Translations under genes and position numbers: made by a program
Shown: piece by piece, positions 1 to 64,000 of the stretch
Numbering within the stretch: the first letter of the stretch is position 1
How the letters are laid out: each line of letters begins with the position of its first letter
Origin: an uncultured Verrucomicrobiae bacterium
Lineage (GTDB): Bacteria > Verrucomicrobiota > Verrucomicrobiia > Limisphaerales > JAFGQR01
NCBI GenBank assembly: GCA_963788655.1
Contig: CAWBHS010000072.1
Location: 256,001 to 320,000 of the forward strand
Length of the DNA stretch: 64,000 nt
Direction: 5' to 3'
Notes under the pieces: model-generated
What the model saw: only the letters and a program-made list of their open reading frames with translations
Database searches by the model: none
Told to the model about the DNA's origin: nothing

Positions 1-7
1 GCTGGCC

Positions 8-1108
8 ATGGATCGGAAGTTTGCCGCCGCGTGTGTGACGGCCCAAACCGCACGGCGTTACGCCGAAGAAGCGTTCTATCGCGCCCAGCCATCCCGGAAG
101 AATGAGTTTCGCGGGGTGTGGATTCATTCGCCGTACGGGATCAAAGGCTGGGGCTGGGACCAGACCGTGCGCGTCCTTAAAGAGAACGGTTTCAACGCCA
201 TCTTTCCCAACCTGCTTTGGGCCGGGCGCAGCTTTTATCCAAGCCCGGTTTTCCAAGCCGCCGGCGGGTCGGACCAAACGTCGCCGGATTTGCTGGCGGA
301 GTGCTTGCAGGCCTGTCGCAAATACGGCATCGAAATGCACGTCTGGAAGGTGAACTTCAACCTCGTCAATGCCCCCGCGAATTGGGTGGCCCGACTGCGC
401 GCCGCGGGTCGCACCCAAGTCAGCAAGACTGGCGAGCCGTTGGACTGGTTGTGTCCGTCGCACCCGTTGAACTTCGTGCTCGAACGCGATTCGTTGCTCG
501 AAGTGGTGCGCCGCTACCACGTGGACGGATTGCACTTTGATTACATCCGCTATCCGAATGCCAGCGCGTGTTATTGTGCGGGCTGCCAGGAACGCTTCGA
601 AGCCGGGAGCGGCTTCAAAATTGAAAAGTATCCGGCGGACGTCATCAGCGGACCGTACGCCGCTCAGTTCAAGCAGTGGCGGCGCGACTTGATCAGCCGG
701 CTCGTTTATGCGGTCAGCACCGAGGCGCGAGCGATTCGGCCGCGCATCAAGATTTCCGCGGCGGTCTTTGGCGATTGGGATGACTGCCGCCACACCGTCG
801 GGCAGGATTGGAAGCTCTGGGTGGATGCCGGTTGGTTGGATTTCGTGTGTCCGATGGATTATGAGCCGAATAATAAGGTTTTCGGTTCACTGGTGCGCTA
901 TCAGGTCAAATGGGTGAACCAACAAGTCCCACTCTATGTGGGCATTGGCACTTACCAGATGGCATCGCCGGAAGATCTCATTCCGCAAATTCAACTCACC
1001 CGCCAATTGGGTGCGGATGGCTTCGTGCTCTTTCAAGAGGACGAACGTTTGGCCCAGGAATTTTTGCCCGCGCTCAAACTGGGGATCACTTCGGCACCGC
1101 CAAAATGA
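8..1108 (+). CDS. GHL10 / family-10-like glycoside hydrolase (YddW/DigH-like), C-terminal part; probably begins before the window
   Basis: EFRGVWIH, GFNAIFPN, WLCPSHP, VDGLHFDYIRYP, GQDWKLW, DFVCPMDY motifs; paralogous to 4533-6095. Confidence 0.8.
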   Translation: MDRKFAAACVTAQTARRYAEEAFYRAQPSRKNEFRGVWIHSPYGIKGWGWDQTVRVLKENGFNAIFPNLLWAGRSFYPSPVFQAAGGSDQTSPDLLAECLQACRKYGIEMHVWKVNFNLVNAPANWVARLRAAGRTQVSKTGEPLDWLCPSHPLNFVLERDSLLEVVRRYHVDGLHFDYIRYPNASACYCAGCQERFEAGSGFKIEKYPADVISGPYAAQFKQWRRDLISRLVYAVSTEARAIRPRIKISAAVFGDWDDCRHTVGQDWKLWVDAGWLDFVCPMDYEPNNKVFGSLVRYQVKWVNQQVPLYVGIGTYQMASPEDLIPQIQLTRQLGADGFVLFQEDERLAQEFLPALKLGITSAPPK

Positions 1109-1126
1109 CGTGGAGGCTATCTGGCG

Positions 1127-1199
1127 CGTAGCGGCGTCTCGGGAGAGCGCCGCCAACTACAACAAAGAGTTTGCGGCGCACTCCCGAGACACCGCTACG
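1127..1199. repeat. REP-like inverted repeat pair, family A
   Basis: cgtagcggcgtctcgggagagcgccgc ... gcggcgcactcccgagacaccgctacg, directly after a stop codon. Confidence 0.75.
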
Positions 1200-1299
1200 G
1201 CTCATGAGTTCAATCCTTCAACGATTCACCACTTCATCGAAACGCGCTTGCCAGAAAGGCTTGCCCTCGTAATGATTCCGAAGAAAACCACCAGAACTT

Positions 1300-2133
1300 A
1301 TGGCCAAAATCTATTTCGGAGTGAACATGGAATTCGTCCGGCACGCGGACAAGTCGTTTGAATGGGGCATCGCCAAGGCAGCCGAACTGGGTTACACGCA
1401 CGTGGAACCGATGGTTCATTGGGGCCGCGAACTGTTGAGCGAGGCGGGCTATTTTCACAGTGTCTCGATGCTCGATGATCCGCTGCGCATCAAGAACGCC
1501 TGCAAAAAACATCGCATCAAACTTTCCGGCCTGTCGGCGCATTGTCCGATCACGAAGCCGGAGATCGGCGTCGAATATCTCAAGCAAGCAATCCGGTTCG
1601 CGGCCGAATGCGGCGCGCCGGTGATCAACAGCGACGAAGGGCCCAAACAGCCGTGGACGACCGAGGCCGAAGATTGGGTGCTGATGCGTTACACCTTGAT
1701 GGAAGCCGCCAAGGTGGCCGAGCCGCGGGGTATCCTGATCGGCTTGGAATGTCACCAGCAGTACAGCAAAACTCCCGCCGGCCTGGACAAACTGTATGGA
1801 TTGGTCAAGAGCCCGGTCATCGGCATCAATTTCGACATGGGCAACAGCTACCTGGCGGGCCAGGATCCGTATCGATGGTTGGAACGGGTCGTGGGCCAGC
1901 TCGTCCATTTGCACGCCAAGGATATTTCAATCGAGCATTCCGCCGCCGAACGTGGCAAAGTAACGGGCACGCCGGTGGGTTGCGCTTGTGGCGACGGCGT
2001 CATCGACTGGACCCGCACGCTGAAGATTTGCAAAAAGGCCAAGCGCGACATCGTCTTCTCCGTTGAATGCGGCACCGTTGATCAAGCCGAGCGTTCGATC
2101 AAACACTTGAAGAAGGTCGCTCGCACGGTTTAG
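1300..2133 (+). CDS. Sugar phosphate isomerase/epimerase (xylose-isomerase-like TIM barrel)
   Basis: Metal-ligand pattern GLECH, NFDMGN, HLHAKD, GDGVIDW, SVE. Confidence 0.85.
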   Translation: MAKIYFGVNMEFVRHADKSFEWGIAKAAELGYTHVEPMVHWGRELLSEAGYFHSVSMLDDPLRIKNACKKHRIKLSGLSAHCPITKPEIGVEYLKQAIRFAAECGAPVINSDEGPKQPWTTEAEDWVLMRYTLMEAAKVAEPRGILIGLECHQQYSKTPAGLDKLYGLVKSPVIGINFDMGNSYLAGQDPYRWLERVVGQLVHLHAKDISIEHSAAERGKVTGTPVGCACGDGVIDWTRTLKICKKAKRDIVFSVECGTVDQAERSIKHLKKVARTV

Positions 2134-2142
2134 CCGGAACCG

Positions 2143-2338
2143 GTAGAACAACCGTCCCGGCTGTCTCGAAGGGGAAAGCCCGCTGCGTTTGGCCGTGACT
2201 ATTCAGTAGTACATGCGTCCCGCCTGTCCCGAATGGAACGAAGCCATCGACTTGCATCGCCGGGCTGGGACTCTTCCAAGGTCACCCATAACTGAGAACG
2301 CCCTTCGTTATCCGAGACAGGCGAGACGCCTGTCCTAC
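2143..2338. repeat. REP-like palindrome cluster, family B (three arms)
   Basis: gtagaacaaccgtcccggctgtctcg, gtagtacatgcgtcccgcctgtccc, cgagacaggcgagacgcctgtcctac; same family at 38417-38534. Confidence 0.75.
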
Positions 2339-2435
2339 TTTGCCGAATCAGCTCGTGACCGGTCCAGCTACTAATAGTCACCGCTTGGTATTGGCCGCCT
2401 GCGATAAAGGTGGGACGCCGGTCCTGCCCAGCGGT

Positions 2436-3077
2436 TCAGGGCTTCTGCAGTTCTTTCTGCAACTTCTCGAGCTTGGGGCGAATTACCAACCGGCAATACG
2501 GATAGTTCTGATTGTTCTCGTAGAAATCCTGGTGGTAATCCTCCGCCTGGTAGAAGTGCTTTAGCGGCACGATTTGAGTCACGATAGGTTGCGGGAAATG
2601 TTTGGCGGCTGCTTGCTTCGATTTCTCGGCGGCTTCCTTCTGGGCCTCGTTGCTGTAAAGAATGATCGACCGATATTGCGTGCCTTCATCAGGACCCTGA
2701 CGATTCAACGTGGTCGGATCGTGCGCCGCCCAGAAGACTTCCAGCAGCTTGTCGTAACTGATCTTCGTGGGATTGAATTGGATCTGCACGACTTCAGCAT
2801 GTCCGGTCGTGCCGGAACAAACTTCTTTGTAAGTCGGATCCACCGCGGTGCCCCCCGCATAACCGCTGGCCACCGACTTCACTCCGCGTAATCCTTGAAA
2901 GACCGCTTCGATGCACCAGAAGCAGCCGCCGCCGAAGGTAGCGACTTCGGTGGGTCCGCTCATGTCGTTGGCCTTTTGCGTATGCTCAGTTTTCATGTGT
3001 TCACTGCACCCGCCGGTGATCGCGCTGGTCAACACCGCGCCAACCAGCAATGCACTCAAACTAATTTTTGTTTTCAT
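2436..3077 (-). CDS. msrA: Peptide-methionine (S)-S-oxide reductase, with signal peptide / possible lipobox
   Basis: GGGCFWC active site, GTTGHAEVV, HDPTTLNRQG, QYRS, AEDYHQDF; hydrophobic N-terminus ending GGC. Confidence 0.95.
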   Translation of the reverse strand: MKTKISLSALLVGAVLTSAITGGCSEHMKTEHTQKANDMSGPTEVATFGGGCFWCIEAVFQGLRGVKSVASGYAGGTAVDPTYKEVCSGTTGHAEVVQIQFNPTKISYDKLLEVFWAAHDPTTLNRQGPDEGTQYRSIILYSNEAQKEAAEKSKQAAAKHFPQPIVTQIVPLKHFYQAEDYHQDFYENNQNYPYCRLVIRPKLEKLQKELQKP

Positions 3078-3186
3078 TCAAACTTCAAGTCGAATATGCC
3101 TGGGAAAACCTTACACGCAAATTATCAATTCAGCCGCTCGATCACTTTCGTCGCCATCGAACCGAGCCGCGACGGGACGGGAGCGA

Positions 3187-3320
3187 TAAACCGGATATTT
3201 GACACTCGTCGTAGCCGCCGACGTGAGGAGGCGGAACACTGGCAGGCTGCATCAGGTCCGCCTCCTCACGTCGGCGGCTACAGTCGGTCGGGTCATTAAT
3301 CGGGATGTGGAATAACCGGG
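3187..3320. repeat. REP doublet (family C) nested inside an outer inverted repeat
   Basis: gtagccgccgacgtgaggaggcgga / tccgcctcctcacgtcggcggctac, flanked by aaccggatatttgacac ... gatgtggaataaccggg; copy at 43031-43168. Confidence 0.8.
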
Positions 3321-3356
3321 CCAATTCCAATTCCCATCCAAGATGAGACTTCGATC

Positions 3357-3425
3357 GGAGCGCGGACATTCCTGTCCGCTCGGCGGGGATTACGTTGCAC
3401 GAGCGGGCAGGAATGTCCGCGCTCC
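3357..3425. repeat. REP doublet, family D
   Basis: ggagcgcggacattcctgtccgc / gcgggcaggaatgtccgcgctcc; copy at 6179-6248. Confidence 0.8.
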
Positions 3426-3629
3426 AATCCGCTTCCGCATTAGTCTCCACTTGAAATCAAAATGGAATAACAGCGCCTCGGAGACGGCCAAGATCGAAGA
3501 CGGAAGGCCGAAATTTTGTTTGTGAAAACAGCTCCCGTTTAGAACGACAGCCAATCAAAAGTCCGGTCGCCTGGAGCCCTTCGGATTTCATCTTTGCTTT
3601 GCCTCCGAAACCAGCTCAGGCTGGATGCC

Positions 3630-6095
3630 ATGACGACTCCATACGCGGTTTCCAAATTCAGTCTCGCCTGCCTGCTCACTGGTGGGATGCTTGCCTTGGG
3701 ATGCAGTCTGCATGCTGCCGCACCGGCGTTGGACAACGTGATTGATGCCGTTCAATACCCGGACAGTGCGGCAGCACAGGCCGCCTGGAAACCGATGTCG
3801 GGGACCGCTCCGGTCGAACTTGGTCACTCACGACGGCCAACCCGCCCTGCGTTTCCCGTGCAACTTCGCCGGCACCACCATCGAGCGCGCTTCCTGGGAC
3901 CGGACGGTGACATTGGACCTGGTGGGTAGCCGCGGCATCCAATTCAAAATGTTTTGCCGCGATGCTTCGCCGATATCGCATTTCAGCCTGTATTTCCAAA
4001 GCGGCGACGGATGGTATCATGCTGGGTTCTATCCGGAATCCTCGACCGACTGGAACACCATCACGATTGACAAGGCCGATACCGGTACGGAAGGAAAGCC
4101 TGCTGGCTGGGGCAACATTCGCACCATTCGTCTTTCCGCTTGGCGCGGCAAAGACACCAGCACGGAATTCTTTCTGGCCGACTTGCGCAAAACCGGATCG
4201 TTGGGGGCGGATGCCTTGGTGGCCATTGTGCGCGCTGAATCGGCGGCGCAGGGTTCCCCCGAGGAAGCTCGCAGCGCGAACCAGTTTGCGGAAGCCACTG
4301 CCGAAAACCTCCAACAACTGGGCGTCGGTTACGCGGTCGTCAGCGACCTTGACCTGACGGCGGCCCGGCTGCAACCCGCCAAGGTCGTCGTGCTGCCGTA
4401 CAATCCGGGAATGCCGGACCAGGTGGCGGACATCTTGATTGACTACGAAAAACACGGCGGTAAGCTGCTGGCCTTCTATTCCTTTTCGTCCAAGTTGTTG
4501 CCCGTGCTGGGCCTTGAAAGCGCGGCTCGCACGTGAAGGCTTCACCAACCGTTGGCTTCGCACAAATTCGGTCCCAAGCGAATGCGCTTCCCGGCGCCCC
4601 CGCACAGATCAACCAGCATTCCTGGAACATCAACGCCTTCCGGCCCCGACCGGGCGTCGGCCACGTGTTGGCGAACTGGTATGACGATCACGGTCAGTCC
4701 ACGGGCTACGCGGCGGTGCTCGGTTCCTCGAACGGCCTGGCGATGACGCACGTGTTGCTAAACGATGATGCCGCCAATCAGCGCCGGTTGTTGCTGGCCA
4801 TGTTGGGTTACTTGGCGCCCGACGTTTGGAAACAGGCGGCAACGGGCCGCATCAATAGCATTGGAGCGATCAGCCACTTTAAAACGTTTCAAGAAGCTTC
4901 CAATCACCTCAGTGCGCTGAGCACGAACAAACCGCTGGCCTTGCGGGCACTTGCTGACGCGACAGAATTGCGTCAAACCGCCCTGCGCCTCGCCCGCCAA
5001 GGAGACTATGCCCAAGCCATGGATCGGGCGGAAACCGCCAGTGAGCGGGTCAAAGAGGCTTTCTGCCGTGCCCAAACACCGCAGCCCGGAGAGTTTCGTG
5101 CCTTTTGGTGTCACAGTGCGTTTGGCGTGAACGGCCTGACCTGGGATCAAGCCATTGCCCGCCTGGCCGACAATGGTTTCACCGCCATCCTGCCGAATAT
5201 GCTGTGGGGTGGGGTGGCCTACTACCAGAGCAACGTGTTGCCGGTCGCGTCGGACGTTGCCCAGCGCGGCGATCAAATCGCGGAATGCGTCGTGGCCTGC
5301 CGTAAGCACGGTCTGCAAATCCATGTGTGGAAAGTCAATTGGAACCTGGGTTACGCTGTGCCCCAAAGCTTCATTGAGCGAATGCGGCGTGAGCACCGGT
5401 TGCAGGTCAGTTCACGCGGTGAGGAGGAACGCTGGTTGTGCCCGTCGCATCCGGCTAATCGGCAACTGGAGGTCGCTTCCTTGCTCGAGGTCGTGCGCAA
5501 CTACGACGTGGACGGCATCCATTTTGACTATATCCGCTACCCGGACAGCGACCATTGCTTTTGTTCCGCCTGTCGCGAGCGGTTTCAAACGATGACTGGT
5601 GAGGAAATCCAGCACTGGCCCGACGATGTTCTCAAGCAAGGGCCGCTGCGCCAGCAATGGCTGGATTGGCGTCGGGGCAACATCACCACCGTCGTTAAGG
5701 CGGTCAGCGAACAGGCACGCGCGCTCAAGCCGAACATCAAAATCTCGGCGGCTGTGTTTCGCAACTGGCCCACCGACCGTGACAGCGTGGGGCAGGACTG
5801 GAAGCTCTGGTGCGATCAGGGCTATCTGGATTTCGTTTGCCCGATGGATTACACGGCCAGCAACCGCAGCTTCGAAAACATGGTCGCGGCGCAAGTCGAG
5901 TGGGCGGGCAAAGTGCCTTGTTATCCCGGCATCGGGGTCAGTGCTTCCTCCTCGCATTTTGGCGTGGACCGTTTGATCGATCAAATCGACATCACGCGCC
6001 GCCTTCGCACCGGCGGATTTACCATCTTCAACTACGGAGTCCGTGAAAGCCGCGAACTACTGCCGCTGCTGGGATTGGGGATTACGGCGAAATAG
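3630..6095 (+). CDS. Secreted multidomain GHL10 glycoside hydrolase, split by two frameshifts (~3820 and ~4530)
   Basis: Signal peptide in the 3594 frame; beta-rich and glutamine-amidotransferase-like middle region in the 3742 frame; GHL10 barrel (EFRAFWCHS, VDGIHFDYIRYP) in the 4533 frame. Confidence 0.75.
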
Positions 6096-6178
6096 ACGCA
6101 GGTAATGGCCGGTGGTAATGACTGATCCAGTCGGAGGGGCCACTTACGTTTTTCGGGGTTCGCCAGCCGCCACCTTTG

Positions 6179-6248
6179 GGAGCGCGGACATTCTTGTCCG
6201 CATCGAGCGATCGGCCAAGCTGGAAGCGGACAGGAATGTCCGCGCGCC
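6179..6248. repeat. REP doublet, family D
   Basis: ggagcgcggacattcttgtccgc / gcggacaggaatgtccgcgcgcc. Confidence 0.8.
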
Positions 6249-6345
6249 GGAAAACGCGAGTTACGCACCCCGGCGACAGTTATTGAATCCTTGCGGTCAA
6301 CCTGTTTAACTGCGTTCACAATTCTGTTTCGAACGGTATGCAATT

Positions 6346-7426
6346 ATGAAAACAAAATGCTTTCGTCCTTCCGTGGGTAATCTCTCGGTCCTGTCAATCG
6401 CCGGCGCGTGCGTCCTCCATTTAGCCTCGACTTGCACCGCCCAACCCGATCCGCACTGGCTGGAGCATGACCGTGCCCGGCCGCAGCCGCCGGTGGTCGA
6501 ACCCGGCACGTGCAGCACGCAGGATCAATCCGGTAAGGCGCCTTCGGATGCCGTGGTGCTGTTTGACGGCAAGGATCTTTCCCCGTGGGTCAGCATGGAT
6601 GGCAGTCCGACGCGCTGGGTGGTCAAGAACGGTTACATGGAATGCGTGAAAGGCAGCGGCTATGTACGCACGTTGCAGAACTTCGGCGATTGCCAGCTTC
6701 ACGTGGAATGGGTCGCGCCGGTGCCCGCCGAAGGCGAAGGGCAGGGGAGGGGCAACAGCGGCGTCTTTTTCGGAATGGACCGCTACGAAATCCAAGTCCT
6801 GGACTCCTACAAGAACATCACCTACGCCGATGGCTCAGCCGGTTCGGTGTATGGACAATATCCGCCGCTGGCAAATGTGTCACTTCCGCCGGGACAATGG
6901 CAGAGCTACGACATCATCTGGACGTCACCACGGTTTGATGCCGAAGGGAAAGCTGGTTTCGCCGGCGTACGTCACCGCGTTTCGCAATGGCGTGCTGATT
7001 CAAAACCATGTCCAACTGACCGGTCCGACCAGTTGGCTGGAACGCGCGCCATACGATGCCCACCCGGTCAAGCAACCGATTGCGTTGCAGGATCACGGCA
7101 ACCCAGTTCGGTTCCGGAACATCTGGGTGCGGGAATTGGGCCAGCCGGGCCGCAAAGAATTCACCTTCGCCGCCAAAGTGCTCGATGGTTACACGGGCAC
7201 CTACGAGGTCCGTCCCGATTTCGACATCGACGTCACCCGCGAGGGCAACCAATTGGTGGCCAAGTTTGGCGGCACGAGCTTTGTGCTGTTTGCGGAATCG
7301 CCGACGCATTTCTTTGCCAAGACGACCGACGTGCAAATTGATTTCAACCTCAACGACCAGGGCCGGGCCACGGGATTGGTGCTCTCGGTGGGCGAAGGCG
7401 GCATGCCGGCCAAGAAGATCAAATAG
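6346..7426 (+). CDS. DUF1080 (3-keto-disaccharide hydrolase family) protein with C-terminal DUF3471-like domain; frameshift ~6950
   Basis: LFDGKDL, FGDCQLHVEW, GNSGVF, YEIQVLDS, then LQDHGNPVRFRNIWVREL in the second frame; tail LDGYTGTYE...LFAESPTHFF. Confidence 0.85.
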
Positions 7427-7464
7427 TTGACCCGCGACACCCCGAACATCTAACTCATAATCCA

Positions 7465-8373
7465 ATGATGAATACAACTTGGTTGATCGCGTTTATCGGG
7501 CTGGGAATTATGTCCAGCGTTACTCTATCCGCCGCCGACAGCGGTATCATCGCTCCCGGCGCCAAATTGGAAAAACTGGCGGGCGGCTTTGGTTTCACGG
7601 AAGGCCCTTCTTGCGACGCCGCCGGTAACGTGTTCTTCACTGACCAGCCCAACAACCGCATCATGGAGTGGAGCACGGACGGGAAACTGACCACGTTCAT
7701 GCAACCCGCCGGACGCGCCAATGGAATGTGCTTCGACGCCAAAGGCAACTTGATTGCCTGCGCGGACGAGAAGAACGAGCTTTGGTCCATCGCTCCGGAC
7801 AAAACCGTCACCGTGCTGCTCAAGGATTATCAGGGCAAACTCCTGAACGGTCCGAACGATGTGTGGGTGCGACCCGATGGCGGGCTATATTTCACCGACC
7901 CGTTTTACAAACGTCCCTGGTGGAAGCACGACAAAATGGAACAAGACGGGCAGCATGTTTACTTCTTCTCCGCGGATCGCAAGCAGCCCGTGCGCGTCAC
8001 GGAGGATCTACAACAGCCCAACGGCATCATTGGCTCGCCGGACGGCAAAACGCTCTACGTGGCCGATATTCGCGCCGGAAAAACCTACCGTTACGCCATT
8101 CAACCGGACGGTTCGCTGACCAACAAGAAACTGCACTGCGAGCTGGGTTCGGACGGCATGACCCTGGACGCACAAGGCAACCTATACCTGACGGGCCGAG
8201 GCGTTTCGGTCTTTGATCCGGCGGGCAAGAAGATCGAGCAGATTCCCGTGCCGGAAAGTTGGACCGCAAACGTGTGCTTCGGCGGCAAGGACAAGCAGAC
8301 GTTGTTCATCACGGCGAGCAAGGGATTCTATGCCATCAAAATGCGAGTCAAAGGCGCCAACCAGGCGAAGTAG
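7465..8373 (+). CDS. SMP-30/gluconolactonase/LRE family protein, secreted
   Basis: FTEGP, LNGPND, YFTDP, PNGI..SPDGKTLYVAD, DGMTLDAQGNLY, NVCFGG. Confidence 0.92.
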   Translation: MMNTTWLIAFIGLGIMSSVTLSAADSGIIAPGAKLEKLAGGFGFTEGPSCDAAGNVFFTDQPNNRIMEWSTDGKLTTFMQPAGRANGMCFDAKGNLIACADEKNELWSIAPDKTVTVLLKDYQGKLLNGPNDVWVRPDGGLYFTDPFYKRPWWKHDKMEQDGQHVYFFSADRKQPVRVTEDLQQPNGIIGSPDGKTLYVADIRAGKTYRYAIQPDGSLTNKKLHCELGSDGMTLDAQGNLYLTGRGVSVFDPAGKKIEQIPVPESWTANVCFGGKDKQTLFITASKGFYAIKMRVKGANQAK

Positions 8374-8384
8374 GAAGGCCTGAA

Positions 8385-9419
8385 ATGCATGCACCGAAGC
8401 ACTCGCGAAATCTGGGTGCCGGCGTCGGGTCGGCGCGCAACTTGACGCCATGGACGTGGCTTGGCACGCTCATCTCCGCTGTCGTCCTGTTCTTGTTGCC
8501 CATTATTGCCGCCGCTGGATCAATGAACGAACACTCGTCTGCCTTGGCGTTCAAAGAGGTGGCCCCTGGCAAGTTCTCCTTTGACACTGGCGTGCTGCGG
8601 GGCCGCCTTGGACCGCCCGGCCGGGGCGATGGACTTTCGCCGTGGTCCATATCCCCACTGGCGTCGCGCTTGGATCGAGGCGCGAATGGCTATGGTCTTT
8701 TCAGTCATTACCGGGTGTTCAGTGACCATAAACGTTACGGGCACGGCGCCTGGGATTGGCCCAAGGAAACGCGCCTGTTGGCGAATGGTGCGGTGGAACT
8801 TCATTGGCGGGCGACCGCTGATCGTCCGATTGAAATGCGCGCCGTTTACCGTTGGTGTGCGCCGGATGCGCTCGATTTGACGACCGAGGTCATTGCTCAC
8901 AAAGACTTGACGGGATTCGAATCGTTTCTCGCGGCTTACTTTACCGAGCCGTTCACCAACGCGCTCATTGATTTGAAGTCAGCGGGTATTGGCAAATCGT
9001 CCGCCGCTTTCGCCGCCGTGGACGCAGCGGATGGCGTCTGGCAAATGTTTCCCCGCGACGAAGTGGCAGTGAAACTCATTAACGATGGCCGGTGGCAATT
9101 GCCGCCCAATCCGGTGGCGTGGAAAATCCGGCCATTCCTGGACGCGCCAATCGCGGTGCGCCGGGCGCCGGTTTCGGGTGTGACCGCGGTGCTCATGGCA
9201 GCGCCCAAAGACTGCTTTGCCATCGCGATGCCCCACCAGACCGAGCCGCATTATTCGGTGTATTTCTCGCTGGGCGGCACCGACTTGAACGCGGGCCAGA
9301 TTCGCAAACTTCGAACGCATCTGTGGGTAACGCAGCGTCCCTCGGAGTCAGCAGATCCGCCAGCATTACAAAGACTGGATCAAAGCTGGGGAACGGGAAC
9401 CTTGAGGCAAGCCTGCTAG
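8385..9419 (+). CDS. Hypothetical exported protein; start uncertain
   Basis: Long ORF following the gluconolactonase, with a hydrophobic N-terminal segment; no family recognised. Confidence 0.6.
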   Translation: MHAPKHSRNLGAGVGSARNLTPWTWLGTLISAVVLFLLPIIAAAGSMNEHSSALAFKEVAPGKFSFDTGVLRGRLGPPGRGDGLSPWSISPLASRLDRGANGYGLFSHYRVFSDHKRYGHGAWDWPKETRLLANGAVELHWRATADRPIEMRAVYRWCAPDALDLTTEVIAHKDLTGFESFLAAYFTEPFTNALIDLKSAGIGKSSAAFAAVDAADGVWQMFPRDEVAVKLINDGRWQLPPNPVAWKIRPFLDAPIAVRRAPVSGVTAVLMAAPKDCFAIAMPHQTEPHYSVYFSLGGTDLNAGQIRKLRTHLWVTQRPSESADPPALQRLDQSWGTGTLRQAC

Positions 9420-9423
9420 AAGG

Positions 9424-9875
9424 AATGACCAATGGCCAATGACCAATGACCAGAGAAGGTCCAGATCCCAATGCCCAACCGAACTTCGCGCCGGCGGACC
9501 ATTGGTGATGGGCCTTGGTGCTTGGGCCTTCTCTGGTCATTGCGTGATTGCTCATTGGTCATTGATTCGCGGCCCTGTTCCAAATCTGCCGGCAGGATGC
9601 CGGCAGCACACTCGAGCAACGTGCTGCTGGCGTCTCGCCGGCAGAACCGGATGCAAGAGTGGCGATTGAATGCGTAGGACTGGGGATAGGAAATGACCAA
9701 CCCCCAAGGCCCAAGAATCAAAGAAGGTCCAAAGCCCAAGCGTCCAACCGAACATCGAGTAGCCTGCTGACCAACTGATGGTGCTTGGGCCTTCTCTGGT
9801 CATTGCGTGATTGCCCATTGGTCATTGATTTGCACCCGTCGTTCCAAATCTGCCGGCAGGATGCCGGCAGCACGT
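9424..9875. repeat. Tandemly duplicated composite repeat (family E heptamer-rich IR + family F palindrome)
   Basis: Two near-identical units tggtgcttgggccttctctggtcattgcgtgattgcycattggtcattgatt ... gttccaaatctgccggcaggatgccggcagcac. Confidence 0.85.
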
Positions 9876-10015
9876 TGCGCGTTGCGAGCGTTTGACCTCC
9901 CGATTTCCGCCCCTTATGCTCCGGCCATGCTTGCACGGATACTTTTGCCTCACGGTGAGCACCATGGTGCGTGCTCCCGAGGTGGCGTTGCCTCACCCTC
10001 ATCCCGGCGGTCCAG

Positions 10016-10906
10016 ATGAAGATTTGCGTGATCTTCAATCCGGCTGCCCGCGGAGAAAAGGCCCGCCACTTTCGTGAGCACTTGGCCGCGCTCTCGGCGG
10101 ATTGCTCGTTGAAACCCACACTGTCGGCGGGCGGGGGACGGTTGCTGGCCGCCGAGGCCGTCCGGGAAGGATTTGAGGTCATCGTCGCGGGCGGCGGTGA
10201 TGGCACCGTGTTCGAAGTGCTGAATGGCATTGGAGACGAACCCGATGGCTTCAGCCGGGTCCGGCTGGGCGTGCTGCCCCTGGGCACCGTGAATGTCTTT
10301 GCCCGGGAATTGAACCTGCCAACGCATTTCGAGTTGGCCTGGAAAATCATCATGCAAGGGCGGGAAAGCCGCATCGACCTGGGCGAAGCCGAATGTGTTT
10401 TTGACGGCCAACCGCGCCATTGCTTTTTTGTCCACATGGCCGGCGCCGGCGTGGACGCGCATGCGATTGAACTCGTCGATTGGGAGCAGAAGAAACGTTA
10501 CGGTCAGATTGCCTACGTGCTGGCCGGGATGAAAGCCATGAGCCGGGCCAAGACGCAGATCGCCGTTACGAACGGCCAGGAAACGCTCGCCGGCGAACAG
10601 GTGCTGTTGGGCAACGGCCTCCGCTACGGTGGCAACTTTCGGCTATTTCCTCTGGCGAATCCCCGCGATGGCTTGCTGGATGCGACCATATTAACCCGCG
10701 CGAATTGGGGCACTTTGCTGCAAGGGACGTGGCACCTGTGGAACAACCGGCTTTATGCCTGCAAGGGCATCAAACATTTGCGCGGTGAAACCTTGAGCCT
10801 GTACAGCGCCACGCCGGTGGCGTTTCATGTCGAAGGTGAACTCATCGGCCATCTGCCGGCCAAGTGCAGCGTGCGGCGGGAAGCGCTGAGAATCGTGGTG
10901 CCATGA
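10016..10906 (+). CDS. Diacylglycerol kinase family lipid kinase (YegS/Rv2252/BmrU)
   Basis: IFNPAA, AGGGDGTV.EV.NG, LPLGTVNVFAREL, AGAGVDA, YGG. Confidence 0.9.
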   Translation: MKICVIFNPAARGEKARHFREHLAALSADCSLKPTLSAGGGRLLAAEAVREGFEVIVAGGGDGTVFEVLNGIGDEPDGFSRVRLGVLPLGTVNVFARELNLPTHFELAWKIIMQGRESRIDLGEAECVFDGQPRHCFFVHMAGAGVDAHAIELVDWEQKKRYGQIAYVLAGMKAMSRAKTQIAVTNGQETLAGEQVLLGNGLRYGGNFRLFPLANPRDGLLDATILTRANWGTLLQGTWHLWNNRLYACKGIKHLRGETLSLYSATPVAFHVEGELIGHLPAKCSVRREALRIVVP

Positions 10907-11153
10907 GCGAGCCGAACCGCGAAGAGTTTTGAACGGCTTCATATATCCGGCCGCGTCAATGCGGGAAGCCTTCAGTGTTCGAGTAACAAAGGATTGGCTG
11001 GAACGCCAATCGCAGTCACATCGCCACGGTGCGTTGGCGGGGGAGTTCCGGAGTCAGGTTCAGCGGGTTCAAGCGGTAATCCTGATCGGTCAAATTTAAC
11101 CCGCCTACGCTCAGATCCGCCCAGCGTTTGAACCACCGACAGTTAAACCTTGG

Positions 11154-11695
11154 CTATTGCTGTTTCACTATCGCCAAACGAAAAAGGGCCTGCATGCTCT
11201 TCATGGGAGCCCGCGCCTGCCAGACTTCCAGAGCGCCATCTTGGGCAATGCGCCCGCGAGCTTCGACCAATTGCCAATTCGGCGGGTGCAACGTCAACGA
11301 GAGTTCCGGTTCGTAGGCGAGTTCGGTTTTGAGCGGATCGACCCGGTAGGTCAGCGTGAAGTAGTTGGTCCCCGCTTCCTGGGCGGTGCCGCCTTTCGGC
11401 CGGATCGCGGCGAGGTCCGACGATGTGCCGACCGGATCGAGTCCGAGCGCATATTCCACCAGGTTGGCGAGGCCATTGTGATCGGGGTCCGCGTCGTCCA
11501 GCGCATTGAGATCCGGTAATAGCCTGACGTTGGCACCTCAAGTCGCCATTGCGCATAGACGCCTCCGCCGTCCGGCCCCGGAGTTCCGTCGTGGCAATAA
11601 TTGGCGCCGTAATAACCCGCTACGCTCGTGCTCAACGTCCAGCTTCCTTGTGCCAAGGCGCTGGTAAATTGCGGATCGGTGTTGTCGAAAATCAA
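11154..11695 (-). pseudogene. Remnant of a secreted protein: truncated golvesin/xanthan-lyase-CBD-like domain joined out of frame to a DxDxDG..N..EYALGLDP tail
   Basis: DNTDPQFT..GSWTLSTSVAGYYGANY...GYYRISMRWT in one frame; DADPDHNGLANLVEYALGLDP in another; in-frame TGA upstream; no signal peptide. Confidence 0.55.
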
Positions 11696-11916
11696 GGGGA
11701 TGCGTCAACATTCTTCAAAATTGCGACGAGGTGGGCGGCCAAAAGGCTTACATGATTGTCAGAAGCGTTGGTTTTGGCTTACCCTGGTACGGTCGCCGCC
11801 CAGGGCCTGGAATCCACGTTCGACCCGCTATCGCGGTAATACCTGATGTGAAAATGAAATGTTGAAATGAATCTCCGCCAGAAAGGATTTGCAGACGGGG
11901 CAGTTTACCGTCGAGA

Positions 11917-12432
11917 ATGACTGGCGAGACGGTGAAAATGGAAATAACGGAACAACCGGACCGGAAGAATCGCATCGATATTCCGTGGGATCTCGGCGAA
12001 TGGGTGGACAAATCCACGCTGGTGCGGTGGATTGTGGAGGATATCGAAACGCTGGATTGGGAGAATCCGGAGCTGAAAGAGTTGCTGCAACGGCGTCTGA
12101 ATTATCAGCCCCGGATGCTGCTGCAGTTGCTGACTTATGCCTACGCCACCGGGGCGTTTGGCGCGGATGAAGTTGAACTGGCTTTCTATGACAAAGCATT
12201 CGGTCCGTTGGGCTGGAACAAGCCGCCCAATCTCCGCGCCATCCAGCGGTTTCGGCGGGAGAATCGGGGGTTGATCAAATGGACTTTGGTGCAGTTGCTG
12301 CGGCGCGCCGTGCGCAGCAAGATCGAACTGGGCGACCGGCTGTTGCCGGGATTGCAGCGTTGCCTGGTGCAAAACGCCGTCGAGCGGCTGGATCTGGCCC
12401 GGTACGTGGACCTCGCGGCGGCGGAAGATTAG
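11917..12432 (+). CDS. Stand-alone DUF772 (IS1182/IS5-like transposase N-terminal) domain protein; no DDE domain
   Basis: YQPRMLLQLLTYAYATG...PPNLRAIQRFRRENR resembles the IS1182 Y.P.MML.LL.Y.Y..G...PD..TI.RFR pattern; only ~165-171 aa. Confidence 0.7.
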   Translation: MTGETVKMEITEQPDRKNRIDIPWDLGEWVDKSTLVRWIVEDIETLDWENPELKELLQRRLNYQPRMLLQLLTYAYATGAFGADEVELAFYDKAFGPLGWNKPPNLRAIQRFRRENRGLIKWTLVQLLRRAVRSKIELGDRLLPGLQRCLVQNAVERLDLARYVDLAAAED

Positions 12433-12441
12433 GCGTCTGGT

Positions 12442-13071
12442 TCAAGCGCTTTTCAGCACGATCCGCGTCACGATGTTGCCGGCGTCGCGGCAGCGGTCGG
12501 TGACCTTTTCCACCAACTCGAACAAATCTTTCAGGAAGATGACCTTGGTGGCTTCGACGCGGCCGGAGTAAAGCTCCCGTAGTTGCTCCACGACAAACTT
12601 GTCGGCGTCGCCTTCGATCTTCTGGAGTTGGCCGTTCATCAGCCGGGCCTTTTCAAGGGTGATCCCTTGACGGAGTTGCCGGATCATTTCCATGAGCGTG
12701 CAAGTGGCCTTTTCCAGCATGTCCACCTGCGGTGAAATATCGATCGACTCAAACAATTGCGGGGCGAGCAAAAGCCGCTCGGCGATTTTCTCGATGGCCT
12801 TGGGGATTTTGTAGAGCAGATTGGACAAATCCTCAATGTCTTCCCGCTCCATGGTGGTGACGAAGTTGGTACAGAGCGCGTCGCAAATTTCGTAGGTGAT
12901 GGCCTTGTCCTTGCGCCGGGAGGCGATGAATTCGTCGAGCGTTTTGGCTTCCTTCGGGTTTTGCGAGAATTTCTTCAGGGACTGCACACTGTGACAGACT
13001 TCCTGAGCACTGGCCTCCAGCAGGTCGAAGAACCGGTCTTCTTTTCCCAATAATCGTTGTAGCGAAACCAT
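12442..13071 (-). CDS. DUF47 family PhoU-like phosphate transport regulator (copy 1, orphan)
   Basis: FFDLLE, FVT.MEREDI..L, IEGDAD, KDLFELVEKVTDRCRDAGN, IVLKS; paralogous to copies 2 and 3. Confidence 0.9.
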   Translation of the reverse strand: MVSLQRLLGKEDRFFDLLEASAQEVCHSVQSLKKFSQNPKEAKTLDEFIASRRKDKAITYEICDALCTNFVTTMEREDIEDLSNLLYKIPKAIEKIAERLLLAPQLFESIDISPQVDMLEKATCTLMEMIRQLRQGITLEKARLMNGQLQKIEGDADKFVVEQLRELYSGRVEATKVIFLKDLFELVEKVTDRCRDAGNIVTRIVLKSA

Positions 13072-13180
13072 AACCAGGGATACCTAGCATATCCGACCGT
13101 CCGTTCACCACAAAAAACTGTGGGGGTGTGGTTGGGCTCGCGCGGTGCATCCCCAGGTTGTCGGTGACTCGGCCTCATCC

Positions 13181-13250
13181 GCCGCGTGGGCGCACGCGGC
13201 CTACAAGGAGAACGGCACTTGCCTGTAGGCCCGGTGCCCTCACCGGGTGT
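13181..13250. repeat. REP-like palindrome pair, family H
   Basis: gccgcgtgggcgcacgcggcctaca ... tgtaggcccggtgccctcaccggg. Confidence 0.6.
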
Positions 13251-13494
13251 CCGCTAGCGCCGCCATTCCTGTCGATTCGGATGCCGCGCCAACGTTCGAG
13301 CCGACGGGAATTTCGGCGCGCCATGGATTTGAGGTCGCTCGCGTTGCATTACGATCGGCCAATTTGTTCGTCGCTCGCGATGAATTTCATGGCGGAGTCT
13401 TCACGCGATACTTCGCGAAGTTGTCATTGCCCGTGGGCCGTTCCGGGTTTAGCCTGCCGGCCTTGAACCAGAAAAAGCGAATGCCCAGCTCACT

Positions 13495-14010
13495 ATGAAA
13501 ACGAACCATCTCAAACAACGGACTGACCCGATCAAGCCTGCCGCCGATAATGAACTTTTAGTAAGTTCCATACCTGATTTTCGACGGGTCTTGGTCCCCA
13601 TTGATTTTTCGGAGATGTCAGTTGAGGCGCTGAAGTATGCCGTTCGGTTTGCGAAAAAATTCGGAGCGGAACTGACGCTTGTGTTCGTCCTCGAACCGGC
13701 GCCCTTCATGGTGGACATGGAAAACAATCCCCTCGCCTTATCCGACCAACAGGCCATTGTGAAAGCCCAGACCAGACTGGAACTATTGGCGTCCGCTCAA
13801 AACTCACCCGAGCCGATAAAGGTCCTCGTTCGCCAAGGCAAACCCTTCCGGGCAATTGTCGAGGTGGCTGAAGAATTGGACACCGAACTGATCATCCTGC
13901 CCACGCATGGTCACACGGGGCTGAGCCATGTCCTGTTAGGGAGTGTGGCGGAGAAAGTCGCGGAACATGCGCCGTGCGCCGTGCTGATCTTGCGGAAGCA
14001 CGACCAGTAA
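13495..14010 (+). CDS. Universal stress protein (UspA family)
   Basis: RVLVPIDFS, G.P...I...A, LIILPTHGHTGLSHVLLGSVAEKV..HAPCAVL. Confidence 0.93.
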   Translation: MKTNHLKQRTDPIKPAADNELLVSSIPDFRRVLVPIDFSEMSVEALKYAVRFAKKFGAELTLVFVLEPAPFMVDMENNPLALSDQQAIVKAQTRLELLASAQNSPEPIKVLVRQGKPFRAIVEVAEELDTELIILPTHGHTGLSHVLLGSVAEKVAEHAPCAVLILRKHDQ

Positions 14011-14096
14011 TCCGGACCAGGGCTGGGCCGGACTGGTGCCGGTGGGCGCCTTTCACTGGCCCGTGGAACCCGCTCCAGAGGTCGCGTCGCGTCGCC

Positions 14097-15167
14097 TTAC
14101 ACCAGTCCGCTGGCGTGGCAGAGCTTGAGCAGGACATAGCCGAGCAACGCGGTCACGGGCAGGGTAAGCACCCAGGCCCAGACGATGCGGCCCATGACAT
14201 GCCACTTGACGGCGTTGAGCCGTTTGGTGGCGCCGACGCCCATGATCGAGGTGGAAATGACGTGCGTAGTGGACAGGGGCATGCCCCACAGACTGGCCAC
14301 ATTGATCACTGCGGCCGCCGTTGTTTGCGCCGCAAATCCGTGAATCGGCTGAAGTCTTACCAACTTGGTGCCCATGGTGCGGATGATGCGCCAACCGCCC
14401 GTGGCGATGCCGGCGCCCATGACTGTCGCACAAGCGACTTTGACCCAAATTTCGATTTTAAAATCGGGAGTATGCATCCAGTTCATCCATCCCGGCAAAT
14501 GCTCCAACGCTCCGGACTTGGTGCCCGTCCATAGCGTCAGGGCGATGATCCCCATCGTCTTTTGGGCATCATTCAGTCCGTGGCAAAAACTCATCCAAGC
14601 GGCACTGGCCACCTGGGCCTTGCCGAAAACCCGGTTGAGCTTATGCGGGCGCCAACCGCGGAAAAGGGCGACCAGCAGTCCCATGAAGAGGAATCCGATC
14701 ACGGTTCCGCAAATCGGCGAGATAAGCATCGGCAGGATGACTTTGTGGAGCAGGCCCAGCGTATGGTGGGTCGCCGGGTCCACCACGGACCATTTAATGA
14801 CGTGCCAATCCCCGTTTACGGTGGCGACCGCCGCCCCGCACAATCCGCCAATGAGCGCGTGGCTGGAACTGGAGGGCAAGCCGAGCCACCAAGTGATCAG
14901 GTTCCAAATGATGGCCGCCAGCAGGGCCGCCATAATGGTGATCAGGGTGACGCTCCGTTCCTCGACGACGCCCACGGCAATCGTGGTGGCAACCGCTGTG
15001 CCGGCCAGCGCCCCGAGCAGGTCACACGTCGCCGCCATCGTCACGGCCTGGCGCGCGGTCAGTACTTTGGTGGCAACGCTGGTGGCAATGGCGTTGGCCG
15101 CATCGTGAAAACCGTTGACATATTCGAAGGCGAGCGCGACGAGAATCAAAAAGAGAATGAAGAGCAT
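14097..15167 (-). CDS. pit: Inorganic phosphate transporter, Pit family (copy 1)
   Basis: NGFHDAANAIAT, GLPSSSSHALIGG, HGLNDAQKTMG, GGWRIIRTMG, PLSTTH. Confidence 0.95.
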   Translation of the reverse strand: MLFILFLILVALAFEYVNGFHDAANAIATSVATKVLTARQAVTMAATCDLLGALAGTAVATTIAVGVVEERSVTLITIMAALLAAIIWNLITWWLGLPSSSSHALIGGLCGAAVATVNGDWHVIKWSVVDPATHHTLGLLHKVILPMLISPICGTVIGFLFMGLLVALFRGWRPHKLNRVFGKAQVASAAWMSFCHGLNDAQKTMGIIALTLWTGTKSGALEHLPGWMNWMHTPDFKIEIWVKVACATVMGAGIATGGWRIIRTMGTKLVRLQPIHGFAAQTTAAAVINVASLWGMPLSTTHVISTSIMGVGATKRLNAVKWHVMGRIVWAWVLTLPVTALLGYVLLKLCHASGLV

Positions 15168-15179
15168 GGCGCCGCGGGC

Positions 15180-15809
15180 TTACGAGTGCTTGAGCACGAT
15201 GTGGAAAACGATGTTGCCCACATCCCGGCAGCGATCAAATACCTTTTCCAGCAACTCGAGCAAATCCTTCATCACGATGACCTTCTTGCCCTCGTGTTCG
15301 CCGGTGTAAAGCTCTTGAAGGGAATCGAGCATCAGCTTGTCGGCTTCGCCTTCAATCGTCTGCAACCGGTCGTTTTGCAGTTTGACGGTTTCCAAGTTAA
15401 CTCCTTTGCGCAGTTCCTTGACCATGAGCACCACCACTTCGGCAGCCTGGTAAAGCAGTTTGACGTGCTGGGAGAGATCCACACCTTTCGTGAATTTGCC
15501 CGAAAGCAAGTAACGCTCGCCAAATTTTTCAGAGTTCTTGGGAATTTTGTAAAGCGCACTGGAAAGAGCTTCGATGTCCTCTCGCTCCAGAGGAGTGACA
15601 AACGTCTTGCACAGGTGCTCGGTCAACTCTTGCGAGAGTCGTTTTTCTTTGCGCCGGGCATTGACGAAGGATTCCAACGAATGATTCGCCTCCGGGGCAT
15701 TCAACATGGCCGTCAAACTCTCGATGGCGGCACGAGCTTCTTCCGCACTACCTTCCATTAACCGGAAGAATTTGTCGTCTTTGCTTAAAAGTCGTTGCAG
15801 GGAAAACAT
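15180..15809 (-). CDS. DUF47 family protein (copy 2)
   Basis: FVTPLEREDI, IEGEADK, LEKVFDRCRDVGN, IVLKHS; immediately upstream of pit. Confidence 0.92.
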   Translation of the reverse strand: MFSLQRLLSKDDKFFRLMEGSAEEARAAIESLTAMLNAPEANHSLESFVNARRKEKRLSQELTEHLCKTFVTPLEREDIEALSSALYKIPKNSEKFGERYLLSGKFTKGVDLSQHVKLLYQAAEVVVLMVKELRKGVNLETVKLQNDRLQTIEGEADKLMLDSLQELYTGEHEGKKVIVMKDLLELLEKVFDRCRDVGNIVFHIVLKHS

Positions 15810-15823
15810 AACTAGGGAGATTT

Positions 15824-15840
15824 TTTACATAATCGTAACA
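15824..15840 (-). promoter_or_regulatory. Pho-box-like 11-bp direct repeat
   Basis: Plus strand TTTACA-N5-GTAACA (minus strand TGTTAC-N5-TGTAAA); nearest base lies 15 nt from the A of the DUF47-2 ATG. Confidence 0.6.
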
Positions 15841-15983
15841 AAAGCGCACGTACTTTTTTTGAAACAGATTTCCAGCGATTCGGTGGTAGAGAGTCCCGCC
15901 GATCTGGCGACAGAAACCACCTTCGATATTGGCGTCGGGAATGACGATTGGCGGGATTGGGAAACTGACAGTCTCCCGACGGG

Positions 15984-17057
15984 TCAGTGTGCCCAGCCCA
16001 ACAGGAGCAGCACCCGCAGGCAAAGATAGCCCAACAATGCAGTGATGGGCAGCGTGAGCACCCAGGCCCAGACCATCCGGCCTACCACGCCCCATTTCAC
16101 TGCACTCAGACGCTTGGTGGCGCCCACGCCCATGATGGAGCCGGAGATCACGTGCGTTGTGGAGAGGGGCATGCCGAAGTGCGTGGCCGCCTCAATCACC
16201 GCCGCAGCGGTGGTTTGGGCGGCACAGCCATGGATGGTTTGCATCCGCACCACTTTATGTCCCATGGTCTTGATGATGCGCCAGCCGCCCGCCGCCGTGC
16301 CGGCCGCCATGGAGATGGCGCAGACCACTTTGATCCAAACCGCGACGTCAAACGTGGGCATTTTCAAAAAGGATAGCCAGGCCGGCAAATCATCAAGCAC
16401 TTTGGATTGGGTGGCCGTAAACAAGGTCAAGGTGATAATCCCCATGGTTTTTTGGGCATCGTTGGTTCCGTGACTGAAACTCATCCACGAAGAACTAAGC
16501 CATTGTAACTGACCGAACGTGCGGTTCACGCGATTCGGCTTGGCGCTGCGAAGAAAATACAAGAGCAGGCCCATGACCATGAAGCCGACCAACAAGCCCA
16601 CCACTGGCGCAATGAACATGGGCGCGATCACCTTGGGAATCAATCCGGACCACTGGTGTTTGGTTTCGTCAAAGAACGCCCACTTTATGACGCCAAGGTC
16701 GCCCTGGGCCGAGGCGAGCGCGGCGCCACACAGCCCGCCAATGAGCGCGTGGCTGGAACTGGAAGGCAATCCGATCCACCAAGTGAGCAAATTCCAGACA
16801 ATGGCACCAAGGAGCCCGCACAGGATGGTGTATTCACTGATGGAACTGGCGTCCACCAGATCCTTGCCAATCGTTTTGGCGACCGCGGTGAACGCCAGCG
16901 CGCCGAGGAGGTTGAAGCTGGAGGCCAGAATAATGGCCTGGCGCGGGGTCATCACTTTGGTGGAAACCGAAGTGGCGATGGCGTTGGCCGTGTCGTGAAA
17001 GCCGTTGATGTATTCAAACGTCAGCGCAATCAGGATTACAAAGAGTATCAGGATCAT
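15984..17057 (-). CDS. pit: Inorganic phosphate transporter, Pit family (copy 2)
   Basis: NGFHDTANAIAT, HGTNDAQKTMG, PLSTTH. Confidence 0.95.
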   Translation of the reverse strand: MILILFVILIALTFEYINGFHDTANAIATSVSTKVMTPRQAIILASSFNLLGALAFTAVAKTIGKDLVDASSISEYTILCGLLGAIVWNLLTWWIGLPSSSSHALIGGLCGAALASAQGDLGVIKWAFFDETKHQWSGLIPKVIAPMFIAPVVGLLVGFMVMGLLLYFLRSAKPNRVNRTFGQLQWLSSSWMSFSHGTNDAQKTMGIITLTLFTATQSKVLDDLPAWLSFLKMPTFDVAVWIKVVCAISMAAGTAAGGWRIIKTMGHKVVRMQTIHGCAAQTTAAAVIEAATHFGMPLSTTHVISGSIMGVGATKRLSAVKWGVVGRMVWAWVLTLPITALLGYLCLRVLLLLGWAH

Positions 17058-17084
17058 GGTTTTGTGTGCGTCGGTGCTGGCAAC

Positions 17085-18176
17085 CTATTTCCATCCGAGG
17101 GCGCGAAAGAGCAGCATGGCCAGGTAGGCGACCAAGGCCGATACCGGCAGGGTAAAGACCCAGGCCCAGATGATTTTTTCAACCACCCCCATGCGGAGCG
17201 CGCGAAAGCGCCGCGAAGCGCCGACGCCGGCCACGGCGGCTGTGATGGTGTGGGTGGTGGAAACCGGAAAGCCCCACGCGGCCGCGACAGTGAGGACCGT
17301 GGCGGCGGTGGTTTCGGCCGCAAAACCGTGAATGGGTTTCAAGTCGGTAATCCGCCGCCCCAGGGTTTGAATAATACGCCACCCGCCGGCCGCAGTGCCG
17401 GCTGCCAGCGCGACCGCGCAGGCGACCTTCAGCCACGCAGAAATGGCCAAAGCTTCTCCGGGCGGGGCTTCGGACATCTTGAGGAAATTGAGCCAGGCAG
17501 GAATGTGGTCAAAGGTGCCTGCCTTGGTCGCCGCCACCAAAGCCAACACCATCACCCCGAGGGTCTTTTGTGCATCGTTATGACCGTGCGCGAAGCCAAT
17601 GAATCCGCCGCTGAAGATCTGGCACTTGCCGAACACCCGGTCCACTTTCTCGACCCGCCAGTTCCGGAGCAACCAATAGAGGAGGCCGCTGGCAAGGAAC
17701 GCGCCAACCAAACCCAGCAGCGGCGAGACAAACATGGGAATGATCACTTTGAAAAGCAGGCCGTTTCCCTGCCACCAATGCAGCCCGCCGGAAGCGGTCC
17801 AGATGATTTCGTTCCAATTACTGTGGGCCGCCGCCAGCGCGGCACCGCACAGACCTCCAATAAGCGCATGACTGGAGCTCACGGGCAAGCCCCACCACCA
17901 AGTCATCAGATCCCACACAATGGCCCCGAGCAGGGCGCAAATAATGGTGTTGGTGGTGATGATGCTGGCGCCGACCAGGTCGTGTGCCATCGTCTCCGCC
18001 ACGGCCGTTCCGATCAAGGCGCCGACCAGGTTGGTGACGGTTGCCAGCACAATGGCCTGGCGGGGGGTTAGCGCCCGCGTGGCCACCACCGTGGCGATTG
18101 AGTTTGACGTGTCGTGGAAACCATTGATGTAAACGAATACCAAGGCCAGCAGAACGAGAATGATAATGGCGGTCAT
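17085..18176 (-). CDS. pit: Inorganic phosphate transporter, Pit family (copy 3, most divergent)
   Basis: NGFHDTSNSIAT, GLPVSSSHALIGG, HGHNDAQKTLG, PVSTTH. Confidence 0.95.
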   Translation of the reverse strand: MTAIIILVLLALVFVYINGFHDTSNSIATVVATRALTPRQAIVLATVTNLVGALIGTAVAETMAHDLVGASIITTNTIICALLGAIVWDLMTWWWGLPVSSSHALIGGLCGAALAAAHSNWNEIIWTASGGLHWWQGNGLLFKVIIPMFVSPLLGLVGAFLASGLLYWLLRNWRVEKVDRVFGKCQIFSGGFIGFAHGHNDAQKTLGVMVLALVAATKAGTFDHIPAWLNFLKMSEAPPGEALAISAWLKVACAVALAAGTAAGGWRIIQTLGRRITDLKPIHGFAAETTAATVLTVAAAWGFPVSTTHTITAAVAGVGASRRFRALRMGVVEKIIWAWVFTLPVSALVAYLAMLLFRALGWK

Positions 18177-18195
18177 GACCGGAAAGGATTGGCGG

Positions 18196-18825
18196 TTAAG
18201 AGTTCTTCAGCACGATTTGAAAAATGATGTTGCCGGCGTTGCGGCAGCGGTCGAATACCTTTTCCAATATCTCGTAAAGGTCCTTTAGGATGACCACCCT
18301 GACGATGTCCTCTTCCTCCCCGTAGAGATGCTCCAATTCTGCCACCAGCAGCTTGTCGGCCTCGCCTTCCACTTTTTGCAGAGCGTCATTGTTGGCCTTG
18401 GTGCGCGAGAGATTAGGGCCTTTTTTCAAATCCGTTACCATCCGGTAAACCGTTTCCTCGGCAGTTTCGAGCATCTTGACGTGTTGCGAGAAACTCACGT
18501 CGCGGATTTTGGGCGCACTTAACAAGTAGCGTTCGGCGAATTTTTTGGTGGTCTTGGGAATGCGGTATAAGGCCCGGGCCAGCATCTCAATATCCTCGCG
18601 ATCCAGCGGCGTCGCGTAGCTGTCGCACAGCAATTGGTCGATCTCGGCGCCGATTTGCTGCTCCTGGTCGCGGGCGTGCAAAAAATCCTGAAGCCCCGGG
18701 GTGTCTTCAGTGGCGTTCAGGAGTTCGCCGAGCGCTTTTATGCTGGCTCGTCCTGCGTCGGAACTGGCTTGCAGCAAGCTGAAAAATTTATCTTCTTTGC
18801 TGAATAGCTTCTTCAGGGAAAACAT
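18196..18825 (-). CDS. DUF47 family protein (copy 3)
   Basis: TPLDREDI, VEGEADK, LEKVFDRCRNAGN, IVLKNS. Confidence 0.92.
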   Translation of the reverse strand: MFSLKKLFSKEDKFFSLLQASSDAGRASIKALGELLNATEDTPGLQDFLHARDQEQQIGAEIDQLLCDSYATPLDREDIEMLARALYRIPKTTKKFAERYLLSAPKIRDVSFSQHVKMLETAEETVYRMVTDLKKGPNLSRTKANNDALQKVEGEADKLLVAELEHLYGEEEDIVRVVILKDLYEILEKVFDRCRNAGNIIFQIVLKNS

Positions 18826-18839
18826 ATCGGCCTTATTCT

Positions 18840-19045
18840 TTCACAAGATTGTTACAAAAATTCAAAATCAGATTTGTGACAAATAGGTTACGGTCAGATG
18901 GCGGTCGAGTTACAAGTCCTAAATTCATTGGGTTTTTACGATTCCGGAAAGAATTGATTGACGCTTGCAAACCTGCAAACCATTGTCCCAGTCATCAAAC
19001 AACACCGTTGCGAGAATGTTACAAAGCCGACATTTGGACGTAACA
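18840..19045. promoter_or_regulatory. Divergent promoter region with 11/22-bp-phased Pho-box-like hexamers
   Basis: TTCACA 18840 / GTTACA 18851; GTGACA 18876 / GTTACG 18887 / GTTACA 18909; GTTACA 19018 / GTAACA 19040; AT-rich region between DUF47-3 and phoU. Confidence 0.65.
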
Positions 19046-19067
19046 AATAACTGCGAAAGAAAGGTGC

Positions 19068-20168
19068 GTGAACTCAATGCCAACTCATTTTGAGATAACA
19101 TTACAGCGCGACACGGATCGGATTCGCCAGAAACTCCTGGCCATGTGCGGCCTTTGCGAACAGGCCATTCAGACGTGCGTCAAAGCCCTGGCCGAGCGAA
19201 ACCGGCAGGTCGCCTACGCGGTCATCATTCGCGACCAATACATCGACGCGATGGAGAAAGAGGTGGATCGGCTCTGTCTCGAATTCCTCGTCCGTCAACA
19301 GCCCGTGGCCGCTTCGCTGCGCTTCGCGTACAGCACCATCAAGGTCAATCTCGAACTCGAGCGCATCGGCGACTATACCGAAAGCATTGCCCGGCAGACG
19401 TTGAAATTGATCCCGATGGATGTGCAGATTCCCACCGAGCGTTACCAGGAGATTGCCCAGTTGTCGCTGGCCATGTTGCACGACGCGATCAAGGCCTTCG
19501 TGGATCGCGATGAAGAACTGGCCCGGAAGACCATTCAGACCGAAGAATCGGTGGACCAGCTCAAGAGCAAGCTCAACAAGGACTTGGTCGGTTATTTCCA
19601 GGATCAGAAAATCCCCTTCGAGGCGCTCAATCCGCTGATGATGATCACCCGCCACTTGGAACGGATTTCCGACCAGGCGCGTAACATCAGCCTGGAAGCG
19701 CTGTATGTGGGCACCGGTGAGGATGCCAAACATCAGGGGGCGGACGTGGTAAGGGTATTGTTCGTCGATGAACACAATTCCTGCCGCAGTCAAATGGCCG
19801 AGGCCATCGCGAACGGATTGAACCAACCGCGGTTTGTCTTCGCCAGCGCCGGTCTGGAGCCGAAGCCCATCGAGCCGGCGACGAAGGAGTTCATGAAATC
19901 CAAGGGCTTCGAAGTGTCGCACCTGGCCTCCAAGGCGGTCAGTCAGGTGCCCAACCTCGACCATTTTCAAGTGGTGGTGGCTCTGGCCAAAGCTGCCCGG
20001 TCGGCGTTTCCCGCCAATGTGCGCAACTTGGTTTTCCTGGACTGGGCCATCCAGGATCCTTCCGCGATGGAAGGCAGTCCGGAGCAGGTCAAAACCGCCT
20101 ACGAAGAAACCTTCCGCTTTATCGAAGAACACCTCAAAGATTTGATTGGAGCCATTTCGGGACAATAA
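19068..20168 (+). CDS. phoU: PhoU fused to a C-terminal ArsC/LMW-PTP-like domain lacking the catalytic cysteine
   Basis: PhoU motifs D..ID.ME.E.D, QQPVA..LR, ELERIGDY, HLERISDQARNI; C-terminal VLFVDEHNSCRSQMAEA, SAGLEP, WAIQDP. Confidence 0.92.
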   Translation: MNSMPTHFEITLQRDTDRIRQKLLAMCGLCEQAIQTCVKALAERNRQVAYAVIIRDQYIDAMEKEVDRLCLEFLVRQQPVAASLRFAYSTIKVNLELERIGDYTESIARQTLKLIPMDVQIPTERYQEIAQLSLAMLHDAIKAFVDRDEELARKTIQTEESVDQLKSKLNKDLVGYFQDQKIPFEALNPLMMITRHLERISDQARNISLEALYVGTGEDAKHQGADVVRVLFVDEHNSCRSQMAEAIANGLNQPRFVFASAGLEPKPIEPATKEFMKSKGFEVSHLASKAVSQVPNLDHFQVVVALAKAARSAFPANVRNLVFLDWAIQDPSAMEGSPEQVKTAYEETFRFIEEHLKDLIGAISGQ

Positions 20169-20191
20169 ACCAAAGAACGAACGAATAAATT

Positions 20192-21115
20192 ATGAGCAAA
20201 AATACAACCATACGATGGAGCCTCCGGCTGTGCGCCGCGATGGCAGCAACCGCATGCCTGATCCAAACCGGCTGCAAACCTAAAGAAGGGGGCGAGGGCG
20301 GCACCGGCAAAACAACGATTCAAGTCAAAGGCTCGGATACGATGGTAAACCTGGCACAGTCCTGGGCGGAAGCGTACAAGAAGGTCAATCCCGACGTGGA
20401 GGTGGAAGTCTCTGGCGGTGGCAGCGGCGTGGGCATCGCGGCGCTGATCAAGGGAGGGGTGGACATTGCGAACGCCAGTCGCGACATGAAGGCCCCCGAA
20501 ATTGAGCAGGCCAAACAGAACACCGGGAAGACGCCCAAGGAAACCATTGTCGGCTACGACGGGCTGGGCATTTACGTCAACAAAGATAATCCGCTGGACG
20601 CAATCAGCGAAGAGAAACTGGCCCAGATTTACGAGGAAGGCGGCAAGATCACCAAGTGGTCGCAATTGGGCATCAAAGTGCCTGGTTGTGACAGCGATGA
20701 AATTGTCGTGGTCAGCCGCCAGTCCAGCTCGGGCACCTACGAATTCCTGCGGGAACACGTGCTTAAGAACAAGGACTACCGGATGGGCACAAAAGACATG
20801 AATGGTTCCAAGGAAGTGGTCGAACTGGTGGGCAGCACGCCTTGCGCGATCGGTTACAGCGGCATGGGCTACGCCACCCCGGCGGTCAAAATGCTGAAGA
20901 TCTCGGCGACGGAAGGCGCCCCGGCGGTCGCGCCATCGGTGGAAAATACCATGAGCAAGAAATACCCCATCGCCCGTTCCCTCAACTGCTACACGCTCGG
21001 CGAACCGCAAGGCGAAGTGAAGAAATACCTGGATTGGATCAACTCCGATGCCGGGCAGAAGATTGTGGTTGATACCGGTTACGTTCCGCTGAAACCGGAG
21101 GACCGTACCAAGTAA
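20192..21115 (+). CDS. pstS: Phosphate ABC transporter substrate-binding lipoprotein
   Basis: Lipobox-like TGC, KGSDTM, GGGSGVGI, DIANASR, RQSSSGTYE, AIGYSG.GY, YPIAR.L. Confidence 0.95.
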   Translation: MSKNTTIRWSLRLCAAMAATACLIQTGCKPKEGGEGGTGKTTIQVKGSDTMVNLAQSWAEAYKKVNPDVEVEVSGGGSGVGIAALIKGGVDIANASRDMKAPEIEQAKQNTGKTPKETIVGYDGLGIYVNKDNPLDAISEEKLAQIYEEGGKITKWSQLGIKVPGCDSDEIVVVSRQSSSGTYEFLREHVLKNKDYRMGTKDMNGSKEVVELVGSTPCAIGYSGMGYATPAVKMLKISATEGAPAVAPSVENTMSKKYPIARSLNCYTLGEPQGEVKKYLDWINSDAGQKIVVDTGYVPLKPEDRTK

Positions 21116-21135
21116 GTTTTTTTCGGTATTCACCG

Positions 21136-21227
21136 GGTACGATGAGAGGCGCACGGCGATAATCGATCAGGGCTTAGCGCCCTCCTTTCGCCAGGCTGAG
21201 GTAACTTGCCGGCGCCCTCATCGTGCC
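21136..21227 (+). other. Stem-loop between pstS and pstC
   Basis: ggtacgatgagaggcgc pairs with gcgccctcatcgtgcc. Confidence 0.55.
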
Positions 21228-21255
21228 TTGACGCTGGCCGGAATTTGACGATGAC

Positions 21256-22200
21256 ATGAGCGATCCCATCATCCCACCCACTGAACCTGTGTTTGTGGTC
21301 CGGAAGGCCGTCCGTCCGGCCTGGGCCGTTTATGGCGAGTACGCGTTGCAGGCGACCATTTACCTGTGTGGCATTAGCGCCATTATCTTCGTGCTCAGCA
21401 TCTTCTTTTTCGTTTTCAAAGAAGCCGTGCCAGTGTTTGGGGATCCGCATTTCAGTGTCAGCCAATTCCTCTTTACGACCAAGTGGTATCCCACCTCAGC
21501 CGTCAATGTGCGTTACGGGGTGCTCGCCATGATCGTGGGCACGTTCAGCGTTACGGGTCTGGCCATGCTCATTGCGGTACCGTTCGGGCTTGGGGCGGCG
21601 ATTTATGTGTCCGAGTTTTGCGGTCCGAAGATGAAAGAAACCCTGAAGATTGTCATCGAGCTGTTGGCGGCCATCCCGAGTGTGGTCTGGGGATTCATTG
21701 GCTTGACGGTTATCAGTCGCTTGATTGTGACGTACACCGGCGCGCAGGTCGGCGTCAACATTCTCAATGGCGGCGTCATCCTGGCCCTGATGAGTGTGCC
21801 CATCATCGTCTCGATCAGCGAAGACGCTTTGAAGGCCGTGCCGGATTCTTACCGCGAGGCCGGTGTGGCCCTGGGCGCCACCCGGTGGCAACTGATTTGG
21901 CGGGTCTTGTTGCCGGCCGCCAAAACGGGCTTATTGGCGGCGGTGCTCCTGGGCGTCGGCCGGGCGGTTGGGGAAACCATGGCCGTGCTGATGGCCACCG
22001 GACACGCGGTGCATATTCCCCACAGCGTGCTGGACTCGGTGCGCACGCTCACCGCCAACATTGCCGCCGAATTGGGGGAAGCCCCGGCCGGCTCACCGCA
22101 TTATCGGGTGCTGTTCATGATCGGGGTACTGCTGTTCTCAATCACCTTCGTGGTGAACCTGACCGCCGACCTGATCGTGCGGGGAATTCGCAAGAAATGA
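21256..22200 (+). CDS. pstC: Phosphate ABC transporter permease
   Basis: ELLAAIPSVVWG, EDAL.AVP..YRE...ALGATRWQ, GRAVGETMAVLM. Confidence 0.95.
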   Translation: MSDPIIPPTEPVFVVRKAVRPAWAVYGEYALQATIYLCGISAIIFVLSIFFFVFKEAVPVFGDPHFSVSQFLFTTKWYPTSAVNVRYGVLAMIVGTFSVTGLAMLIAVPFGLGAAIYVSEFCGPKMKETLKIVIELLAAIPSVVWGFIGLTVISRLIVTYTGAQVGVNILNGGVILALMSVPIIVSISEDALKAVPDSYREAGVALGATRWQLIWRVLLPAAKTGLLAAVLLGVGRAVGETMAVLMATGHAVHIPHSVLDSVRTLTANIAAELGEAPAGSPHYRVLFMIGVLLFSITFVVNLTADLIVRGIRKK

Positions 22201-22219
22201 ACCGAATGCCGACCAGCAG

Positions 22220-23380
22220 ATGTTTACCTTGTTAAAAACATATTGGACCTGGGTCGCCCTGGAAGTTGTCATGTCCGCCGTGGGGGCCTTGGTGGCGGGT
22301 TGGGTGGCGCGCAACCGCGGGCGCAGTGAACTGGGATGGGGATTGCTGGTGCCCATTGGCTCGCTGTTTGGTTCGTTTGTTTTCCTTCTTTTCTTTCCTT
22401 GGCCCGCACTACTGCTCTTGTTTTCCCCGGTCGTGTTTGGTCTCGTCTTGTTGGTCTTGGGGGCATTGCCCCGCCTGCCCGTGGACGCTCAAACCAAGTT
22501 TGGGGAAAATTATTTTGTCCGGTTGCGCTCCCATTACGAGTTGGTGGCCAAGTGGATTTTCTTCGGCATGGCCGCGGCCATGATTGTCCCGCTGCTGACC
22601 ATTCTGACTTACCTGGTCGTCAAAGCCATGCCCTCGTTGAGTCTGTCCTTCCTCATCGACGTGCCCAAGAAAGGCATGACCGCCGGGGGGATCTGGCCGG
22701 CGTTTATTGGCACCATTTACTTGGTCGTCATCTCGCTGGCGGTGGCGGCGCCCATTGGGGTGTTGGCGGCGGTTTATCTGAATGAATACGCCAAGGACAA
22801 CTGGTTCAACCGCATCATCAACCTGGCGGTCATTAATCTGGCCGGGGTGCCCAGCATTGTGCATGCGCTTTTCGGTATGGGGGCGTTTGTCTATGCGGCC
22901 CATTTGGGCGCGTCGGTTCTGGCCGCCTCGTTGACGCTCGCCATCATGACGCTGCCGGTGATTATCGCCAGCACCCGCGAAGCGCTGGCCAGTGTGCCGC
23001 AAACGTTTCGCGAAGCCTGCTGGAACGTTGGCGCGACCCGTTGGCAGACCATCAAAGCGGTGGTCCTGCCCAATTCCATCAGCGGGATTCTGACGGGCGT
23101 CATTTTGCAAGTGAGCCGGGCGGCCGGCGAGACGGCACCCATCTTGTTCACCGGCGCAGTGTTTTACAAAGCGGTCCAACGCGGTGACCTGTTTCCCTAC
23201 TACCTGAACGATCAGTGCATGGCGTTGTCCATGCATCTTTACACGTTGGCGACCCAGGTTCCCAATGTCCCTGAGTCCATTCCGTTTGCCACCGCGGTGG
23301 TGTTGCTCGGCTCGGTGCTGTTGGTCAACGCGGCGGCCATCTCCCTGCGCGCCTATATGCGCTCCCGCAAGAAATGGTAA
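22220..23380 (+). CDS. pstA: Phosphate ABC transporter permease with ~90-aa extra N-terminal membrane module
   Basis: GGIWPAFIGT, YLNEYA, LAGVPSIV, RAAGETAP; extension containing VARNRGRSELGWG. Confidence 0.93.
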   Translation: MFTLLKTYWTWVALEVVMSAVGALVAGWVARNRGRSELGWGLLVPIGSLFGSFVFLLFFPWPALLLLFSPVVFGLVLLVLGALPRLPVDAQTKFGENYFVRLRSHYELVAKWIFFGMAAAMIVPLLTILTYLVVKAMPSLSLSFLIDVPKKGMTAGGIWPAFIGTIYLVVISLAVAAPIGVLAAVYLNEYAKDNWFNRIINLAVINLAGVPSIVHALFGMGAFVYAAHLGASVLAASLTLAIMTLPVIIASTREALASVPQTFREACWNVGATRWQTIKAVVLPNSISGILTGVILQVSRAAGETAPILFTGAVFYKAVQRGDLFPYYLNDQCMALSMHLYTLATQVPNVPESIPFATAVVLLGSVLLVNAAAISLRAYMRSRKKW

Positions 23381-24159
23381 ACCCCACGTCCATGCCTCAC
23401 TCCGACAACTTGCAGGTGGAAGTCCGGGATCTCCGGCTGGCTTATGGCCATAAAGAGGTGATTCACGGCATTTCCTTCGACATATATCGCAACGAAATCC
23501 TGGGCGTGATTGGGCCGGCGCAGTCGGGGAAGACGTCCCTGTTGCGGTGCATCAATCGCACCATCGACTTCACGCCGGACGCGCACGTCTCCGGCACCAT
23601 CCGGGTGGATGGCGAAGATGTGCGTCGCACGAAAAACATTTATCGTCTGCGCCGCAAAATTGGCATGGTCGCGCCTTTGCCCGTGGGCTTGCCGATCAGC
23701 ATTTATGACAACGTGGCCTTTGCTCCGCGTGCCGCCGGCCTGACGCGGCGGAGCGAACTGGATGACATCGTCGAACAGTGCTTGCAGCAGGCGGCGCTGT
23801 GGGATGAGGTCAAGGACCGCCTGAACAGTCTGGGCACCAAGCTCTCGGGGGGACAGCAGCAACGGTTGACCATTGCCCGGGCGCTGTCGCATCAACCCGA
23901 AATTCTGTGCCTGGATGAGTTCTCAATTGCCATCGATCCGGTGACTACCATGCGCATCGAGGACGTGCTGAAGGTGCTGCGCCAGGACATGACCGTCATC
24001 CTCGTCACCAATCTCACCCAGCAGGCGCGGCGATTGGCCGACCGGACCATGTTTCTGTGGAACGGCAAAATCGTCGAAATCGATACCAACGAAGTCATTT
24101 TCTCAGACACGCCGAAAGATCGACAGACTTACGAATACGTGAACGGCATATTCGGATGA
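23374..24159 (+). CDS. pstB: Phosphate ABC ATPase PstB1 (intact signature; degenerate Q-loop, D-loop and H-switch); alternative start 23392
   Basis: GPAQSGKTS, AALWDEVKDRL, LSGGQQQRL.IARAL, LDEFSIAIDP, VTNLTQQA. Confidence 0.9.
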   Translation: MVNPTSMPHSDNLQVEVRDLRLAYGHKEVIHGISFDIYRNEILGVIGPAQSGKTSLLRCINRTIDFTPDAHVSGTIRVDGEDVRRTKNIYRLRRKIGMVAPLPVGLPISIYDNVAFAPRAAGLTRRSELDDIVEQCLQQAALWDEVKDRLNSLGTKLSGGQQQRLTIARALSHQPEILCLDEFSIAIDPVTTMRIEDVLKVLRQDMTVILVTNLTQQARRLADRTMFLWNGKIVEIDTNEVIFSDTPKDRQTYEYVNGIFG

Positions 24160-24193
24160 ATCCCAATCTACAACTCTCCCGGACCGCCTGAAC

Positions 24194-24979
24194 ATGAGCG
24201 ATCCCGTCAATCACAGCCTGGCCTGCATCGCCACCCGGAACCTGAACCTGTGGTACGCCAAGTTTCAGGCCTTGAACAACATTCACGTCGATATCAAGCA
24301 AGGGATCATCACCTCACTCATCGGCCCCTCGGGCTGTGGCAAGACCACCCTGTTGCGTTGCTTCAACCGGGTCAACGAGCGCTATGGCTACGTGACCACG
24401 ACCGGCGAGATCAAGCTGCTGGGCAAGAACATTTACGATCCGGACGTATCCCTGATCGAGCTGCGCAAGTCGGTGGGCATGGTCTTTCAACGGCCCAATC
24501 CGCTGCCGATCTCGGTCTATGAAAATGTGGTGTTTGGTTTGCGTATCCACAACTCCCGGCGCGACCTGGGCAAATCCATGCTCGACGACGCAGTCGAGAA
24601 GGCGCTCACGGAAGTGGGCTTATGGAACGATCTCAAGGACCGCCTCCAGACCAAGGCCACCGGATTGTTGCTGGAGCAACAACAAAAGCTTTGCATCGCC
24701 CGGTTGCTGCCGTTGAAACCGGAGATCATCCTGATGGACGAACCCTGTTCCGCCCTCGACGTGGAAGGTACCCGCGCCATCGAGGAACTGATGTTTGAGA
24801 TGAAAGGCCGCTACACCATTGTCATCGTCACTCACAACATGGCCCAAGCCCGTCGGGCCAGTGACGAGTGCATTTTCATGTTGATGGGCGAACTCATGGA
24901 GCACCGGCGCACCGAAGATTTATTCCTCAATCCCCAGAATCCCAAAACCGCCGAATACATCGAAGGCCGTTACGGTTGA
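24194..24979 (+). CDS. pstB: Phosphate ABC ATPase PstB2 (intact Walker A/B, Q-loop, H-switch; degenerate signature)
   Basis: GPSGCGKTT, GMVFQRPNP, LLLEQQQK, MDEPCSALD, VTHNMAQA, YIEGRYG. Confidence 0.92.
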   Translation: MSDPVNHSLACIATRNLNLWYAKFQALNNIHVDIKQGIITSLIGPSGCGKTTLLRCFNRVNERYGYVTTTGEIKLLGKNIYDPDVSLIELRKSVGMVFQRPNPLPISVYENVVFGLRIHNSRRDLGKSMLDDAVEKALTEVGLWNDLKDRLQTKATGLLLEQQQKLCIARLLPLKPEIILMDEPCSALDVEGTRAIEELMFEMKGRYTIVIVTHNMAQARRASDECIFMLMGELMEHRRTEDLFLNPQNPKTAEYIEGRYG

Positions 24980-25126
24980 GTAATGACCAATGCCCAAGGG
25001 CCAAAGACCAAAGAATGACGACGGCCCAAGCTCCAATGACCAGAGGGCAAGCCACGCAGTTTTAGGCTGGACCTTGGGATTTGGAAATTCTCTGGTGCTT
25101 GGTCATTGGCCATTGGTCATTACTCA
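24977..25126. repeat. Family E inverted repeat element
   Basis: tgagtaatgaccaatg ... cattggtcattactca (perfect 16-bp ends) with internal heptamer-like repeats. Confidence 0.8.
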
Positions 25127-25185
25127 ATGGTGGCTTCCTACCAATCTTGCTTCCCACGGACGCCGCCATCCCTATACTTGGCGCT

Positions 25186-25665
25186 ATGAATTACGTGGGC
25201 ATTGGCTACGATGTGCATGCGTTGGTATCTGGACGCAAGCTGGTGCTGGGCGGAGTCGAGATTCCGCACCGCAAAGGCTTGGACGGCCATTCCGATGCCG
25301 ACGCCCTGATGCACGCCGTATGTGATGCTGTGTTGGGCGCTTTGGGTGAAGGAGACATCGGGCAGTTCTTTCCCAACACGGATCCCCGGTGGAAAGGCGC
25401 CCCCAGCAAGGTTTTTTTGGAAGAGGCCGCCCGGCAGGTTGGGGCCCGAAAAGGACGGTTGATCAATGTGGATGCCACCGTAATTGCGCAGCAGCCCCAA
25501 ATCTCACCCCATTTGGACGCCATGAAAACGAACATTGCCACGGCGTTGGGCATCGGTCCCCGGCAAGTAGGCATTAAAGCCACCACCAACGAGCGGTTGG
25601 GCTTTATTGGACGGGAAGAGGGTATTGCTGCCATGGCGGTCGCCAGTGTGGAATTGCCTGAATAA
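25186..25665 (+). CDS. ispF: 2-C-methyl-D-erythritol 2,4-cyclodiphosphate synthase
   Basis: [47 protein letters not shown]. Confidence 0.97.
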
Positions 25666-25740
25666 ACAAAGCGTCTCAATCCGTTCCCTTCCAGGCGACT
25701 CTTTAACGTTTCACGAAGACCTGACAGCCTATTAATCCCC

Positions 25741-26010
25741 ATGCCCAAAGCTGAAATTGGTTGGACCCGCCGCGATGACGCCGGTCAGAAATTCGACGTT
25801 TATGCCCAGCGGATTGGCGGAGATTGGCGGTTTTTCACACGCCAAGAACGCTATGAATCCTGGCAACCGGTGACCAAACCGCCCCTGGAAGACTGGCTGA
25901 AGCTGCTGGACGCAGTGCGCCGGCGGGTGAATCGACGCCGTTCCCGCCCGGAAGAGATCGACCGGGTTCGGCAGATGATTCGCGAGCGGTTTCCCGAAAC
26001 GGACGTTTAG
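25741..26010 (+). CDS. Small hypothetical protein (89 aa)
   Basis: Fills the gap after ispF; protein-like composition (W-rich, PPLEDW..LLDAVRRR). Confidence 0.65.
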   Translation: MPKAEIGWTRRDDAGQKFDVYAQRIGGDWRFFTRQERYESWQPVTKPPLEDWLKLLDAVRRRVNRRRSRPEEIDRVRQMIRERFPETDV

Positions 26011-26412
26011 GCGACAAGCTACATCGTCTAAGAGCGCGGCGATAGCTGGGGAGCGCCAAACGCCCCAGTTGTGCCTTTCCCCGTTGTTCGGCAGCGATTG
26101 AAGAAGCACCCGCAAAGCCCCGTTTCCGATAGGTTCAATTCTTGCTAAAAACCAAGCGACGGCTCGATTCGTGGGGAAGCACCCAGGCCATCCGGTCAGG
26201 GAAATAGTTGCTAAATCTTTGCGCCCGAATGCCGTTAGTACAAATGGGCTTACTGGGAAATTGAAGTCGGAGCCTGGCACGCGGCAGATGTTGCCCCGGC
26301 GGCGGGAAATCCGTTTTTGCTCAAACTAGCTGGGCAACTGGCATGGAATGAATTTGGCAATCAAAAGTTGTTTTGCGCGCGCCCATCCTTGGCAGTCCGG
26401 GCGCACGAGTCT

Positions 26413-27756
26413 ATGAAGAACCGTATTTTGGTGGTGGATGATCAGGCGGAACTCCGCCAATTGTTGAGATTGTTGCTCGAACAGGACCAATACGTGGTGA
26501 CTGAAGCGGGCGATTCCATCGCGCTTAAGGCGGCATTTGACGGTCCGGAACCGGATGTGGTGTTACTGGATTTACGGTTACCCGATGCCGACGGCCTGGA
26601 TTTGCTACCGGTGCTCAAGCGGCAATGGCCCGAAGCCGAGGTGATCGTGCTGACCGGACATGCCACTTACGAAGCCGCCGTGGAGGCCATTAAACGCGGG
26701 GCGTTTCACTTTCAGGAAAAACCCATCGACAACAAGGCGCTGTTGAACCTCGTCGAGAAGGCCCTCGAGCGCAAACAACTCACCGAACAGGCCAGTTCGC
26801 TCCGACAAGCGCTGACCACCATGAGTGGCGGCTCCTCGCCCATCTTTCAAAGCTCCTCCATGAAACAGGTTCTGCGCACCATCGAGCGCGTCGGACCCAG
26901 CGACGTCTCCATTCTCATCACCGGCGAAAGTGGCACCGGCAAGGAAGTGGTGGCCGATCTGATTCATGCGTTAAGCGAGCGCAACAAAGGGCCGTGTATC
27001 AAGATCAATTGCGCGGCGTTGCCGCGGGAGTTGATCGAGAGCGAATTGTTCGGCTCCGTCAAAGGCGCGTTTACCGGCGCCCAGGGTGACCGCGAAGGGC
27101 TGTTTCGGCTGGCGGAAAGCGGGACCTTGCTGCTGGATGAAATCTCCGAAATGCCCGTGGACACCCAAAGCAAGCTGTTGCGGGTGTTGCAGGAAAAAGA
27201 AGTCCGGCCCGTCGGTGGGCGCAGCAGCTACAAAACCGATTGCCGCATTTTGGCCGCCACCAATCGCCGCGTCGAGGAGGCCATCAAGGAAGGCAAATTA
27301 CGCGAAGATTTGTTCTACCGCATCAGTGCCATCACCGTCTATCTGCCCCCCCTGCGCGAACGCAGGGAAGACATCCTGCCGCTGGCTCGCACCTTCTTGA
27401 AGCGGTTTGCCTCACAAGCCAATCGCGTCCTGGCGGATTTTAGTCCCGCGGCGGTGGATCGGCTGCGGAAATTTGATTGGCCCGGCAACGTACGTCAGTT
27501 GCAGAACGAAGTGCAGCGCGCCGTGCTGATGGCCGAAGGCAAAATGGTGGACGTGGACGATCTCTCGATCAGTGATCCCGACGTGGTGGCCATCAATGGC
27601 GAATCCAATCTGACCCTCATGGAAGCCATGGAACGGAACAAAATCATCGAGGTGTTGCAGGAAACCGGGGGTAACAAACTGGCCACTGCCAAACGCCTCG
27701 GGATTGGCCGGCAGACCTTGTACAACAAGATCAAGACCTACGCCATTGCCGCCTGA
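26413..27756 (+). CDS. Sigma-54-dependent response regulator (NtrC/AtoC family)
   Basis: REC (ILVVDD, LLDLRLP), GESGTGKE, ESELFG, GAFTGA, WPGNVRQL, Fis-type HTH. Confidence 0.95.
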   Translation: MKNRILVVDDQAELRQLLRLLLEQDQYVVTEAGDSIALKAAFDGPEPDVVLLDLRLPDADGLDLLPVLKRQWPEAEVIVLTGHATYEAAVEAIKRGAFHFQEKPIDNKALLNLVEKALERKQLTEQASSLRQALTTMSGGSSPIFQSSSMKQVLRTIERVGPSDVSILITGESGTGKEVVADLIHALSERNKGPCIKINCAALPRELIESELFGSVKGAFTGAQGDREGLFRLAESGTLLLDEISEMPVDTQSKLLRVLQEKEVRPVGGRSSYKTDCRILAATNRRVEEAIKEGKLREDLFYRISAITVYLPPLRERREDILPLARTFLKRFASQANRVLADFSPAAVDRLRKFDWPGNVRQLQNEVQRAVLMAEGKMVDVDDLSISDPDVVAINGESNLTLMEAMERNKIIEVLQETGGNKLATAKRLGIGRQTLYNKIKTYAIAA

Positions 27757-27795
27757 CGGGGATTCTGCAGGAAACACTTCTTCTCGATTTGCTAA

Positions 27796-28170
27796 CGTGC
27801 TGCCGGCGTCCCGCCGGCAGAAACGAATACCTCCAGGCACGCTCGCATCACTGCCGCAATTCGGCGGCCATTCTTCCGTTCCATCTGCCGGCAAGATGCC
27901 GGCAGCACGCTGCCCAACGTGCTGCCGGCGTCCCGCCGGCAGAAGCGAACAGAACCGCGCGTCCGAATGACCAACGGCCAATGGCCAAGTCCCAAAAGGA
28001 AGGTCTAATGACTAAGCCCCAAGACCATTCGTGGCGTCCACCATTAGTCGATGGGGTATTGTGCATTGGTCCCTGGGCATTCGTTGGTTATTGGGCAATG
28101 GTCATTGGTCATTCCTCGTCCGTCTTGTTCCAAAACTGCCGGCAAGAGGCCGGCAGCACGTTACGCAACG
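27796..28170. repeat. Composite repeat F-F-F-E-F
   Basis: gtgctgccggcgtcccgccggcagaa twice, ctgccggcaagatgccggcagcac, aatgaccaa...ttggtcatt, gttccaaaactgccggcaagaggccggcagcac. Confidence 0.85.
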
Positions 28171-28211
28171 TGAATGCCCCGCCATCGCTTAGCGTCTGGA
28201 GAATATCGCTT

Positions 28212-29376
28212 ATGAACGCAAAACCAATCCTTCCAACCTCACGTCGTGAGTTCTTGAAAACTACCGTTGCCGGCGGCGCCGCGTTGGCCTGCGGCACGGG
28301 CCTTCTCTCCGCGGCTGAGACGTCCCCGCCACCGGCGCAGACCGCCATTCCAAGGTGGCGGGGCTTCAACCTCACCAACTTCTTCCAAGCCCTCAGCAAC
28401 GGCGAAAGCGGTCAGGGCATGGTGGCCGAAGCTGATTTGCGTTGGATGCGGGATTGGGGATTTGATTACGTGCGCCTGCCGATGGACTACTGGCTGTGGG
28501 TGGATTCCGATTGGAAACAGACGCGCAAACTCAATCCCCAAGACGTGCTCAAGATCAAGGAAAGCACATTGGCGAAGGTGGATCGCGTCGTCGAACTGTG
28601 CCGCAAACACCAGTTGCACTTGAGTGTGAACTTTCATCGCGCGCCGGGGTATTGCATCAACGATCCGGAGCGCGAACCGTTCGGTCCTGTGGCGGGACCA
28701 AGCGGCCGAGGACGCTTTTGTGCATCACTGGGATGTCTTCGCCCGGCGTTACCAAGGGGTGTCCAAGAACGAACTCAGCTTCAATCTGGTCAACGAAGCG
28801 CCCACGCCGCGGAAAGGCTACATGACTCGGGAAGACTATGTTCGGGTGATGACTCGGGCGACCAATAAAATCCGCGAGCACACTCCCGACCGCCTGGTGA
28901 TCATCGACGGCTTGAGCGTCGGCAACGAGGTCGTGACCGAAATGATTCCCACCAAAGTCGCGCAAAGCGTTCATGCGTATTGGCCGGCGGGTATCAGCCA
29001 CTATCGCGCCTCGTGGGTGGACCGAAAGAGCAGCTTTCCGATGCCCACCTGGCCACTCAAGCGGCCGGATGGTTCCATTCAAGCGGATCGCCGGAAGCTG
29101 GAAGCCCGATATGCCCCTTGGGCGGAACTGGCGCGCAAAGGTATCGGCGTGCATTGCGGGGAATGCGGGTGCTACAACAAAACGCCCTACAACGTCTTCA
29201 GCGGTTGGTTTGAGGACGTGCTGCAGATTCTCAAAGGCCACGGCATCGGCTACGCGCTCTGGAATTTTCGGGGTTCCTTCGGCATCCTCGACTCCGGACG
29301 CAGTGACATCCAATACGAAGACTGGCACGGGCATCGACTCGACCGCCGTCTGCTCACGATGCTCCAGAAATACTAA
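28212..29376 (+). CDS. Tat-exported glycoside hydrolase family 5; frameshift ~28685
   Basis: SRREFLK Tat motif, RGFNL, GFDYVRLP, H..PG, FNLVNEA (acid/base), VHCGECG (nucleophile), GYALWNF. Confidence 0.88.
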
Positions 29377-29463
29377 CCGGTGAAAGGTTAAAGCGTTGGA
29401 AGGGTAGCACGGCGGGCGGCGCTTCGGGCTTTATTTATTCCCAGGGGTGGGCATAGTGGCGCC

Positions 29464-31690
29464 ATGCATGGCCGCCTTTTGAACTTGACCACAGTTTCAC
29501 GAACCATCGTCCATTCGGCAATCGTCAGCCTGGCCGTATTGAGCTTGTCACCGTCAGTGAGCCCCGGCGCCATCAACGCCACCTCCAAATCCACCCAACC
29601 ACCCAACATCATTTTGATCATGGCCGATGACATGGGGTTTTCCGACCTCGGTTGCTACGGCGGGGAGATTCGCACACCCCATTTGGACGATCTGGCCGAG
29701 ACGGGCCTGCGCTTCACCCGGTTTTACAACACCGCCCGCTGTTGTCCGACCCGTGCGTCGCTGATGACCGGTTTGTATCCGCACCAAGCCGGCATGGGGC
29801 ACATGACCTACGATGGAATGATTCGCGGTTACGAAGGGAATTTGAGTCATGACGCCATTACCATCGCCGAAGGACTGAAGCCCGCGGGATACGCCACGTA
29901 CATGGTCGGCAAATGGCATGTCACCCGATTCACCAAACCGGACGGGCCGAAGGATAATTGGCCGCGCCAACGCGGCTTCGACCGATTCTATGGCACGATC
30001 ACCGGCGCCGGAAATTATTACGATCCCACCACCTTGACCCGCGACAACACGTTCATAACGCCGGAGAACGATCCAGTGTACCACCCCAAGCGGTTTTATT
30101 ACACCGATGCCATCACGGACAACGCGATGATGTTTATCCGCGAACATCTGCAGCGCACACCGCAAAAACCGTTCTTTTTGTATGTGGCGTACACTGCCGC
30201 CCACTGGCCGATGCAGGCCTGGCCCGAAGCCATCGCCAAATACAAGGGTATCTATGACCAAGGCTACGGTCAGGTGCGCCAGGGCCGTTTGCAGCGCCTG
30301 TTGGACTTGGGAATTATTGATCCGTTGTGGCAGTTGAGTCCCCAGGCCGGCGACTGGGAGAATGAGTCGCACCAGGCCTGGGAAACGCGCTGCATGGAAG
30401 TCTATGCCGCGATGGTGGAAACCATGGACCAGGGCGTGGGCCGAATCGTGAACACGTTGACGGCCCAGAATCAGATCGAGAATACACTGATTTTCTTCCT
30501 GCAAGACAACGGGGGTTGCGCCGAAGGTATTGGCCGCACGGATAATCCCAAGTGGCACTTGAAAGGCATCCAGCCCATGGGCCCCGACGAATTGCAGCCG
30601 AACATCTGGCCTCCCATGCGTACTCGCGATGGACGCCCGGTGTTGGGCGGGCCGGAAGTGATGCCGGGACCGCCGGATACCTACGTAGCTTACGGGCGGG
30701 CTTGGGCCAATGTGAGCAACACTCCGTTTCGTGAGGTACAAGCATTGGGTTCACGAAGGCGGGATTTCCACCCCGCTGATTGTCCACTGGCCGGCGGGAT
30801 TCAGTGCCCGCGGCGAATTTCGGCGGGAACCGTCTCACTTGATCGACATTCTGCCGACCTGCTTGGACGTGGCCGGCGCCACATATCCCGAGGAATACTC
30901 CGGACACAAGATCACCCCGGCCGAGGGAAAAAGTTTGGTGCCGGTGTTTCATCACCAACCGCTCGAACGTGAAGCCCTTTACTGGGAACACGAAGGCAAT
31001 CGGGCGATGCGCGCGGGAAAATGGAAGCTGGTGGCCAAGGGGCCCGCCGGCAAATGGGAATTGTACGACCTGAACCGCGATCGTTCCGAGTTGAACGACC
31101 TGGCCGATACCTATCCCGAACGCGTCAACCAAATGGCGGTCCAATGGGAAGCTTGGGCCCAACGGGCACACGTCCTTCCCTGGCCCTGGAAACCGCAGTA
31201 TGGCGAACAACCCAAGGAATGGGGGAGTTCAGAGACCGTGTTCGAATTAAAGCAGGGAGAGAGTCTGTCGCGCGAGAACGCGCCGCGCATCCAGGATCGG
31301 CCTTTCATGGTCACCGCGGGTATTTCCGCGATGGCGTCTGATGGGGTCCTCATCGCGCAAGGCGGTTCAGCCGAAGGTTTTGCTCTGTATTTGAAAGACT
31401 CCCATTTGCTGTTTGCCACCCGTCGTTCAGGCAAACTCACGGTGGTCAGAACGCCAGAGCAATTGCCGGCAGTCGTGACGCGCGTAGCGGCTCGGATGGA
31501 TCCGGACGGCACCGTCACGCTGTTTGCCGAAGGCGCGAAACTCATCGCGCAAAAGTCGCCCGGCCTGCTAGTGCGCATGCCCATTGACGGGCTGCAAGTG
31601 GGACGGGACGAAAAAGGCGCCGTCGGCGATTACACCGCACCCTTTACGTTCAACGGCAAAATCGCCAGCGCCTCCCTGGAGCTGTTCTGA
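29464..31690 (+). CDS. Arylsulfatase with C-terminal LamG/ConA-like domain; frameshift ~30735
   Basis: PNIILIMADDMG, CCPTRASLMTG (CxPxR), GKWH, DNGG, then YKHWVHEGGISTP in the second frame. Confidence 0.9.
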
Positions 31691-31895
31691 GATGAACCAC
31701 CGCCGACGGTCGCGGAACTCAAGGCGTGCGAACAAATCGCCAAAACGTGTGAGTCGGTGTTTGTCCGGGAAGAATCGATGGTGGCCGGCACGATGCCGTG
31801 TCATGGCCCGGTGTTTCCCGATAGTCCACACGAATGCGGGTACGGACATATCGCCTGAAGCGAGCATTTCCAAATCGCTTTGGGGGCGGCCGGGG

Positions 31896-33668
31896 TTACC
31901 GAGAGTTCCGGCAACTGATTTCCTGCACCAGGTTTTGGGGAATTTGCACCTCTCCCAAAGCCAGTTCCTCCAGGCGCAGGGCGCCAGCTTCCACGGCCAG
32001 TGTTTGTCCCATGAATACCGATCCGTCCGTCAAACGGACCTCGAATGGTGCGGCAGCAGTGTTGGGTTCGGCAAGTCGCCAGGCCGCAACATCGCCTTGG
32101 TGTTGATTGAACTCGCGCAAGCCGTAAAGCACTGAACTGACGAGCAGCTTGCGGCGTTTGATGCCGCGCACATCGCCTTCGAACCAGTCGCCGTTCTGTA
32201 GCAGAACACCGCTGCGCGCGCACGCGTCTTCAATCGTTAACGCAATCCGTGGAGGCCGAAAGGACACCAGGGCAACCTGGTGCCAAAACACCGACAATTG
32301 CTTGCCATCAGATCGCCGTAACTTGACAAGCTGATCATCCAGCGAGGTGATGGAACCGGACAAGAACGTCCCGGTCCGCAGCAAAATCCCTTTCGTCAAC
32401 ATGAGTTGCCGGTAAGGCACCGTTGCGGATTGGGAGGTCGCAGCAGGCTCCGGCACGATCCGACAATAGAATGCACTTGCCGGGATGATTTCCAGCCCCT
32501 GGCTTTGACTCGACCAACCCAGGCGCACGGAGGCGGAACCGCCGCCTTCGCGGTAGTCCATTTTTAGATCGTAACGGCGGCCAGCCTGCAAGGGCAGTCC
32601 GCCATCTTGCCGGCCCGCATCCTTTTTCAACGACCGGCGCGGAATCTCCTGGTGGTCGATCCAGAGCTTTGCCGTGTCGTCGGCATCATAATAAAAGAGG
32701 TAATTCTCGGAATATTTCGGTGCGAGCTTACCAGTCCAACGCACTGAGAAATTGTCCTGGCTCAGACGCTCATCCGGAGCGTCCAAACCCCAACCAAAAC
32801 TGATCTGGGAATCTCGGCGTTTGAAGCGCAAATCAGTCCACGTCGCCTCCGCAAAATACTCGCCCCACACACCACTAACCGTTAAAACCATCCGATCCAA
32901 AACGGCCGTGCAAGGAGCTTTGGGATTTCGGTTCGCAATGGCCAATCCGGCATAATAATCCCGATTCATCGCCACGGGCACCCGGCCGACTGATTCCCAT
33001 TTTTGACCGTCGGCGGACTTGTAGGCGGTAATCCGCTCCTTGTCCTTTTTCAATTTGATCCAGCACGGTGTAGGCGCCGGTTGCGTGAAGCGGACATCGG
33101 CGTTCTTTCCCCATTCGGTGCGGGTGCGAAACGAGTAGGTGCCATCGGCTTTGACCAGCAACGCGACGAACTTGCTGCGGCCCTGGAGCACTTCGCGTAA
33201 CATGATCCCCGCCCGGCCCTGCTTGTCGTTGCACGTTACCTTGGTCACTCGTACCGCCAGTTCGCAATCCCCGCTGACTTTGGTGCTGACCAAGTGACAA
33301 CCGTCCTCTTTTTCGCCGATGTAACCGCCACCGCCGCGCAGATACCACGTGCCATCCACCAGGCCCGTGCTGCCGGCCAAACCAACGTTGCCGACGTCCT
33401 CGGCGGTCCATCCTTCGGCGTTGAAACCACCATTGGCCAAGGCTTCGTCCGTAGCCGCGAACGTGGCCCGCGCTACTTCGGTGAAAAGAAGGGTGAGCGG
33501 ACTTTTGCCCTCGCGCTTCACGATCAACGTGTCGGGCGGAGCGAATTCCAAGTGGCCTTCGATCATTTTGCCGGAGGTTGTGTACACCAACCCGGCGCGC
33601 GCGTCGCCGTATCCTGTCAGCAGGATGATCCATACTCCCCACCAGCGTATTTTCGGAATTGAGTTCAC
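31896..33668 (-). CDS. Secreted PA14-domain protein with lectin-like (ConA/DUF1349-like) domain
   Basis: Signal peptide; AGIMLRE lectin-like segment; DNFSVRWTG.L...YLFY..ADD.AKLWID...YREGGG.ASVRLGWSS PA14 pattern. Confidence 0.8.
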   Translation of the reverse strand: MNSIPKIRWWGVWIILLTGYGDARAGLVYTTSGKMIEGHLEFAPPDTLIVKREGKSPLTLLFTEVARATFAATDEALANGGFNAEGWTAEDVGNVGLAGSTGLVDGTWYLRGGGGYIGEKEDGCHLVSTKVSGDCELAVRVTKVTCNDKQGRAGIMLREVLQGRSKFVALLVKADGTYSFRTRTEWGKNADVRFTQPAPTPCWIKLKKDKERITAYKSADGQKWESVGRVPVAMNRDYYAGLAIANRNPKAPCTAVLDRMVLTVSGVWGEYFAEATWTDLRFKRRDSQISFGWGLDAPDERLSQDNFSVRWTGKLAPKYSENYLFYYDADDTAKLWIDHQEIPRRSLKKDAGRQDGGLPLQAGRRYDLKMDYREGGGSASVRLGWSSQSQGLEIIPASAFYCRIVPEPAATSQSATVPYRQLMLTKGILLRTGTFLSGSITSLDDQLVKLRRSDGKQLSVFWHQVALVSFRPPRIALTIEDACARSGVLLQNGDWFEGDVRGIKRRKLLVSSVLYGLREFNQHQGDVAAWRLAEPNTAAAPFEVRLTDGSVFMGQTLAVEAGALRLEELALGEVQIPQNLVQEISCRNSR

Positions 33669-33960
33669 AGTGCTCTACGGATACCCATGCGTGACCGTAG
33701 CGGGTTCAACTTACAGTGCGATTCAACCACGAATATCCACTTCAGGTGTGGTTTGTTGCTGAATCGACACGGCTTAGACGGAGCGAGCAACGCAAAATTC
33801 AGGACGCGGTCCAGCCTGACGCCAGAGCGGCTTTGAACCAAGGCAAGCCTTTGGGGAACGATAGAATTGTGCGAACCTCGCTGCGGCCCGGTTGGCCGCA
33901 CGCCGAAATTGGGCGGGCTGCTGAATGGCGGGAGCGCCGCGATTCTTTAACCGTGCCAGG

Positions 33961-35139
33961 CTAATGCCCCGGTAGGGGAAAGGACGCCCGCACAGTAGTC
34001 TGTTCACCGGGGCGGCTCACCACTACAAACTGGCCACTGAGCAGTTCGGTGAGGCGCTTGGAAATGACCAATCCCAAACCCGCGCCCTGTTGTTCGTAGG
34101 TTTGCCGGTCGAATTGCATGTGCGGTCCGATCCGGGAAATTTGTTCGGCGGTCATACCGCGTCCCAAATTGGTGACCGTGAAATGGAACCGATTGTCCGC
34201 CACTTCGGTTGCCACCCTGACGGGGGTGCCGGATTCGGAAAACTTGAAGGCGTTATCCACCAGTTCCTCCATGATTTTCGAAAGATTATCCTGGGGGATC
34301 AAGACATCGGCTGGGGTGACTTCCAGACACGAATCCGCTTCCCGTTTGAAGCGTTTGGCGATCTTTTGAGCCAATTCCGCCACCACTTCCTCGACCGCCA
34401 CCGGGCTGGCCATACCGGCGAGTTCAATCTTTTTGGATTCGCTGGCCATGAGTTCGATTTGGGAAAACACTAGGAAGTTCTCGATCAACCGGTGCAAGCG
34501 CATCGCCGATTCGTGAATGAAACTGGCCGTCTCGAATATTTCTTCCGGCGGCAAGGAGGCGTAGTCCTCGATCAGGATTTGCGCCAGTCCCACAATACCG
34601 TTGAGGGGGGTCCGCAATTCGTGCGGTAACGCCAGCGAAATGTTGCCGCGGAGTTCATCGAGTTTCTTTTCGGACTGCCTTTGCACTTCGGCTTGTTTCT
34701 CCAAACGGGCGTTCACTGCCGCCATCAATTCCTTGTGCGTAAACGGTTTGGTTAGGTAATCGTCGGCTCCCAGATCCATGCCTTTGCGCATGTTGATTTT
34801 GTCCGCCGCGCCCGATAGAAAAATGAACGGGATGGTGGCCGTAGCCTCGTCCTGCCGCAGCGCGGTCAAGGTTTCGTAACCGTCCATCGTCGGCATGGTG
34901 ACATCACAAATGATCAAATCCGGATGATGCTGCTTGGCCATCTGGATACCCGTCCGGCCGTCTTCCGCGACGTAAGGGGTAAAGCCGAACATGCTGAGAT
35001 ACTCAGAAATGACGACCAAAATGTCCGCCGAGTCGTCAATCACCAGGACTTTCTTGCCGGATGCACCAAGGCTCGAAGGATCCAATGAGGCGTCGGAATC
35101 GCTCGTTTGGGGATAAGGTTCCTGGGGATCGGGAATCAT
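33961..35139 (-). CDS. Cytoplasmic hybrid response regulator / histidine kinase (REC-HisKA-HATPase)
   Basis: VLVIDD, IICDVTMP, GADDYLTKPF, PHELRTPLNGI, ELVDNAFKFS, GAGLGL. Confidence 0.92.
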   Translation of the reverse strand: MIPDPQEPYPQTSDSDASLDPSSLGASGKKVLVIDDSADILVVISEYLSMFGFTPYVAEDGRTGIQMAKQHHPDLIICDVTMPTMDGYETLTALRQDEATATIPFIFLSGAADKINMRKGMDLGADDYLTKPFTHKELMAAVNARLEKQAEVQRQSEKKLDELRGNISLALPHELRTPLNGIVGLAQILIEDYASLPPEEIFETASFIHESAMRLHRLIENFLVFSQIELMASESKKIELAGMASPVAVEEVVAELAQKIAKRFKREADSCLEVTPADVLIPQDNLSKIMEELVDNAFKFSESGTPVRVATEVADNRFHFTVTNLGRGMTAEQISRIGPHMQFDRQTYEQQGAGLGLVISKRLTELLSGQFVVVSRPGEQTTVRASFPLPGH

Positions 35140-35444
35140 GATCGGTTGACAGCTATTAGACCAAAAACAGACAAAATGTCGTGGCCGCCCGTGTTTCCTG
35201 GGCCACTCGGCCAAGGGGCATCAACGGGCGAGATCCAGTCCCGCGCACAAACTTGACAGGCATGAGCCACCAATGGAGTTTCCATTCCTCCGACTTTGAG
35301 CAAAAGAAATGCCGCTTGCCGCACAGATCAAATTACCCGGAACGAGGGACGCCATAACCGGCCGAAACGACTCAGTAGAATCCCGCAAAACCGTGGCTGA
35401 TTGATCTCGAATTGGTGTCGAGCGGACGATAATTTGGCTCCCGC

Positions 35445-36077
35445 ATGAATCCAGAGAATCCAACTCCAGCGGTGCCCGGCGCCCGCTTCGAGACGGCCAT
35501 TCGTCGTTTCGATGAAGAAAATGCCCACGATCCCAACACCACGTTTGCCGACGGCAGGTCCTGGCCGCGCGAATTGTTGTATGCGCACCGAATGTCCAAC
35601 TGGGTGCAGAAGCTTTGTCCCGAAGCCTCCGAGGCGCTTCGCCTGGCCGCCCGTTGCCAACACATCTGCCGTTGGTCCATCCCGCGCAGCCAATTCCCGA
35701 TGACGCGCGCCGGCTACTTGAAATGGCGGACCGAACTCAAGCAGTTTCACGCCCGTAAAGCGCGGGAAATTCTCACCGAGATCGGTTATCCGGAGGTAGC
35801 TATAGCCCAGGTCGAAGCGCTTAATCTTAAGCAACTTTTCCCCGACGATCCCGAAAGCCGGGTATTGGAAGATGCCTTGTGCCTGATCTTCCTGGAATAT
35901 CAACTGGCGGAACTGGCGCCGCGTTCGACCGAGGACAAAATGATCAACGCGCTCCGTAAATCCTGGGACAAAATGACGCCGATAGCGCGGGAGATCGCTC
36001 TCAAACTACCGCTGGGGCCGGCGGAAAAGAAATTGGTGGAGAAGGCGCTGGGCGGTGGACTGGGTGACGCTCAGTAG
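35445..36077 (+). CDS. DUF4202 family protein
   Basis: FDEENAHDP, P.ELLYA.RM..W, LAARCQHI.RW.IPR..FPMTRAGYLKWR, LEDALCL.FL. Confidence 0.85.
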   Translation: MNPENPTPAVPGARFETAIRRFDEENAHDPNTTFADGRSWPRELLYAHRMSNWVQKLCPEASEALRLAARCQHICRWSIPRSQFPMTRAGYLKWRTELKQFHARKAREILTEIGYPEVAIAQVEALNLKQLFPDDPESRVLEDALCLIFLEYQLAELAPRSTEDKMINALRKSWDKMTPIAREIALKLPLGPAEKKLVEKALGGGLGDAQ

Positions 36078-36218
36078 CGGCGACGAAAGTTGAGGGGATA
36101 AAGCGATGAAGCATGAATAATTGAAGCGGCAGCGAATTTGCGCTTGGCGTGAATCTTTGGACGCCGGATCGAAGGTGCCAAATGGACGCTTGTGTGGGTG
36201 CTGATGGAGAGTTAAATT

Positions 36219-36842
36219 ATGAACGATGAAATTGCGGACGGATCTTCTGGAGCAATTGCGGGACGAGGACATCCTCGAGGAAGTCCTGGCGAACAATCCC
36301 CGCTACAAACCCGCGCCCAATTTCTCAAAAACCGGAGTTGGGAGCTTGTCGTCAGCCTCAACCAAGCAGCGTGCGCAAGAGGTCGAGCGCAACACGGCCT
36401 TAATCCGGAGACTCACGAAGCGCTTGCCACAGAATGGCAAGTCACGCAAAGCCGGATCCTCTAACTCGACGAAACCTTAGAATTCCTGCGCCGCTGTCAT
36501 CGGCGGGCGCCATTTCTTTTCTTCAATGGCAACACGTTTGCCGACTTGGGGCGACGCATTGCGGCTGCTCTGTTTGCTGAACTCCCTGCCACCCGGTTGC
36601 GTGAAGTCACCTCCGCCATTGCTCACTACATCGCTGGCGTGCTCGATCGCGAATCAATGGTCGCTATTGTCGAAAGCCTTTCCACCGCCGCTGACTTCCA
36701 ACCCGGCGACCGGGTTAAAACATTCCGAGGTACCCTCCATGGGATCATTGTAAGAATCTTGGCGGATGGACGGGTGGTTTGGCGTCCGGATGGCGGCCAC
36801 AATGAATTGACTGCGTTGCCGGAAAGTCTGGTACGAGAGTAA
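36219..36842 (+). pseudogene. Fic/Doc-like protein with C-terminal SH3/KOW-like domain, interrupted by TAA at 36462-36464
   Basis: ORFs 36219-36464 and 36546-36842 are one frame; read-through gives FLRRCHRRAPFLFFNGNTFA and FQPGDRVKT...G.IVRI..DGRV.W. Confidence 0.55.
36226..36480 (+). CDS. Small protein overlapping the Fic/Doc-like frame (possible antitoxin-like partner)
   Basis: 84-aa ORF with helical N-terminus MKLRTDLLEQLRDEDILEEV; ggag lies upstream. Confidence 0.45.
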   Translation: MKLRTDLLEQLRDEDILEEVLANNPRYKPAPNFSKTGVGSLSSASTKQRAQEVERNTALIRRLTKRLPQNGKSRKAGSSNSTKP

Positions 36843-36864
36843 TTCTCGAACGGAGCGCAATCAG

Positions 36865-37013
36865 TCGCGCCAGCGTTTGGAGTGCGTCCGGCTTGCCGGC
36901 GCTTTCGACGAACGGTGAGCGGACACATCCTCCGGGGGCACTGCATTTACCCTTCAGCGCACCAGGAGCATCGAAAGCGGGAGCAAGCTCCGCGCACTCC
37001 AAACGCTGCGCGA
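36865..37013. repeat. REP doublet, family G
   Basis: tcgcgccagcgtttggagtgcgtccggcttgccggcgcttt / aaagcgggagcaagctccgcgcactccaaacgctgcgcga; copy at 44656-44762. Confidence 0.8.
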
Positions 37014-37131
37014 CTTTCAGAGGCCACTCGCATGTTGATTGCGCTGCACACTTCTTCACGCACTGAGGCTCGCAACGGAGTGAAGTGCCACCAAACATTT
37101 CAAACTGACGAAGCTGCCAAGCTGCCACCGC

Positions 37132-38400
37132 CTACTCATAACGCAGTGATTCTATTGGATCGAGATTGGCGGCTTTGATGGCGGGGTAGGTGCCAAAGAC
37201 AATTCCCACCAGGGAGCAAATCAACAAGCCGATCACGGTCCAATCCACGGGAATGACCGGTGAAACCTTCAGCAGCCAGGCTGCCACGTTGCCGCCGGCA
37301 ATCCCGAAGGCCACACCCAACACGCCACCGACCTGGCAAATTACGATGGCTTCCATGATGAATTGGGTCAGAATGTTGCGCTTCTTCGCGCCCACCGCCC
37401 GCCGGATACCAATTTCCCGCGTCCGCTCGGTCACCGACACCAGCATGATGTTCATGATGCCAATCCCGGCCGCCAACAGGGCAATGGAACTGATGACCGT
37501 GGCCCCAACCCGTACCGCCAGGGTCACCGACCGGAACTGCGTGATCAGCGAGTCGTTGGTATAAATCTCGAAATCGTCCGGTTCTCCGGGCGGCACTTTG
37601 CGGATGGTGCGCAACGCGCCCCGAGCTTGTTCGATGGCGTCGTCCAGCACGCTCGGGCTCCGCGCCTGCACCAGGATGTTCACACTGCGTTCCTGCGCGG
37701 CGAATTGGCTGAGCCCGGTCGTGATCGGGATGGCCAGGAAATTATCCTGATCACCCCCCAGCGTTTTGCCGCGGGCTTCGAGCACACCGATCACCGTGTA
37801 ATTGATCCCGCGGAACTTGACCTTCTGCCCCAGACTGGATCCGAACGGAAACAGTTGTTCGGCCAGTGTGTTCCCCAGCACGCAGACATTTCGCCGACCC
37901 TCCACATCCAAAGGCATGATGGCGCGGCCATTTTCAATGCTCCAATTTTTGGCCGCAAACGCTTCGGGGCTGACCCCCAGCATGGCTATTTCCGGATCGG
38001 TGGCTTCGAACCGGGAAATGGCTGCGTCGCGCCAAAGCCGCCGTTCCACAGCCACGAAGGCGGCCAAGGTGGCTTTGTCACGAAGCGCTTGGGCCTGGGC
38101 ATACGTTATGTTTTTTCGTCGCCAAATCTTTTCCCAGCCTTCGCGATCCGAAACATGGATGACCGGAAATTTCTGGATGCTAAACGTTTGCGTGCCGAGT
38201 TGGCTGAGTTCGTTTTCAATGTTCGACTGGAGCACCCGGATTGCGGTCATGACCACGATGATCGAAAACACTCCCACCAAAACGCCCAGGAGCGTTAGGG
38301 CCGAGCGCAGCTTGTGTGCCGCCAGGGCGCCCATGGCCATGAGAAAACTCTCGTGAATTTCGGCCCGCAAAATGGACAACAAGGAACGACGGGTGCTCAT
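37132..38400 (-). CDS. ABC transporter permease, MacB/FtsX family
   Basis: [52 protein letters not shown]. Confidence 0.93.
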   Translation of the reverse strand: MSTRRSLLSILRAEIHESFLMAMGALAAHKLRSALTLLGVLVGVFSIIVVMTAIRVLQSNIENELSQLGTQTFSIQKFPVIHVSDREGWEKIWRRKNITYAQAQALRDKATLAAFVAVERRLWRDAAISRFEATDPEIAMLGVSPEAFAAKNWSIENGRAIMPLDVEGRRNVCVLGNTLAEQLFPFGSSLGQKVKFRGINYTVIGVLEARGKTLGGDQDNFLAIPITTGLSQFAAQERSVNILVQARSPSVLDDAIEQARGALRTIRKVPPGEPDDFEIYTNDSLITQFRSVTLAVRVGATVISSIALLAAGIGIMNIMLVSVTERTREIGIRRAVGAKKRNILTQFIMEAIVICQVGGVLGVAFGIAGGNVAAWLLKVSPVIPVDWTVIGLLICSLVGIVFGTYPAIKAANLDPIESLRYE

Positions 38401-38416
38401 ACGGTGATCCCCTCCA

Positions 38417-38534
38417 CGTAGGACAGCCGTCCCGGCTGTCTCGAATGGCAAACGGCGCTCAACCACTGCAGGACGTTTCGTGACGAAAGGACCGACGTTG
38501 GGAAGTTCGAGACAGGCGAGACGCCTGTCCTACG
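38417..38534. repeat. REP doublet, family B
   Basis: cgtaggacagccgtcccggctgtctcgaa / ttcgagacaggcgagacgcctgtcctacg, between the two permeases. Confidence 0.8.
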
Positions 38535-38575
38535 GCCAATGCCGCCCAACCGTTGGGTAACCCGAAGCGCCGTTC

Positions 38576-39796
38576 TCATTCCGCCCTCAACGCATCCACC
38601 GGATTCATGCGCGCGGCGCGGTAGGCTGGCATGAATCCGGAGATCAATCCCGTTAACAGCGCCGTGGCCATCCCAATCGCCGCGACGTGCAGCGACATGG
38701 AGGCCGGGATGAAATTCTTGATGATGAGACTCGCTCCGAACGCGATCCCTAATCCCAGGATGCCTCCAACCATACAGATCAAGGCCGCTTCGATCAGGAA
38801 CTGGATGAGGATGGTCCGGCGTTTGGCGCCAATGGCTTTGCGAATGCCGATCTCCCGAGTCCGCTCGGCCACCGAAACGAACATGATGTTCATGATGCCG
38901 ATCCCGCCCACAAACAGCGACAAACCGGTGATGAACAGCCCCACCGAAGCAATGATGCCGGAAACCTTCTTAAAGCTGGTGATGATCATCTCCTGTTGAT
39001 TGATTGCAAAATCATCTTCCTGACCGGGCGGCACGCGCCGGATTTTCCGGAGGATGCCGCGTAATTCTTCTTTCGCCTCGCCCATTTGCGCGGCCTCGCG
39101 CACCTTGACCATGATCATCAAATATGGGTGCCGGGAGAAATCGCTCACAAACCGCGTGATGGGAATGATCACTTGGTTGTCCATGTTGGCAAAGAGGAAC
39201 TGACCGAATTTGTCGAGCACGCCAATCACTTCGAAATTGATGTCGCCGATTTTGATCCGGTGACCGATGCCGGATTGGCGCGGAAACAACTGCGACGCAA
39301 TTTCCGCGCCCAATACGCACACTGGCCGCGCCCCGGCGACTTCGGCGGCGCTGAAAAACCGTCCCTCGGCGATGGTGAGTTGGCGCACCAGAGCGCTTTG
39401 TTCACTGTTGCCGGCAATCCAAACACCCGGGGCCGTCTTGTCCCGGTAACTGACCGTTTGCGTCGTCGAGGCCTCCACGCTTACGGCCAGGGCGAATTTG
39501 GATTCGCGCGCAATGGTTCGGGCGTCTGACAGTTCGAGGTTCCGCCGGTTGCGAATCTGCCACCAGGCCTTGGTGCGTTCCCAAGGAAACTTCTCGATGA
39601 AGAACACGTCCGAACCCAGTGCCGAAATGCTGCGCAGAAACGACTGGTTCAAGCCTTCAATGGCCGTCGCCATCAGGGAAACCGTCAAGATGCCAATCAC
39701 AATGCCCAGCGTGGTCAGGACAGACCGCATTTTGTTCGCCCCAATGGCAGTCCAGGAAATCTTCAAGCCCTCGCCCAGTTCAGCCCACAGGTTCAT
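38576..39796 (-). CDS. ABC transporter permease, MacB/FtsX family
   Basis: [52 protein letters not shown]. Confidence 0.93.
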
Positions 39797-40565
39797 TGCT
39801 GGCCTTTTCACTGACGGGAGTCGCGCCGTCCAACTTCGCATGGATCGTTGCCGCAGGGCTGGTCATCCGTGGCGTTTGTACGGTGCCGGGGTGTTCATCA
39901 CTGGCGATCAAGCCGTCGCGAATGCGAATAATTCGGCGGGCTTGGCGGGCGATCTCCTCTTCGTGCGTGACGACCAGGATCGTGTTGCCCTTGCGCGACA
40001 GTGCTTCGAACAGTTCCATGATTTCCACACCGGTACGGGAGTCGAGATTGCCGGTCGGTTCGTCGGCCAGCAGGAGGGACGGATTGTTCACCAACGCCCG
40101 CGCGACGGCCACGCGCTGGCGCTGGCCGCCGGACAACTCATTCGGCTTGTGATGGACGCGGTCGCTCAAGCCCACGTGATCCAACGCGGCCAGTGCAATT
40201 TCCCGGCGCTCGTCCACCGGCAGGCCGGCATAAATCAACGGCAGTTCCACGTTGTGCAAGGCGTGCGAACGCGGCAGCAGATTGAACGTTTGGAAGACAA
40301 AACCGATTTCGCGATTGCGAATTTCCGCCAGTTCATTGTCGTCCATGTCGCTCACGTCGGTGCCATTCAATTCGTAGGAACCGGAAGAGGGCGTATCCAG
40401 ACAGCCAATGAGATTCATGAGCGTGGACTTGCCGGAACCGCTGGGACCCATGATGGCCACGTAATCGCCGCGTTGGATTTCGATCGACACCTCCCTCAGG
40501 GCATGAACCGTCTCCGCGCCCATTTGGTAACGCCGCGAAATGTTTTGCAATCGGATCAGGCTCAC
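39780..40565 (-). CDS. ABC transporter ATP-binding protein (MacB/LolD-like)
   Basis: [39 protein letters not shown]. Confidence 0.95.
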
Positions 40566-40592
40566 AACAGTCAGGCCGCGATGCCGCGCGGG

Positions 40593-41924
40593 CTATTTCT
40601 TCTCCTTCTCTTTTTCCGGAGTCCCCTTCTTGATTTTCTTGCCGTCCTCCAAGTCGCGGTTGATGGCTTTGTAACCGCCGGACACCACCTCTTGTCCTTC
40701 CTCCAATCCGCTGGTGATTTCCACGTAATAGTCGTCGCTGATGCCGCGTTTGACCGGCACCATCTTGGCGTGATCGCCCTCGACCACAAACACCACTTCG
40801 ATGGGCTTGGGCGGTTCGTCGGGTTTGGTTGTTTCGGTCTGGTTCGTGGAGGCAATCTGGTTCGTTGCCGGCGCATTGGTCGCCGCGGTCGCCGGGGCTT
40901 GGTCCTTCTTTTCGCCCTTCGGTTGCTTCGGCAGCCGGGTGGTCACGCATTGGATGGGAACGGTCAGAACATTGGTTCGGTGGCGAGTTTCAATTTCGGC
41001 GGTCACCGACATTCCGGGCCGGAATTCCTCCTTCTCACTAATCCGGATTTTCACTTCGAACTTGGTGGCTTCCTGGCTGGAGGAATTACCGCTCCCGGTC
41101 AAACCCTTGGCCGCGTTGGCGATTTCGGTCACGGTGCCGGAGAACTTGCAGTCGCGGAAGGCATCGACTTCGAGGTGCGCCGGCTGCCCCAATTCAACCA
41201 GCACGATGTCGATCTCGCCGATGTCCACTCGGGCCTCCATCTCATTGAGGTTGGCGATGGTCATGATCTCCGTGCCAGCCATCAGCGACGTGCCGACCAC
41301 GCGTTCGCCTTGCTGCGAACGCAACCGGGTGACCGTGCCGTCCATCGGCGCCACAATGGTAGTTTTTTCGAGATCATCCGCGGCACGCGCCACTGCGGCC
41401 TTGGCCTGTTCCGCCAGGTAAATGCTGCTCTCGTGGGAGGCTTTGGCGACTTCGTACGTGGTCTTGGCTGCGAGGAAATCCGAATCGGACACCAGTTCGT
41501 TCTTAAACAATTCCTGGCTGCGTTTGAATTCCAGTTCCGCCTTGTGCAGGTTCGCCTCCGCCAGGCTCTTGCCGGCCAGCGCGGACTGATAGTTGGCTTG
41601 GGCGGAGTTGACGCTGGCCTGGTAATTGTCCCGTTTGATCCGGACGAGCACGTCTCCCTTCTTGACCACTTGGCCTTCCTGCACCGGCAGGTCAACGATC
41701 TCGCCGCTGACCTCGGGATTGATCACCACTTGCACCACGGGCTGGATTTTTCCGTTGGCGACGACCATTTCGGTGAGATTGCGGCGCTGGACCTTCTCGG
41801 TCTGGACGGTGATGAATACTTCCTTCTTGCGCAAGACCGACGCCAGTGAGAGTCCGGCAACGACCAGCAGGATGGTCGTCCAAACAATCCATTTGCGGCG
41901 CCGTGTATGTTTTGGTTTGGCCAT
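40593..41924 (-). CDS. Efflux periplasmic adaptor subunit (MacA/HlyD family)
   Basis: N-terminal TM helix, EVSGEI..L.V.EG..V.KGD lipoyl motif, alpha hairpin, APMDGTV, RPGMSVTAEI. Confidence 0.92.
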   Translation of the reverse strand: MAKPKHTRRRKWIVWTTILLVVAGLSLASVLRKKEVFITVQTEKVQRRNLTEMVVANGKIQPVVQVVINPEVSGEIVDLPVQEGQVVKKGDVLVRIKRDNYQASVNSAQANYQSALAGKSLAEANLHKAELEFKRSQELFKNELVSDSDFLAAKTTYEVAKASHESSIYLAEQAKAAVARAADDLEKTTIVAPMDGTVTRLRSQQGERVVGTSLMAGTEIMTIANLNEMEARVDIGEIDIVLVELGQPAHLEVDAFRDCKFSGTVTEIANAAKGLTGSGNSSSQEATKFEVKIRISEKEEFRPGMSVTAEIETRHRTNVLTVPIQCVTTRLPKQPKGEKKDQAPATAATNAPATNQIASTNQTETTKPDEPPKPIEVVFVVEGDHAKMVPVKRGISDDYYVEITSGLEEGQEVVSGGYKAINRDLEDGKKIKKGTPEKEKEKK

Positions 41925-42051
41925 GATTCTTGAACTTTAAAACACTGTGCCGTTCTTATGTTTCAGCAATTCAGCAGCGAAGATGATCTTGCACTCGTCA
42001 CGAAAACTTAGGCAATTACACCCATTTCGCGGCTTTGTAAGGCGAACCGAC

Positions 42052-42825
42052 TCACATTCCCGACGGTGCTCCCTGAATCCAAATCAGTCCCAGCCCGAAT
42101 ACCATCCAGGGCACAAACAACCATAGGAAGGAGTGGAATAGAACAATTCGACTCAAGCGGGACAACCCGATTGCCAGCACGACAATGTACCAAATGGTCA
42201 TGACGTTGAAGACGGACAAGACCTGGAAGAGTCGGTCGGTCGCTTCGACATGCGGCAGCAACATCGCCGGACTGGGGGATGCGTACAAGTTTCCGGTCGC
42301 GGCAATCAGCAGCGTCTTCACCACTGTGCCCAATGTTCCCACCAAACCGGCCAATCCGCACATCTCCAGCGTCTTGCCGAAACCCATCTCCGCGCGGAAC
42401 ACCCACCGGCCCAGCAGCCACACCAGCAGCGTGATAAGAAATAAACCGGCTAGACTCACGACCACGGCTCCGGCAATGGCAAAGATCTTCATGACAATCG
42501 GGCGCGAAAACATTTCGACGACCGATCGGGCTTGTTCCCGCTGGTCCGGCGGCATTTGTTCCAGGCGCTTCTCGGTGGCCTGCACTTGCTGTTCGCGAAT
42601 CTGTTGCCAAATAGATTCCTGCGAAAACAGCACCAAGACGGAACCCGTCGCCACCAGGCAGGCCAACGCCAACGGCACCAGCCAGTTGGCGACAGCCATC
42701 CGATGATGCCTAAGTTCTTCGAAAACGTCGCTGGGCATGACGAAGACATTCATCATCCGTGCCCACAACGAACTGCCACGGCCCGAGACGGGCTCTGAAG
42801 GTAAGGGCGGCGGTTCAAATTCCAT
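42052..42825 (-). CDS. Yip1 family membrane protein (YknW-like)
   Basis: N.F..P...FE.L, W..PL, five hydrophobic segments; first gene of the ABC/MFP operon. Confidence 0.8.
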   Translation of the reverse strand: MEFEPPPLPSEPVSGRGSSLWARMMNVFVMPSDVFEELRHHRMAVANWLVPLALACLVATGSVLVLFSQESIWQQIREQQVQATEKRLEQMPPDQREQARSVVEMFSRPIVMKIFAIAGAVVVSLAGLFLITLLVWLLGRWVFRAEMGFGKTLEMCGLAGLVGTLGTVVKTLLIAATGNLYASPSPAMLLPHVEATDRLFQVLSVFNVMTIWYIVVLAIGLSRLSRIVLFHSFLWLFVPWMVFGLGLIWIQGAPSGM

Positions 42826-43030
42826 ACACAGTTGCACAAAGTTTAGACGTTAGTGAATCTAAAGCCTCACGTCTGGCTGGAAAAGCAATAATCCCAAAAC
42901 TCCACCTCGGGCTCCTCCAAAAGCTGGCAGCCATGGTCCGGCCCTGGCAAACATCACCATCCAGAATCCGACGCCCGATGAAGCCGCGCAAAACCGATGT
43001 TTGGAACCTTCTGCTCTCGAATTTTGGATT

Positions 43031-43168
43031 TAGCCCGGACATTCCACATGCCGCTTGAACTGCTGACACGCTGTGGCCGCCGACGGGAGGAGGCGGAACA
43101 TGATCAGATTCGTCGGGTCCGCCTCGTCACGTCGGCGGCTACGGCGAGGATGTAAAATATCCAGGTTA
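43031..43168. repeat. Family C REP doublet with outer inverted repeat
   Basis: tagcccggacattccacatg ... gccgccgacgggaggaggcgga / tccgcctcgtcacgtcggcggctac ... gatgtaaaatatccaggtta. Confidence 0.8.
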
Positions 43169-43281
43169 ATTCTCTTTCCTGCCGCGCCAGCTAACCGGGC
43201 GGCCATTTGACTTCCCTAATTATTTGTATTTACTTCGGATGCTGGACCGACGCAGGATGTCGCAAAGAGAAAGGCAATATT

Positions 43282-43584
43282 ATGGAAAGCACGTCGAACG
43301 AAATTACTACTGAAAAACTTCAACACGATCTCAAAGCTCTGGTGCGCGATGCCGAAGACCTGCTGAAAGCAGGGGCAGGAGAACTCACGGACAAAGGCAA
43401 GGAGGCGCGAGCCAAACTGGCGACCGCGGTGGAATCAGCCAAAGAAACCTGCCACCAGTTTGAGGCGCGGGCCCTCGAAAGCGCCAAAGCCACCGACAAA
43501 GTGATTCGGGAACATCCGTACGAATCCATCGGCATTTCCTTTTGCTTGGGCCTGCTCATTGGGGTGTTGGTCAACCGCCGGTAA
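43282..43584 (+). CDS. DUF883 / ElaB-YqjD family protein
   Basis: DLK.LV.DAE.LL, D..IREHPYESIGI...LGLLIG.L..RR C-terminal anchor. Confidence 0.92.
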   Translation: MESTSNEITTEKLQHDLKALVRDAEDLLKAGAGELTDKGKEARAKLATAVESAKETCHQFEARALESAKATDKVIREHPYESIGISFCLGLLIGVLVNRR

Positions 43585-43970
43585 TGAGTGACGAGGAAAC
43601 CAAACGCACCAAGGTCATCGAGTCTTTGCGCCGGCTGCTCGACAGTTTGCTGGCGGCCATCGAGACCCGGTTGGAGTTGTTTGGCGTTGAGTTCAAAGTC
43701 GAAAAATACCGGCTCATTGAACTGTTGTTTTTGACCGCCGTCGCCGTCTGCTTCGGCATGATGGCGGTGGTCTTGTTTGCCATCACCCTGGTGTTGCTGG
43801 TGCCGGAGGAATACCGCATTCACGTGGTGGCCGGCGTTTGCCTGGTGTCAGCCTTCGGGACACTGGGAAGCGTCTTGCGATTGCGTGCCCGTTTGAAGAA
43901 TCCCCCGCCTTTCGCGGACACCCTGGCACAACTCAAAAAGGATCGCGAATGGTTTACCAGCAAGAAATAG
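43584..43970 (+). CDS. YqjE-like (phage holin 3_6 family) membrane protein
   Basis: TRLELF.VE...EK, two TM helices, PF..TL.QL.KDRE; TAATG overlap with DUF883. Confidence 0.85.
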   Translation: MSDEETKRTKVIESLRRLLDSLLAAIETRLELFGVEFKVEKYRLIELLFLTAVAVCFGMMAVVLFAITLVLLVPEEYRIHVVAGVCLVSAFGTLGSVLRLRARLKNPPPFADTLAQLKKDREWFTSKK

Positions 43971-44266
43971 CCGCGCTTGAACGGCAACGGCAGCTTTTGG
44001 TGGCCCAGAGTGAGATCCATCGCGTGATTTTGGCGCTCCGTTGGAAGCGGGTGGAAACCCAATCGCGTCAGAGCCTTCACCTCCTGGCCTGGGTACGGAA
44101 GTCGTATCGCGTGCTGCTGCCGGGCGTTTTTCTCGCTGGCGTGGTCCTGACCCGCAAGAAATTTCCCTTCCGCAAAGTGTTCATGAAGTTGTTGGTCGGT
44201 TGGACGTTGCTGCGCCGTGCTTTGCCGTTGTGGCGATTGTTCCGAGTTTTCACTGCTCATCGCTAA
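43949..44266 (+). CDS. YqjK-like small protein
   Basis: LE.QRQLL.AQSE..R..L; third position in an elaB/yqjD-yqjE-yqjK arrangement. Confidence 0.6.
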   Translation: MVYQQEIAALERQRQLLVAQSEIHRVILALRWKRVETQSRQSLHLLAWVRKSYRVLLPGVFLAGVVLTRKKFPFRKVFMKLLVGWTLLRRALPLWRLFRVFTAHR

Positions 44267-44294
44267 GCTTTTAATTCAACCCCGGATGAATTCT

Positions 44295-44567
44295 ATGAAA
44301 AGTGGTAGCAAAATAAAACAAACCTTCTCCTTCCAGGCGCCCGACGCCATGAGCGTCTTGCTGGTCGGAGATTTCACCCAGTGGCAGGAAAAGCCCGTTC
44401 CGCTCAAAAAGGCCAAGCGCGGCGTGTGGCAGACCACGGTTTCCTTGGAACCCGGCACCCACCACTATCGGTTCATGGTAGATGGTGAGTGGCGGGATGA
44501 TCCCGAGTGTGCCGTCCACGTGGAGAATCCCTACGGAGGCAGGGACGCCGTGCGCGTCGTCGGTTAG
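44295..44567 (+). CDS. Glycogen-binding (AMPK1_CBM / isoamylase early-set) domain protein
   Basis: F.FQAPDA.SV.LVGDF..W, G.W...V.LEPG.HHYRF.VDGEWRDDP, NPYGG. Confidence 0.88.
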   Translation: MKSGSKIKQTFSFQAPDAMSVLLVGDFTQWQEKPVPLKKAKRGVWQTTVSLEPGTHHYRFMVDGEWRDDPECAVHVENPYGGRDAVRVVG

Positions 44568-44655
44568 AGCCAGCCGGTCGGCTCCGCCGCGGCGGAGCGA
44601 ACGAGCAGCGCCGACGAGCGTCCCGCCCCGACCGGCGCACGCCTCCAGTCCACTG

Positions 44656-44762
44656 ACAGCGGGCGCAAGTTCAACACACTCCAAACGCTGCCGCGACGTT
44701 TGCGCCGACGCTGCTGAGCTTCGCGCCAGCGTTTGAAGTGCGTCCGGCTCGCCGGCGCTTTC
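44656..44762. repeat. REP doublet, family G (arms in the opposite arrangement)
   Basis: agcgggcgcaagttcaacacactccaaacgctgccgcga / tcgcgccagcgtttgaagtgcgtccggctcgccggcgcttt. Confidence 0.75.
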
Positions 44763-44841
44763 AGGCAAGCGGCAGGGGCATTTTGTTCCTTGAATCGCGA
44801 TTACGGTGTCAGCCCGCACGGGACCGACGAGCATTCCACTT

Positions 44842-46641
44842 TCAAAACGGCCAAAATTTTGGGATGAAATAAATCGCCAATCCGCCAAACAAAATGTTCA
44901 ACGGAATCCCGACTTTCATAAAATCCACAAACCGATAGCCTCCGGCGCTGTACACCATGGTGTTGGTTTGATAGCCCACCGGCGTGGCAAAACAGGTGGA
45001 CGCCGCAAAAGTGACCGCCATCAGAAACGGTTTGGGATCGAGTCCCAATTTCACGGCCGACGAAATGGCAATGGGCGCGATAAGCACCGCTGCGGCATTG
45101 TTGCTCATAACGGAAGTAAACAGCGCTGCCAGCACATAAAACATCCCCAGCACTGCCGAGGGGCCCAACCAGCCCACCAAATCCAGGGCGTCCTTGGCAA
45201 ACAGTTCAGCCGCGCCTGTCTGTTTCAGCGTCTCGCCCAGCGGCAAAATGCCCGCCAGCAGGAAAATTACCCGCCAATCCACTGCTTCATACGCCTGATC
45301 GAGCGTTATACAGCGGCTCAATATCATCGCCAGGCAGCCCAGGATCGCACTCATCAATACCGGCATGATTTGCGTGGACGCCAGCGCGACCACCCCGGCG
45401 ATGATGGCAAAAGCAAGGAACGCTTTGCGGTTCTCCATGGGCGGCGATTGACGTTCCTGCAACACAATAAAGCTTTCATTGGCACGCATCCGCGGAACGT
45501 CCTCCTTGCGGATCAACAAGAGCAGTGCGTCCCCGAATTGGAGGCGGACGTTCGTGAGCTTGTCGCGCAGCAAATGTCCGTGCCGCTGGAGCGCCAGCAC
45601 AATGGATTCGTAACGCCAGCGGAATCCCAGGTCGGCGATGGTGCGCCCGACCAACCGGGACCGCGGGGCGACCAGCACTTCGAGCAACATCAATTCCTCG
45701 GCGGGCAGCGCGTTGTCTTTCAACTTGGCTTGCGGTTCGATCTCCAACCCGACGGTGCGTTTGAGTTGCATCAGGTTTTCCACCTTGCCCCGCACCAGCA
45801 AAATGTCGTCCGGCTTGATCGGCTCGAAGTGCGGCGACCAGATCTTGTGATGGCCCCGCAGAATTTCCAGGACGGTGACATCCTGCTGTTCGCCCAGTTT
45901 GGTTTCGCGCACCGTTTTGCCGATCAGCGGCGACTTTTCGAGCACCCGCAATTCGGTCAGATACTCCCGCACCTGGTAGGCTTCCGCCAATTGGGCCCGG
46001 CGACGGGCCGGCAGCAACCAGCGGCCAATCAGCAGGAAATAGAGGATGCCGGCCCCCAACAGAATCACGCCCATTCGGCTGAACTCGAACATCGAAAACG
46101 CGCCATAACCCGCATCTTCGGAAATGGAACTGACCAGCAAATTGGCGGACGTGCCGATCAAGGTGCAAACGCCGCCGAACTGCGACGCAAACGAGAGCGG
46201 GATTAACAACCGCGACGCGGATACCTTGTATTTGGCGCAAACGGCCAGCACCACCGGCATGAACACCGCCACTGCGGCCGTGTTATTCACAAACGCCGAA
46301 ACCACGCCCACCGTCAGCATCACCACGAAGAGGAGCACTGTGTGAATGCGACCCAGGCGGGCAAAACCGCGTGCGACCACGTCCATGCCCCCGGCTTTTT
46401 GGAAGCCGGCGCTCAACACAAACATGGCCGCCACGGTCAGCACCGCCGGATTGCTGAAACCTCCAATCGTTTGCTCCAGCGTGATCCAGCGGTGGGGATC
46501 GATCCACGCGTAATGCCCGGCCAGCCATACCACCAGCAACGCGGCCAGCACCAGCATGGATACCATGTCCACCGGATACTTCTCGGTGACGAACAGGAGC
46601 ACCGCCGCCACAAGAATGATGATGACCAGCGCAATTTCCAC
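44842..46641 (-). CDS. SLC13/DASS family permease with two TrkA-C (RCK-C) domains
   Basis: GFSNPAV, SAFVNNTAAV, GGVCTLIGTS.NL, SPLIGKT, FATPVGYQTN, GGYRFVDF.KVG. Confidence 0.92.
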   Translation of the reverse strand: MEIALVIIILVAAVLLFVTEKYPVDMVSMLVLAALLVVWLAGHYAWIDPHRWITLEQTIGGFSNPAVLTVAAMFVLSAGFQKAGGMDVVARGFARLGRIHTVLLFVVMLTVGVVSAFVNNTAAVAVFMPVVLAVCAKYKVSASRLLIPLSFASQFGGVCTLIGTSANLLVSSISEDAGYGAFSMFEFSRMGVILLGAGILYFLLIGRWLLPARRRAQLAEAYQVREYLTELRVLEKSPLIGKTVRETKLGEQQDVTVLEILRGHHKIWSPHFEPIKPDDILLVRGKVENLMQLKRTVGLEIEPQAKLKDNALPAEELMLLEVLVAPRSRLVGRTIADLGFRWRYESIVLALQRHGHLLRDKLTNVRLQFGDALLLLIRKEDVPRMRANESFIVLQERQSPPMENRKAFLAFAIIAGVVALASTQIMPVLMSAILGCLAMILSRCITLDQAYEAVDWRVIFLLAGILPLGETLKQTGAAELFAKDALDLVGWLGPSAVLGMFYVLAALFTSVMSNNAAAVLIAPIAISSAVKLGLDPKPFLMAVTFAASTCFATPVGYQTNTMVYSAGGYRFVDFMKVGIPLNILFGGLAIYFIPKFWPF

Positions 46642-46745
46642 GGTGGCAGTTTAACGGTCCAAAACATCCTTACCACCCCGTTTTGGAATTTATGCAGATT
46701 ATGTATTCATTGCATAAGGCGGATCGTTAGTGTCAAATTAGGGCG

Positions 46746-48399
46746 ATGCAACTGTTGTCCGCAGTCATCGAAAGGATCAGTTGGACCGGCTTGGCCATTC
46801 TGCATGCCGGGTCCGTGCCCATGGTCAGTGCGGCTGCTGGTGGCAACTCGCCGGCCGCGGATTCGGGCCCCGCTTCGCCAGGGGGCTTGGCGAAACTATT
46901 GCGCTACGTGGAACACAGTTTGAGCCAACATGTGGGGACAGTATTGAACCACAAACTGCTCTGGGGCATCACGCCCTTCCAGATCATCCTCAGTGTCGCC
47001 CTGCTCATCGGAGTGGCGTTGGCCTGGCGATTGGGCCGCCGGCTCTTCGAACTTTGGGTGAGCAAAAAACAACCCCAACTGGACCGCCCCGCATCGCCGG
47101 AAACTGAGCGCGTAAATTGGATCAAGTTAATCGAAGACGCTGCGCGGTCCGCCGTTGGCGCTGTTTGTCAAAGTGGTCGCCGGCTACGTCGCTCTGTATC
47201 TGCTCCTGGCTCACTTGCAGACCGACGACGGTAAACCCGCAGTCTTGATCATTCTCGATTGGCTCTGCAAGCTGGGGAGCCTCGGAGCGTTGTTCTGGTT
47301 CCTATTCCGTCTGGTCAACGTGCTCAAAGTGCGTCTGCAACGCTGGACCGAGCACTCCCAAAACAAATGGGACGACGTCATGGCCGTGCTGGTGATTCGC
47401 GCGTTGCGGTTGGTCATTCCGTTGATCGGGGTGCTCCTCGTGGCGCCGGTGCTGAATATTTCACCCGAATCCAATTACTTTTTCAAGCAAGCCGCCAGCC
47501 TGCTCCTCATCCTGGCCATCGGCGTCATCTTTTACCAATTGGTCGATGCCTTGGAAGGGGCTGTACTCCGCCAGTTTCGCACCGACGTTGAGGACAATTT
47601 GGAGGCGCGTAAAATTAATACCCAGGTCAAAGTGTTGAAGAAATTGGCCATCGTGGCGATCGTCATCTTCACCGCTGCTTCGATGCTGATGATGTTCGAA
47701 TCGTTCCGCCGCCTGGGCACCAGCATCATGGCTTCGGCCGGCGTTATTGGCATCGTGGTGGGATTTGCCGCCCAAAAAAGCATCGCCACGGTGGTGGCGG
47801 GTTTCCAGATCGCCATGACCCAACCCATCCGCCTGGACGATGTCGTGATTGTGGAAGGCGAATGGGGCCGGATCGAGGAAATCACGCTCACCTACGTGGT
47901 GGTGCGGATCTGGGACTTGCGCCGCCTGATCCTGCCCATCGGCTACTTCATCGAACATCCCTTTCAAAACTGGACCCGCGTCTCGGCAGACATTTTAGGC
48001 AGCGTTTTCCTGTATCTGGACTACACCGTGCCCTTGCAGGCGGTGCGTGAGGAATTGACCCGCCTCCTCGAACAATCGCCATACTGGGATAAGAAGGTCA
48101 ACGTCGTCCAAGTGACTGATGCCAAAGAGCGCACCATCGAAGTCCGGGCCTTGATGAGTGCGTCCGACAGTTCGCAAGCCTGGAACCTTCGCTGCGAAGT
48201 GCGCGAAAAACTTCTCGATTTCCTCCGACAAAACTATCCCGGCAGCCTTCCGCGACTACGCGCTGAATTGCATCCGCTCCCCGAATTCAAGGACGCAAAC
48301 TCCGACACACCCAAGCGCCTGACGAAGCCGCGGACTACCAACAACCATGCCCCATCCTCCCGTCACAAAAAGCCAACTCGCCGTCGCGCGGCGCGTTGA
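46746..48399 (+). CDS. Small-conductance mechanosensitive channel (MscS family); frameshift ~47150
   Basis: ASAGVIGIVVGFAAQ, QPIRLDDVVIVEGEWGRIEEITLTYVVV.IWD.RRL, PFQNWTR. Confidence 0.88.
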
Positions 48400-48412
48400 T
48401 GCCAATTCAATC

Positions 48413-50436
48413 ATGAAGAAGAATCCATCGCTGATCCAAATCAAAGAAGGCCGCGCCCGCGCCGTCATCGAAGGGGTTTATCCCGAGATCGACGGTGGCC
48501 GGTATCCGATCAAGCGCACGATCGATGAGAAGGTCGTCGTCGAAGCCGATATTTTCGGCGACGGCCATGACTCGCTTTCGGCCATGGTGAAATACCGGCC
48601 TGCCGCCGCGACTTATTGGTCGGAAGTTGCCATGGAATCGTTGGTCAATGACCGCTGGCGGGCGTCCTTCCGGGTCACCGAATTGGGGCAATACTTCTAC
48701 ACCCTGGAGGCCTGGACGGATCATTTCAAGTCCTGGCAGAAGGACTTTAAGAAGAAAGTGGATGCCGGCCAGGACGTGACCGTCGATCTGCTGGCCGGCG
48801 TGCAATTTATCCAGGAGGCCATACAGCGGGCTCCGGAAAGCGACAAACCGGAGCTCGAACGGTGGGTCCGTGAGTTGTCCAGCGGCGACATCGCCACCTT
48901 GGAGCAGCGCATCCAGCACGCGTTGGAGCCGCAACTGGCCGCGTTGATGGACCGGTTCCCGGACCGCCGGTTTGCCACCCGGTATGTGCGCAAACTGGTG
49001 GTCACGGTGGACCCGGTGCTCGCGCGCTACGGCGCCTGGTATGAAATATTTCCCCGCTCCGCCTCGCCCGACCCAAGCCGATCCGGCACGTTCAAAGACT
49101 GCGAAGCGTTGCTGCCGCGGATTGCCGAAATGGGCTTCGATGTGTTGTACCTGCCGCCGATTCATCCCATTGGCCGGGCGTTTCGCAAAGGCAAAAACAA
49201 CAATCCCGTTTGCCAACCCGGCGAACCGGGTAGCCCGTGGGGCATCGGTTCCGAGGAGGGCGGCCATAAAGCCGTCCATCCCGAATTGGGCACGCTTGAG
49301 GATTTCCGACAACTCGTTCAAAAGGCGAAGGAACACCAGCTCACCGTCGCGCTCGACATCGCGTTCCAGTGCTCGCCCGACCATCCTTATGTTCGCGAGC
49401 ATCCGGAGTGGTTTCGCAAGCGGCCGGACGGTTCCATTCAATACGCCGAAAATCCGCCCAAAAAGTACCAGGACATCTTTCCGATCAACTTCGAGTGCGA
49501 GAACTGGCAGGAGTTGTGGCAGGAATTGAAAAGCGTATTTGAGTTTTGGATCGAGCAAGGCGTGCTAGTGTTCCGCGTGGACAATCCGCACACCAAGGCC
49601 CTGCCGTTCTGGGAATGGGCGATTGGCGAACTCAAGCGCGATCGTCCGGAATTGATCTTCCTGGCCGAAGCGTTCACGCGCCCCAAAGTCATGTACAACC
49701 TGGCCAAGATAGGCTACACGCAATCCTACAATTACTTTCCCTGGCGCAACACCAAGTGGGAACTGACCGAGTATTTCACCGAACTAACCCAGACAAGTGT
49801 GCGCGAGTTTTTCCGGCCTAATTTCTGGCCGAACACGCCGGACATCCTGACCCAATACCTCCAATACGGCGGCCGGCCGGCATTCATGGTGCGGTTCATT
49901 CTGGCGGCCACGCTGGGGGCCAGCTACGGCATTTACGGGCCCGCCTTCGAACTGTGCGAGAACAGCCGCGCGAAGGAACACGGCAGCGAGGAGTATTTGA
50001 ATTCGGAGAAATACGAAATCCGGCATTGGGACCGGAACGCGCCGCACAGCCTGCACGAACTCATTGCCAAAGTGAACCGCATCCGCCGCGAGCGATCCGG
50101 CCTTGCACAGCAATGACAATCTGCACTTTCACCCCGTCGATAACGAACAGATCATTGCCTACAGCAAGGCCACGGACGAGCTCGACAATGTGATTCTGAC
50201 GGTCGTGAACCTGGACCCGCACCATGTCCAAAGCGGTTGGGTCAACCTCGACCTTGACCAACTCGACATCGACAGCAAGACGCCTTACCAGGTCCACGAT
50301 CTGTTGACCGGCGCCCGCTATTTGTGGCAGGGCACCGCGCAATTTCGTGGAGTTAAATCCCGCCTTTGTCCCGGCGCACATTTTCCGGGTCCGCCATCAG
50401 GTGCGCTCGGAAAGAGACTTTGACTATTTCATGTAA
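48413..50436 (+). CDS. glgE: Alpha-1,4-glucan:maltose-1-phosphate maltosyltransferase; frameshifts ~50095 and ~50335
   Basis: WYEIFPRS, YLPPIHPIG, QCSPDHP, YAENPPKKYQDI, FRVDNPHTK, LAEAFTRP, PNTPDIL; tail VVNLDP...DFDYFM. Confidence 0.93.
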
Positions 50437-50454
50437 ACCGAAAGGATAACCCGC

Positions 50455-53832
<3,378 letters not shown>

Positions 53833-53880
53833 TCCCGAAGCCGACTGGCGGCGTCGTGTCCGCACGGTCGGCATCATCCA

Positions 53881-54943
53881 ATGGCCAAACCAACTGAAGA
53901 CCAACCCAATGCCGTGGATCACGGCCAGCGGCTGCTGGATTTTCTGAATCTGCGTCGTGACACCCTCTCTCCGCTGCTCATCCTGATGCACGATTACCCG
54001 GATCCCGACGCGCTGGCCGCCGGCTATGCCTTGCAGCATCTGGCGCAAGCGGGCTTCGGGGTGGAATCCCGCGTCGTCTATGGCGGCGTGGTCGGTCGCA
54101 CCGAGAACAAGGAAATGGTCCGGCTGCTCAAGATTCCCATCCACAAAACCAAACCGGGGTTGTTCAAGAAATTCGCCAACGTCGCCTTGGTGGACACCCA
54201 ACCCGCCTTCGGGAACAATGGGTTCCCCAAGAATCGCCGGGCCACCATGATCATCGACCAGCATCCCTCGGCCACCCCGCCGGATGCTGAACTGGCCATT
54301 GTGGATCCAGACTGTGGCGCCACCTGCGTGATCGTGGCGCAGGCGCTGCTGCTCAATGGCACGACCATTCCCACCCGCGTGGCCACGGCGCTGGCTTATG
54401 GTATTCTCACCGACACGCTGGATCTCTACCGCGCCAATCGCCCCGAACGTCGTGCAAACCTATCTCCAGGTATTGCACCATTGCGACATGCGCGTGCTGG
54501 CCCGCATCCAGAACCCGGTGCGGCCCCTCAACTTTTTCGCGACCCTCGGCCGGGGTATCCGCAACGCCGCCCAGTATCGGCGCCTGATGGTTTCCCACTT
54601 GGGGGCCGTGGGCACGCCGGACCTGGTCGCGCAAGTGGCCGAATTCCTTCTGGCCTACCGCCAATTGCACTGGTGCATCGTCACCGGCCGTTGCAAAGGC
54701 CGGCTCTACGCCTCGCTGCGCACCAACCGTCCCGACGCCCAGGCCGGCCAGATCCTGCGCGAAGTCTTCGGCAATCCTCGTCTGGCCGGCGGCCACGGGG
54801 CCATTGCCGGTGGCAGTTGCCGCGTCGGCTTGGACGTGGCTGAAGAAGTCTGGCAGGAAAAGGAGCAAGCCCTCACCGCGCGGCTGATGAAACGTTTGCG
54901 CATCTCGAGCAAAGTCGAACCGCGCAAACCCTTCCAACGCTAA
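53881..54943 (+). CDS. DHH/DHHA1 family phosphoesterase; frameshift ~54445
   Basis: HDYPDPDALAA, LVDTQP, IIDQHP, GILTDT, then SLRT and AGGHGAIAGG in the second frame. Confidence 0.85.
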
Positions 54944-54965
54944 CGAACTGTTCGTCAACTCGATT

Positions 54966-57105
54966 GTGAGTTCAAAAAACGAAATGTCGGCGACGCTACG
55001 TCCGCTAAAACAACTGGCACACTTGCACGGCGTACAGACTTCCTATCTGGACATGGCCAAACAGCGACAGGAGGCGAGTCCCGAGTCGCTGCTGGCTGTG
55101 TTGGGGGCCTTGGGCGTGCCGGTCGAACGGTTGCGCGATGTGCCGGATGCGCTCACTGAATCGCGGTTGGCCCGCGCGCGGCAATGTCTGGAGCCGGTGC
55201 AGGTGGTCTGGCAGGGATCCCGCACCCCGTTGGCGCTGCGCTTGCCTGCCCGTCATGCCACGTCTCCAGTGCGCTGCCGATGGACGCTGGAAAACGGCGA
55301 AATCCGCACCATTGATTGGACGGCTAAACAACTTGTCCCGACGGGAAGCAGCCGCCTGGCCGGCGAGTCGTTTGTGACGTTGCGACTGCCGAGGCCCGGA
55401 CGTTTGCCCAACGGTTATCATCAATTGACGGTCGAATGCGCCGCCGGCTGTTTTCACAGTTTGATCCTGGCGGCGGCTGAGCGATGCTATTCGCCACCGC
55501 GCCAGCAAAAGTCCTGGGGCATCTTTGCCCCGTTGTATGCGCTGCACTCGGAGCGAAGTTGGGGCGCGGGTGACTTTGGTGATTTGGCCGAATTCATGGC
55601 TTGGCTTGGCCAGCAAGGCGGCAATGTCATGGCCACGCTGCCGTTGTTACCGGCCTTTCTGGATCAGCCTTGCGAACCCAGTCCCTATTCGCCGGTTAGC
55701 CGCTTGTTTTGGAATGAGTTTTATCTTGATTTGGACCAAGTGCCCGAACTGGCGCGCTGCGCGGAAGCCAGGAAGTTGATGCAATCCGCCAGCTTTCAAA
55801 AACGCCGGCGCGAACTTCGCCAAGATCCGCTGGTCCGCTACCGCGAGTTGATGGCGCTCAAACGTCAGGTGCTCGAAGCGCTGGTCCGCCGTTTCTTCGC
55901 GCGAGCGTCCGTCCGGCGCGGTGAGTTTGAGGCGTTTCTGAAAAGACATCCGCGGTTGAACGATTATGCGTGTTTTCGTGCCACAGGCGAAAAGCGCCGG
56001 ACCGGATGGCCGGAATGGCCTTCGCGGCTGCGTGGTGGAGACATTACAGGCCGGCGATTACGATCCAGCGGCACGCCGCTATCATTTGTATGTCCAATGG
56101 TTGGCGCACGAGCAAATGGCGAGCCTCACGAACCATGCTGCCCGGCATGGTGTGCGTCTGTACCTGGACCTGCCTTTGGGTGTCCACCGTGCCGGATACG
56201 ACTGCTGGCGGCACCAGGATCTGTTCGCCTTGCGCGCCTCGGGCGGTGCGCCGCCGGATCCGGTATTCACCTTGGGACAGGACTGGCAATTCGCCCCGTT
56301 GCACCCCGAGCGCAGCCGGGCGCAAGGGCATGCTTATGTGATCGATTATTTACGGCACCACTTGGAACGGACCGGGATGTTGCGCATCGATCACGTCATG
56401 GGCTTGCACCGGTTGTACTGGGTGCCGGAGGGCCTGCCCGCCAGTCAAGGGGCCTACGTGAGTTATCCCGCCGACGAGCTTTACGCCATTCTCTCGCTCG
56501 AATCGCATCGCTACGGGGCGACCATTGCCGGGGAAAACCTCGGGACCGTGCCGCCGGAGGTGAACCGCCGCCTCAAGCGTCATAATTTGTGTGAGTTGTT
56601 TGTGGCCCAGTATGAACATCAGCCCTATCCCAAGCGCTCGATGCGGCGGGTGCCCGCGCGTGCGGTGGCCAGTCTCAATACTCACGATATGCCGCCGTTC
56701 CAGGCCTACTGGGAAGGCACTGACCTGGCGGACCGTCACGAGTTAGGGTGGATCAAGCTCACCGACGTGCCGAAGGAACGACGGTTGCGCGCCAAGGTCC
56801 AACGGGCGCTGATCCAGATGTTGCGTCACGAGGAGTGGCTTGCCAGCCGGCGACCCGAAGCGAAAGACGTGCTCCGGGGGGCGCTCGCCCATTTGAGCGC
56901 CAGCGCGGCGCAGTTTGTGTTGTTGAACCTCGAAGATCTGTGGTTGGAAACCCATTCGCAGAATGTTCCCGGCACCACGGAAGAACGGATTAACTGGCGT
57001 CGCAAAACCCGTTTGTCCCTTGAGCAAATTATGGAGCATCAAGACGTGCAAGAATTGCTTAAGTTGGTTAACCGATTACGTCGGGACCGCGATAATGACC
57101 AATGA
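54966..57105 (+). CDS. malQ: 4-alpha-glucanotransferase (GH77); frameshift ~56045
   Basis: WGIFAPLYAL.S.RSWG.GDF.DL, SPYSPVSR, YLDLPLGV, GAPPD, GQDW, RIDHVMGL.RL, GENLGTVP, NTHDMP, NVPGT. Confidence 0.93.
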
Positions 57106-57240
57106 CCGATGACCAAGCCCCAAAGAATGCTCAAGGTTCAATGCCCAGTGGATAGCCGGAAACTGCCCGAATACCGCCTGGGACTTGGGTCTGGGACATT
57201 CTCTGGTCATTGGACCTTGGACCTTGGTCATTCAATTATC
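57091..57240. repeat. Family E inverted repeat element
   Basis: gataatgaccaatgaccgatgaccaagcccc ... ttggaccttggaccttggtcatt..attatc; overlaps the malQ stop codon. Confidence 0.75.
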
Positions 57241-57314
57241 GTCCCACTGTCTGAGAGTGGAATCCCCAATTGCCAGTTGACTCGCAACCCTGTGGTGATG
57301 CTGTTCGATCGTCG

Positions 57315-58487
57315 TTATTGAAACAACTGCGGAGCGAACTCATTCAGATACTCGCGCCAGTTGACCCAGGTATGCGCGCCGTCGCTTTCCTTGAAGACCA
57401 CGTCGAATCCGTGCTTTCGCAGCATCTCCACCGTGGCTTGAGACGTCTTGATCAGGAAATCGTCCTTGCCCGTGGCAAACCAGCACCGCTTGAGGCCTGG
57501 CTTCAACTCAGCATTGTCAAGCATGGCCTGATTCTTCTCCTCCCAAGTCGGGCCGCTGGCTGCGTTCGGATTGCGGTTACCACCAAGGCTGAACACGCCT
57601 GAGCTAAATACGCCGAGGTAGGCGAATTGGTCGAGGTGCGCGATGCCGATGTTCAACGTCTGCGCGCCGCCCATGGACAGCCCGGCAATGGCCCGATGCG
57701 CCCGGTCAGTGCGGATCCGGTAACGCTTTTCCACCAGGGGCATGATGTCGTTGACGAAGTCGCGCTCGAATTCATCGCCCGATTGTCGGCGCTGACGCAT
57801 TGAGCCGGTGTGTCCGGCGGGCATGACCACCACCATCGGCTTGGCTTTCTTCGCCGCAATCAGGTTGTCGAGGATGAATCCCGCCCGGCCAACCGTGCTC
57901 CAGGAATCGTCGCAATCGAACGCGCCGTGTAACAGGTAGAAGACGGGGAACGTGCCTGCGCCGGAAGCATAACCAGGCGGCGTATAGACGTGCATCCGCC
58001 GAAAACGTTTGAGCGTCGTCGAATAATAAGTGAGCTCCGCGACCGCGCCGTGCGGCACCTCTTTGGTGTCCATGAAATCGGCGCCCGGCACGTACACGAG
58101 GCTCCAGGTATTTTCGTTGGACTCGCTGGTGGTGGGATTGCGCGGGTCAATCACCGCGACACCGTCCACGTTGAAATGATAGCGGTAGGCGCCGGGGGCG
58201 ATTGGGCCGCAAGTGCCTTCCCACACATCGTTGCTGCCTTTAGTCATTGGCGGTGGCTGAGTCACTGCCTGCAAATCGCCACTGCTCAGGCGGACCGCCT
58301 CCGCCTTGGGCGCGTAAATTCGGAAGGTCAGCTTCCGCTCGGGGGAGATCGCCGGCGACACCACGGACGGTGGCCGTTGATTACGTGCGGATCGGTCCGA
58401 CGGCTGCCCCCACGTGGTGGAAGTGATCGATGAGATGGCGAGCAACGTTGTCGCCCAAATAGAACCGGTAAGGAATCGCGTGTTCAT
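57315..58487 (-). CDS. Secreted esterase (CE1 / Fes-like) with N-terminal E-set domain
   Basis: TFRIYAPKA, YRYHFNVDG...DP.N, VYTPPGY, YLLHG, AGLSMGG, HTW..WR. Confidence 0.9.
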   Translation of the reverse strand: MNTRFLTGSIWATTLLAISSITSTTWGQPSDRSARNQRPPSVVSPAISPERKLTFRIYAPKAEAVRLSSGDLQAVTQPPPMTKGSNDVWEGTCGPIAPGAYRYHFNVDGVAVIDPRNPTTSESNENTWSLVYVPGADFMDTKEVPHGAVAELTYYSTTLKRFRRMHVYTPPGYASGAGTFPVFYLLHGAFDCDDSWSTVGRAGFILDNLIAAKKAKPMVVVMPAGHTGSMRQRRQSGDEFERDFVNDIMPLVEKRYRIRTDRAHRAIAGLSMGGAQTLNIGIAHLDQFAYLGVFSSGVFSLGGNRNPNAASGPTWEEKNQAMLDNAELKPGLKRCWFATGKDDFLIKTSQATVEMLRKHGFDVVFKESDGAHTWVNWREYLNEFAPQLFQ

Positions 58488-58875
58488 GGTTTGAATTCGT
58501 GCATATCGTGTGCCGCCACTGTAGGGGAAACGCACGATTTGTCGCGGATAATTTCTCAACCGCCATCGTTTACTGCACTTCAGGTCATCCCCGTTGCTGC
58601 CCGAACAGTGCGGCCGCTGAACCGATCCCTATCCGGCCTCGGCAAGGTTTATGATTCCGACAACAACCTGGTGCCGACATCAGCCGCCGCCTCGGCGCTA
58701 GCCTGCGTGAGGTAGCGCGGGCTTTGGGGTTATCTTCTGGCGGCTGTTTTCTACTGACTCGCCGGCGCCAACCGGCTAGGCTGGGCGCATGATACGGCGA
58801 AAGCACAATGTCCGCTGTAAACTTCGCAGTCACTGCGTTGCCCGCGCAACTCACCCGCTTAATTCTTAACGACCT

Positions 58876-60366
58876 ATGATGACTCCTCTTCTGCCCCAAG
58901 TAACCCAGTTCCTTTCCTCCCAACCACTGAAGTTGTTTATCGGCGGCGAATGGACTGATGCCACCGGCGGCGCCACGCTCGAAACCTGCGATCCTGGCGA
59001 CGGCAACGTCCTTGCCAAGGTGGCCACCGGTGACCCAGCGGACATTGACCGCGCCGTGCAGGCCGCGCATGCCGCCTTCTTGAACAGTGGCTGGGCCACG
59101 ATGCCCGCCAATGATCGCGCCGTCATTTTGCACCGCTTGGCCGACCTGGTGGATAAGCAGCGGGATGTCCTCGCCCAAATCGAAGCGTTGGACGTGGGCA
59201 AGCCGCTGGCCGACGCGGCGGGCTTCGACATCCCGAACGTGGCGCAAACGCTGCGTTGGTATGCGGACCTATCCGTTCACGCGCGCCGGCGCGAACCCAT
59301 CGCCGTGGCGAATTATGAAGCCCGGCAGGTCCGGCTGCCTTACGGTGTTTGCGCGTTCATTTTCCCGTGGAATTTCCCATTGCTGCTGGTCGGGTGGGGC
59401 ATTTCTCCGGCACTGGCCGCCGGTAACACCGTGGTGATCAAACCCGCCGAGGACACGCCGTTATCGACTTTGTATTTCTGCCAACTGGCCGAGCAAGCCG
59501 GCGTGCCCAAGGGGGTGATCAACGTCGTCACCGGTTACGGTGAAACCGCCGGTGCGGCGCTGGCGCAGCATCCGGGCATCAAACGCATGTCGTTCACCGG
59601 TTCGCCCGAAGTGGGTAAATTGATCGCCGAAGCGTGCGGTCGCAATCTCGTACCGGCCAAACTCGAGCTCGGCGGCAAAGGCGCTGCGGTGGTGTTCGAC
59701 GACGTGGACGTGAAAGCCACTGCCCAGGCTTTGGCCGCCGCCGTCACCGCCAACACGGGGCAGGTTTGTTGCACGGCCACGCGTTGGCTGATCCACGAAA
59801 AGATTTTCGACGCGTTTGTCGAGCAAGCAACGTCGGCCTTGAAGGAGCGGAAGATTGGTCACGGCTTGGACGATCAAACCCAAATGGGCCCGCTGGTCAG
59901 CGAGAAACAACGCCGGCGCGTACTGGGCTATCTTGAACGCGGCGAACAGGAACAAGCCAAACCATTGCTGCCCGGCGGTGCGACCACTGTCACCGGGCAT
60001 GAAGGAGGGTTCTACGTGAAGCCGGCATTGCTTTCCGGTTCACCGGATAACGTCTGCGCGCGCGAAGAAATCTTCGGGCCGGTCGCCTACCTGATGCCGT
60101 TCAAAGCGGAAACTGACGCGGTGGCGCTGGTGAATCGCTCCACCTACGGCCTGGCGAACAGCGTGTGGAGCCAGAACCTCCACCGCGCCAATCGCGTGGC
60201 CGAAGCCTTGGTGGCCGGCAACAGTTGGATCAACGGTCACAATCTGTTTCCCCACGGCGTGCCCTACGGTGGGTGCAATCTCAGCGGTTGCGGCGGCGGG
60301 GTGCTGGGACCGGAGACGTATCTGGATTATCTTCGAGCCCAGTCGGTGGTCCGGCCGATACAGTAA
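58876..60366 (+). CDS. Aldehyde dehydrogenase family protein
   Basis: PWNFP, KPAEDTP, FTGS, LELGGK, GQVCC, EEIFGP, YGL. Confidence 0.95.
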   Translation: MMTPLLPQVTQFLSSQPLKLFIGGEWTDATGGATLETCDPGDGNVLAKVATGDPADIDRAVQAAHAAFLNSGWATMPANDRAVILHRLADLVDKQRDVLAQIEALDVGKPLADAAGFDIPNVAQTLRWYADLSVHARRREPIAVANYEARQVRLPYGVCAFIFPWNFPLLLVGWGISPALAAGNTVVIKPAEDTPLSTLYFCQLAEQAGVPKGVINVVTGYGETAGAALAQHPGIKRMSFTGSPEVGKLIAEACGRNLVPAKLELGGKGAAVVFDDVDVKATAQALAAAVTANTGQVCCTATRWLIHEKIFDAFVEQATSALKERKIGHGLDDQTQMGPLVSEKQRRRVLGYLERGEQEQAKPLLPGGATTVTGHEGGFYVKPALLSGSPDNVCAREEIFGPVAYLMPFKAETDAVALVNRSTYGLANSVWSQNLHRANRVAEALVAGNSWINGHNLFPHGVPYGGCNLSGCGGGVLGPETYLDYLRAQSVVRPIQ

Positions 60367-60457
60367 AGCTTCCGGTAATAAGAGGCTTGAAAGAATGAAG
60401 GCAGTGAGAGCAGCCATGGCTCCCTCAATGGATGCTGGAAGAAACCTACGAGGTGCG

Positions 60458-62346
60458 ATGAACTGGACCACATGCTTGGCAATCATCCTCGCGAGCATTG
60501 GTCTGGTCCTCGTATGCGGTGGCTGCAACAAACAGGAATCCAAACTGAGCCAGCTCAAGACCAAAGCCACTCAAGGCGATGCCGAGGCGCAATTCCAGCT
60601 TGGGAAGATTTATGACGACGGTCGGCTCGTTCCCAAGGATGGTATCCAGGCCTTTACTTGCTACCGCCAGGCCGCCGAACAAGGGCACGCGGAGGCGCAG
60701 TTTCGCGTGGCGTCCATGTATGCCAGCGGTTACGGCGTAACCCTGGACGAGCCGAATCATTGAAGTGGATGCGCCGGGCCGCCGAGAACGGCGTGACCAA
60801 AGCGCAATACAACCTGGGCGTTGACTTTTATCACGGGCGTGGCACCGCCAAAGATTTCAGCCAGGCCTTTAAGTGGTTTCAGAAAGCTTCGGCCAAAGGC
60901 GACCCCGACGCCCAAGCCAATTTGGGCAGCATGTATGCCGATGGTGAAGGCGTGGAGAAGAATCTCCAAAAGGCGCTGCCATGGTTTCAGCGTGCCGCTG
61001 ATCAAGGGCAGCCGGCGGCGCAGAACAACCTTGGACAACTTTATTTCAGTGGTGAAGCCGTCGCGACGAATCCGGTGGAGGCAGTGAAATGGTTCCGCAA
61101 AGCTGCGGAGCAGGGATTTGCGGTCGGACAATACAATCTGGGGACGGCCTATCACGAAGGCACCGGCGTGGAAAAGAATGATCAGACCGCGGTGGAATGG
61201 TTCCGCCGGGCCGCAAAGCAAAATCTGCCGCAGGCACAATACGCGCTGGCGGGCCTCTACCGCCGCGGCGAAGGGGTATCCGAGGACAGCCGCGAATCCT
61301 TTCAATGGCTCAAGCAGGCCGCCGCCCAGAATTTCGCGCCCGCCCAATTGAAACTGGGAATGAGTTACCTGGTAGGCGACGGCACCACTACAAATCTGGA
61401 TGAAGCCATCCGGTGGCTTCGCCGGGCCGCCGGGCAGAATGAGGCCGAAGCGCAGGGCACCCTCGCCTTCCTGTATTGTGAAGGAAAAGTGGTCGCACAA
61501 GACATGAATGAAGCCTTGAAATGGTTTCACCAAGCCGCCGATGCGGGCAACGCGGAGGCCGAACGTAATTTGGGGATTCTGTACCAGAAGGGTCAAGGAG
61601 TTGAAAAAGATCTGGTCGAGGCGACCAAGTGGTTTCGTCGCGCGGCTGAGCAAGGCGATCCCCAAGCCCAAAATCATCTGGCGAACCTCTACGAAAATGG
61701 AACCGGCGTGGAGAAGGATATTCAGGCCGCCATCAAGTGGTATCGTCAGGCGGCCGAGCAAGGGGATGCTGTCGCTCAAAACAACTTGGGCGCCATCTTT
61801 GGCAAGGGCGAAGACGTAGCCAAAGATCCACAACAAGCGCTCTTCTGGTATCGCAAAGCAGCGGACCAAGGCGTCGCCATGTCGCAATACAACATCGCTG
61901 AACTGTATGCCAACGGAAGCGGCGTGACCCAGGATATTGCGCAAGCCATCCAGTGGTACAAGCAAGCCGCCGAACAAGATTTCATCATGGCCCAAAACGT
62001 CCTGGCCAAGTTGTATTACCAGGGCGAGCGCGTCCCTAAAGACGAACAGCAGGCTGCCTATTGGTTCCAGCGGGCGGCTGAACATGGAGACGCCAATTCC
62101 CAAAATCTGCTCGGTTTGCTGTACGCCATGGGAGAAGGCGTGGAAACCAATTACGTCGAGGCCTATAAGTGGCTGGACATCGCCGCCGCCAACGGCCACC
62201 CCCATGCGTTGGCCAGCCGGGCGAAGGTTTCCTTGCAAATGGACCCGGACCAACTTCGGGAAGCCCGGCAACGCGCCAGAGAATTTCTGGACCGACAGCC
62301 GACCAATGCGCCGCCGGCTCCAGGGAAAGCCAAGCCAACTCCGTGA
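60458..62346 (+). CDS. Sel1-repeat protein (15 repeats counted), probable lipoprotein; frameshift ~60750
   Basis: Repeated AQ..LG..Y..G.GV..D...A..W...AA.QG units; hydrophobic N-terminus ending GGC. Confidence 0.9.
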
Positions 62347-62479
62347 GTAAAGCGCGACCCCTGGCAATCACTCAGAGTCGCCACCACTCCACCCCGGACC
62401 GCCACCAAAAACAGCCATACGTTTTGCTGGCCTTCTTGGGGCGAGGGCCAGATGATCCGCTGCCAAGCGTTAGCTTATT

Positions 62480-63949
62480 ATGTTCATAATGATGATAACG
62501 CCGGAGTGCGCTCCGGCAGCGAAGGTCGGCGGTCTGGCGGATGTGATCCACGGCCTGTCGCAGGAATTGGCCATCCGCGGCCATGCGGTGGAGATCATTC
62601 TGCCCAAGTACGACTGTATGCGGTACGACCGCATCCACGGTCTGGTGAAGACGTACAGTGACCTGTGGGTGCCGTACCATAACCAGTGGATTCACTGCGA
62701 CGTGTACTTCGGGTATGTGGACAGCTTGAAATGTTTCTTTATCGATCCGCACTCAGCCCACAACTTCTTCAATCGCGGCGCGTGTTACGGCCTCAAAGAT
62801 GACACGGAACGTTTCGCGTTTTTCTGCCGGGCCGCGTTGGAGTTCATGCTCAAGACCAACAAGCATCCGGACATCATTCATTGCCACGACTGGCAAACCG
62901 GCCTGGTTCCTGTGCTCCTCTATGAAACGTACCAGCAGTTGGGGATGACGCATCCACGGGTTTGCTACACGCTGCACAACCTCGGGCACCAGGGCATCCA
63001 CGGCGAGAAGATCCTCCGGCAGGTCGGCCTGAATCCCGGACCCCTCATGACCCCCGAACGCTTGTTGGACGACCGTCGGCCCGGCGCCATCAACTTGATG
63101 AAAGGCGGGATCGTCTATTCAAATTTTGTAACCACCGTTTCGCCCCGTTACGCGTCCGAAATTCATCACAGCCACTTGGGCATGGGGCTCCAGCGGATCC
63201 TGCACGTCCACCAGCAGAAATTCGGCGGCATCCTGAACGGCGTGGACTACACCGCGTGGAACCCGGAGATCGACGGCCACATTGCCCACCGTTATGGCCT
63301 GGGCAATTTGCAGGACAAATACCACAACAAGGGAGCCCTGCGCGCCCGGCTCTGGCTGCGCCACGATTTTAAACCGATCGTTTCCTTTGTCGGCCGGCTG
63401 GATTACCAGAAAGGGGTTGGTCTCATTCTGCAAGCAGTGCCCTATTGCTTGCAGCACGGTTGCCAGGTGGTCGTTTTGGGTTCGAGCCCGCATCGGAGCG
63501 TCAACGACGCCTTTTGGGGCCTCAAGCGGATGTTTAATAACCATCCCGATTGTCATTTGGAAATCGGGTACCACGAGGATTTGGCCCATTTGATTTATGC
63601 CGGTTCGGACCTGATCCTGGTGCCCAGCGAATACGAGCCGTGCGGTTTGACGCAGATCATTGGTTTGCGCTACGGCACCGTGCCGGTCGTGCGCAATACG
63701 GGTGGCCTGGCAGATACGGTTTTCGATGCCAACTACTCCCACCGGCCGTATCACGAACGGACGGGTTTTGTCTTCAACGACTACAATTGGCCCGGCCTGG
63801 AATCCGCGCTCAGCCGCGCCATCGGCTTGTGGTACAATTATCCGCAATATTTTCGAGAACTGATGGCCAACGGTATGCGTTACGATTTTTCCTGGAATTA
63901 CCCCGGCACGCATTACTTGAACGTGTATAATTACATCAAAGCGCCTTAG
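62480..63949 (+). CDS. glgA: Glycogen synthase (GT5)
   Basis: KVGGLADV, HCHDWQT, TLHNL..QG, TTVSP.YA, GILNGVD, RLDYQKG, PSEYEPCGLTQ, TGGLADTV. Confidence 0.96.
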   Translation: MFIMMITPECAPAAKVGGLADVIHGLSQELAIRGHAVEIILPKYDCMRYDRIHGLVKTYSDLWVPYHNQWIHCDVYFGYVDSLKCFFIDPHSAHNFFNRGACYGLKDDTERFAFFCRAALEFMLKTNKHPDIIHCHDWQTGLVPVLLYETYQQLGMTHPRVCYTLHNLGHQGIHGEKILRQVGLNPGPLMTPERLLDDRRPGAINLMKGGIVYSNFVTTVSPRYASEIHHSHLGMGLQRILHVHQQKFGGILNGVDYTAWNPEIDGHIAHRYGLGNLQDKYHNKGALRARLWLRHDFKPIVSFVGRLDYQKGVGLILQAVPYCLQHGCQVVVLGSSPHRSVNDAFWGLKRMFNNHPDCHLEIGYHEDLAHLIYAGSDLILVPSEYEPCGLTQIIGLRYGTVPVVRNTGGLADTVFDANYSHRPYHERTGFVFNDYNWPGLESALSRAIGLWYNYPQYFRELMANGMRYDFSWNYPGTHYLNVYNYIKAP

Positions 63950-64000
63950 GCGCCGGTATCAAGTGGCGGTGGCACCTTGTTGCCGCCGGGATGTGATAAA

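Follow-up and report, generated by a model that had tools for sequence, protein, structure and literature searches.

A variant Pst importer cassette divergent from a Pit/DUF47 array in an uncultured Verrucomicrobiae bacterium

We analysed a window of 64,000 nt (contig CAWBHS010000072.1, positions 256,001 to 320,000); all coordinates below count from the window start. The window contains a Pst operon in which PhoU is fused to a low molecular weight phosphatase (LMWPc) domain with an ArsC fold, and in which two unequal ATPases, PstB1 and PstB2, replace one. The fusion and the PstB1/PstB2 pair are strictly co-inherited, in both directions, in every testable locus. The literature search returned no description of this combination. 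A divergent array of Pit carriers and DUF47 proteins is optional. We favour, with moderate confidence, an explanation in which the locus is a Pho-regulon node of two separable modules, the variant Pst importer cassette and an ordinary Pit/DUF47 array, both controlled by PhoB.

Organisation of the locus

The minus-strand genes are arranged DUF47-Pit-Pit, DUF47-Pit and a lone DUF47. The first gene of this arm encodes the DUF47/PhoU_div protein DUF47c (18196..18825; PF01865, 34.2 bits) and is followed by the genes for PitC (17085..18176; 363 aa; PF01384, E 2.7e-90) and PitB (15984..17057; 357 aa; E 5.2e-97). DUF47b (15180..15809; 32.9 bits) is encoded immediately upstream of PitA, a PHO4 family carrier (14097..15167; 356 aa; E 3.1e-93, full-length match). 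DUF47a (12442..13071; 209 aa; 33.9 bits) has no Pit partner, and no remnant of one was found in the downstream DNA. The PF01865 cut-off is 24.4 bits. DUF47a shares 49% and 41% identity with its two DUF47 paralogues, PitA and PitB are 63% identical, and PitC is about 51-52% identical to both. A universal stress protein (Usp) gene (13495..14010, plus strand; PF00582, E 1.2e-34) breaks the array on the opposite strand. No Usp gene was found at the equivalent place in gene maps of the best 80 of 372 related loci.

The plus-strand order is phoU::LMWPc-pstS-pstC-pstA-pstB1-pstB2. The fusion (19068..20168) scores 159 bits against TIGR02135 (cut-off 130) and 47.9 bits against PF01451. A PstS-family phosphate-binding protein (20192..21115; TIGR02136, 229 bits, cut-off 206.6) and the PstC permease (21256..22200; TIGR02138, 289.5 bits, cut-off 196) precede PstA (22220..23380; 386 aa). 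The ABC ATPases PstB1 (23374..24159) and PstB2 (24194..24979) score 275.6 and 326.7 against TIGR00972, both under the cut-off of 343.2. Every frame is open, and the intergenic region between the two arms is 242 nt. A previous sequence-only reading had described three Pit and three DUF47 genes divergent from a Pst operon, without visible frameshifts and with one control region common to both arms. Our gene calls agree. The four PhoU-fold proteins that it counted are the three DUF47 proteins and one PhoU. It had also placed no phoB or phoR in the window, correctly; contig C63 carries the best candidates.

An extra membrane module had been noted in PstA. This is present, as a hydrophobic N-terminal extension of 87 codons (22220..22480), in frame with the permease core (22481..23380; TIGR00974, 267.9 bits, cut-off 193, residues 113-379). 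The model match begins at residue 113 of 386, and a GTG at 22481 would yield a PstA of canonical length. The extension is a ~278-nt insertion relative to a same-genus genome, and its GC content by codon position (0.59/0.45/0.69) resembles that of coding sequence. None of the 67 relatives measured has it, nor does the same-genus genome, and a search for look-alikes found none. The extension is private to this genome and lies outside the conserved set.

The PhoU fusion and its ArsC-fold domain

Comparison with relatives suggests that the fusion probably starts at the ATG at 19077 rather than at 19068. It consists of two PhoU repeats (residues about 7-219), a short linker and the LMW-phosphatase/ArsC-fold domain (about 228-363). 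The AF2 model has a pLDDT of 89. Foldseek matched the predicted folds to PhoU (TMt 0.95) and to ArsC (TMt 0.83-0.88). The nearest solved relatives of the second domain are the arsenate reductases of Synechocystis (2l17, E 8e-14), Deinococcus (ArsC2, 8p5n) and B. subtilis (1jl3). Its ArsC equivalog score is 60.8, against a cut-off of 174.3.

The domain shares its fold, P-loop backbone (xxxNxCRS), SAG element and DP motif with thioredoxin- or glutaredoxin-coupled ArsC and LMW phosphatases (2l17, 8p5n, 1jl3, 1jf8). Unlike those enzymes, the domain is fused to PhoU and, on alignment to ArsC structures, has the P-loop VDEHNSCRS, with Asp234 at the position of the nucleophile Cys, and neither resolving Cys. 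Hence, the suggestion of a pseudo-ArsC domain fused to PhoU was well founded. The nucleophile position is Asp in 77 of 81 fusions (the exceptions are 2 Gly, 1 Cys and 1 Glu). The P-loop Arg is kept in 67 of the 81 and replaced in 14. Judged by these residues, no cysteine chemistry is possible, and the anion-binding P-loop, SAG and DP elements are kept.

No part of the domain is better conserved than these old active-site elements. Conservation averages 0.80 over the P-loop region and 0.65 over the whole LMWPc domain, and among the columns that reach at least 0.9 are D234, N237, C239, S260-A261-G262, D325, W326, D330 and P331. Since the former pocket is so well conserved, the domain may bind phosphate or arsenate, and a role as a sensor of either anion in the cytoplasm is plausible. 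The replaced Arg and the four residues other than Asp mean that a strictly conserved anion pocket is not universal.

It is possible, though we think it unlikely, that the dead domain binds no small ligand and has no role beyond that of a protein-protein adaptor or dimerisation module. It could, for example, dock PhoU on a non-hydrolytic PstB1, or bind a partner in its phosphorylated form, such as PhoR or PhoB. Excerpts of PMC11705898 report that E. coli PhoU interacts with PstB and PhoR. The strict co-occurrence of the fusion with PstB1 and the loss of the P-loop Arg from some fusions point the same way. However, preferential conservation of the old active site would be unexpected for a pure scaffold.

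We give still less credence to an arsenate-specific sensor, in which arsenate entering via Pit or Pst would bind the P-loop and PhoU would then shut the transporter, which would make the cassette an arsenate-safe importer of phosphate. The nearest solved relatives and the conservation of the P-loop, SAG and DP elements are consistent with this. However, the P-loop of LMW phosphatases and ArsC binds phosphate, sulfate and arsenate alike, and arsenate and phosphate are not distinguishable from sequence alone. Furthermore, there were no ars genes among the ORFs scanned between 9971 and 27756. We prefer a broader proposal: the ArsC-fold domain would bind phosphate or arsenate (or a phosphoryl group) without catalysis and would tune the restraint of the variant transporter by PhoU.

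An unequal PstB pair co-inherited with the fusion

PstB1 and PstB2 are 37% identical. Alignment to E. coli PstB (PDB 9k3x) shows that the Walker A, Walker B and LSGGQ motifs of PstB1 are intact. Conversely, its Q-loop (MVAPLP) has no Gln and its H-loop (VTNL) has Asn in place of His. PstB2 has a canonical Walker A, Q-loop, Walker B and H-loop; its signature is degenerate, reading LLLEQ here and LQLEQ in relatives instead of LSGGQ. These states are fixed. Among PstB1 relatives the Q-loop Gln is missing in 64/64, with LSGGQ in 63/63, H-loop Asn in 61/61 and the Walker B DE in 62/62. Among PstB2 relatives the Q-loop Gln is present in 61/61, the signature is not LSGGQ in 61/61 and the H-loop His is present in 59/59. 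In a tree, the 26 rows of PstB1 group in a single clade, as do the 25 of PstB2, both on long stems and with SH-aLRT 100.

The defects are complementary and thus leave one composite ATP site degenerate and the other canonical. The reciprocal degeneracy that had been proposed is real, and the losses fall on one composite site rather than both. We infer that PstB1 and PstB2 would form an obligate heterodimer. Hydrolysis would occur at one site only, built from the PstB2 Walker A/B, Q-loop and H-loop with the PstB1 LSGGQ. The other site, pairing the PstB1 Walker motifs (without the Q-loop Gln and H-loop His) with the PstB2 LQLEQ, probably binds ATP but hardly hydrolyses it, which suggests a structural or regulatory role.

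Tandem pstB1/pstB2 genes adjoin in Firmicutes pst operons too, as excerpts on Enterococcus faecalis describe (PMC12096839). By that account, the pair here differs in its low identity and in complementary motif losses fixed across phyla. Partial accounts of heterodimeric ABC exporters with one degenerate site (MsRv1273c/72c, PatAB, BmrCD) likewise place all deviations on one composite site and leave the other canonical. Those proteins are exporters with fused transmembrane domains, whereas the present system is an importer that depends on a binding protein and has separate ATPase subunits. Unlike those exporters, as so described, PstB1 keeps the Walker B Glu; what is lost is the Q-loop Gln, the H-loop His and the partner's signature.

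The fusion is encoded in 372 species genomes, and the best 80 fusion-seeded loci span about eight phyla, judged by their record titles. PstS, PstC, PstA, PstB1-type and PstB2-type genes were all present in 57/57 of these 80 loci that had at least 4.9 kb downstream. The reverse test used the best 80 of 552 PstB1 relatives in metagenomes. The fusion lay upstream in 21/21 loci with at least 4.3 kb upstream, and a PstB2-type gene lay downstream in 57/57 with at least 850 nt downstream. Both the fusion and the unequal pair are under strong purifying selection across phyla. In a phylum sample, PstB1/B2 were not detected in 2 of 5 fusion-positive genomes; in one (G300) the contig ends after pstS, and the other (G147) has a deleted remnant. 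More distant members, beyond the best 80 of 372 and of 552, might break the linkage.

Five protein families are common to this operon and canonical PstSCAB-PhoU of the E. coli type (PstB 9k3x; PhoU 1t72 and 4q25). PstS, PstC, PstA and the PhoU part pass NCBIfam cut-offs, and the PhoU fold matches closely. Here the operon opens with phoU, which comes last in the canonical system, and the gene carries the added ArsC-fold domain. There are also two diverged PstB genes, both under the PstB equivalog cut-off, in place of one homodimeric PstB, and one composite ATP site is degenerate.

The Pit/DUF47 arm and probable control by phosphate

The minus-strand arm behaves differently. Among the 62 loci with at least 3 kb of upstream DNA, a Pit/DUF47 arm was linked to the cassette in only 17, with divergent arms adjoining in 16; in 45, Pit and DUF47 were absent within 7 kb. 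The make-up of the arm varies even inside the genus. The arm is an optional, ordinary and plastic array of DUF47(PitR-like)/Pit carriers. Thus, the idea of a co-evolved variant set stands for the fusion and the PstB pair, which occur together in all testable loci, and fails for the PstA extension and the multi-pit array.

Excerpts on S. aureus pitR-pitA (PMC11705898) and S. meliloti orfA-pit (PMC3131613) also describe a DUF47 gene immediately upstream of pit, and for the latter a Pho-box-like site shortly before the translation start, as here. Unlike those systems, so far as the excerpts go, both genes occur at this locus in three diverged copies (41-63% identical) within a single array, divergent to a variant pst operon, with one DUF47 lacking a Pit partner.

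The control region contains two Pho-box-like clusters of phased half-sites. Cluster A (18840..18913) begins 15 nt from the DUF47c start codon. Its half-sites (TTCAC 18840, GTTAC 18851, TTCAA 18861, GTGAC 18876, GTTAC 18887 and GTTAC 18909) are mostly 11 or 22 nt apart. It includes the only exact GTNAC-N6-GTNAC match of the 64-kb window; at least one such match arose in 43 of 100 shuffled windows, so the single match alone is not significant. Across the genome, 4 distinct sites match at least 3 of 4 phased GTNAC, and cluster A is among them. A second of these lies upstream of a porin gene preceding the canonical pstSCAB-phoU (contig C99). Cluster B (19018..19044), which lies 37-59 nt ahead of the ATG at 19077, has GTTAC (19018) and GTAAC (19040) at a spacing of 22 nt, separated by a degenerate half-site.

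The phasing is conserved. Upstream of the fusion in 79 loci, GT[ACT]AC spacings peak at 11 (38 pairs), 22 (28) and 33 (23), and any other spacing occurs at most 5 times. The most enriched 6-mers are CGTAAC (32/79 loci) and GTAACA (30/79). In divergent intergenic regions, a phased pair occurs on the fusion side in 12/12 and beside DUF47 in 10/12. Both clusters are most likely PhoB sites, on the evidence of these repeats. The genome encodes phoU-phoB-phoR on contig C63, where PhoB (253 bits, cut-off 296) and PhoR (322 bits, cut-off 334) both score below NCBIfam cut-offs.

With Pho-box-like repeats on both arms and phoU-phoB-phoR elsewhere, an arrangement matching that given for S. meliloti orfA-pit in excerpts of PMC3131613, ordinary PhoB control can explain a Pit/Pst switch and a novel sensor is not needed. 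It is accordingly very improbable that the three Pit, three DUF47, PhoU-pseudoArsC, PstB1/B2 and extended PstA form one co-evolved complex that reads cytoplasmic phosphate or arsenate and switches Pit and Pst without PhoBR: the common control region, the four PhoU-fold proteins, the lack of a PhoBR orthologue in the window and the recurrence of divergent arms speak for it, but the private PstA extension, the many loci without Pit or DUF47, the variable arm and the repeats before both arms speak against it.

Returning to the two-module explanation, the variant Pst cassette would be transferred or inherited as a unit, beside the DUF47(PitR-like)/Pit array. PhoB, whose gene lies together with phoR and a plain phoU on a different contig, would bind both GTNAC clusters. 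GTNAC is its own reverse complement, so repeat orientation cannot be read from the core and does not set activation or repression. Excerpts of PMC3131613 describe S. meliloti orfA-pit as repressed on phosphate starvation, with a PHO box just before the translation start. Phosphate starvation would switch the variant Pst arm on. The Pit arm would probably be repressed at the same time, given that cluster A sits right next to the start codon of DUF47c.

Gene content of the locus

The genes of the locus were mapped by listing open reading frames and scanning the window with Pfam and NCBIfam profiles. The minus strand carries three Pit genes (PitA, 14097-15167; PitB, 15984-17057; PitC, 17085-18176; all PF01384) and three DUF47 genes (DUF47a, 12442-13071; DUF47b, 15180-15809; DUF47c, 18196-18825; all PF01865). 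A plus-strand gene for a universal stress protein (13495-14010) separates the first DUF47 gene from the first Pit gene. An intergenic region of 242 nt separates this arm from the plus-strand genes. These encode PhoU fused to an LMW-phosphatase/ArsC domain (19068-20168; TIGR02135 and PF01451), PstS (20192-21115), PstC (21256-22200), PstA (22220-23380), PstB1 (23374-24159) and PstB2 (24194-24979). In relatives, and in database entry P0001 (363 aa), the fusion gene starts at the ATG at 19077. No mapped gene is interrupted. Hence, the scans return the gene content given by the sequence-only reading, three Pit and three DUF47 genes divergent from a variant Pst operon, and all frames are open, as it had stated.

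Two further sets of genes flank the locus. Just past the orphan DUF47a gene are a fragment with a weak match to IS1182-family transposases (25 bits) and a short Golvesin_C open reading frame (11917-12432, plus strand, and 11351-11695, minus strand). The Pit array may have a rearrangement boundary here. Downstream of PstB2 are genes for IspF (YgbB; 25081-25665, plus strand) and a sigma-54-dependent response regulator with receiver, AAA+ and Fis HTH domains (26317-27756, plus strand). Neither shows any sign of membership in the cassette.

The same genome has a canonical pst operon and an ordinary Pho circuit, so that the cassette is a second Pst system. The canonical pstS-pstC-pstA-pstB-phoU operon, with a single PstB, is on contig C99. 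Contig C63 carries phoU-phoB-phoR, with the best PhoB and PhoR matches of the genome (253 and 322 bits, slightly below the cut-offs of 296 and 334). Within the window (33979-35055, minus strand) lies a histidine kinase/response regulator pair with weak matches to the PhoR and PhoB models (93 and 91 bits); it is not orthologous to PhoBR. In a relative whose genome is 94% complete (G159), a search at E 1e-50 or better turned up no canonical PstB. Hence, the variant cassette may be the sole Pst system of that organism.

The PhoU fusion and the unequal PstB pair

The N-terminal part of the fusion protein scores 159 bits against the PhoU equivalog TIGR02135 (cut-off 130.25), and PF01895 matches two stretches of the protein. 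Two E(D)XXXD motifs are a hallmark of PhoU, according to PMC5686610. Both are kept; residues E98, G101 and D102, and E198, R199, S201 and D202, are invariant in 20/20 sequences of alignment A1. An AlphaFold2 model, made with a 20-sequence alignment, has two well-folded domains (mean pLDDT 89). Residues 11-210 adopt the six-helix, two-bundle PhoU fold (block-mean pLDDT 84-98) and Foldseek pairs them with PhoU structures 1t72 (TMt 0.95) and 4q25 (TMt 0.93). The linker between the domains (residues 221-225) is of low confidence and, because the pTM is 0.61, the relative orientation of the domains is undefined in the model.

Over its last 140 residues, the protein matches PF01451 at 47.9 bits (cut-off 23.2). 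By alignment, the closest solved structures are arsenate reductases (2l17, E 8e-14; 8p5n; 1jl3), and Foldseek gives TMt values of 0.83-0.88 for ArsC structures 8p5n, 1jl3 and 1jf8. The catalytic residues are missing. When the window protein is aligned with arsenate reductases, the nucleophilic cysteine of the CX5R P-loop is replaced by aspartate (Asp234); of 81 family members, 77 have Asp here, 2 have Gly, 1 has Cys and 1 has Glu. The resolving cysteine pair is also absent. ALAKAARS of the window aligns with SLCGCGVN of 2l17, Ala and Lys taking the places of the cysteines, and in the 81-sequence tally Cys is outside the five commonest residues at these columns. Scores for the ArsC equivalogs fall well short (TIGR02691, 60.8 against 174.3; TIGR02689, 58.6 against 157.6). 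The pocket is kept in most of the 81 members (Asn237 in 74, Arg240 in 67, Ser241 in 72, Asp330 in 79 and Pro331 in 81). Mean conservation is 0.80 in the P-loop region against 0.65 for the whole domain; the P-loop, SAG and DP elements, which form the active site in the enzymes, are among the columns that reach 0.9 or more. Judged by its residues, the domain fails ArsC/LMW-phosphatase membership on the defining catalytic positions, yet retains the anion-pocket architecture. The family and fold matches, with the Cys to Asp change, thus bear out the description of the gene product as PhoU fused to a pseudo-ArsC domain. Our literature search, in sources other than subscription journals and bioRxiv supplements, found no description of such a fusion.

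One locus labelled Desulfobacterium sp. (L063, fusion gene 10001-11095) keeps Cys at the nucleophile position (LFLCDHNSCRG). This could be an ancestral-like or a reverted form.

For both ATPases, PstB is by far the best family, despite scores below the cut-off of the TIGR00972 PstB equivalog (PstB1, 275.6; PstB2, 326.7; cut-off 343.2). The two proteins share 37% identity, and their identities to the canonical PstB of the genome are 43% and 50%. Neither has a complete set of ABC motifs. PstB1 has a Walker A (GPAQSGKT), a Q-loop without Gln (MVAPLP), an LSGGQ signature, a Walker B in which Asp-Glu is kept (LCLDEF) and an H-loop with His changed to Asn (VTNL). In PstB2, the Walker A, Q-loop, Walker B and H-loop are canonical and LLLEQ replaces LSGGQ. 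The motif positions were confirmed by alignment with E. coli PstB (PDB 9k3x). The same pattern is found in relatives. For PstB1, the Q-loop Gln is missing from 64/64 sequences, LSGGQ is present in 63/63 and the H-loop Asn in 61/61; for PstB2, the Q-loop Gln is present in 61/61, a non-LSGGQ signature in 61/61 and the H-loop His in 59/59.

Both subunits of an ABC dimer contribute to each ATP site, one supplying the Walker motifs, Q-loop and H-loop and its partner the signature. Because of this pairing, a single composite site takes all of the losses, and the second is fully canonical. The pair had been called reciprocally degenerate. The motif losses are indeed complementary; the implication that both ATP sites are damaged is rejected, since the losses converge on a single site. 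From their motifs, PstB1 and PstB2 are thus predicted to be a heterodimer with one consensus and one degenerate ATP site. Hydrolysis at the latter would be absent or slow. The same design has been described for heterodimeric ABC exporters. Two pstB genes also occur in tandem in Firmicutes; the pair described here is a distinct thing. It differs from the tandem pair of E. faecalis, which is reported to be 60% identical with all motifs intact (PMC12096839). A search of literature largely outside subscription journals returned no Pst system with a degenerate ATP site; only the Firmicute pair, with its intact motifs, surfaced.

Inheritance of the cassette and its neighbours

With one genome taken per species, the fusion is encoded by 372 genomes. 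The best 80 of the 372 loci were examined, and by label 55 are from Verrucomicrobiota, 12 from Acidobacteriota and 2 each from Lentisphaerota, Fibrobacterota, Thermodesulfobacteriota and Actinomycetota (the last label is doubtful); there are 2 singletons and 3 are unlabelled. Within these best 80, PstS is next after the fusion at 75/76 loci with at least 1 kb downstream, and PstS, PstC, PstA, PstB1-type and PstB2-type genes are all present at 57/57 loci with at least 4.9 kb downstream. The reverse search was a metagenome scan seeded on the PstB1 alignment, from which the best 80 of 552 relatives (at least 73% identical) were taken. A full fusion is upstream of PstB1 at 21/21 loci with at least 4.3 kb upstream, and a PstB2-type gene is downstream at 57/57 loci with at least 850 nt downstream. 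The linkage therefore describes the best-scoring fraction in each direction.

In a sample of the phylum of the window, scored on the top 8 candidates from each genome, 3/301 genomes have a PstB1-type gene, all 3 with the fusion in cis. The fusion query matches 5/301 genomes. Of the two additional genomes, G300 has a contig that stops after pstS, and G147 has PhoU residues 33-240 joined directly to PstB2 residues 181-261. This degraded site (L202, G147:C41:65000-77000, 7356-8285) looks like an internal deletion of the ArsC-like domain, pstS, pstC, pstA, pstB1 and the first part of pstB2. In a tree, PstB1 (26 rows) and PstB2 (25 rows) form one clade each (SH-aLRT 100); the stems are long, the branches within the clades are short, and phyla are intermixed. 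From the forward, reverse, phylum-sample and tree results, the fusion and the unequal ATPase pair are one conserved cassette. It is probably mobile. The expected co-occurrence of the fusion with the degenerate PstB pair is thus borne out in both directions.

Two relatives have further features of note. In the same-genus genome G001 (L206, G001:C79, 4642-5448), the cassette PstS matches in two pieces, residues 40-158 and 169-307, which could be a frameshift or an assembly error. At L054, labelled Fibrobacterota, a canonical pstSCAB-phoU operon (1374-2132, minus strand, and neighbours) is on the opposite strand less than 10 kb from the variant cassette.

The Pit arm is ordinary. PF01384 matches the three Pit proteins in full (E 3e-93, 5e-97 and 3e-90; profile positions 1-350 of 350), none of which reaches the NCBIfam PitA exception model (140-152 bits against 800). 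The three DUF47 proteins score 32.9-34.2 bits against a PF01865 gathering score of 24.4. Two of the three DUF47 genes are directly upstream of a Pit gene, an adjacency like that of S. aureus, where DUF47 (PitR) adjoins pitA (PMC11705898). Identities of only 51-63% among the Pit and 41-52% among the DUF47 paralogues mark them as old duplicates. They are the only such genes found in the assembly (8.96 Mb, 86% complete). A tblastn of the Pit proteins on 10900-13500 found no partner or remnant for DUF47a (best E 0.34). Layouts vary among relatives; D-D-Pit units are common and Pit-D-D-Pit occurs in G001, which gives values identical to those of locus L005, so that the two count as one. The proposal that this array co-evolved with the cassette is not supported. 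A Pit or DUF47 gene lies within 7 kb at just 17 of the 62 loci with at least 3 kb upstream, 16 of the 17 being divergent, and the arrangements differ. Thus, the Pit/DUF47 arm is variable and no fixed companion of the cassette.

The extra membrane module of PstA is present here and is no part of the conserved set. Between the pstC stop and the position that corresponds to PstA residue 113 there are 356 nt in the window, against 60-259 nt in 67 relatives (at most 108 nt in 58/67). The PstA of G001 matches only residues 88-386, and a DNA alignment with that genome places an insertion of ~278 nt in pstA of the window. No second copy of the insertion was found in the genome, no counterpart of the extension in 11 translated relatives, and no known small-protein identity among ESM Atlas look-alikes, which scored at most 0.80. 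Codon-position GC of the extension resembles coding sequence, and translation of a canonical PstA could still begin from the GTG at 22481. The insertion may be a real N-terminal extension and is private to this genome.

The shared control region and the role of the cassette

Upstream of the fusion gene at 79 loci, the most strongly enriched hexamers are CGTAAC (32 loci, with 3.8 expected from shuffles), GTAACA (30) and GTCACA (22). Spacings between GT[ACT]AC pairs peak at 11 nt (38 pairs), 22 nt (28) and 33 nt (23); no other spacing up to 45 nt has more than 5. Such peaks characterise direct repeats of the OmpR/PhoB type. Cluster A of the window (18840-18913) begins at a distance of 15 nt from the start codon of DUF47c; cluster B (19018-19044) is 37-59 nt before the ATG at 19077. 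Phased pairs are near the fusion gene in 12/12, and near DUF47 in 10/12, of the divergent DUF47/phoU intergenic regions (the window and 11 relatives). Genome-wide, at least 3 of 4 phased GTNAC occur at only 4 distinct places, counted as 8 hits over both strands because the core is self-complementary; three shuffles gave 2, 0 and 4 hits. The places are the window, upstream of a Porin_5 gene on C99, beside a transposase and beside an NAD(P)HX repair gene. A scan of 12300-25400 found sites resembling sigma-70 promoters and sites resembling terminators at chance level (5 against 5.8 expected, and 15 against 15.2).

The Porin_5 gene (467 aa; L118, G000:C99:75000-84000, 1660-3147) precedes the canonical pstSCAB-phoU operon, with phased GTNAC 50-85 nt upstream, and probably encodes a Pho-regulated porin. 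The repeats upstream at L054 are CTAACAC, a different half-site flavour with the same 11-nt spacing.

Cluster A has the geometry of the S. meliloti orfA-pit PHO box. According to a secondary source (PMC3131613), that box immediately precedes the translation start, and orfA-pit is repressed when phosphate is scarce. Because of the phased repeats, their conservation and this precedent, we read the shared region as two putative PhoB operators. Phosphate starvation would then induce the pst arm through the candidate operators, and the pit arm would probably be repressed; we infer this direction of regulation.

The real unit is thus a conserved variant Pst cassette, PhoU-pseudoArsC with a PstB pair predicted to have one degenerate site, under putative Pho-box control and opposite a variable Pit/DUF47 array. 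The sequence-only reading had inferred one co-evolved variant complex. This is supported as far as the co-inheritance of the fusion and PstB pair goes; the Pit/DUF47 arm and the PstA extension, ordinary or private features unlike those two, fall outside it.

To our knowledge, it is still unsettled how PhoU monitors phosphate status and keeps the Pst pump in check. Putative ligand sensing by the dead ArsC-fold domain is an attractive reading. A fuller version, which we think rather improbable, makes the fusion a direct receptor of cytoplasmic phosphate or arsenate. Binding at the P-loop pocket (Asp234, Asn237, Arg240, Ser241 and Asp330) would reposition PhoU on a non-hydrolytic PstB1 and so gate a Pst importer with one ATP site. 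A complex prediction for PstB1, PstB2 and the fusion scored 0.00 for the partner against a mark of 0.32, a value that counts neither way on binding.

A regulator joined to an anion-pocket-like domain, with a constant ATPase partner crippled at one site, suggests that there is a separable sensor with a definite docking partner. In current annotation, the genes of this cassette are simply PhoU and PstB in hundreds of genomes. If the sensing reading is true, the ligand-sensing step of PhoU would be a separable, assayable domain, and what PhoU senses, a question of long standing, would become directly testable. The cassette would also exemplify a fixed degenerate ATP site in a binding-protein-dependent importer, a design best documented in exporters.

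Follow-up and report, generated by a model that had tools for sequence, protein, structure and literature searches.

An apparently undescribed form of PhoU with a predicted catalytically dead, arsenate reductase-like domain, encoded at the head of a pst operon with an asymmetric PstB pair

We analysed a stretch of 64,000 nucleotides (hereafter the window) from an uncultured Verrucomicrobiae bacterium, in which a gene joining phoU to a descendant of arsC stands first in a pstS-pstC-pstA-pstB1-pstB2 operon on the plus strand, next to minus-strand genes for low-affinity uptake. The locus comprises the following features:

12442..18825, minus strand: low-affinity uptake neighbours, made up of DUF47/PhoU_div and PitA (PHO4) genes
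18196-18825, 15180-15809 and 12442-13071, minus strand: the DUF47/PhoU_div genes
17085-18176, 15984-17057 and 14097-15167, minus strand: the PitA (PHO4) genes
18826..19076, no strand assigned: divergent promoter region, with GT[ATG]ACA hexamers at 18851, 18876, 18909, 19018 and 19040
19068..20168, plus strand: the phoU-arsC fusion gene, 366 aa from GTG 19068, or 363 aa from the likely true start at ATG 19077
20192..21115, plus strand: pstS, phosphate-binding protein (PBP_like_2; TIGR02136 at 229 bits, above its cut-off)
21256..22200, plus strand: pstC permease, with profile matches
22220..23380, plus strand: pstA permease, with about 110 extra N-terminal residues outside the model match
23374..24159, plus strand: pstB1, Walker A/B and LSGGQ retained, Q-loop Gln changed to Pro (MVAP) and H-loop His to Asn (VTNL)
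24194..24979, plus strand: pstB2, Walker A/B, Q-loop and H-loop retained, signature LLLEQ in place of LSGGQ

The fusion gene probably starts at ATG 19077 and not at GTG 19068, since the database copy of its product (P0001) is 363 aa long and its homologues open with MPTH or MATH; AAAGGTG precedes this ATG. The GT[ATG]ACA hexamers, candidate PhoB-type boxes, form their densest cluster within the window in the divergent promoter region. A promoter and terminator scan around the fusion gene gave no signal above shuffle expectation, and Rfam, run over the whole window at gathering scores, gave no match. Within the fusion gene we distinguish four parts:

19086..19715, plus strand: PhoU part, about residues 7-216, with six long helices, two PhoU repeats and conserved E98..D102 and E198..D202
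19749..20156, plus strand: ArsC-derived domain of LMW-phosphatase fold (the C-domain), about residues 228-363, Pfam LMWPc, predicted to be catalytically dead
19767..19790, plus strand: relic P-loop D234-E-H-N-S-C-R-S241, with Asp at the position of the family's nucleophilic Cys
20055..20060, plus strand: D330-P331, the general-acid DP motif, codons GAT CCT, present in 176/177 close relatives

A profile search confirmed the joining of PhoU to an ArsC/LMW-PTP domain that the original prediction had read from the DNA. Pfam places PhoU repeats (PF01895) in two stretches (5.6e-36, 123.2 bits) and LMWPc (PF01451) at residues 230-359 (2e-12, 47.9 bits, cut-off 23.2), the latter match denoting membership of the fold family only and implying no enzyme class. 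Against the full-length PhoU model TIGR02135 the protein scores 159 bits (cut-off 130.25), and the PhoU part is predicted to bind PstB and PhoR and to restrain transport or signalling. The enterobacterial PhoU model NF008332 stays below its cut-off (112.6 vs 342), as do the arsenate reductase models TIGR02691 (thioredoxin type; 60.8 vs 174.3) and TIGR02689 (glutaredoxin type; 58.6 vs 157.6). The Pfam search returned PhoU, LMWPc and a weak PhoU_div only, with no receiver domain or HAD signature.

The AF2 model of the fusion is a confident two-domain model (pLDDT 96.2, pTM 0.80) in which the PhoU part consists of six long helices, from H7-43 to H184-216. Foldseek superposes the PhoU part on the solved PhoU structures 1T72 and 4Q25 (TMt 0.94-0.95, rmsd 1.2-1.5) and the C-domain on ArsC structures (TMt 0.85-0.89), the best solved relatives of the latter being 2L17, 8P5N and 1JL3. 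To judge from its sequence, the C-domain is descended from a thioredoxin/glutaredoxin-coupled arsenate reductase of LMW-phosphatase fold. H222, invariant in the linker, had been considered as a residue completing the pocket or as a fourth metal ligand, and was rejected: the KH/RH there is an ordinary PhoU C-terminus, found also in the stand-alone PhoU copies of this genome.

Alignment places Asp234 opposite the nucleophilic Cys both of Synechocystis ArsC (2L17) and of the genome's own canonical ArsC. The codon of D234 is GAT (19767-19769), two base changes from TGT or TGC; C239 is encoded by TGC (19782-19784), R240 by CGC (19785-19787) and W326 by TGG (20043-20045). Further downstream, the fusion segment VVVALAKAARSAFP aligns to VISLCGCGVNLPP of 2L17 and to VVTVCGHANEHCP of the genome's own ArsC, with LAKAARS opposite LCGCGVN and VCGHANEHC in the redox-cysteine region, so both ArsC redox cysteines are Ala in the fusion. 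Since the nucleophile is changed to Asp and the redox cysteines are gone, arsenate reduction by the mechanism of the ArsC family is excluded on the residues encoded. The anion-binding residues N237, R240 and S241 and the D330-P331 pair are all retained. Most of what the original prediction had said of the active site thus holds for the window protein: the quoted string VLFVDEHNSCRSQMAEA is present, the P-loop Cys is replaced by Asp, the redox cysteines of thioredoxin-coupled ArsC are missing, the N, R, S and DP residues are kept, and a base-call error is as unlikely as the two-substitution codon had suggested, the same Asp recurring across relatives.

The genome encodes three PhoU proteins, the fusion included. 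A plain PhoU lies at the end of a canonical pstSCAB operon on contig C99, another precedes phoB-phoR on contig C63, and a genuine ArsC is found elsewhere in an arsR-arsC-arsM cluster. Separate canonical copies of all functions that the fusion might replace (pstSCAB-phoU, phoU-phoB-phoR and arsR-arsC-arsM) are therefore present in the same genome.

The two ATPase genes of the operon are unusual in that their products are 37% identical and show motif losses that complement each other; both miss the PstB model cut-off of 343.2 (PstB1, 275.6 bits; PstB2, 326.7 bits). Because PstB1 is without the Q-loop Gln and the H-loop His, and PstB2 without LSGGQ, the pair is predicted to carry one degenerate ATP site, and the two proteins would form a heterodimer. 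One degenerate ATP site arising through complementary motif losses is an arrangement known from heterodimeric ABC exporters. The association with the fusion extends well beyond the window: among 80 related loci, pstS is next after the fusion in 79 and two pstB genes lie downstream in 62, and the PstB asymmetry is found in 56/56 pairs, that is, in all of the 80 loci in which both genes were parsed. Forty ORFs of clade B, the second large clade of the family, were parsed by alignment, giving 15 of PstB1 type, 19 of PstB2 type, 6 unrelated and 0 canonical. In an 80-genome sample of the order, 24 genomes encode the C-domain and 27 the degenerate PstB1, all 24 included, and two of the 3 extra genomes have, on the same contig, a full-length fusion that has diverged further. 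The fusion thus occurs in 26/27 genomes of this sample with the degenerate PstB1 vs 0/53 without it, a comparison between related genomes that overstates their independence. Going by this sample of the order, roughly 30% of its genera would harbour the fusion.

Relatives of the fusion are encoded in 472 species genomes, and hundreds of metagenome proteins share its architecture; the 80 kept loci are MAGs from Verrucomicrobiota, Myxococcota, Acidobacteriota, Fibrobacterota and others. In trees built on PhoU columns only, the degenerate fusions form a single clade (SH-aLRT support 99), and its sister (support 94) is P0159, a fusion whose ArsC site is complete (C..R..DP and C-x7-C). Further complete PhoU-ArsC fusions (P0236, P0238, P0202 and P0207) are scattered among stand-alone PhoU proteins in the tree, and they may have arisen by independent fusion events. 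All five have the same two-domain order as the window's protein and retain C-x5-R, DP and the downstream cysteine pair, cysteines that the window's fusion is without; these complete forms may have true enzymatic activity. The fusion has a long history, evolves under purifying selection and is passed down together with pstS, pstC, pstA and the PstB1/PstB2 pair as a single unit.

That an intact architecture recurs in so many species genomes and metagenome proteins, together with the open frame, the confident model and the Asp codon two changes from Cys, leaves practically no weight for an artefact (a base-call error, a chimera formed in assembly or a pseudogene in decay), even in a draft genome of 115 contigs that is 86% complete.

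The original prediction had staked itself on homologous fusions not mostly keeping Cys, and on the P-loop being conserved. On the first point the family agrees. Asp occupies the nucleophile position in 107 of the 120 listed close matches under a strict P-loop pattern (Gly in 3; 10 were unfit for the pattern, and 2 further pattern matches were spurious, lying in the PhoU part), in 168/177 distinct sequences of the close clade and in 63/68 parsed genome loci (68 parsed of 80). Among distant representatives of 50% clusters, it is found in 72/94, with Cys in 7/94. The second point stands in part. Within the 177 close sequences, D234 is conserved at 95%, C239 at 98%, S241 at 95%, N237 at 93%, D330/P331 at 99% and R240 at 87%, all above the C-domain mean of 69%. 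The P-loop Arg is retained in 154 of these sequences, yet it has undergone at least 14 separate changes, with L, Q, C, P, N, V, K or A as replacements and with DEHN.C.SQMAE and DP unchanged. Farther out, Arg is present in only 16/94 distant representatives (Leu in 37) and DP in 21/94, and in clade B, whose range is drawn from metagenome contigs, Arg is found in 2/70 parsed loci. Both Arg and DP are missing in 59/94 distant representatives, where Asp persists equally, and W326 is invariant (94/94). A clade-B representative without Arg and DP is predicted to have the same fold (pLDDT 94.1, pTM 0.88, ArsC TMt up to 0.86). To go by these counts, the P-loop Arg is dispensable for the family, and the function conserved across the family cannot be that of an oxyanion pocket, because Arg and DP are widely lost while the fold, the fusion and the linkage to pst persist. 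In the window's own clade, such a pocket is possible.

In E. coli, PhoU resides in the cytoplasm, where it docks on the PstB ATPase and restrains transport or reports on it. We propose that the C-domain, as a pseudoenzyme module, fits PhoU to an asymmetric Pst pump, a reading to which we give about an even chance of being right. The fusion would be a paralogue of PhoU that serves specifically the Pst phosphate importer whose genes follow immediately, with an ordinary PhoU as its first 220 residues and an ArsC descendant as its last 140. The latter would be a non-catalytic module, rigidly attached to PhoU, that acts as a docking or allosteric brake element for the asymmetric ATPase through a putative contact between the C-domain and Pst. 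Asp may keep the negative charge of the former Cys thiolate at the start of helix alpha-1, and this charge could maintain the shape of the loop while being insensitive to redox. In the window's clade, where the old anion pocket is complete, phosphate or arsenate may bind there as a modulator, and such binding would not be the reason that the domain persists in the family. A complex of the C-domain (residues 222-366, supplied with an alignment) with PstB1 and PstB2 was predicted at a median score of 0.31, where the mark stood at 0.32, and a control with PstB1 replaced reached 0.62; these scores speak neither for nor against the contact.

One observation runs counter to a scaffold role: conservation in the window's clade is higher at the pocket than across the whole domain. 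Since a mere scaffold would not obviously need such conservation, a ligand or partner at the relic pocket is a live possibility in that clade.

Such a ligand is the substance of the strongest alternative, in which the relic P-loop (its backbone amides, N237, R240 and S241, with D330 above) forms a non-catalytic phosphate or arsenate pocket and provides a direct ligand input that throttles Pst. The window protein has the whole P-loop and DP, its pocket residues exceed the domain average in the close sequences, the domain descends from an enzyme that bound arsenate, and PhoU fusions with a complete ArsC are still extant. In addition, PMC3172300 (citing Romsicki 2003) describes a classical PTP domain with a Cys to Asp site as substrate-binding and catalysis-deficient, and how phosphate is sensed by the PhoU/PstSCAB/PhoR complex is still stated to be unknown in PMC11389368. 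Against this, Arg has changed repeatedly inside the close clade around an otherwise unchanged motif, and it is missing in 78/94 distant representatives and in 68/70 parsed clade-B loci, in which operon and fold persist. Nor is its loss significantly followed by other pocket losses: other pocket residues are lost in 12/23 Arg-less vs 35/154 Arg-bearing sequences, and an independent-pairs test with 8 supported pairs was not significant. We therefore regard the pocket as a tentative possibility, and its extension to a ligand-gated brake, in which, in the clade with the full pocket, cytoplasmic phosphate or arsenate bound by the relic P-loop would act via the rigidly attached PhoU on the degenerate ATP site of PstB1/PstB2, as rather unlikely.

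It is very unlikely that Asp234 is itself catalytic, working through an acyl-phosphate intermediate as a phosphatase or as a phosphoryl-accepting regulatory site. The near invariance of Asp at the nucleophile position and the presence of Arg and the DP general acid in the window protein are what this would lead one to expect, but Asp is kept equally in the 59/94 representatives without both Arg and DP, which fits a structural role for Asp and not catalysis. With Cys to Asp changes in CX5R sites reported as catalysis-deficient (PMC3172300) and no receiver-domain or HAD signature in Pfam, the Asp-nucleophile enzyme or phosphoacceptor entertained in the original prediction finds no support. Conversion of the loop D234-x-H236-x-x-C239 to a metal site is extremely unlikely. 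Asp, His and Cys do lie together in one loop, C239 is all but constant in the close clade, and PhoU proteins are reported to bind metal. Against this, at least 21 changes of H236 are counted in the close clade, and distant representatives have His in 13/94 and Cys at position 239 in 29/94.

The pseudoenzyme module that we favour can be set beside several known systems. Canonical PhoU proteins (E. coli, P. aeruginosa 4Q25 and A. aeolicus 1T72) have, like the fusion, two repeats, a six-helix fold and a place in a pst operon. Unlike them, the fusion carries an extra ArsC-derived domain of 140 residues, its gene opens the operon whereas canonical phoU closes it, and it is one of three PhoU paralogues and is coupled to an asymmetric PstB pair. 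With the LMW-fold arsenate reductases (S. aureus pI258, B. subtilis ArsC, Synechocystis 2L17 and D. indicus ArsC2 8P5N), the C-domain has in common the fold, xLFxxxxNSCRSQMAE, SAG, the W before DP and the DP acid; it differs in having Asp for the nucleophilic Cys and Ala for both redox cysteines, and in falling far below the equivalog cut-offs. The D2 domain of Drosophila PTP99A has a natural Cys to Asp change in its CX5R site and binds substrate with no turnover, according to PMC3172300. It resembles the C-domain, by analogy only, as a Cys to Asp CX5R domain kept as the regulatory partner of another domain, but it has a classical PTP fold, is eukaryotic and is fused to an active phosphatase, whereas the window's domain is of LMW-PTP fold and is fused to PhoU. 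Tandem, unequal PstB genes also have a counterpart, the pst locus of E. faecalis (Firmicutes) being described in PMC12096839 as having adjacent, non-equivalent pstB1 and pstB2 of about 60% identity, compared with the lower identity and complementary motif losses of the window pair.

Our literature search found no description of a fusion of PhoU to such a degenerate ArsC domain in a coverage that leaves out most subscription journals, and so is no proof of absence; PMC3610870 and PMC10734472 are, in the portions available, unrelated to it. The fusion is a real, widespread and apparently undescribed version of PhoU with a predicted dead arsenate reductase-like domain. Source annotations name its relatives 'PhoU', 'arsenate reductase' or 'protein-tyrosine-phosphatase', and the latter two would be wrong as functions for this family.

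Were the ligand-gated brake to be true, this PhoU would itself sense internal phosphate and throttle the pump that it serves, and the fusion would offer a natural and separable instance of the phosphate-sensing step that has long been sought in Pst/PhoU. More generally, the family constitutes a natural experiment in which PhoU and the descendant of an oxyanion enzyme are genetically locked to a Pst pump with one predicted degenerate ATP site, and in which the pocket decays by degrees, from a complete ArsC site, to Asp with Arg and DP, to Asp alone. Comparison along this series would tell whether the domain gives PhoU ligand binding, docking or mere stability, and would also reveal the role of a degenerate site in a type I ABC importer.

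Fusion of PhoU to a degenerate ArsC domain, predicted from the DNA alone, is borne out by Pfam, which finds two PhoU repeats (5.6e-36) in the product of the window's phoU::arsC* gene and LMWPc at residues 230-359 (2e-12, 47.9 bits vs a gathering score of 23.2). The protein also passes the cut-off of TIGR02135, the model for full-length PhoU (NCBIfam, 159 vs 130.25); model, repeats, fold and context all place it in PhoU, and its C-domain belongs to the LMWPc fold family. The length of the database copy (P0001, 363 residues) and the MPTH or MATH starts of its homologues point to ATG 19077, preceded by AAAGGTG, as the probable true start of the gene.

Features of the fusion gene and its divergent neighbours (window coordinates, strand, feature)
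12442-18825, minus: three PitA (PHO4) and three DUF47/PhoU_div genes in a row
19068-20168, plus: phoU::arsC* fusion, open frame of 366 codons counted from GTG
19767-19769, plus: GAT, codon of Asp234, read directly from the DNA
Within the fusion, plus: TGC-CGC, codons of Cys239-Arg240, read directly from the DNA
20055-20060, plus: GAT-CCT, codons of Asp330-Pro331, read directly from the DNA

As predicted, Asp234 occupies the position of the nucleophilic Cys in the relic P-loop, and the Asp-Pro general-acid motif is retained. By sequence, the C-domain's nearest solved relative is 2L17, the glutaredoxin-coupled ArsC of Synechocystis (4e-14); VLFVDEHNSCRSQMAE of the window protein pairs with VMFVCKRNSCRSQMAE and, in a second segment, VVALAKAARSAFP pairs with VISLCGCGVNLPP. 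When the canonical ArsC of the same genome is aligned to the fusion, both of its redox cysteines lie opposite Ala, in agreement with their predicted loss. Scores against two arsenate reductase equivalogs are far under the cut-offs (60.8 vs 174.3 and 58.6 vs 157.6; NCBIfam). Since nucleophile, redox pair and score are all lacking, the protein falls outside these equivalogs, and the C-domain cannot act as an arsenate reductase of its family.

Searching proteins of fusion length with the C-domain alone yielded 285 matches; of the 120 listed, 117 contain both Pfam domains, and a strict P-loop pattern reads Asp in 107 and Gly in 3, with 10 misfits (the pattern also matched spuriously twice inside the PhoU part). 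With each species represented by one genome, a scan found relatives encoded in 472 genomes, the best 80 of which are MAGs at 52-71% identity, labelled mostly Verrucomicrobiota but also Myxococcota, Acidobacteriota, Fibrobacterota, Lentisphaerae and Methylomirabilota, a few labels being implausible. Three MAG records labelled Bifidobacterium or Bifidobacteriaceae (loci L027, L054 and L081) carry this Verrucomicrobia-like operon at 54-60% identity, and these labels look wrong. The window protein, close matches 340-410 aa long and those loci that could be parsed (69 of 80) were pooled as a close clade of 177 distinct sequences, in which position 234 is Asp in 168 and Gly in the remaining 9. Conservation is likewise high at Asn237 (164), Cys239 (174), Arg240 (154), Ser241 (169), Asp330 and Pro331 (176 each) and Trp326 (177), the mean top-residue frequency of the C-domain being 0.69. 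The minimum number of changes is at least 14 for Arg, 6 for Asp234, 3 for Cys239 and 1 for Asp330. With relatives in 472 genomes and Asp shared across the clade, a miscall or one-off artefact is excluded, and the argument that a base-call error was unlikely stands.

To survey the wider family, 1.84 billion 50%-cluster representatives were searched exhaustively with HMMER, giving 158 matches below 1e-30, of which 150 were listed and 101 of these were at least 330 aa long; seven were dropped for frameshifted tails or other architecture (P0146, P0170, P0185, P0187, P0222, P0264 and P0265) and 94 were analysed. Asp fills the nucleophile position in 72; the remainder have Cys (7), Ser (6), Glu (4), Gly (2) or another residue (3). 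Thus, of the D-x5-R motif proposed for checking, Asp held among distant and close sequences alike, but the P-loop Arg is present in only 16/94 (Leu 37, Ala 12). DP is kept in 21/94, Trp326 is invariant, and the most frequent state is Asp without Arg and without DP (59/94).

In trees built from PhoU columns only, leaving out the columns of the trait itself, all degenerate fusions form one clade (98 in FastTree, 99 SH-aLRT in an IQ-TREE quick run), whose sister (94) is P0159, a fusion with the complete C-x5-R, DP and C-x7-C apparatus. The other complete fusions are scattered among stand-alone PhoU and may represent separate fusion events. As the outgroup is not monophyletic, change from complete to degenerate is likely rather than proven. 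The degenerate clade contains two large groups, one (100) almost throughout without Arg and DP, the other, which includes the window protein, mostly keeping both, with repeated losses. P0159 (labelled Deltaproteobacteria), P0236, P0238, P0202 and P0207, from other lineages, join PhoU to an apparently complete ArsC (C-x5-R, DP and a downstream Cys pair) and could be real PhoU-linked arsenate reductases.

These patterns bear on the suggestion that the relic pocket gives PhoU a direct oxyanion sensor. The whole pocket is conserved above the domain average in the window's clade, and a PTP site with Cys changed to Asp reportedly still binds substrate (PMC3172300); however, Arg has been lost repeatedly with the remaining loop unaltered, and an entire Arg-less clade exists, so we regard a sensor as possible but doubtful. 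Catalysis through an Asp nucleophile, also proposed originally, is without support and very improbable, given that Asp persists where both Arg and DP are gone; a metal site at the relic loop, equally without support, is less probable still.

The fold has outlived the pocket. The AlphaFold2 model of the fusion (147-row alignment; pLDDT 96.2, pTM 0.80) places a beta-alpha domain after six long helices. By Foldseek its N-terminal part matches solved PhoU (1T72, 4Q25; TMt 0.94-0.95) and its C-terminal part ArsC structures (8P6M, 1JL3, 1LK0; TMt 0.85-0.89). Although Pfam recognises LMWPc in only 21/54 members of the Arg-less group, the model of its representative P0193 is equally confident (pLDDT 94.1, pTM 0.88), with the order of elements unchanged and a match to ArsC of TMt up to 0.86. 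These models indicate that fold and PhoU attachment are retained while the pocket decays.

Downstream of the fusion, and in its orientation, lie pstS, pstC, pstA and a pair of pstB genes. Among the 80 genome loci, pstS comes directly after the fusion in 79 (a contig end in the other), two pstB genes follow in 62, and PitA or DUF47 lies upstream on the opposite strand in 12. At 37% identity, the two ATPases of the window have defects that complement each other: PstB1 retains Walker A/B and LSGGQ, with Q-loop Gln changed to Pro and H-loop His to Asn, while PstB2 keeps Walker A/B, Q-loop and H-loop, with LLLEQ as its signature. Both fall under the PstB equivalog cut-off of 343.2 (275.6 and 326.7), whereas the counterpart encoded in the genome's other pst operon reaches 406.4. 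In ABC dimers the signature of one subunit completes the ATP site of the other; the pair is thus predicted to have one consensus and one degenerate site. In 56/56 loci parsed for both genes, the first PstB combines LSGG with the Pro/Asn pattern, and the second has FQ with L[QLS]LE; the H-loop of the second reads HN in 51, the other 5 being unparsed.

The Arg-less group, sampled from metagenome contigs (435 relatives, 80 kept), has the order pstS-fusion-pstC-pstA-pstB1-pstB2, with pstS directly upstream in 62/80, pstC directly downstream in 57/80 and the entire downstream set in 25/80, the others being interrupted by contig ends. Parsed P-loops hold Asp in 68/70 and Arg in 2/70, and the 40 ATPase-like ORFs parsed comprise 15 PstB1-type, 19 PstB2-type, 6 unrelated and no canonical proteins. 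A further 80 genomes from the window's order, each of a different genus, were sampled; the C-domain (E<=1e-25) occurs in 24, and PstB1-type proteins (59-84% identity) occur in 27, made up of those 24 and three more. Of these three, two encode a full-length but more divergent fusion on the same contig, and the third has no fusion at 1e-10. The fusion is therefore present in 26/27 genomes with PstB1-type proteins vs 0/53 without, counts given without a test because the genomes are kin. Only 1/150 other genomes in an even sample of the phylum has the C-domain at E<=1e-25, so the module is patchy inside the phylum yet found in several phyla, as would be expected of an accessory operon.

Altogether, the C-domain has demonstrably been maintained as a folded part of the fusion and is inherited together with an asymmetric Pst pump. 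We judge it an even call that it is a pseudoenzyme module fitting PhoU to this pump, in which Asp would retain the negative charge once given by the thiolate at the start of helix alpha-1; such a role would account for Asp outlasting Arg and DP. The closest parallels are the Cys-to-Asp pseudophosphatase domains that occur naturally in receptor PTPs (PMC3172300) and, in Firmicutes, pstB genes that stand in tandem but are non-equivalent (PMC12096839). A literature search whose coverage left out most subscription journals found no description of a PhoU-ArsC* fusion.

Together, the Pit/DUF47 row and Pst make a phosphate-uptake island. The DUF47 genes at 18196-18825 and 15180-15809 each lie directly upstream of a PitA gene, and the third, at 12442-13071, is an orphan that no transporter gene follows. 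Amid the Pit genes lies a gene for a universal stress protein (13495-14010, plus), and a sigma-54 type response regulator (receiver, AAA and Fis HTH; 26317-27756, plus) lies 1.3 kb 3' of pstB2. In PstA (22220-23380, plus; 386 aa) the model match begins only at residue 113, after about 110 extra residues rich in hydrophobic stretches. In the divergent intergenic region between DUF47-pitA and the fusion (18826-19076), GT[ATG]ACA hexamers, which we take to resemble the E. coli Pho box, cluster more densely than anywhere else in the window: 5 sites, two matching on both strands, account for 7 of the 44 pattern matches in 64 kb, at intervals of 25, 33 and 22 bp. The same region contains two of the three TGTWACA matches in the window, and the top recurrent 7-mers across 69 regions upstream of the fusion are the related CGTAACA, TGTCACA and TTGTCAC. 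These sites may be candidate PhoB-type boxes.

Elsewhere in the genome, contig C49 holds one open frame (L097 3910-5346, minus) that joins a canonical LMW-PTP (CTGNICRS) to an RpiB-like segment and to the beginning of a segment resembling serine hydroxymethyltransferase; the tail of this last segment seems to run out of frame. The arrangement may reflect a fusion or a draft frameshift. A second, canonical operon, porin-pstS-pstC-pstA-pstB-phoU with a plain PhoU, lies on contig C99 (L096 744-7357, plus). On contig C63 (L099), phoU adjoins the genome's best PhoB-like (253 bits) and PhoR-like (321.6 bits) genes, each slightly under its cut-off, the cut-offs being proteobacterial. Contig C39 carries arsR, a canonical ArsC (CTGNSCRS, C-x7-C, DDP) and an ArsM-like methyltransferase. 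Given these separate phoU-phoB-phoR and arsR-ArsC genes, the fusion substitutes for neither the arsenate reductase nor the signalling PhoU. It adds a third PhoU, bound to a second Pst system, and the three paralogues apparently divide their roles.
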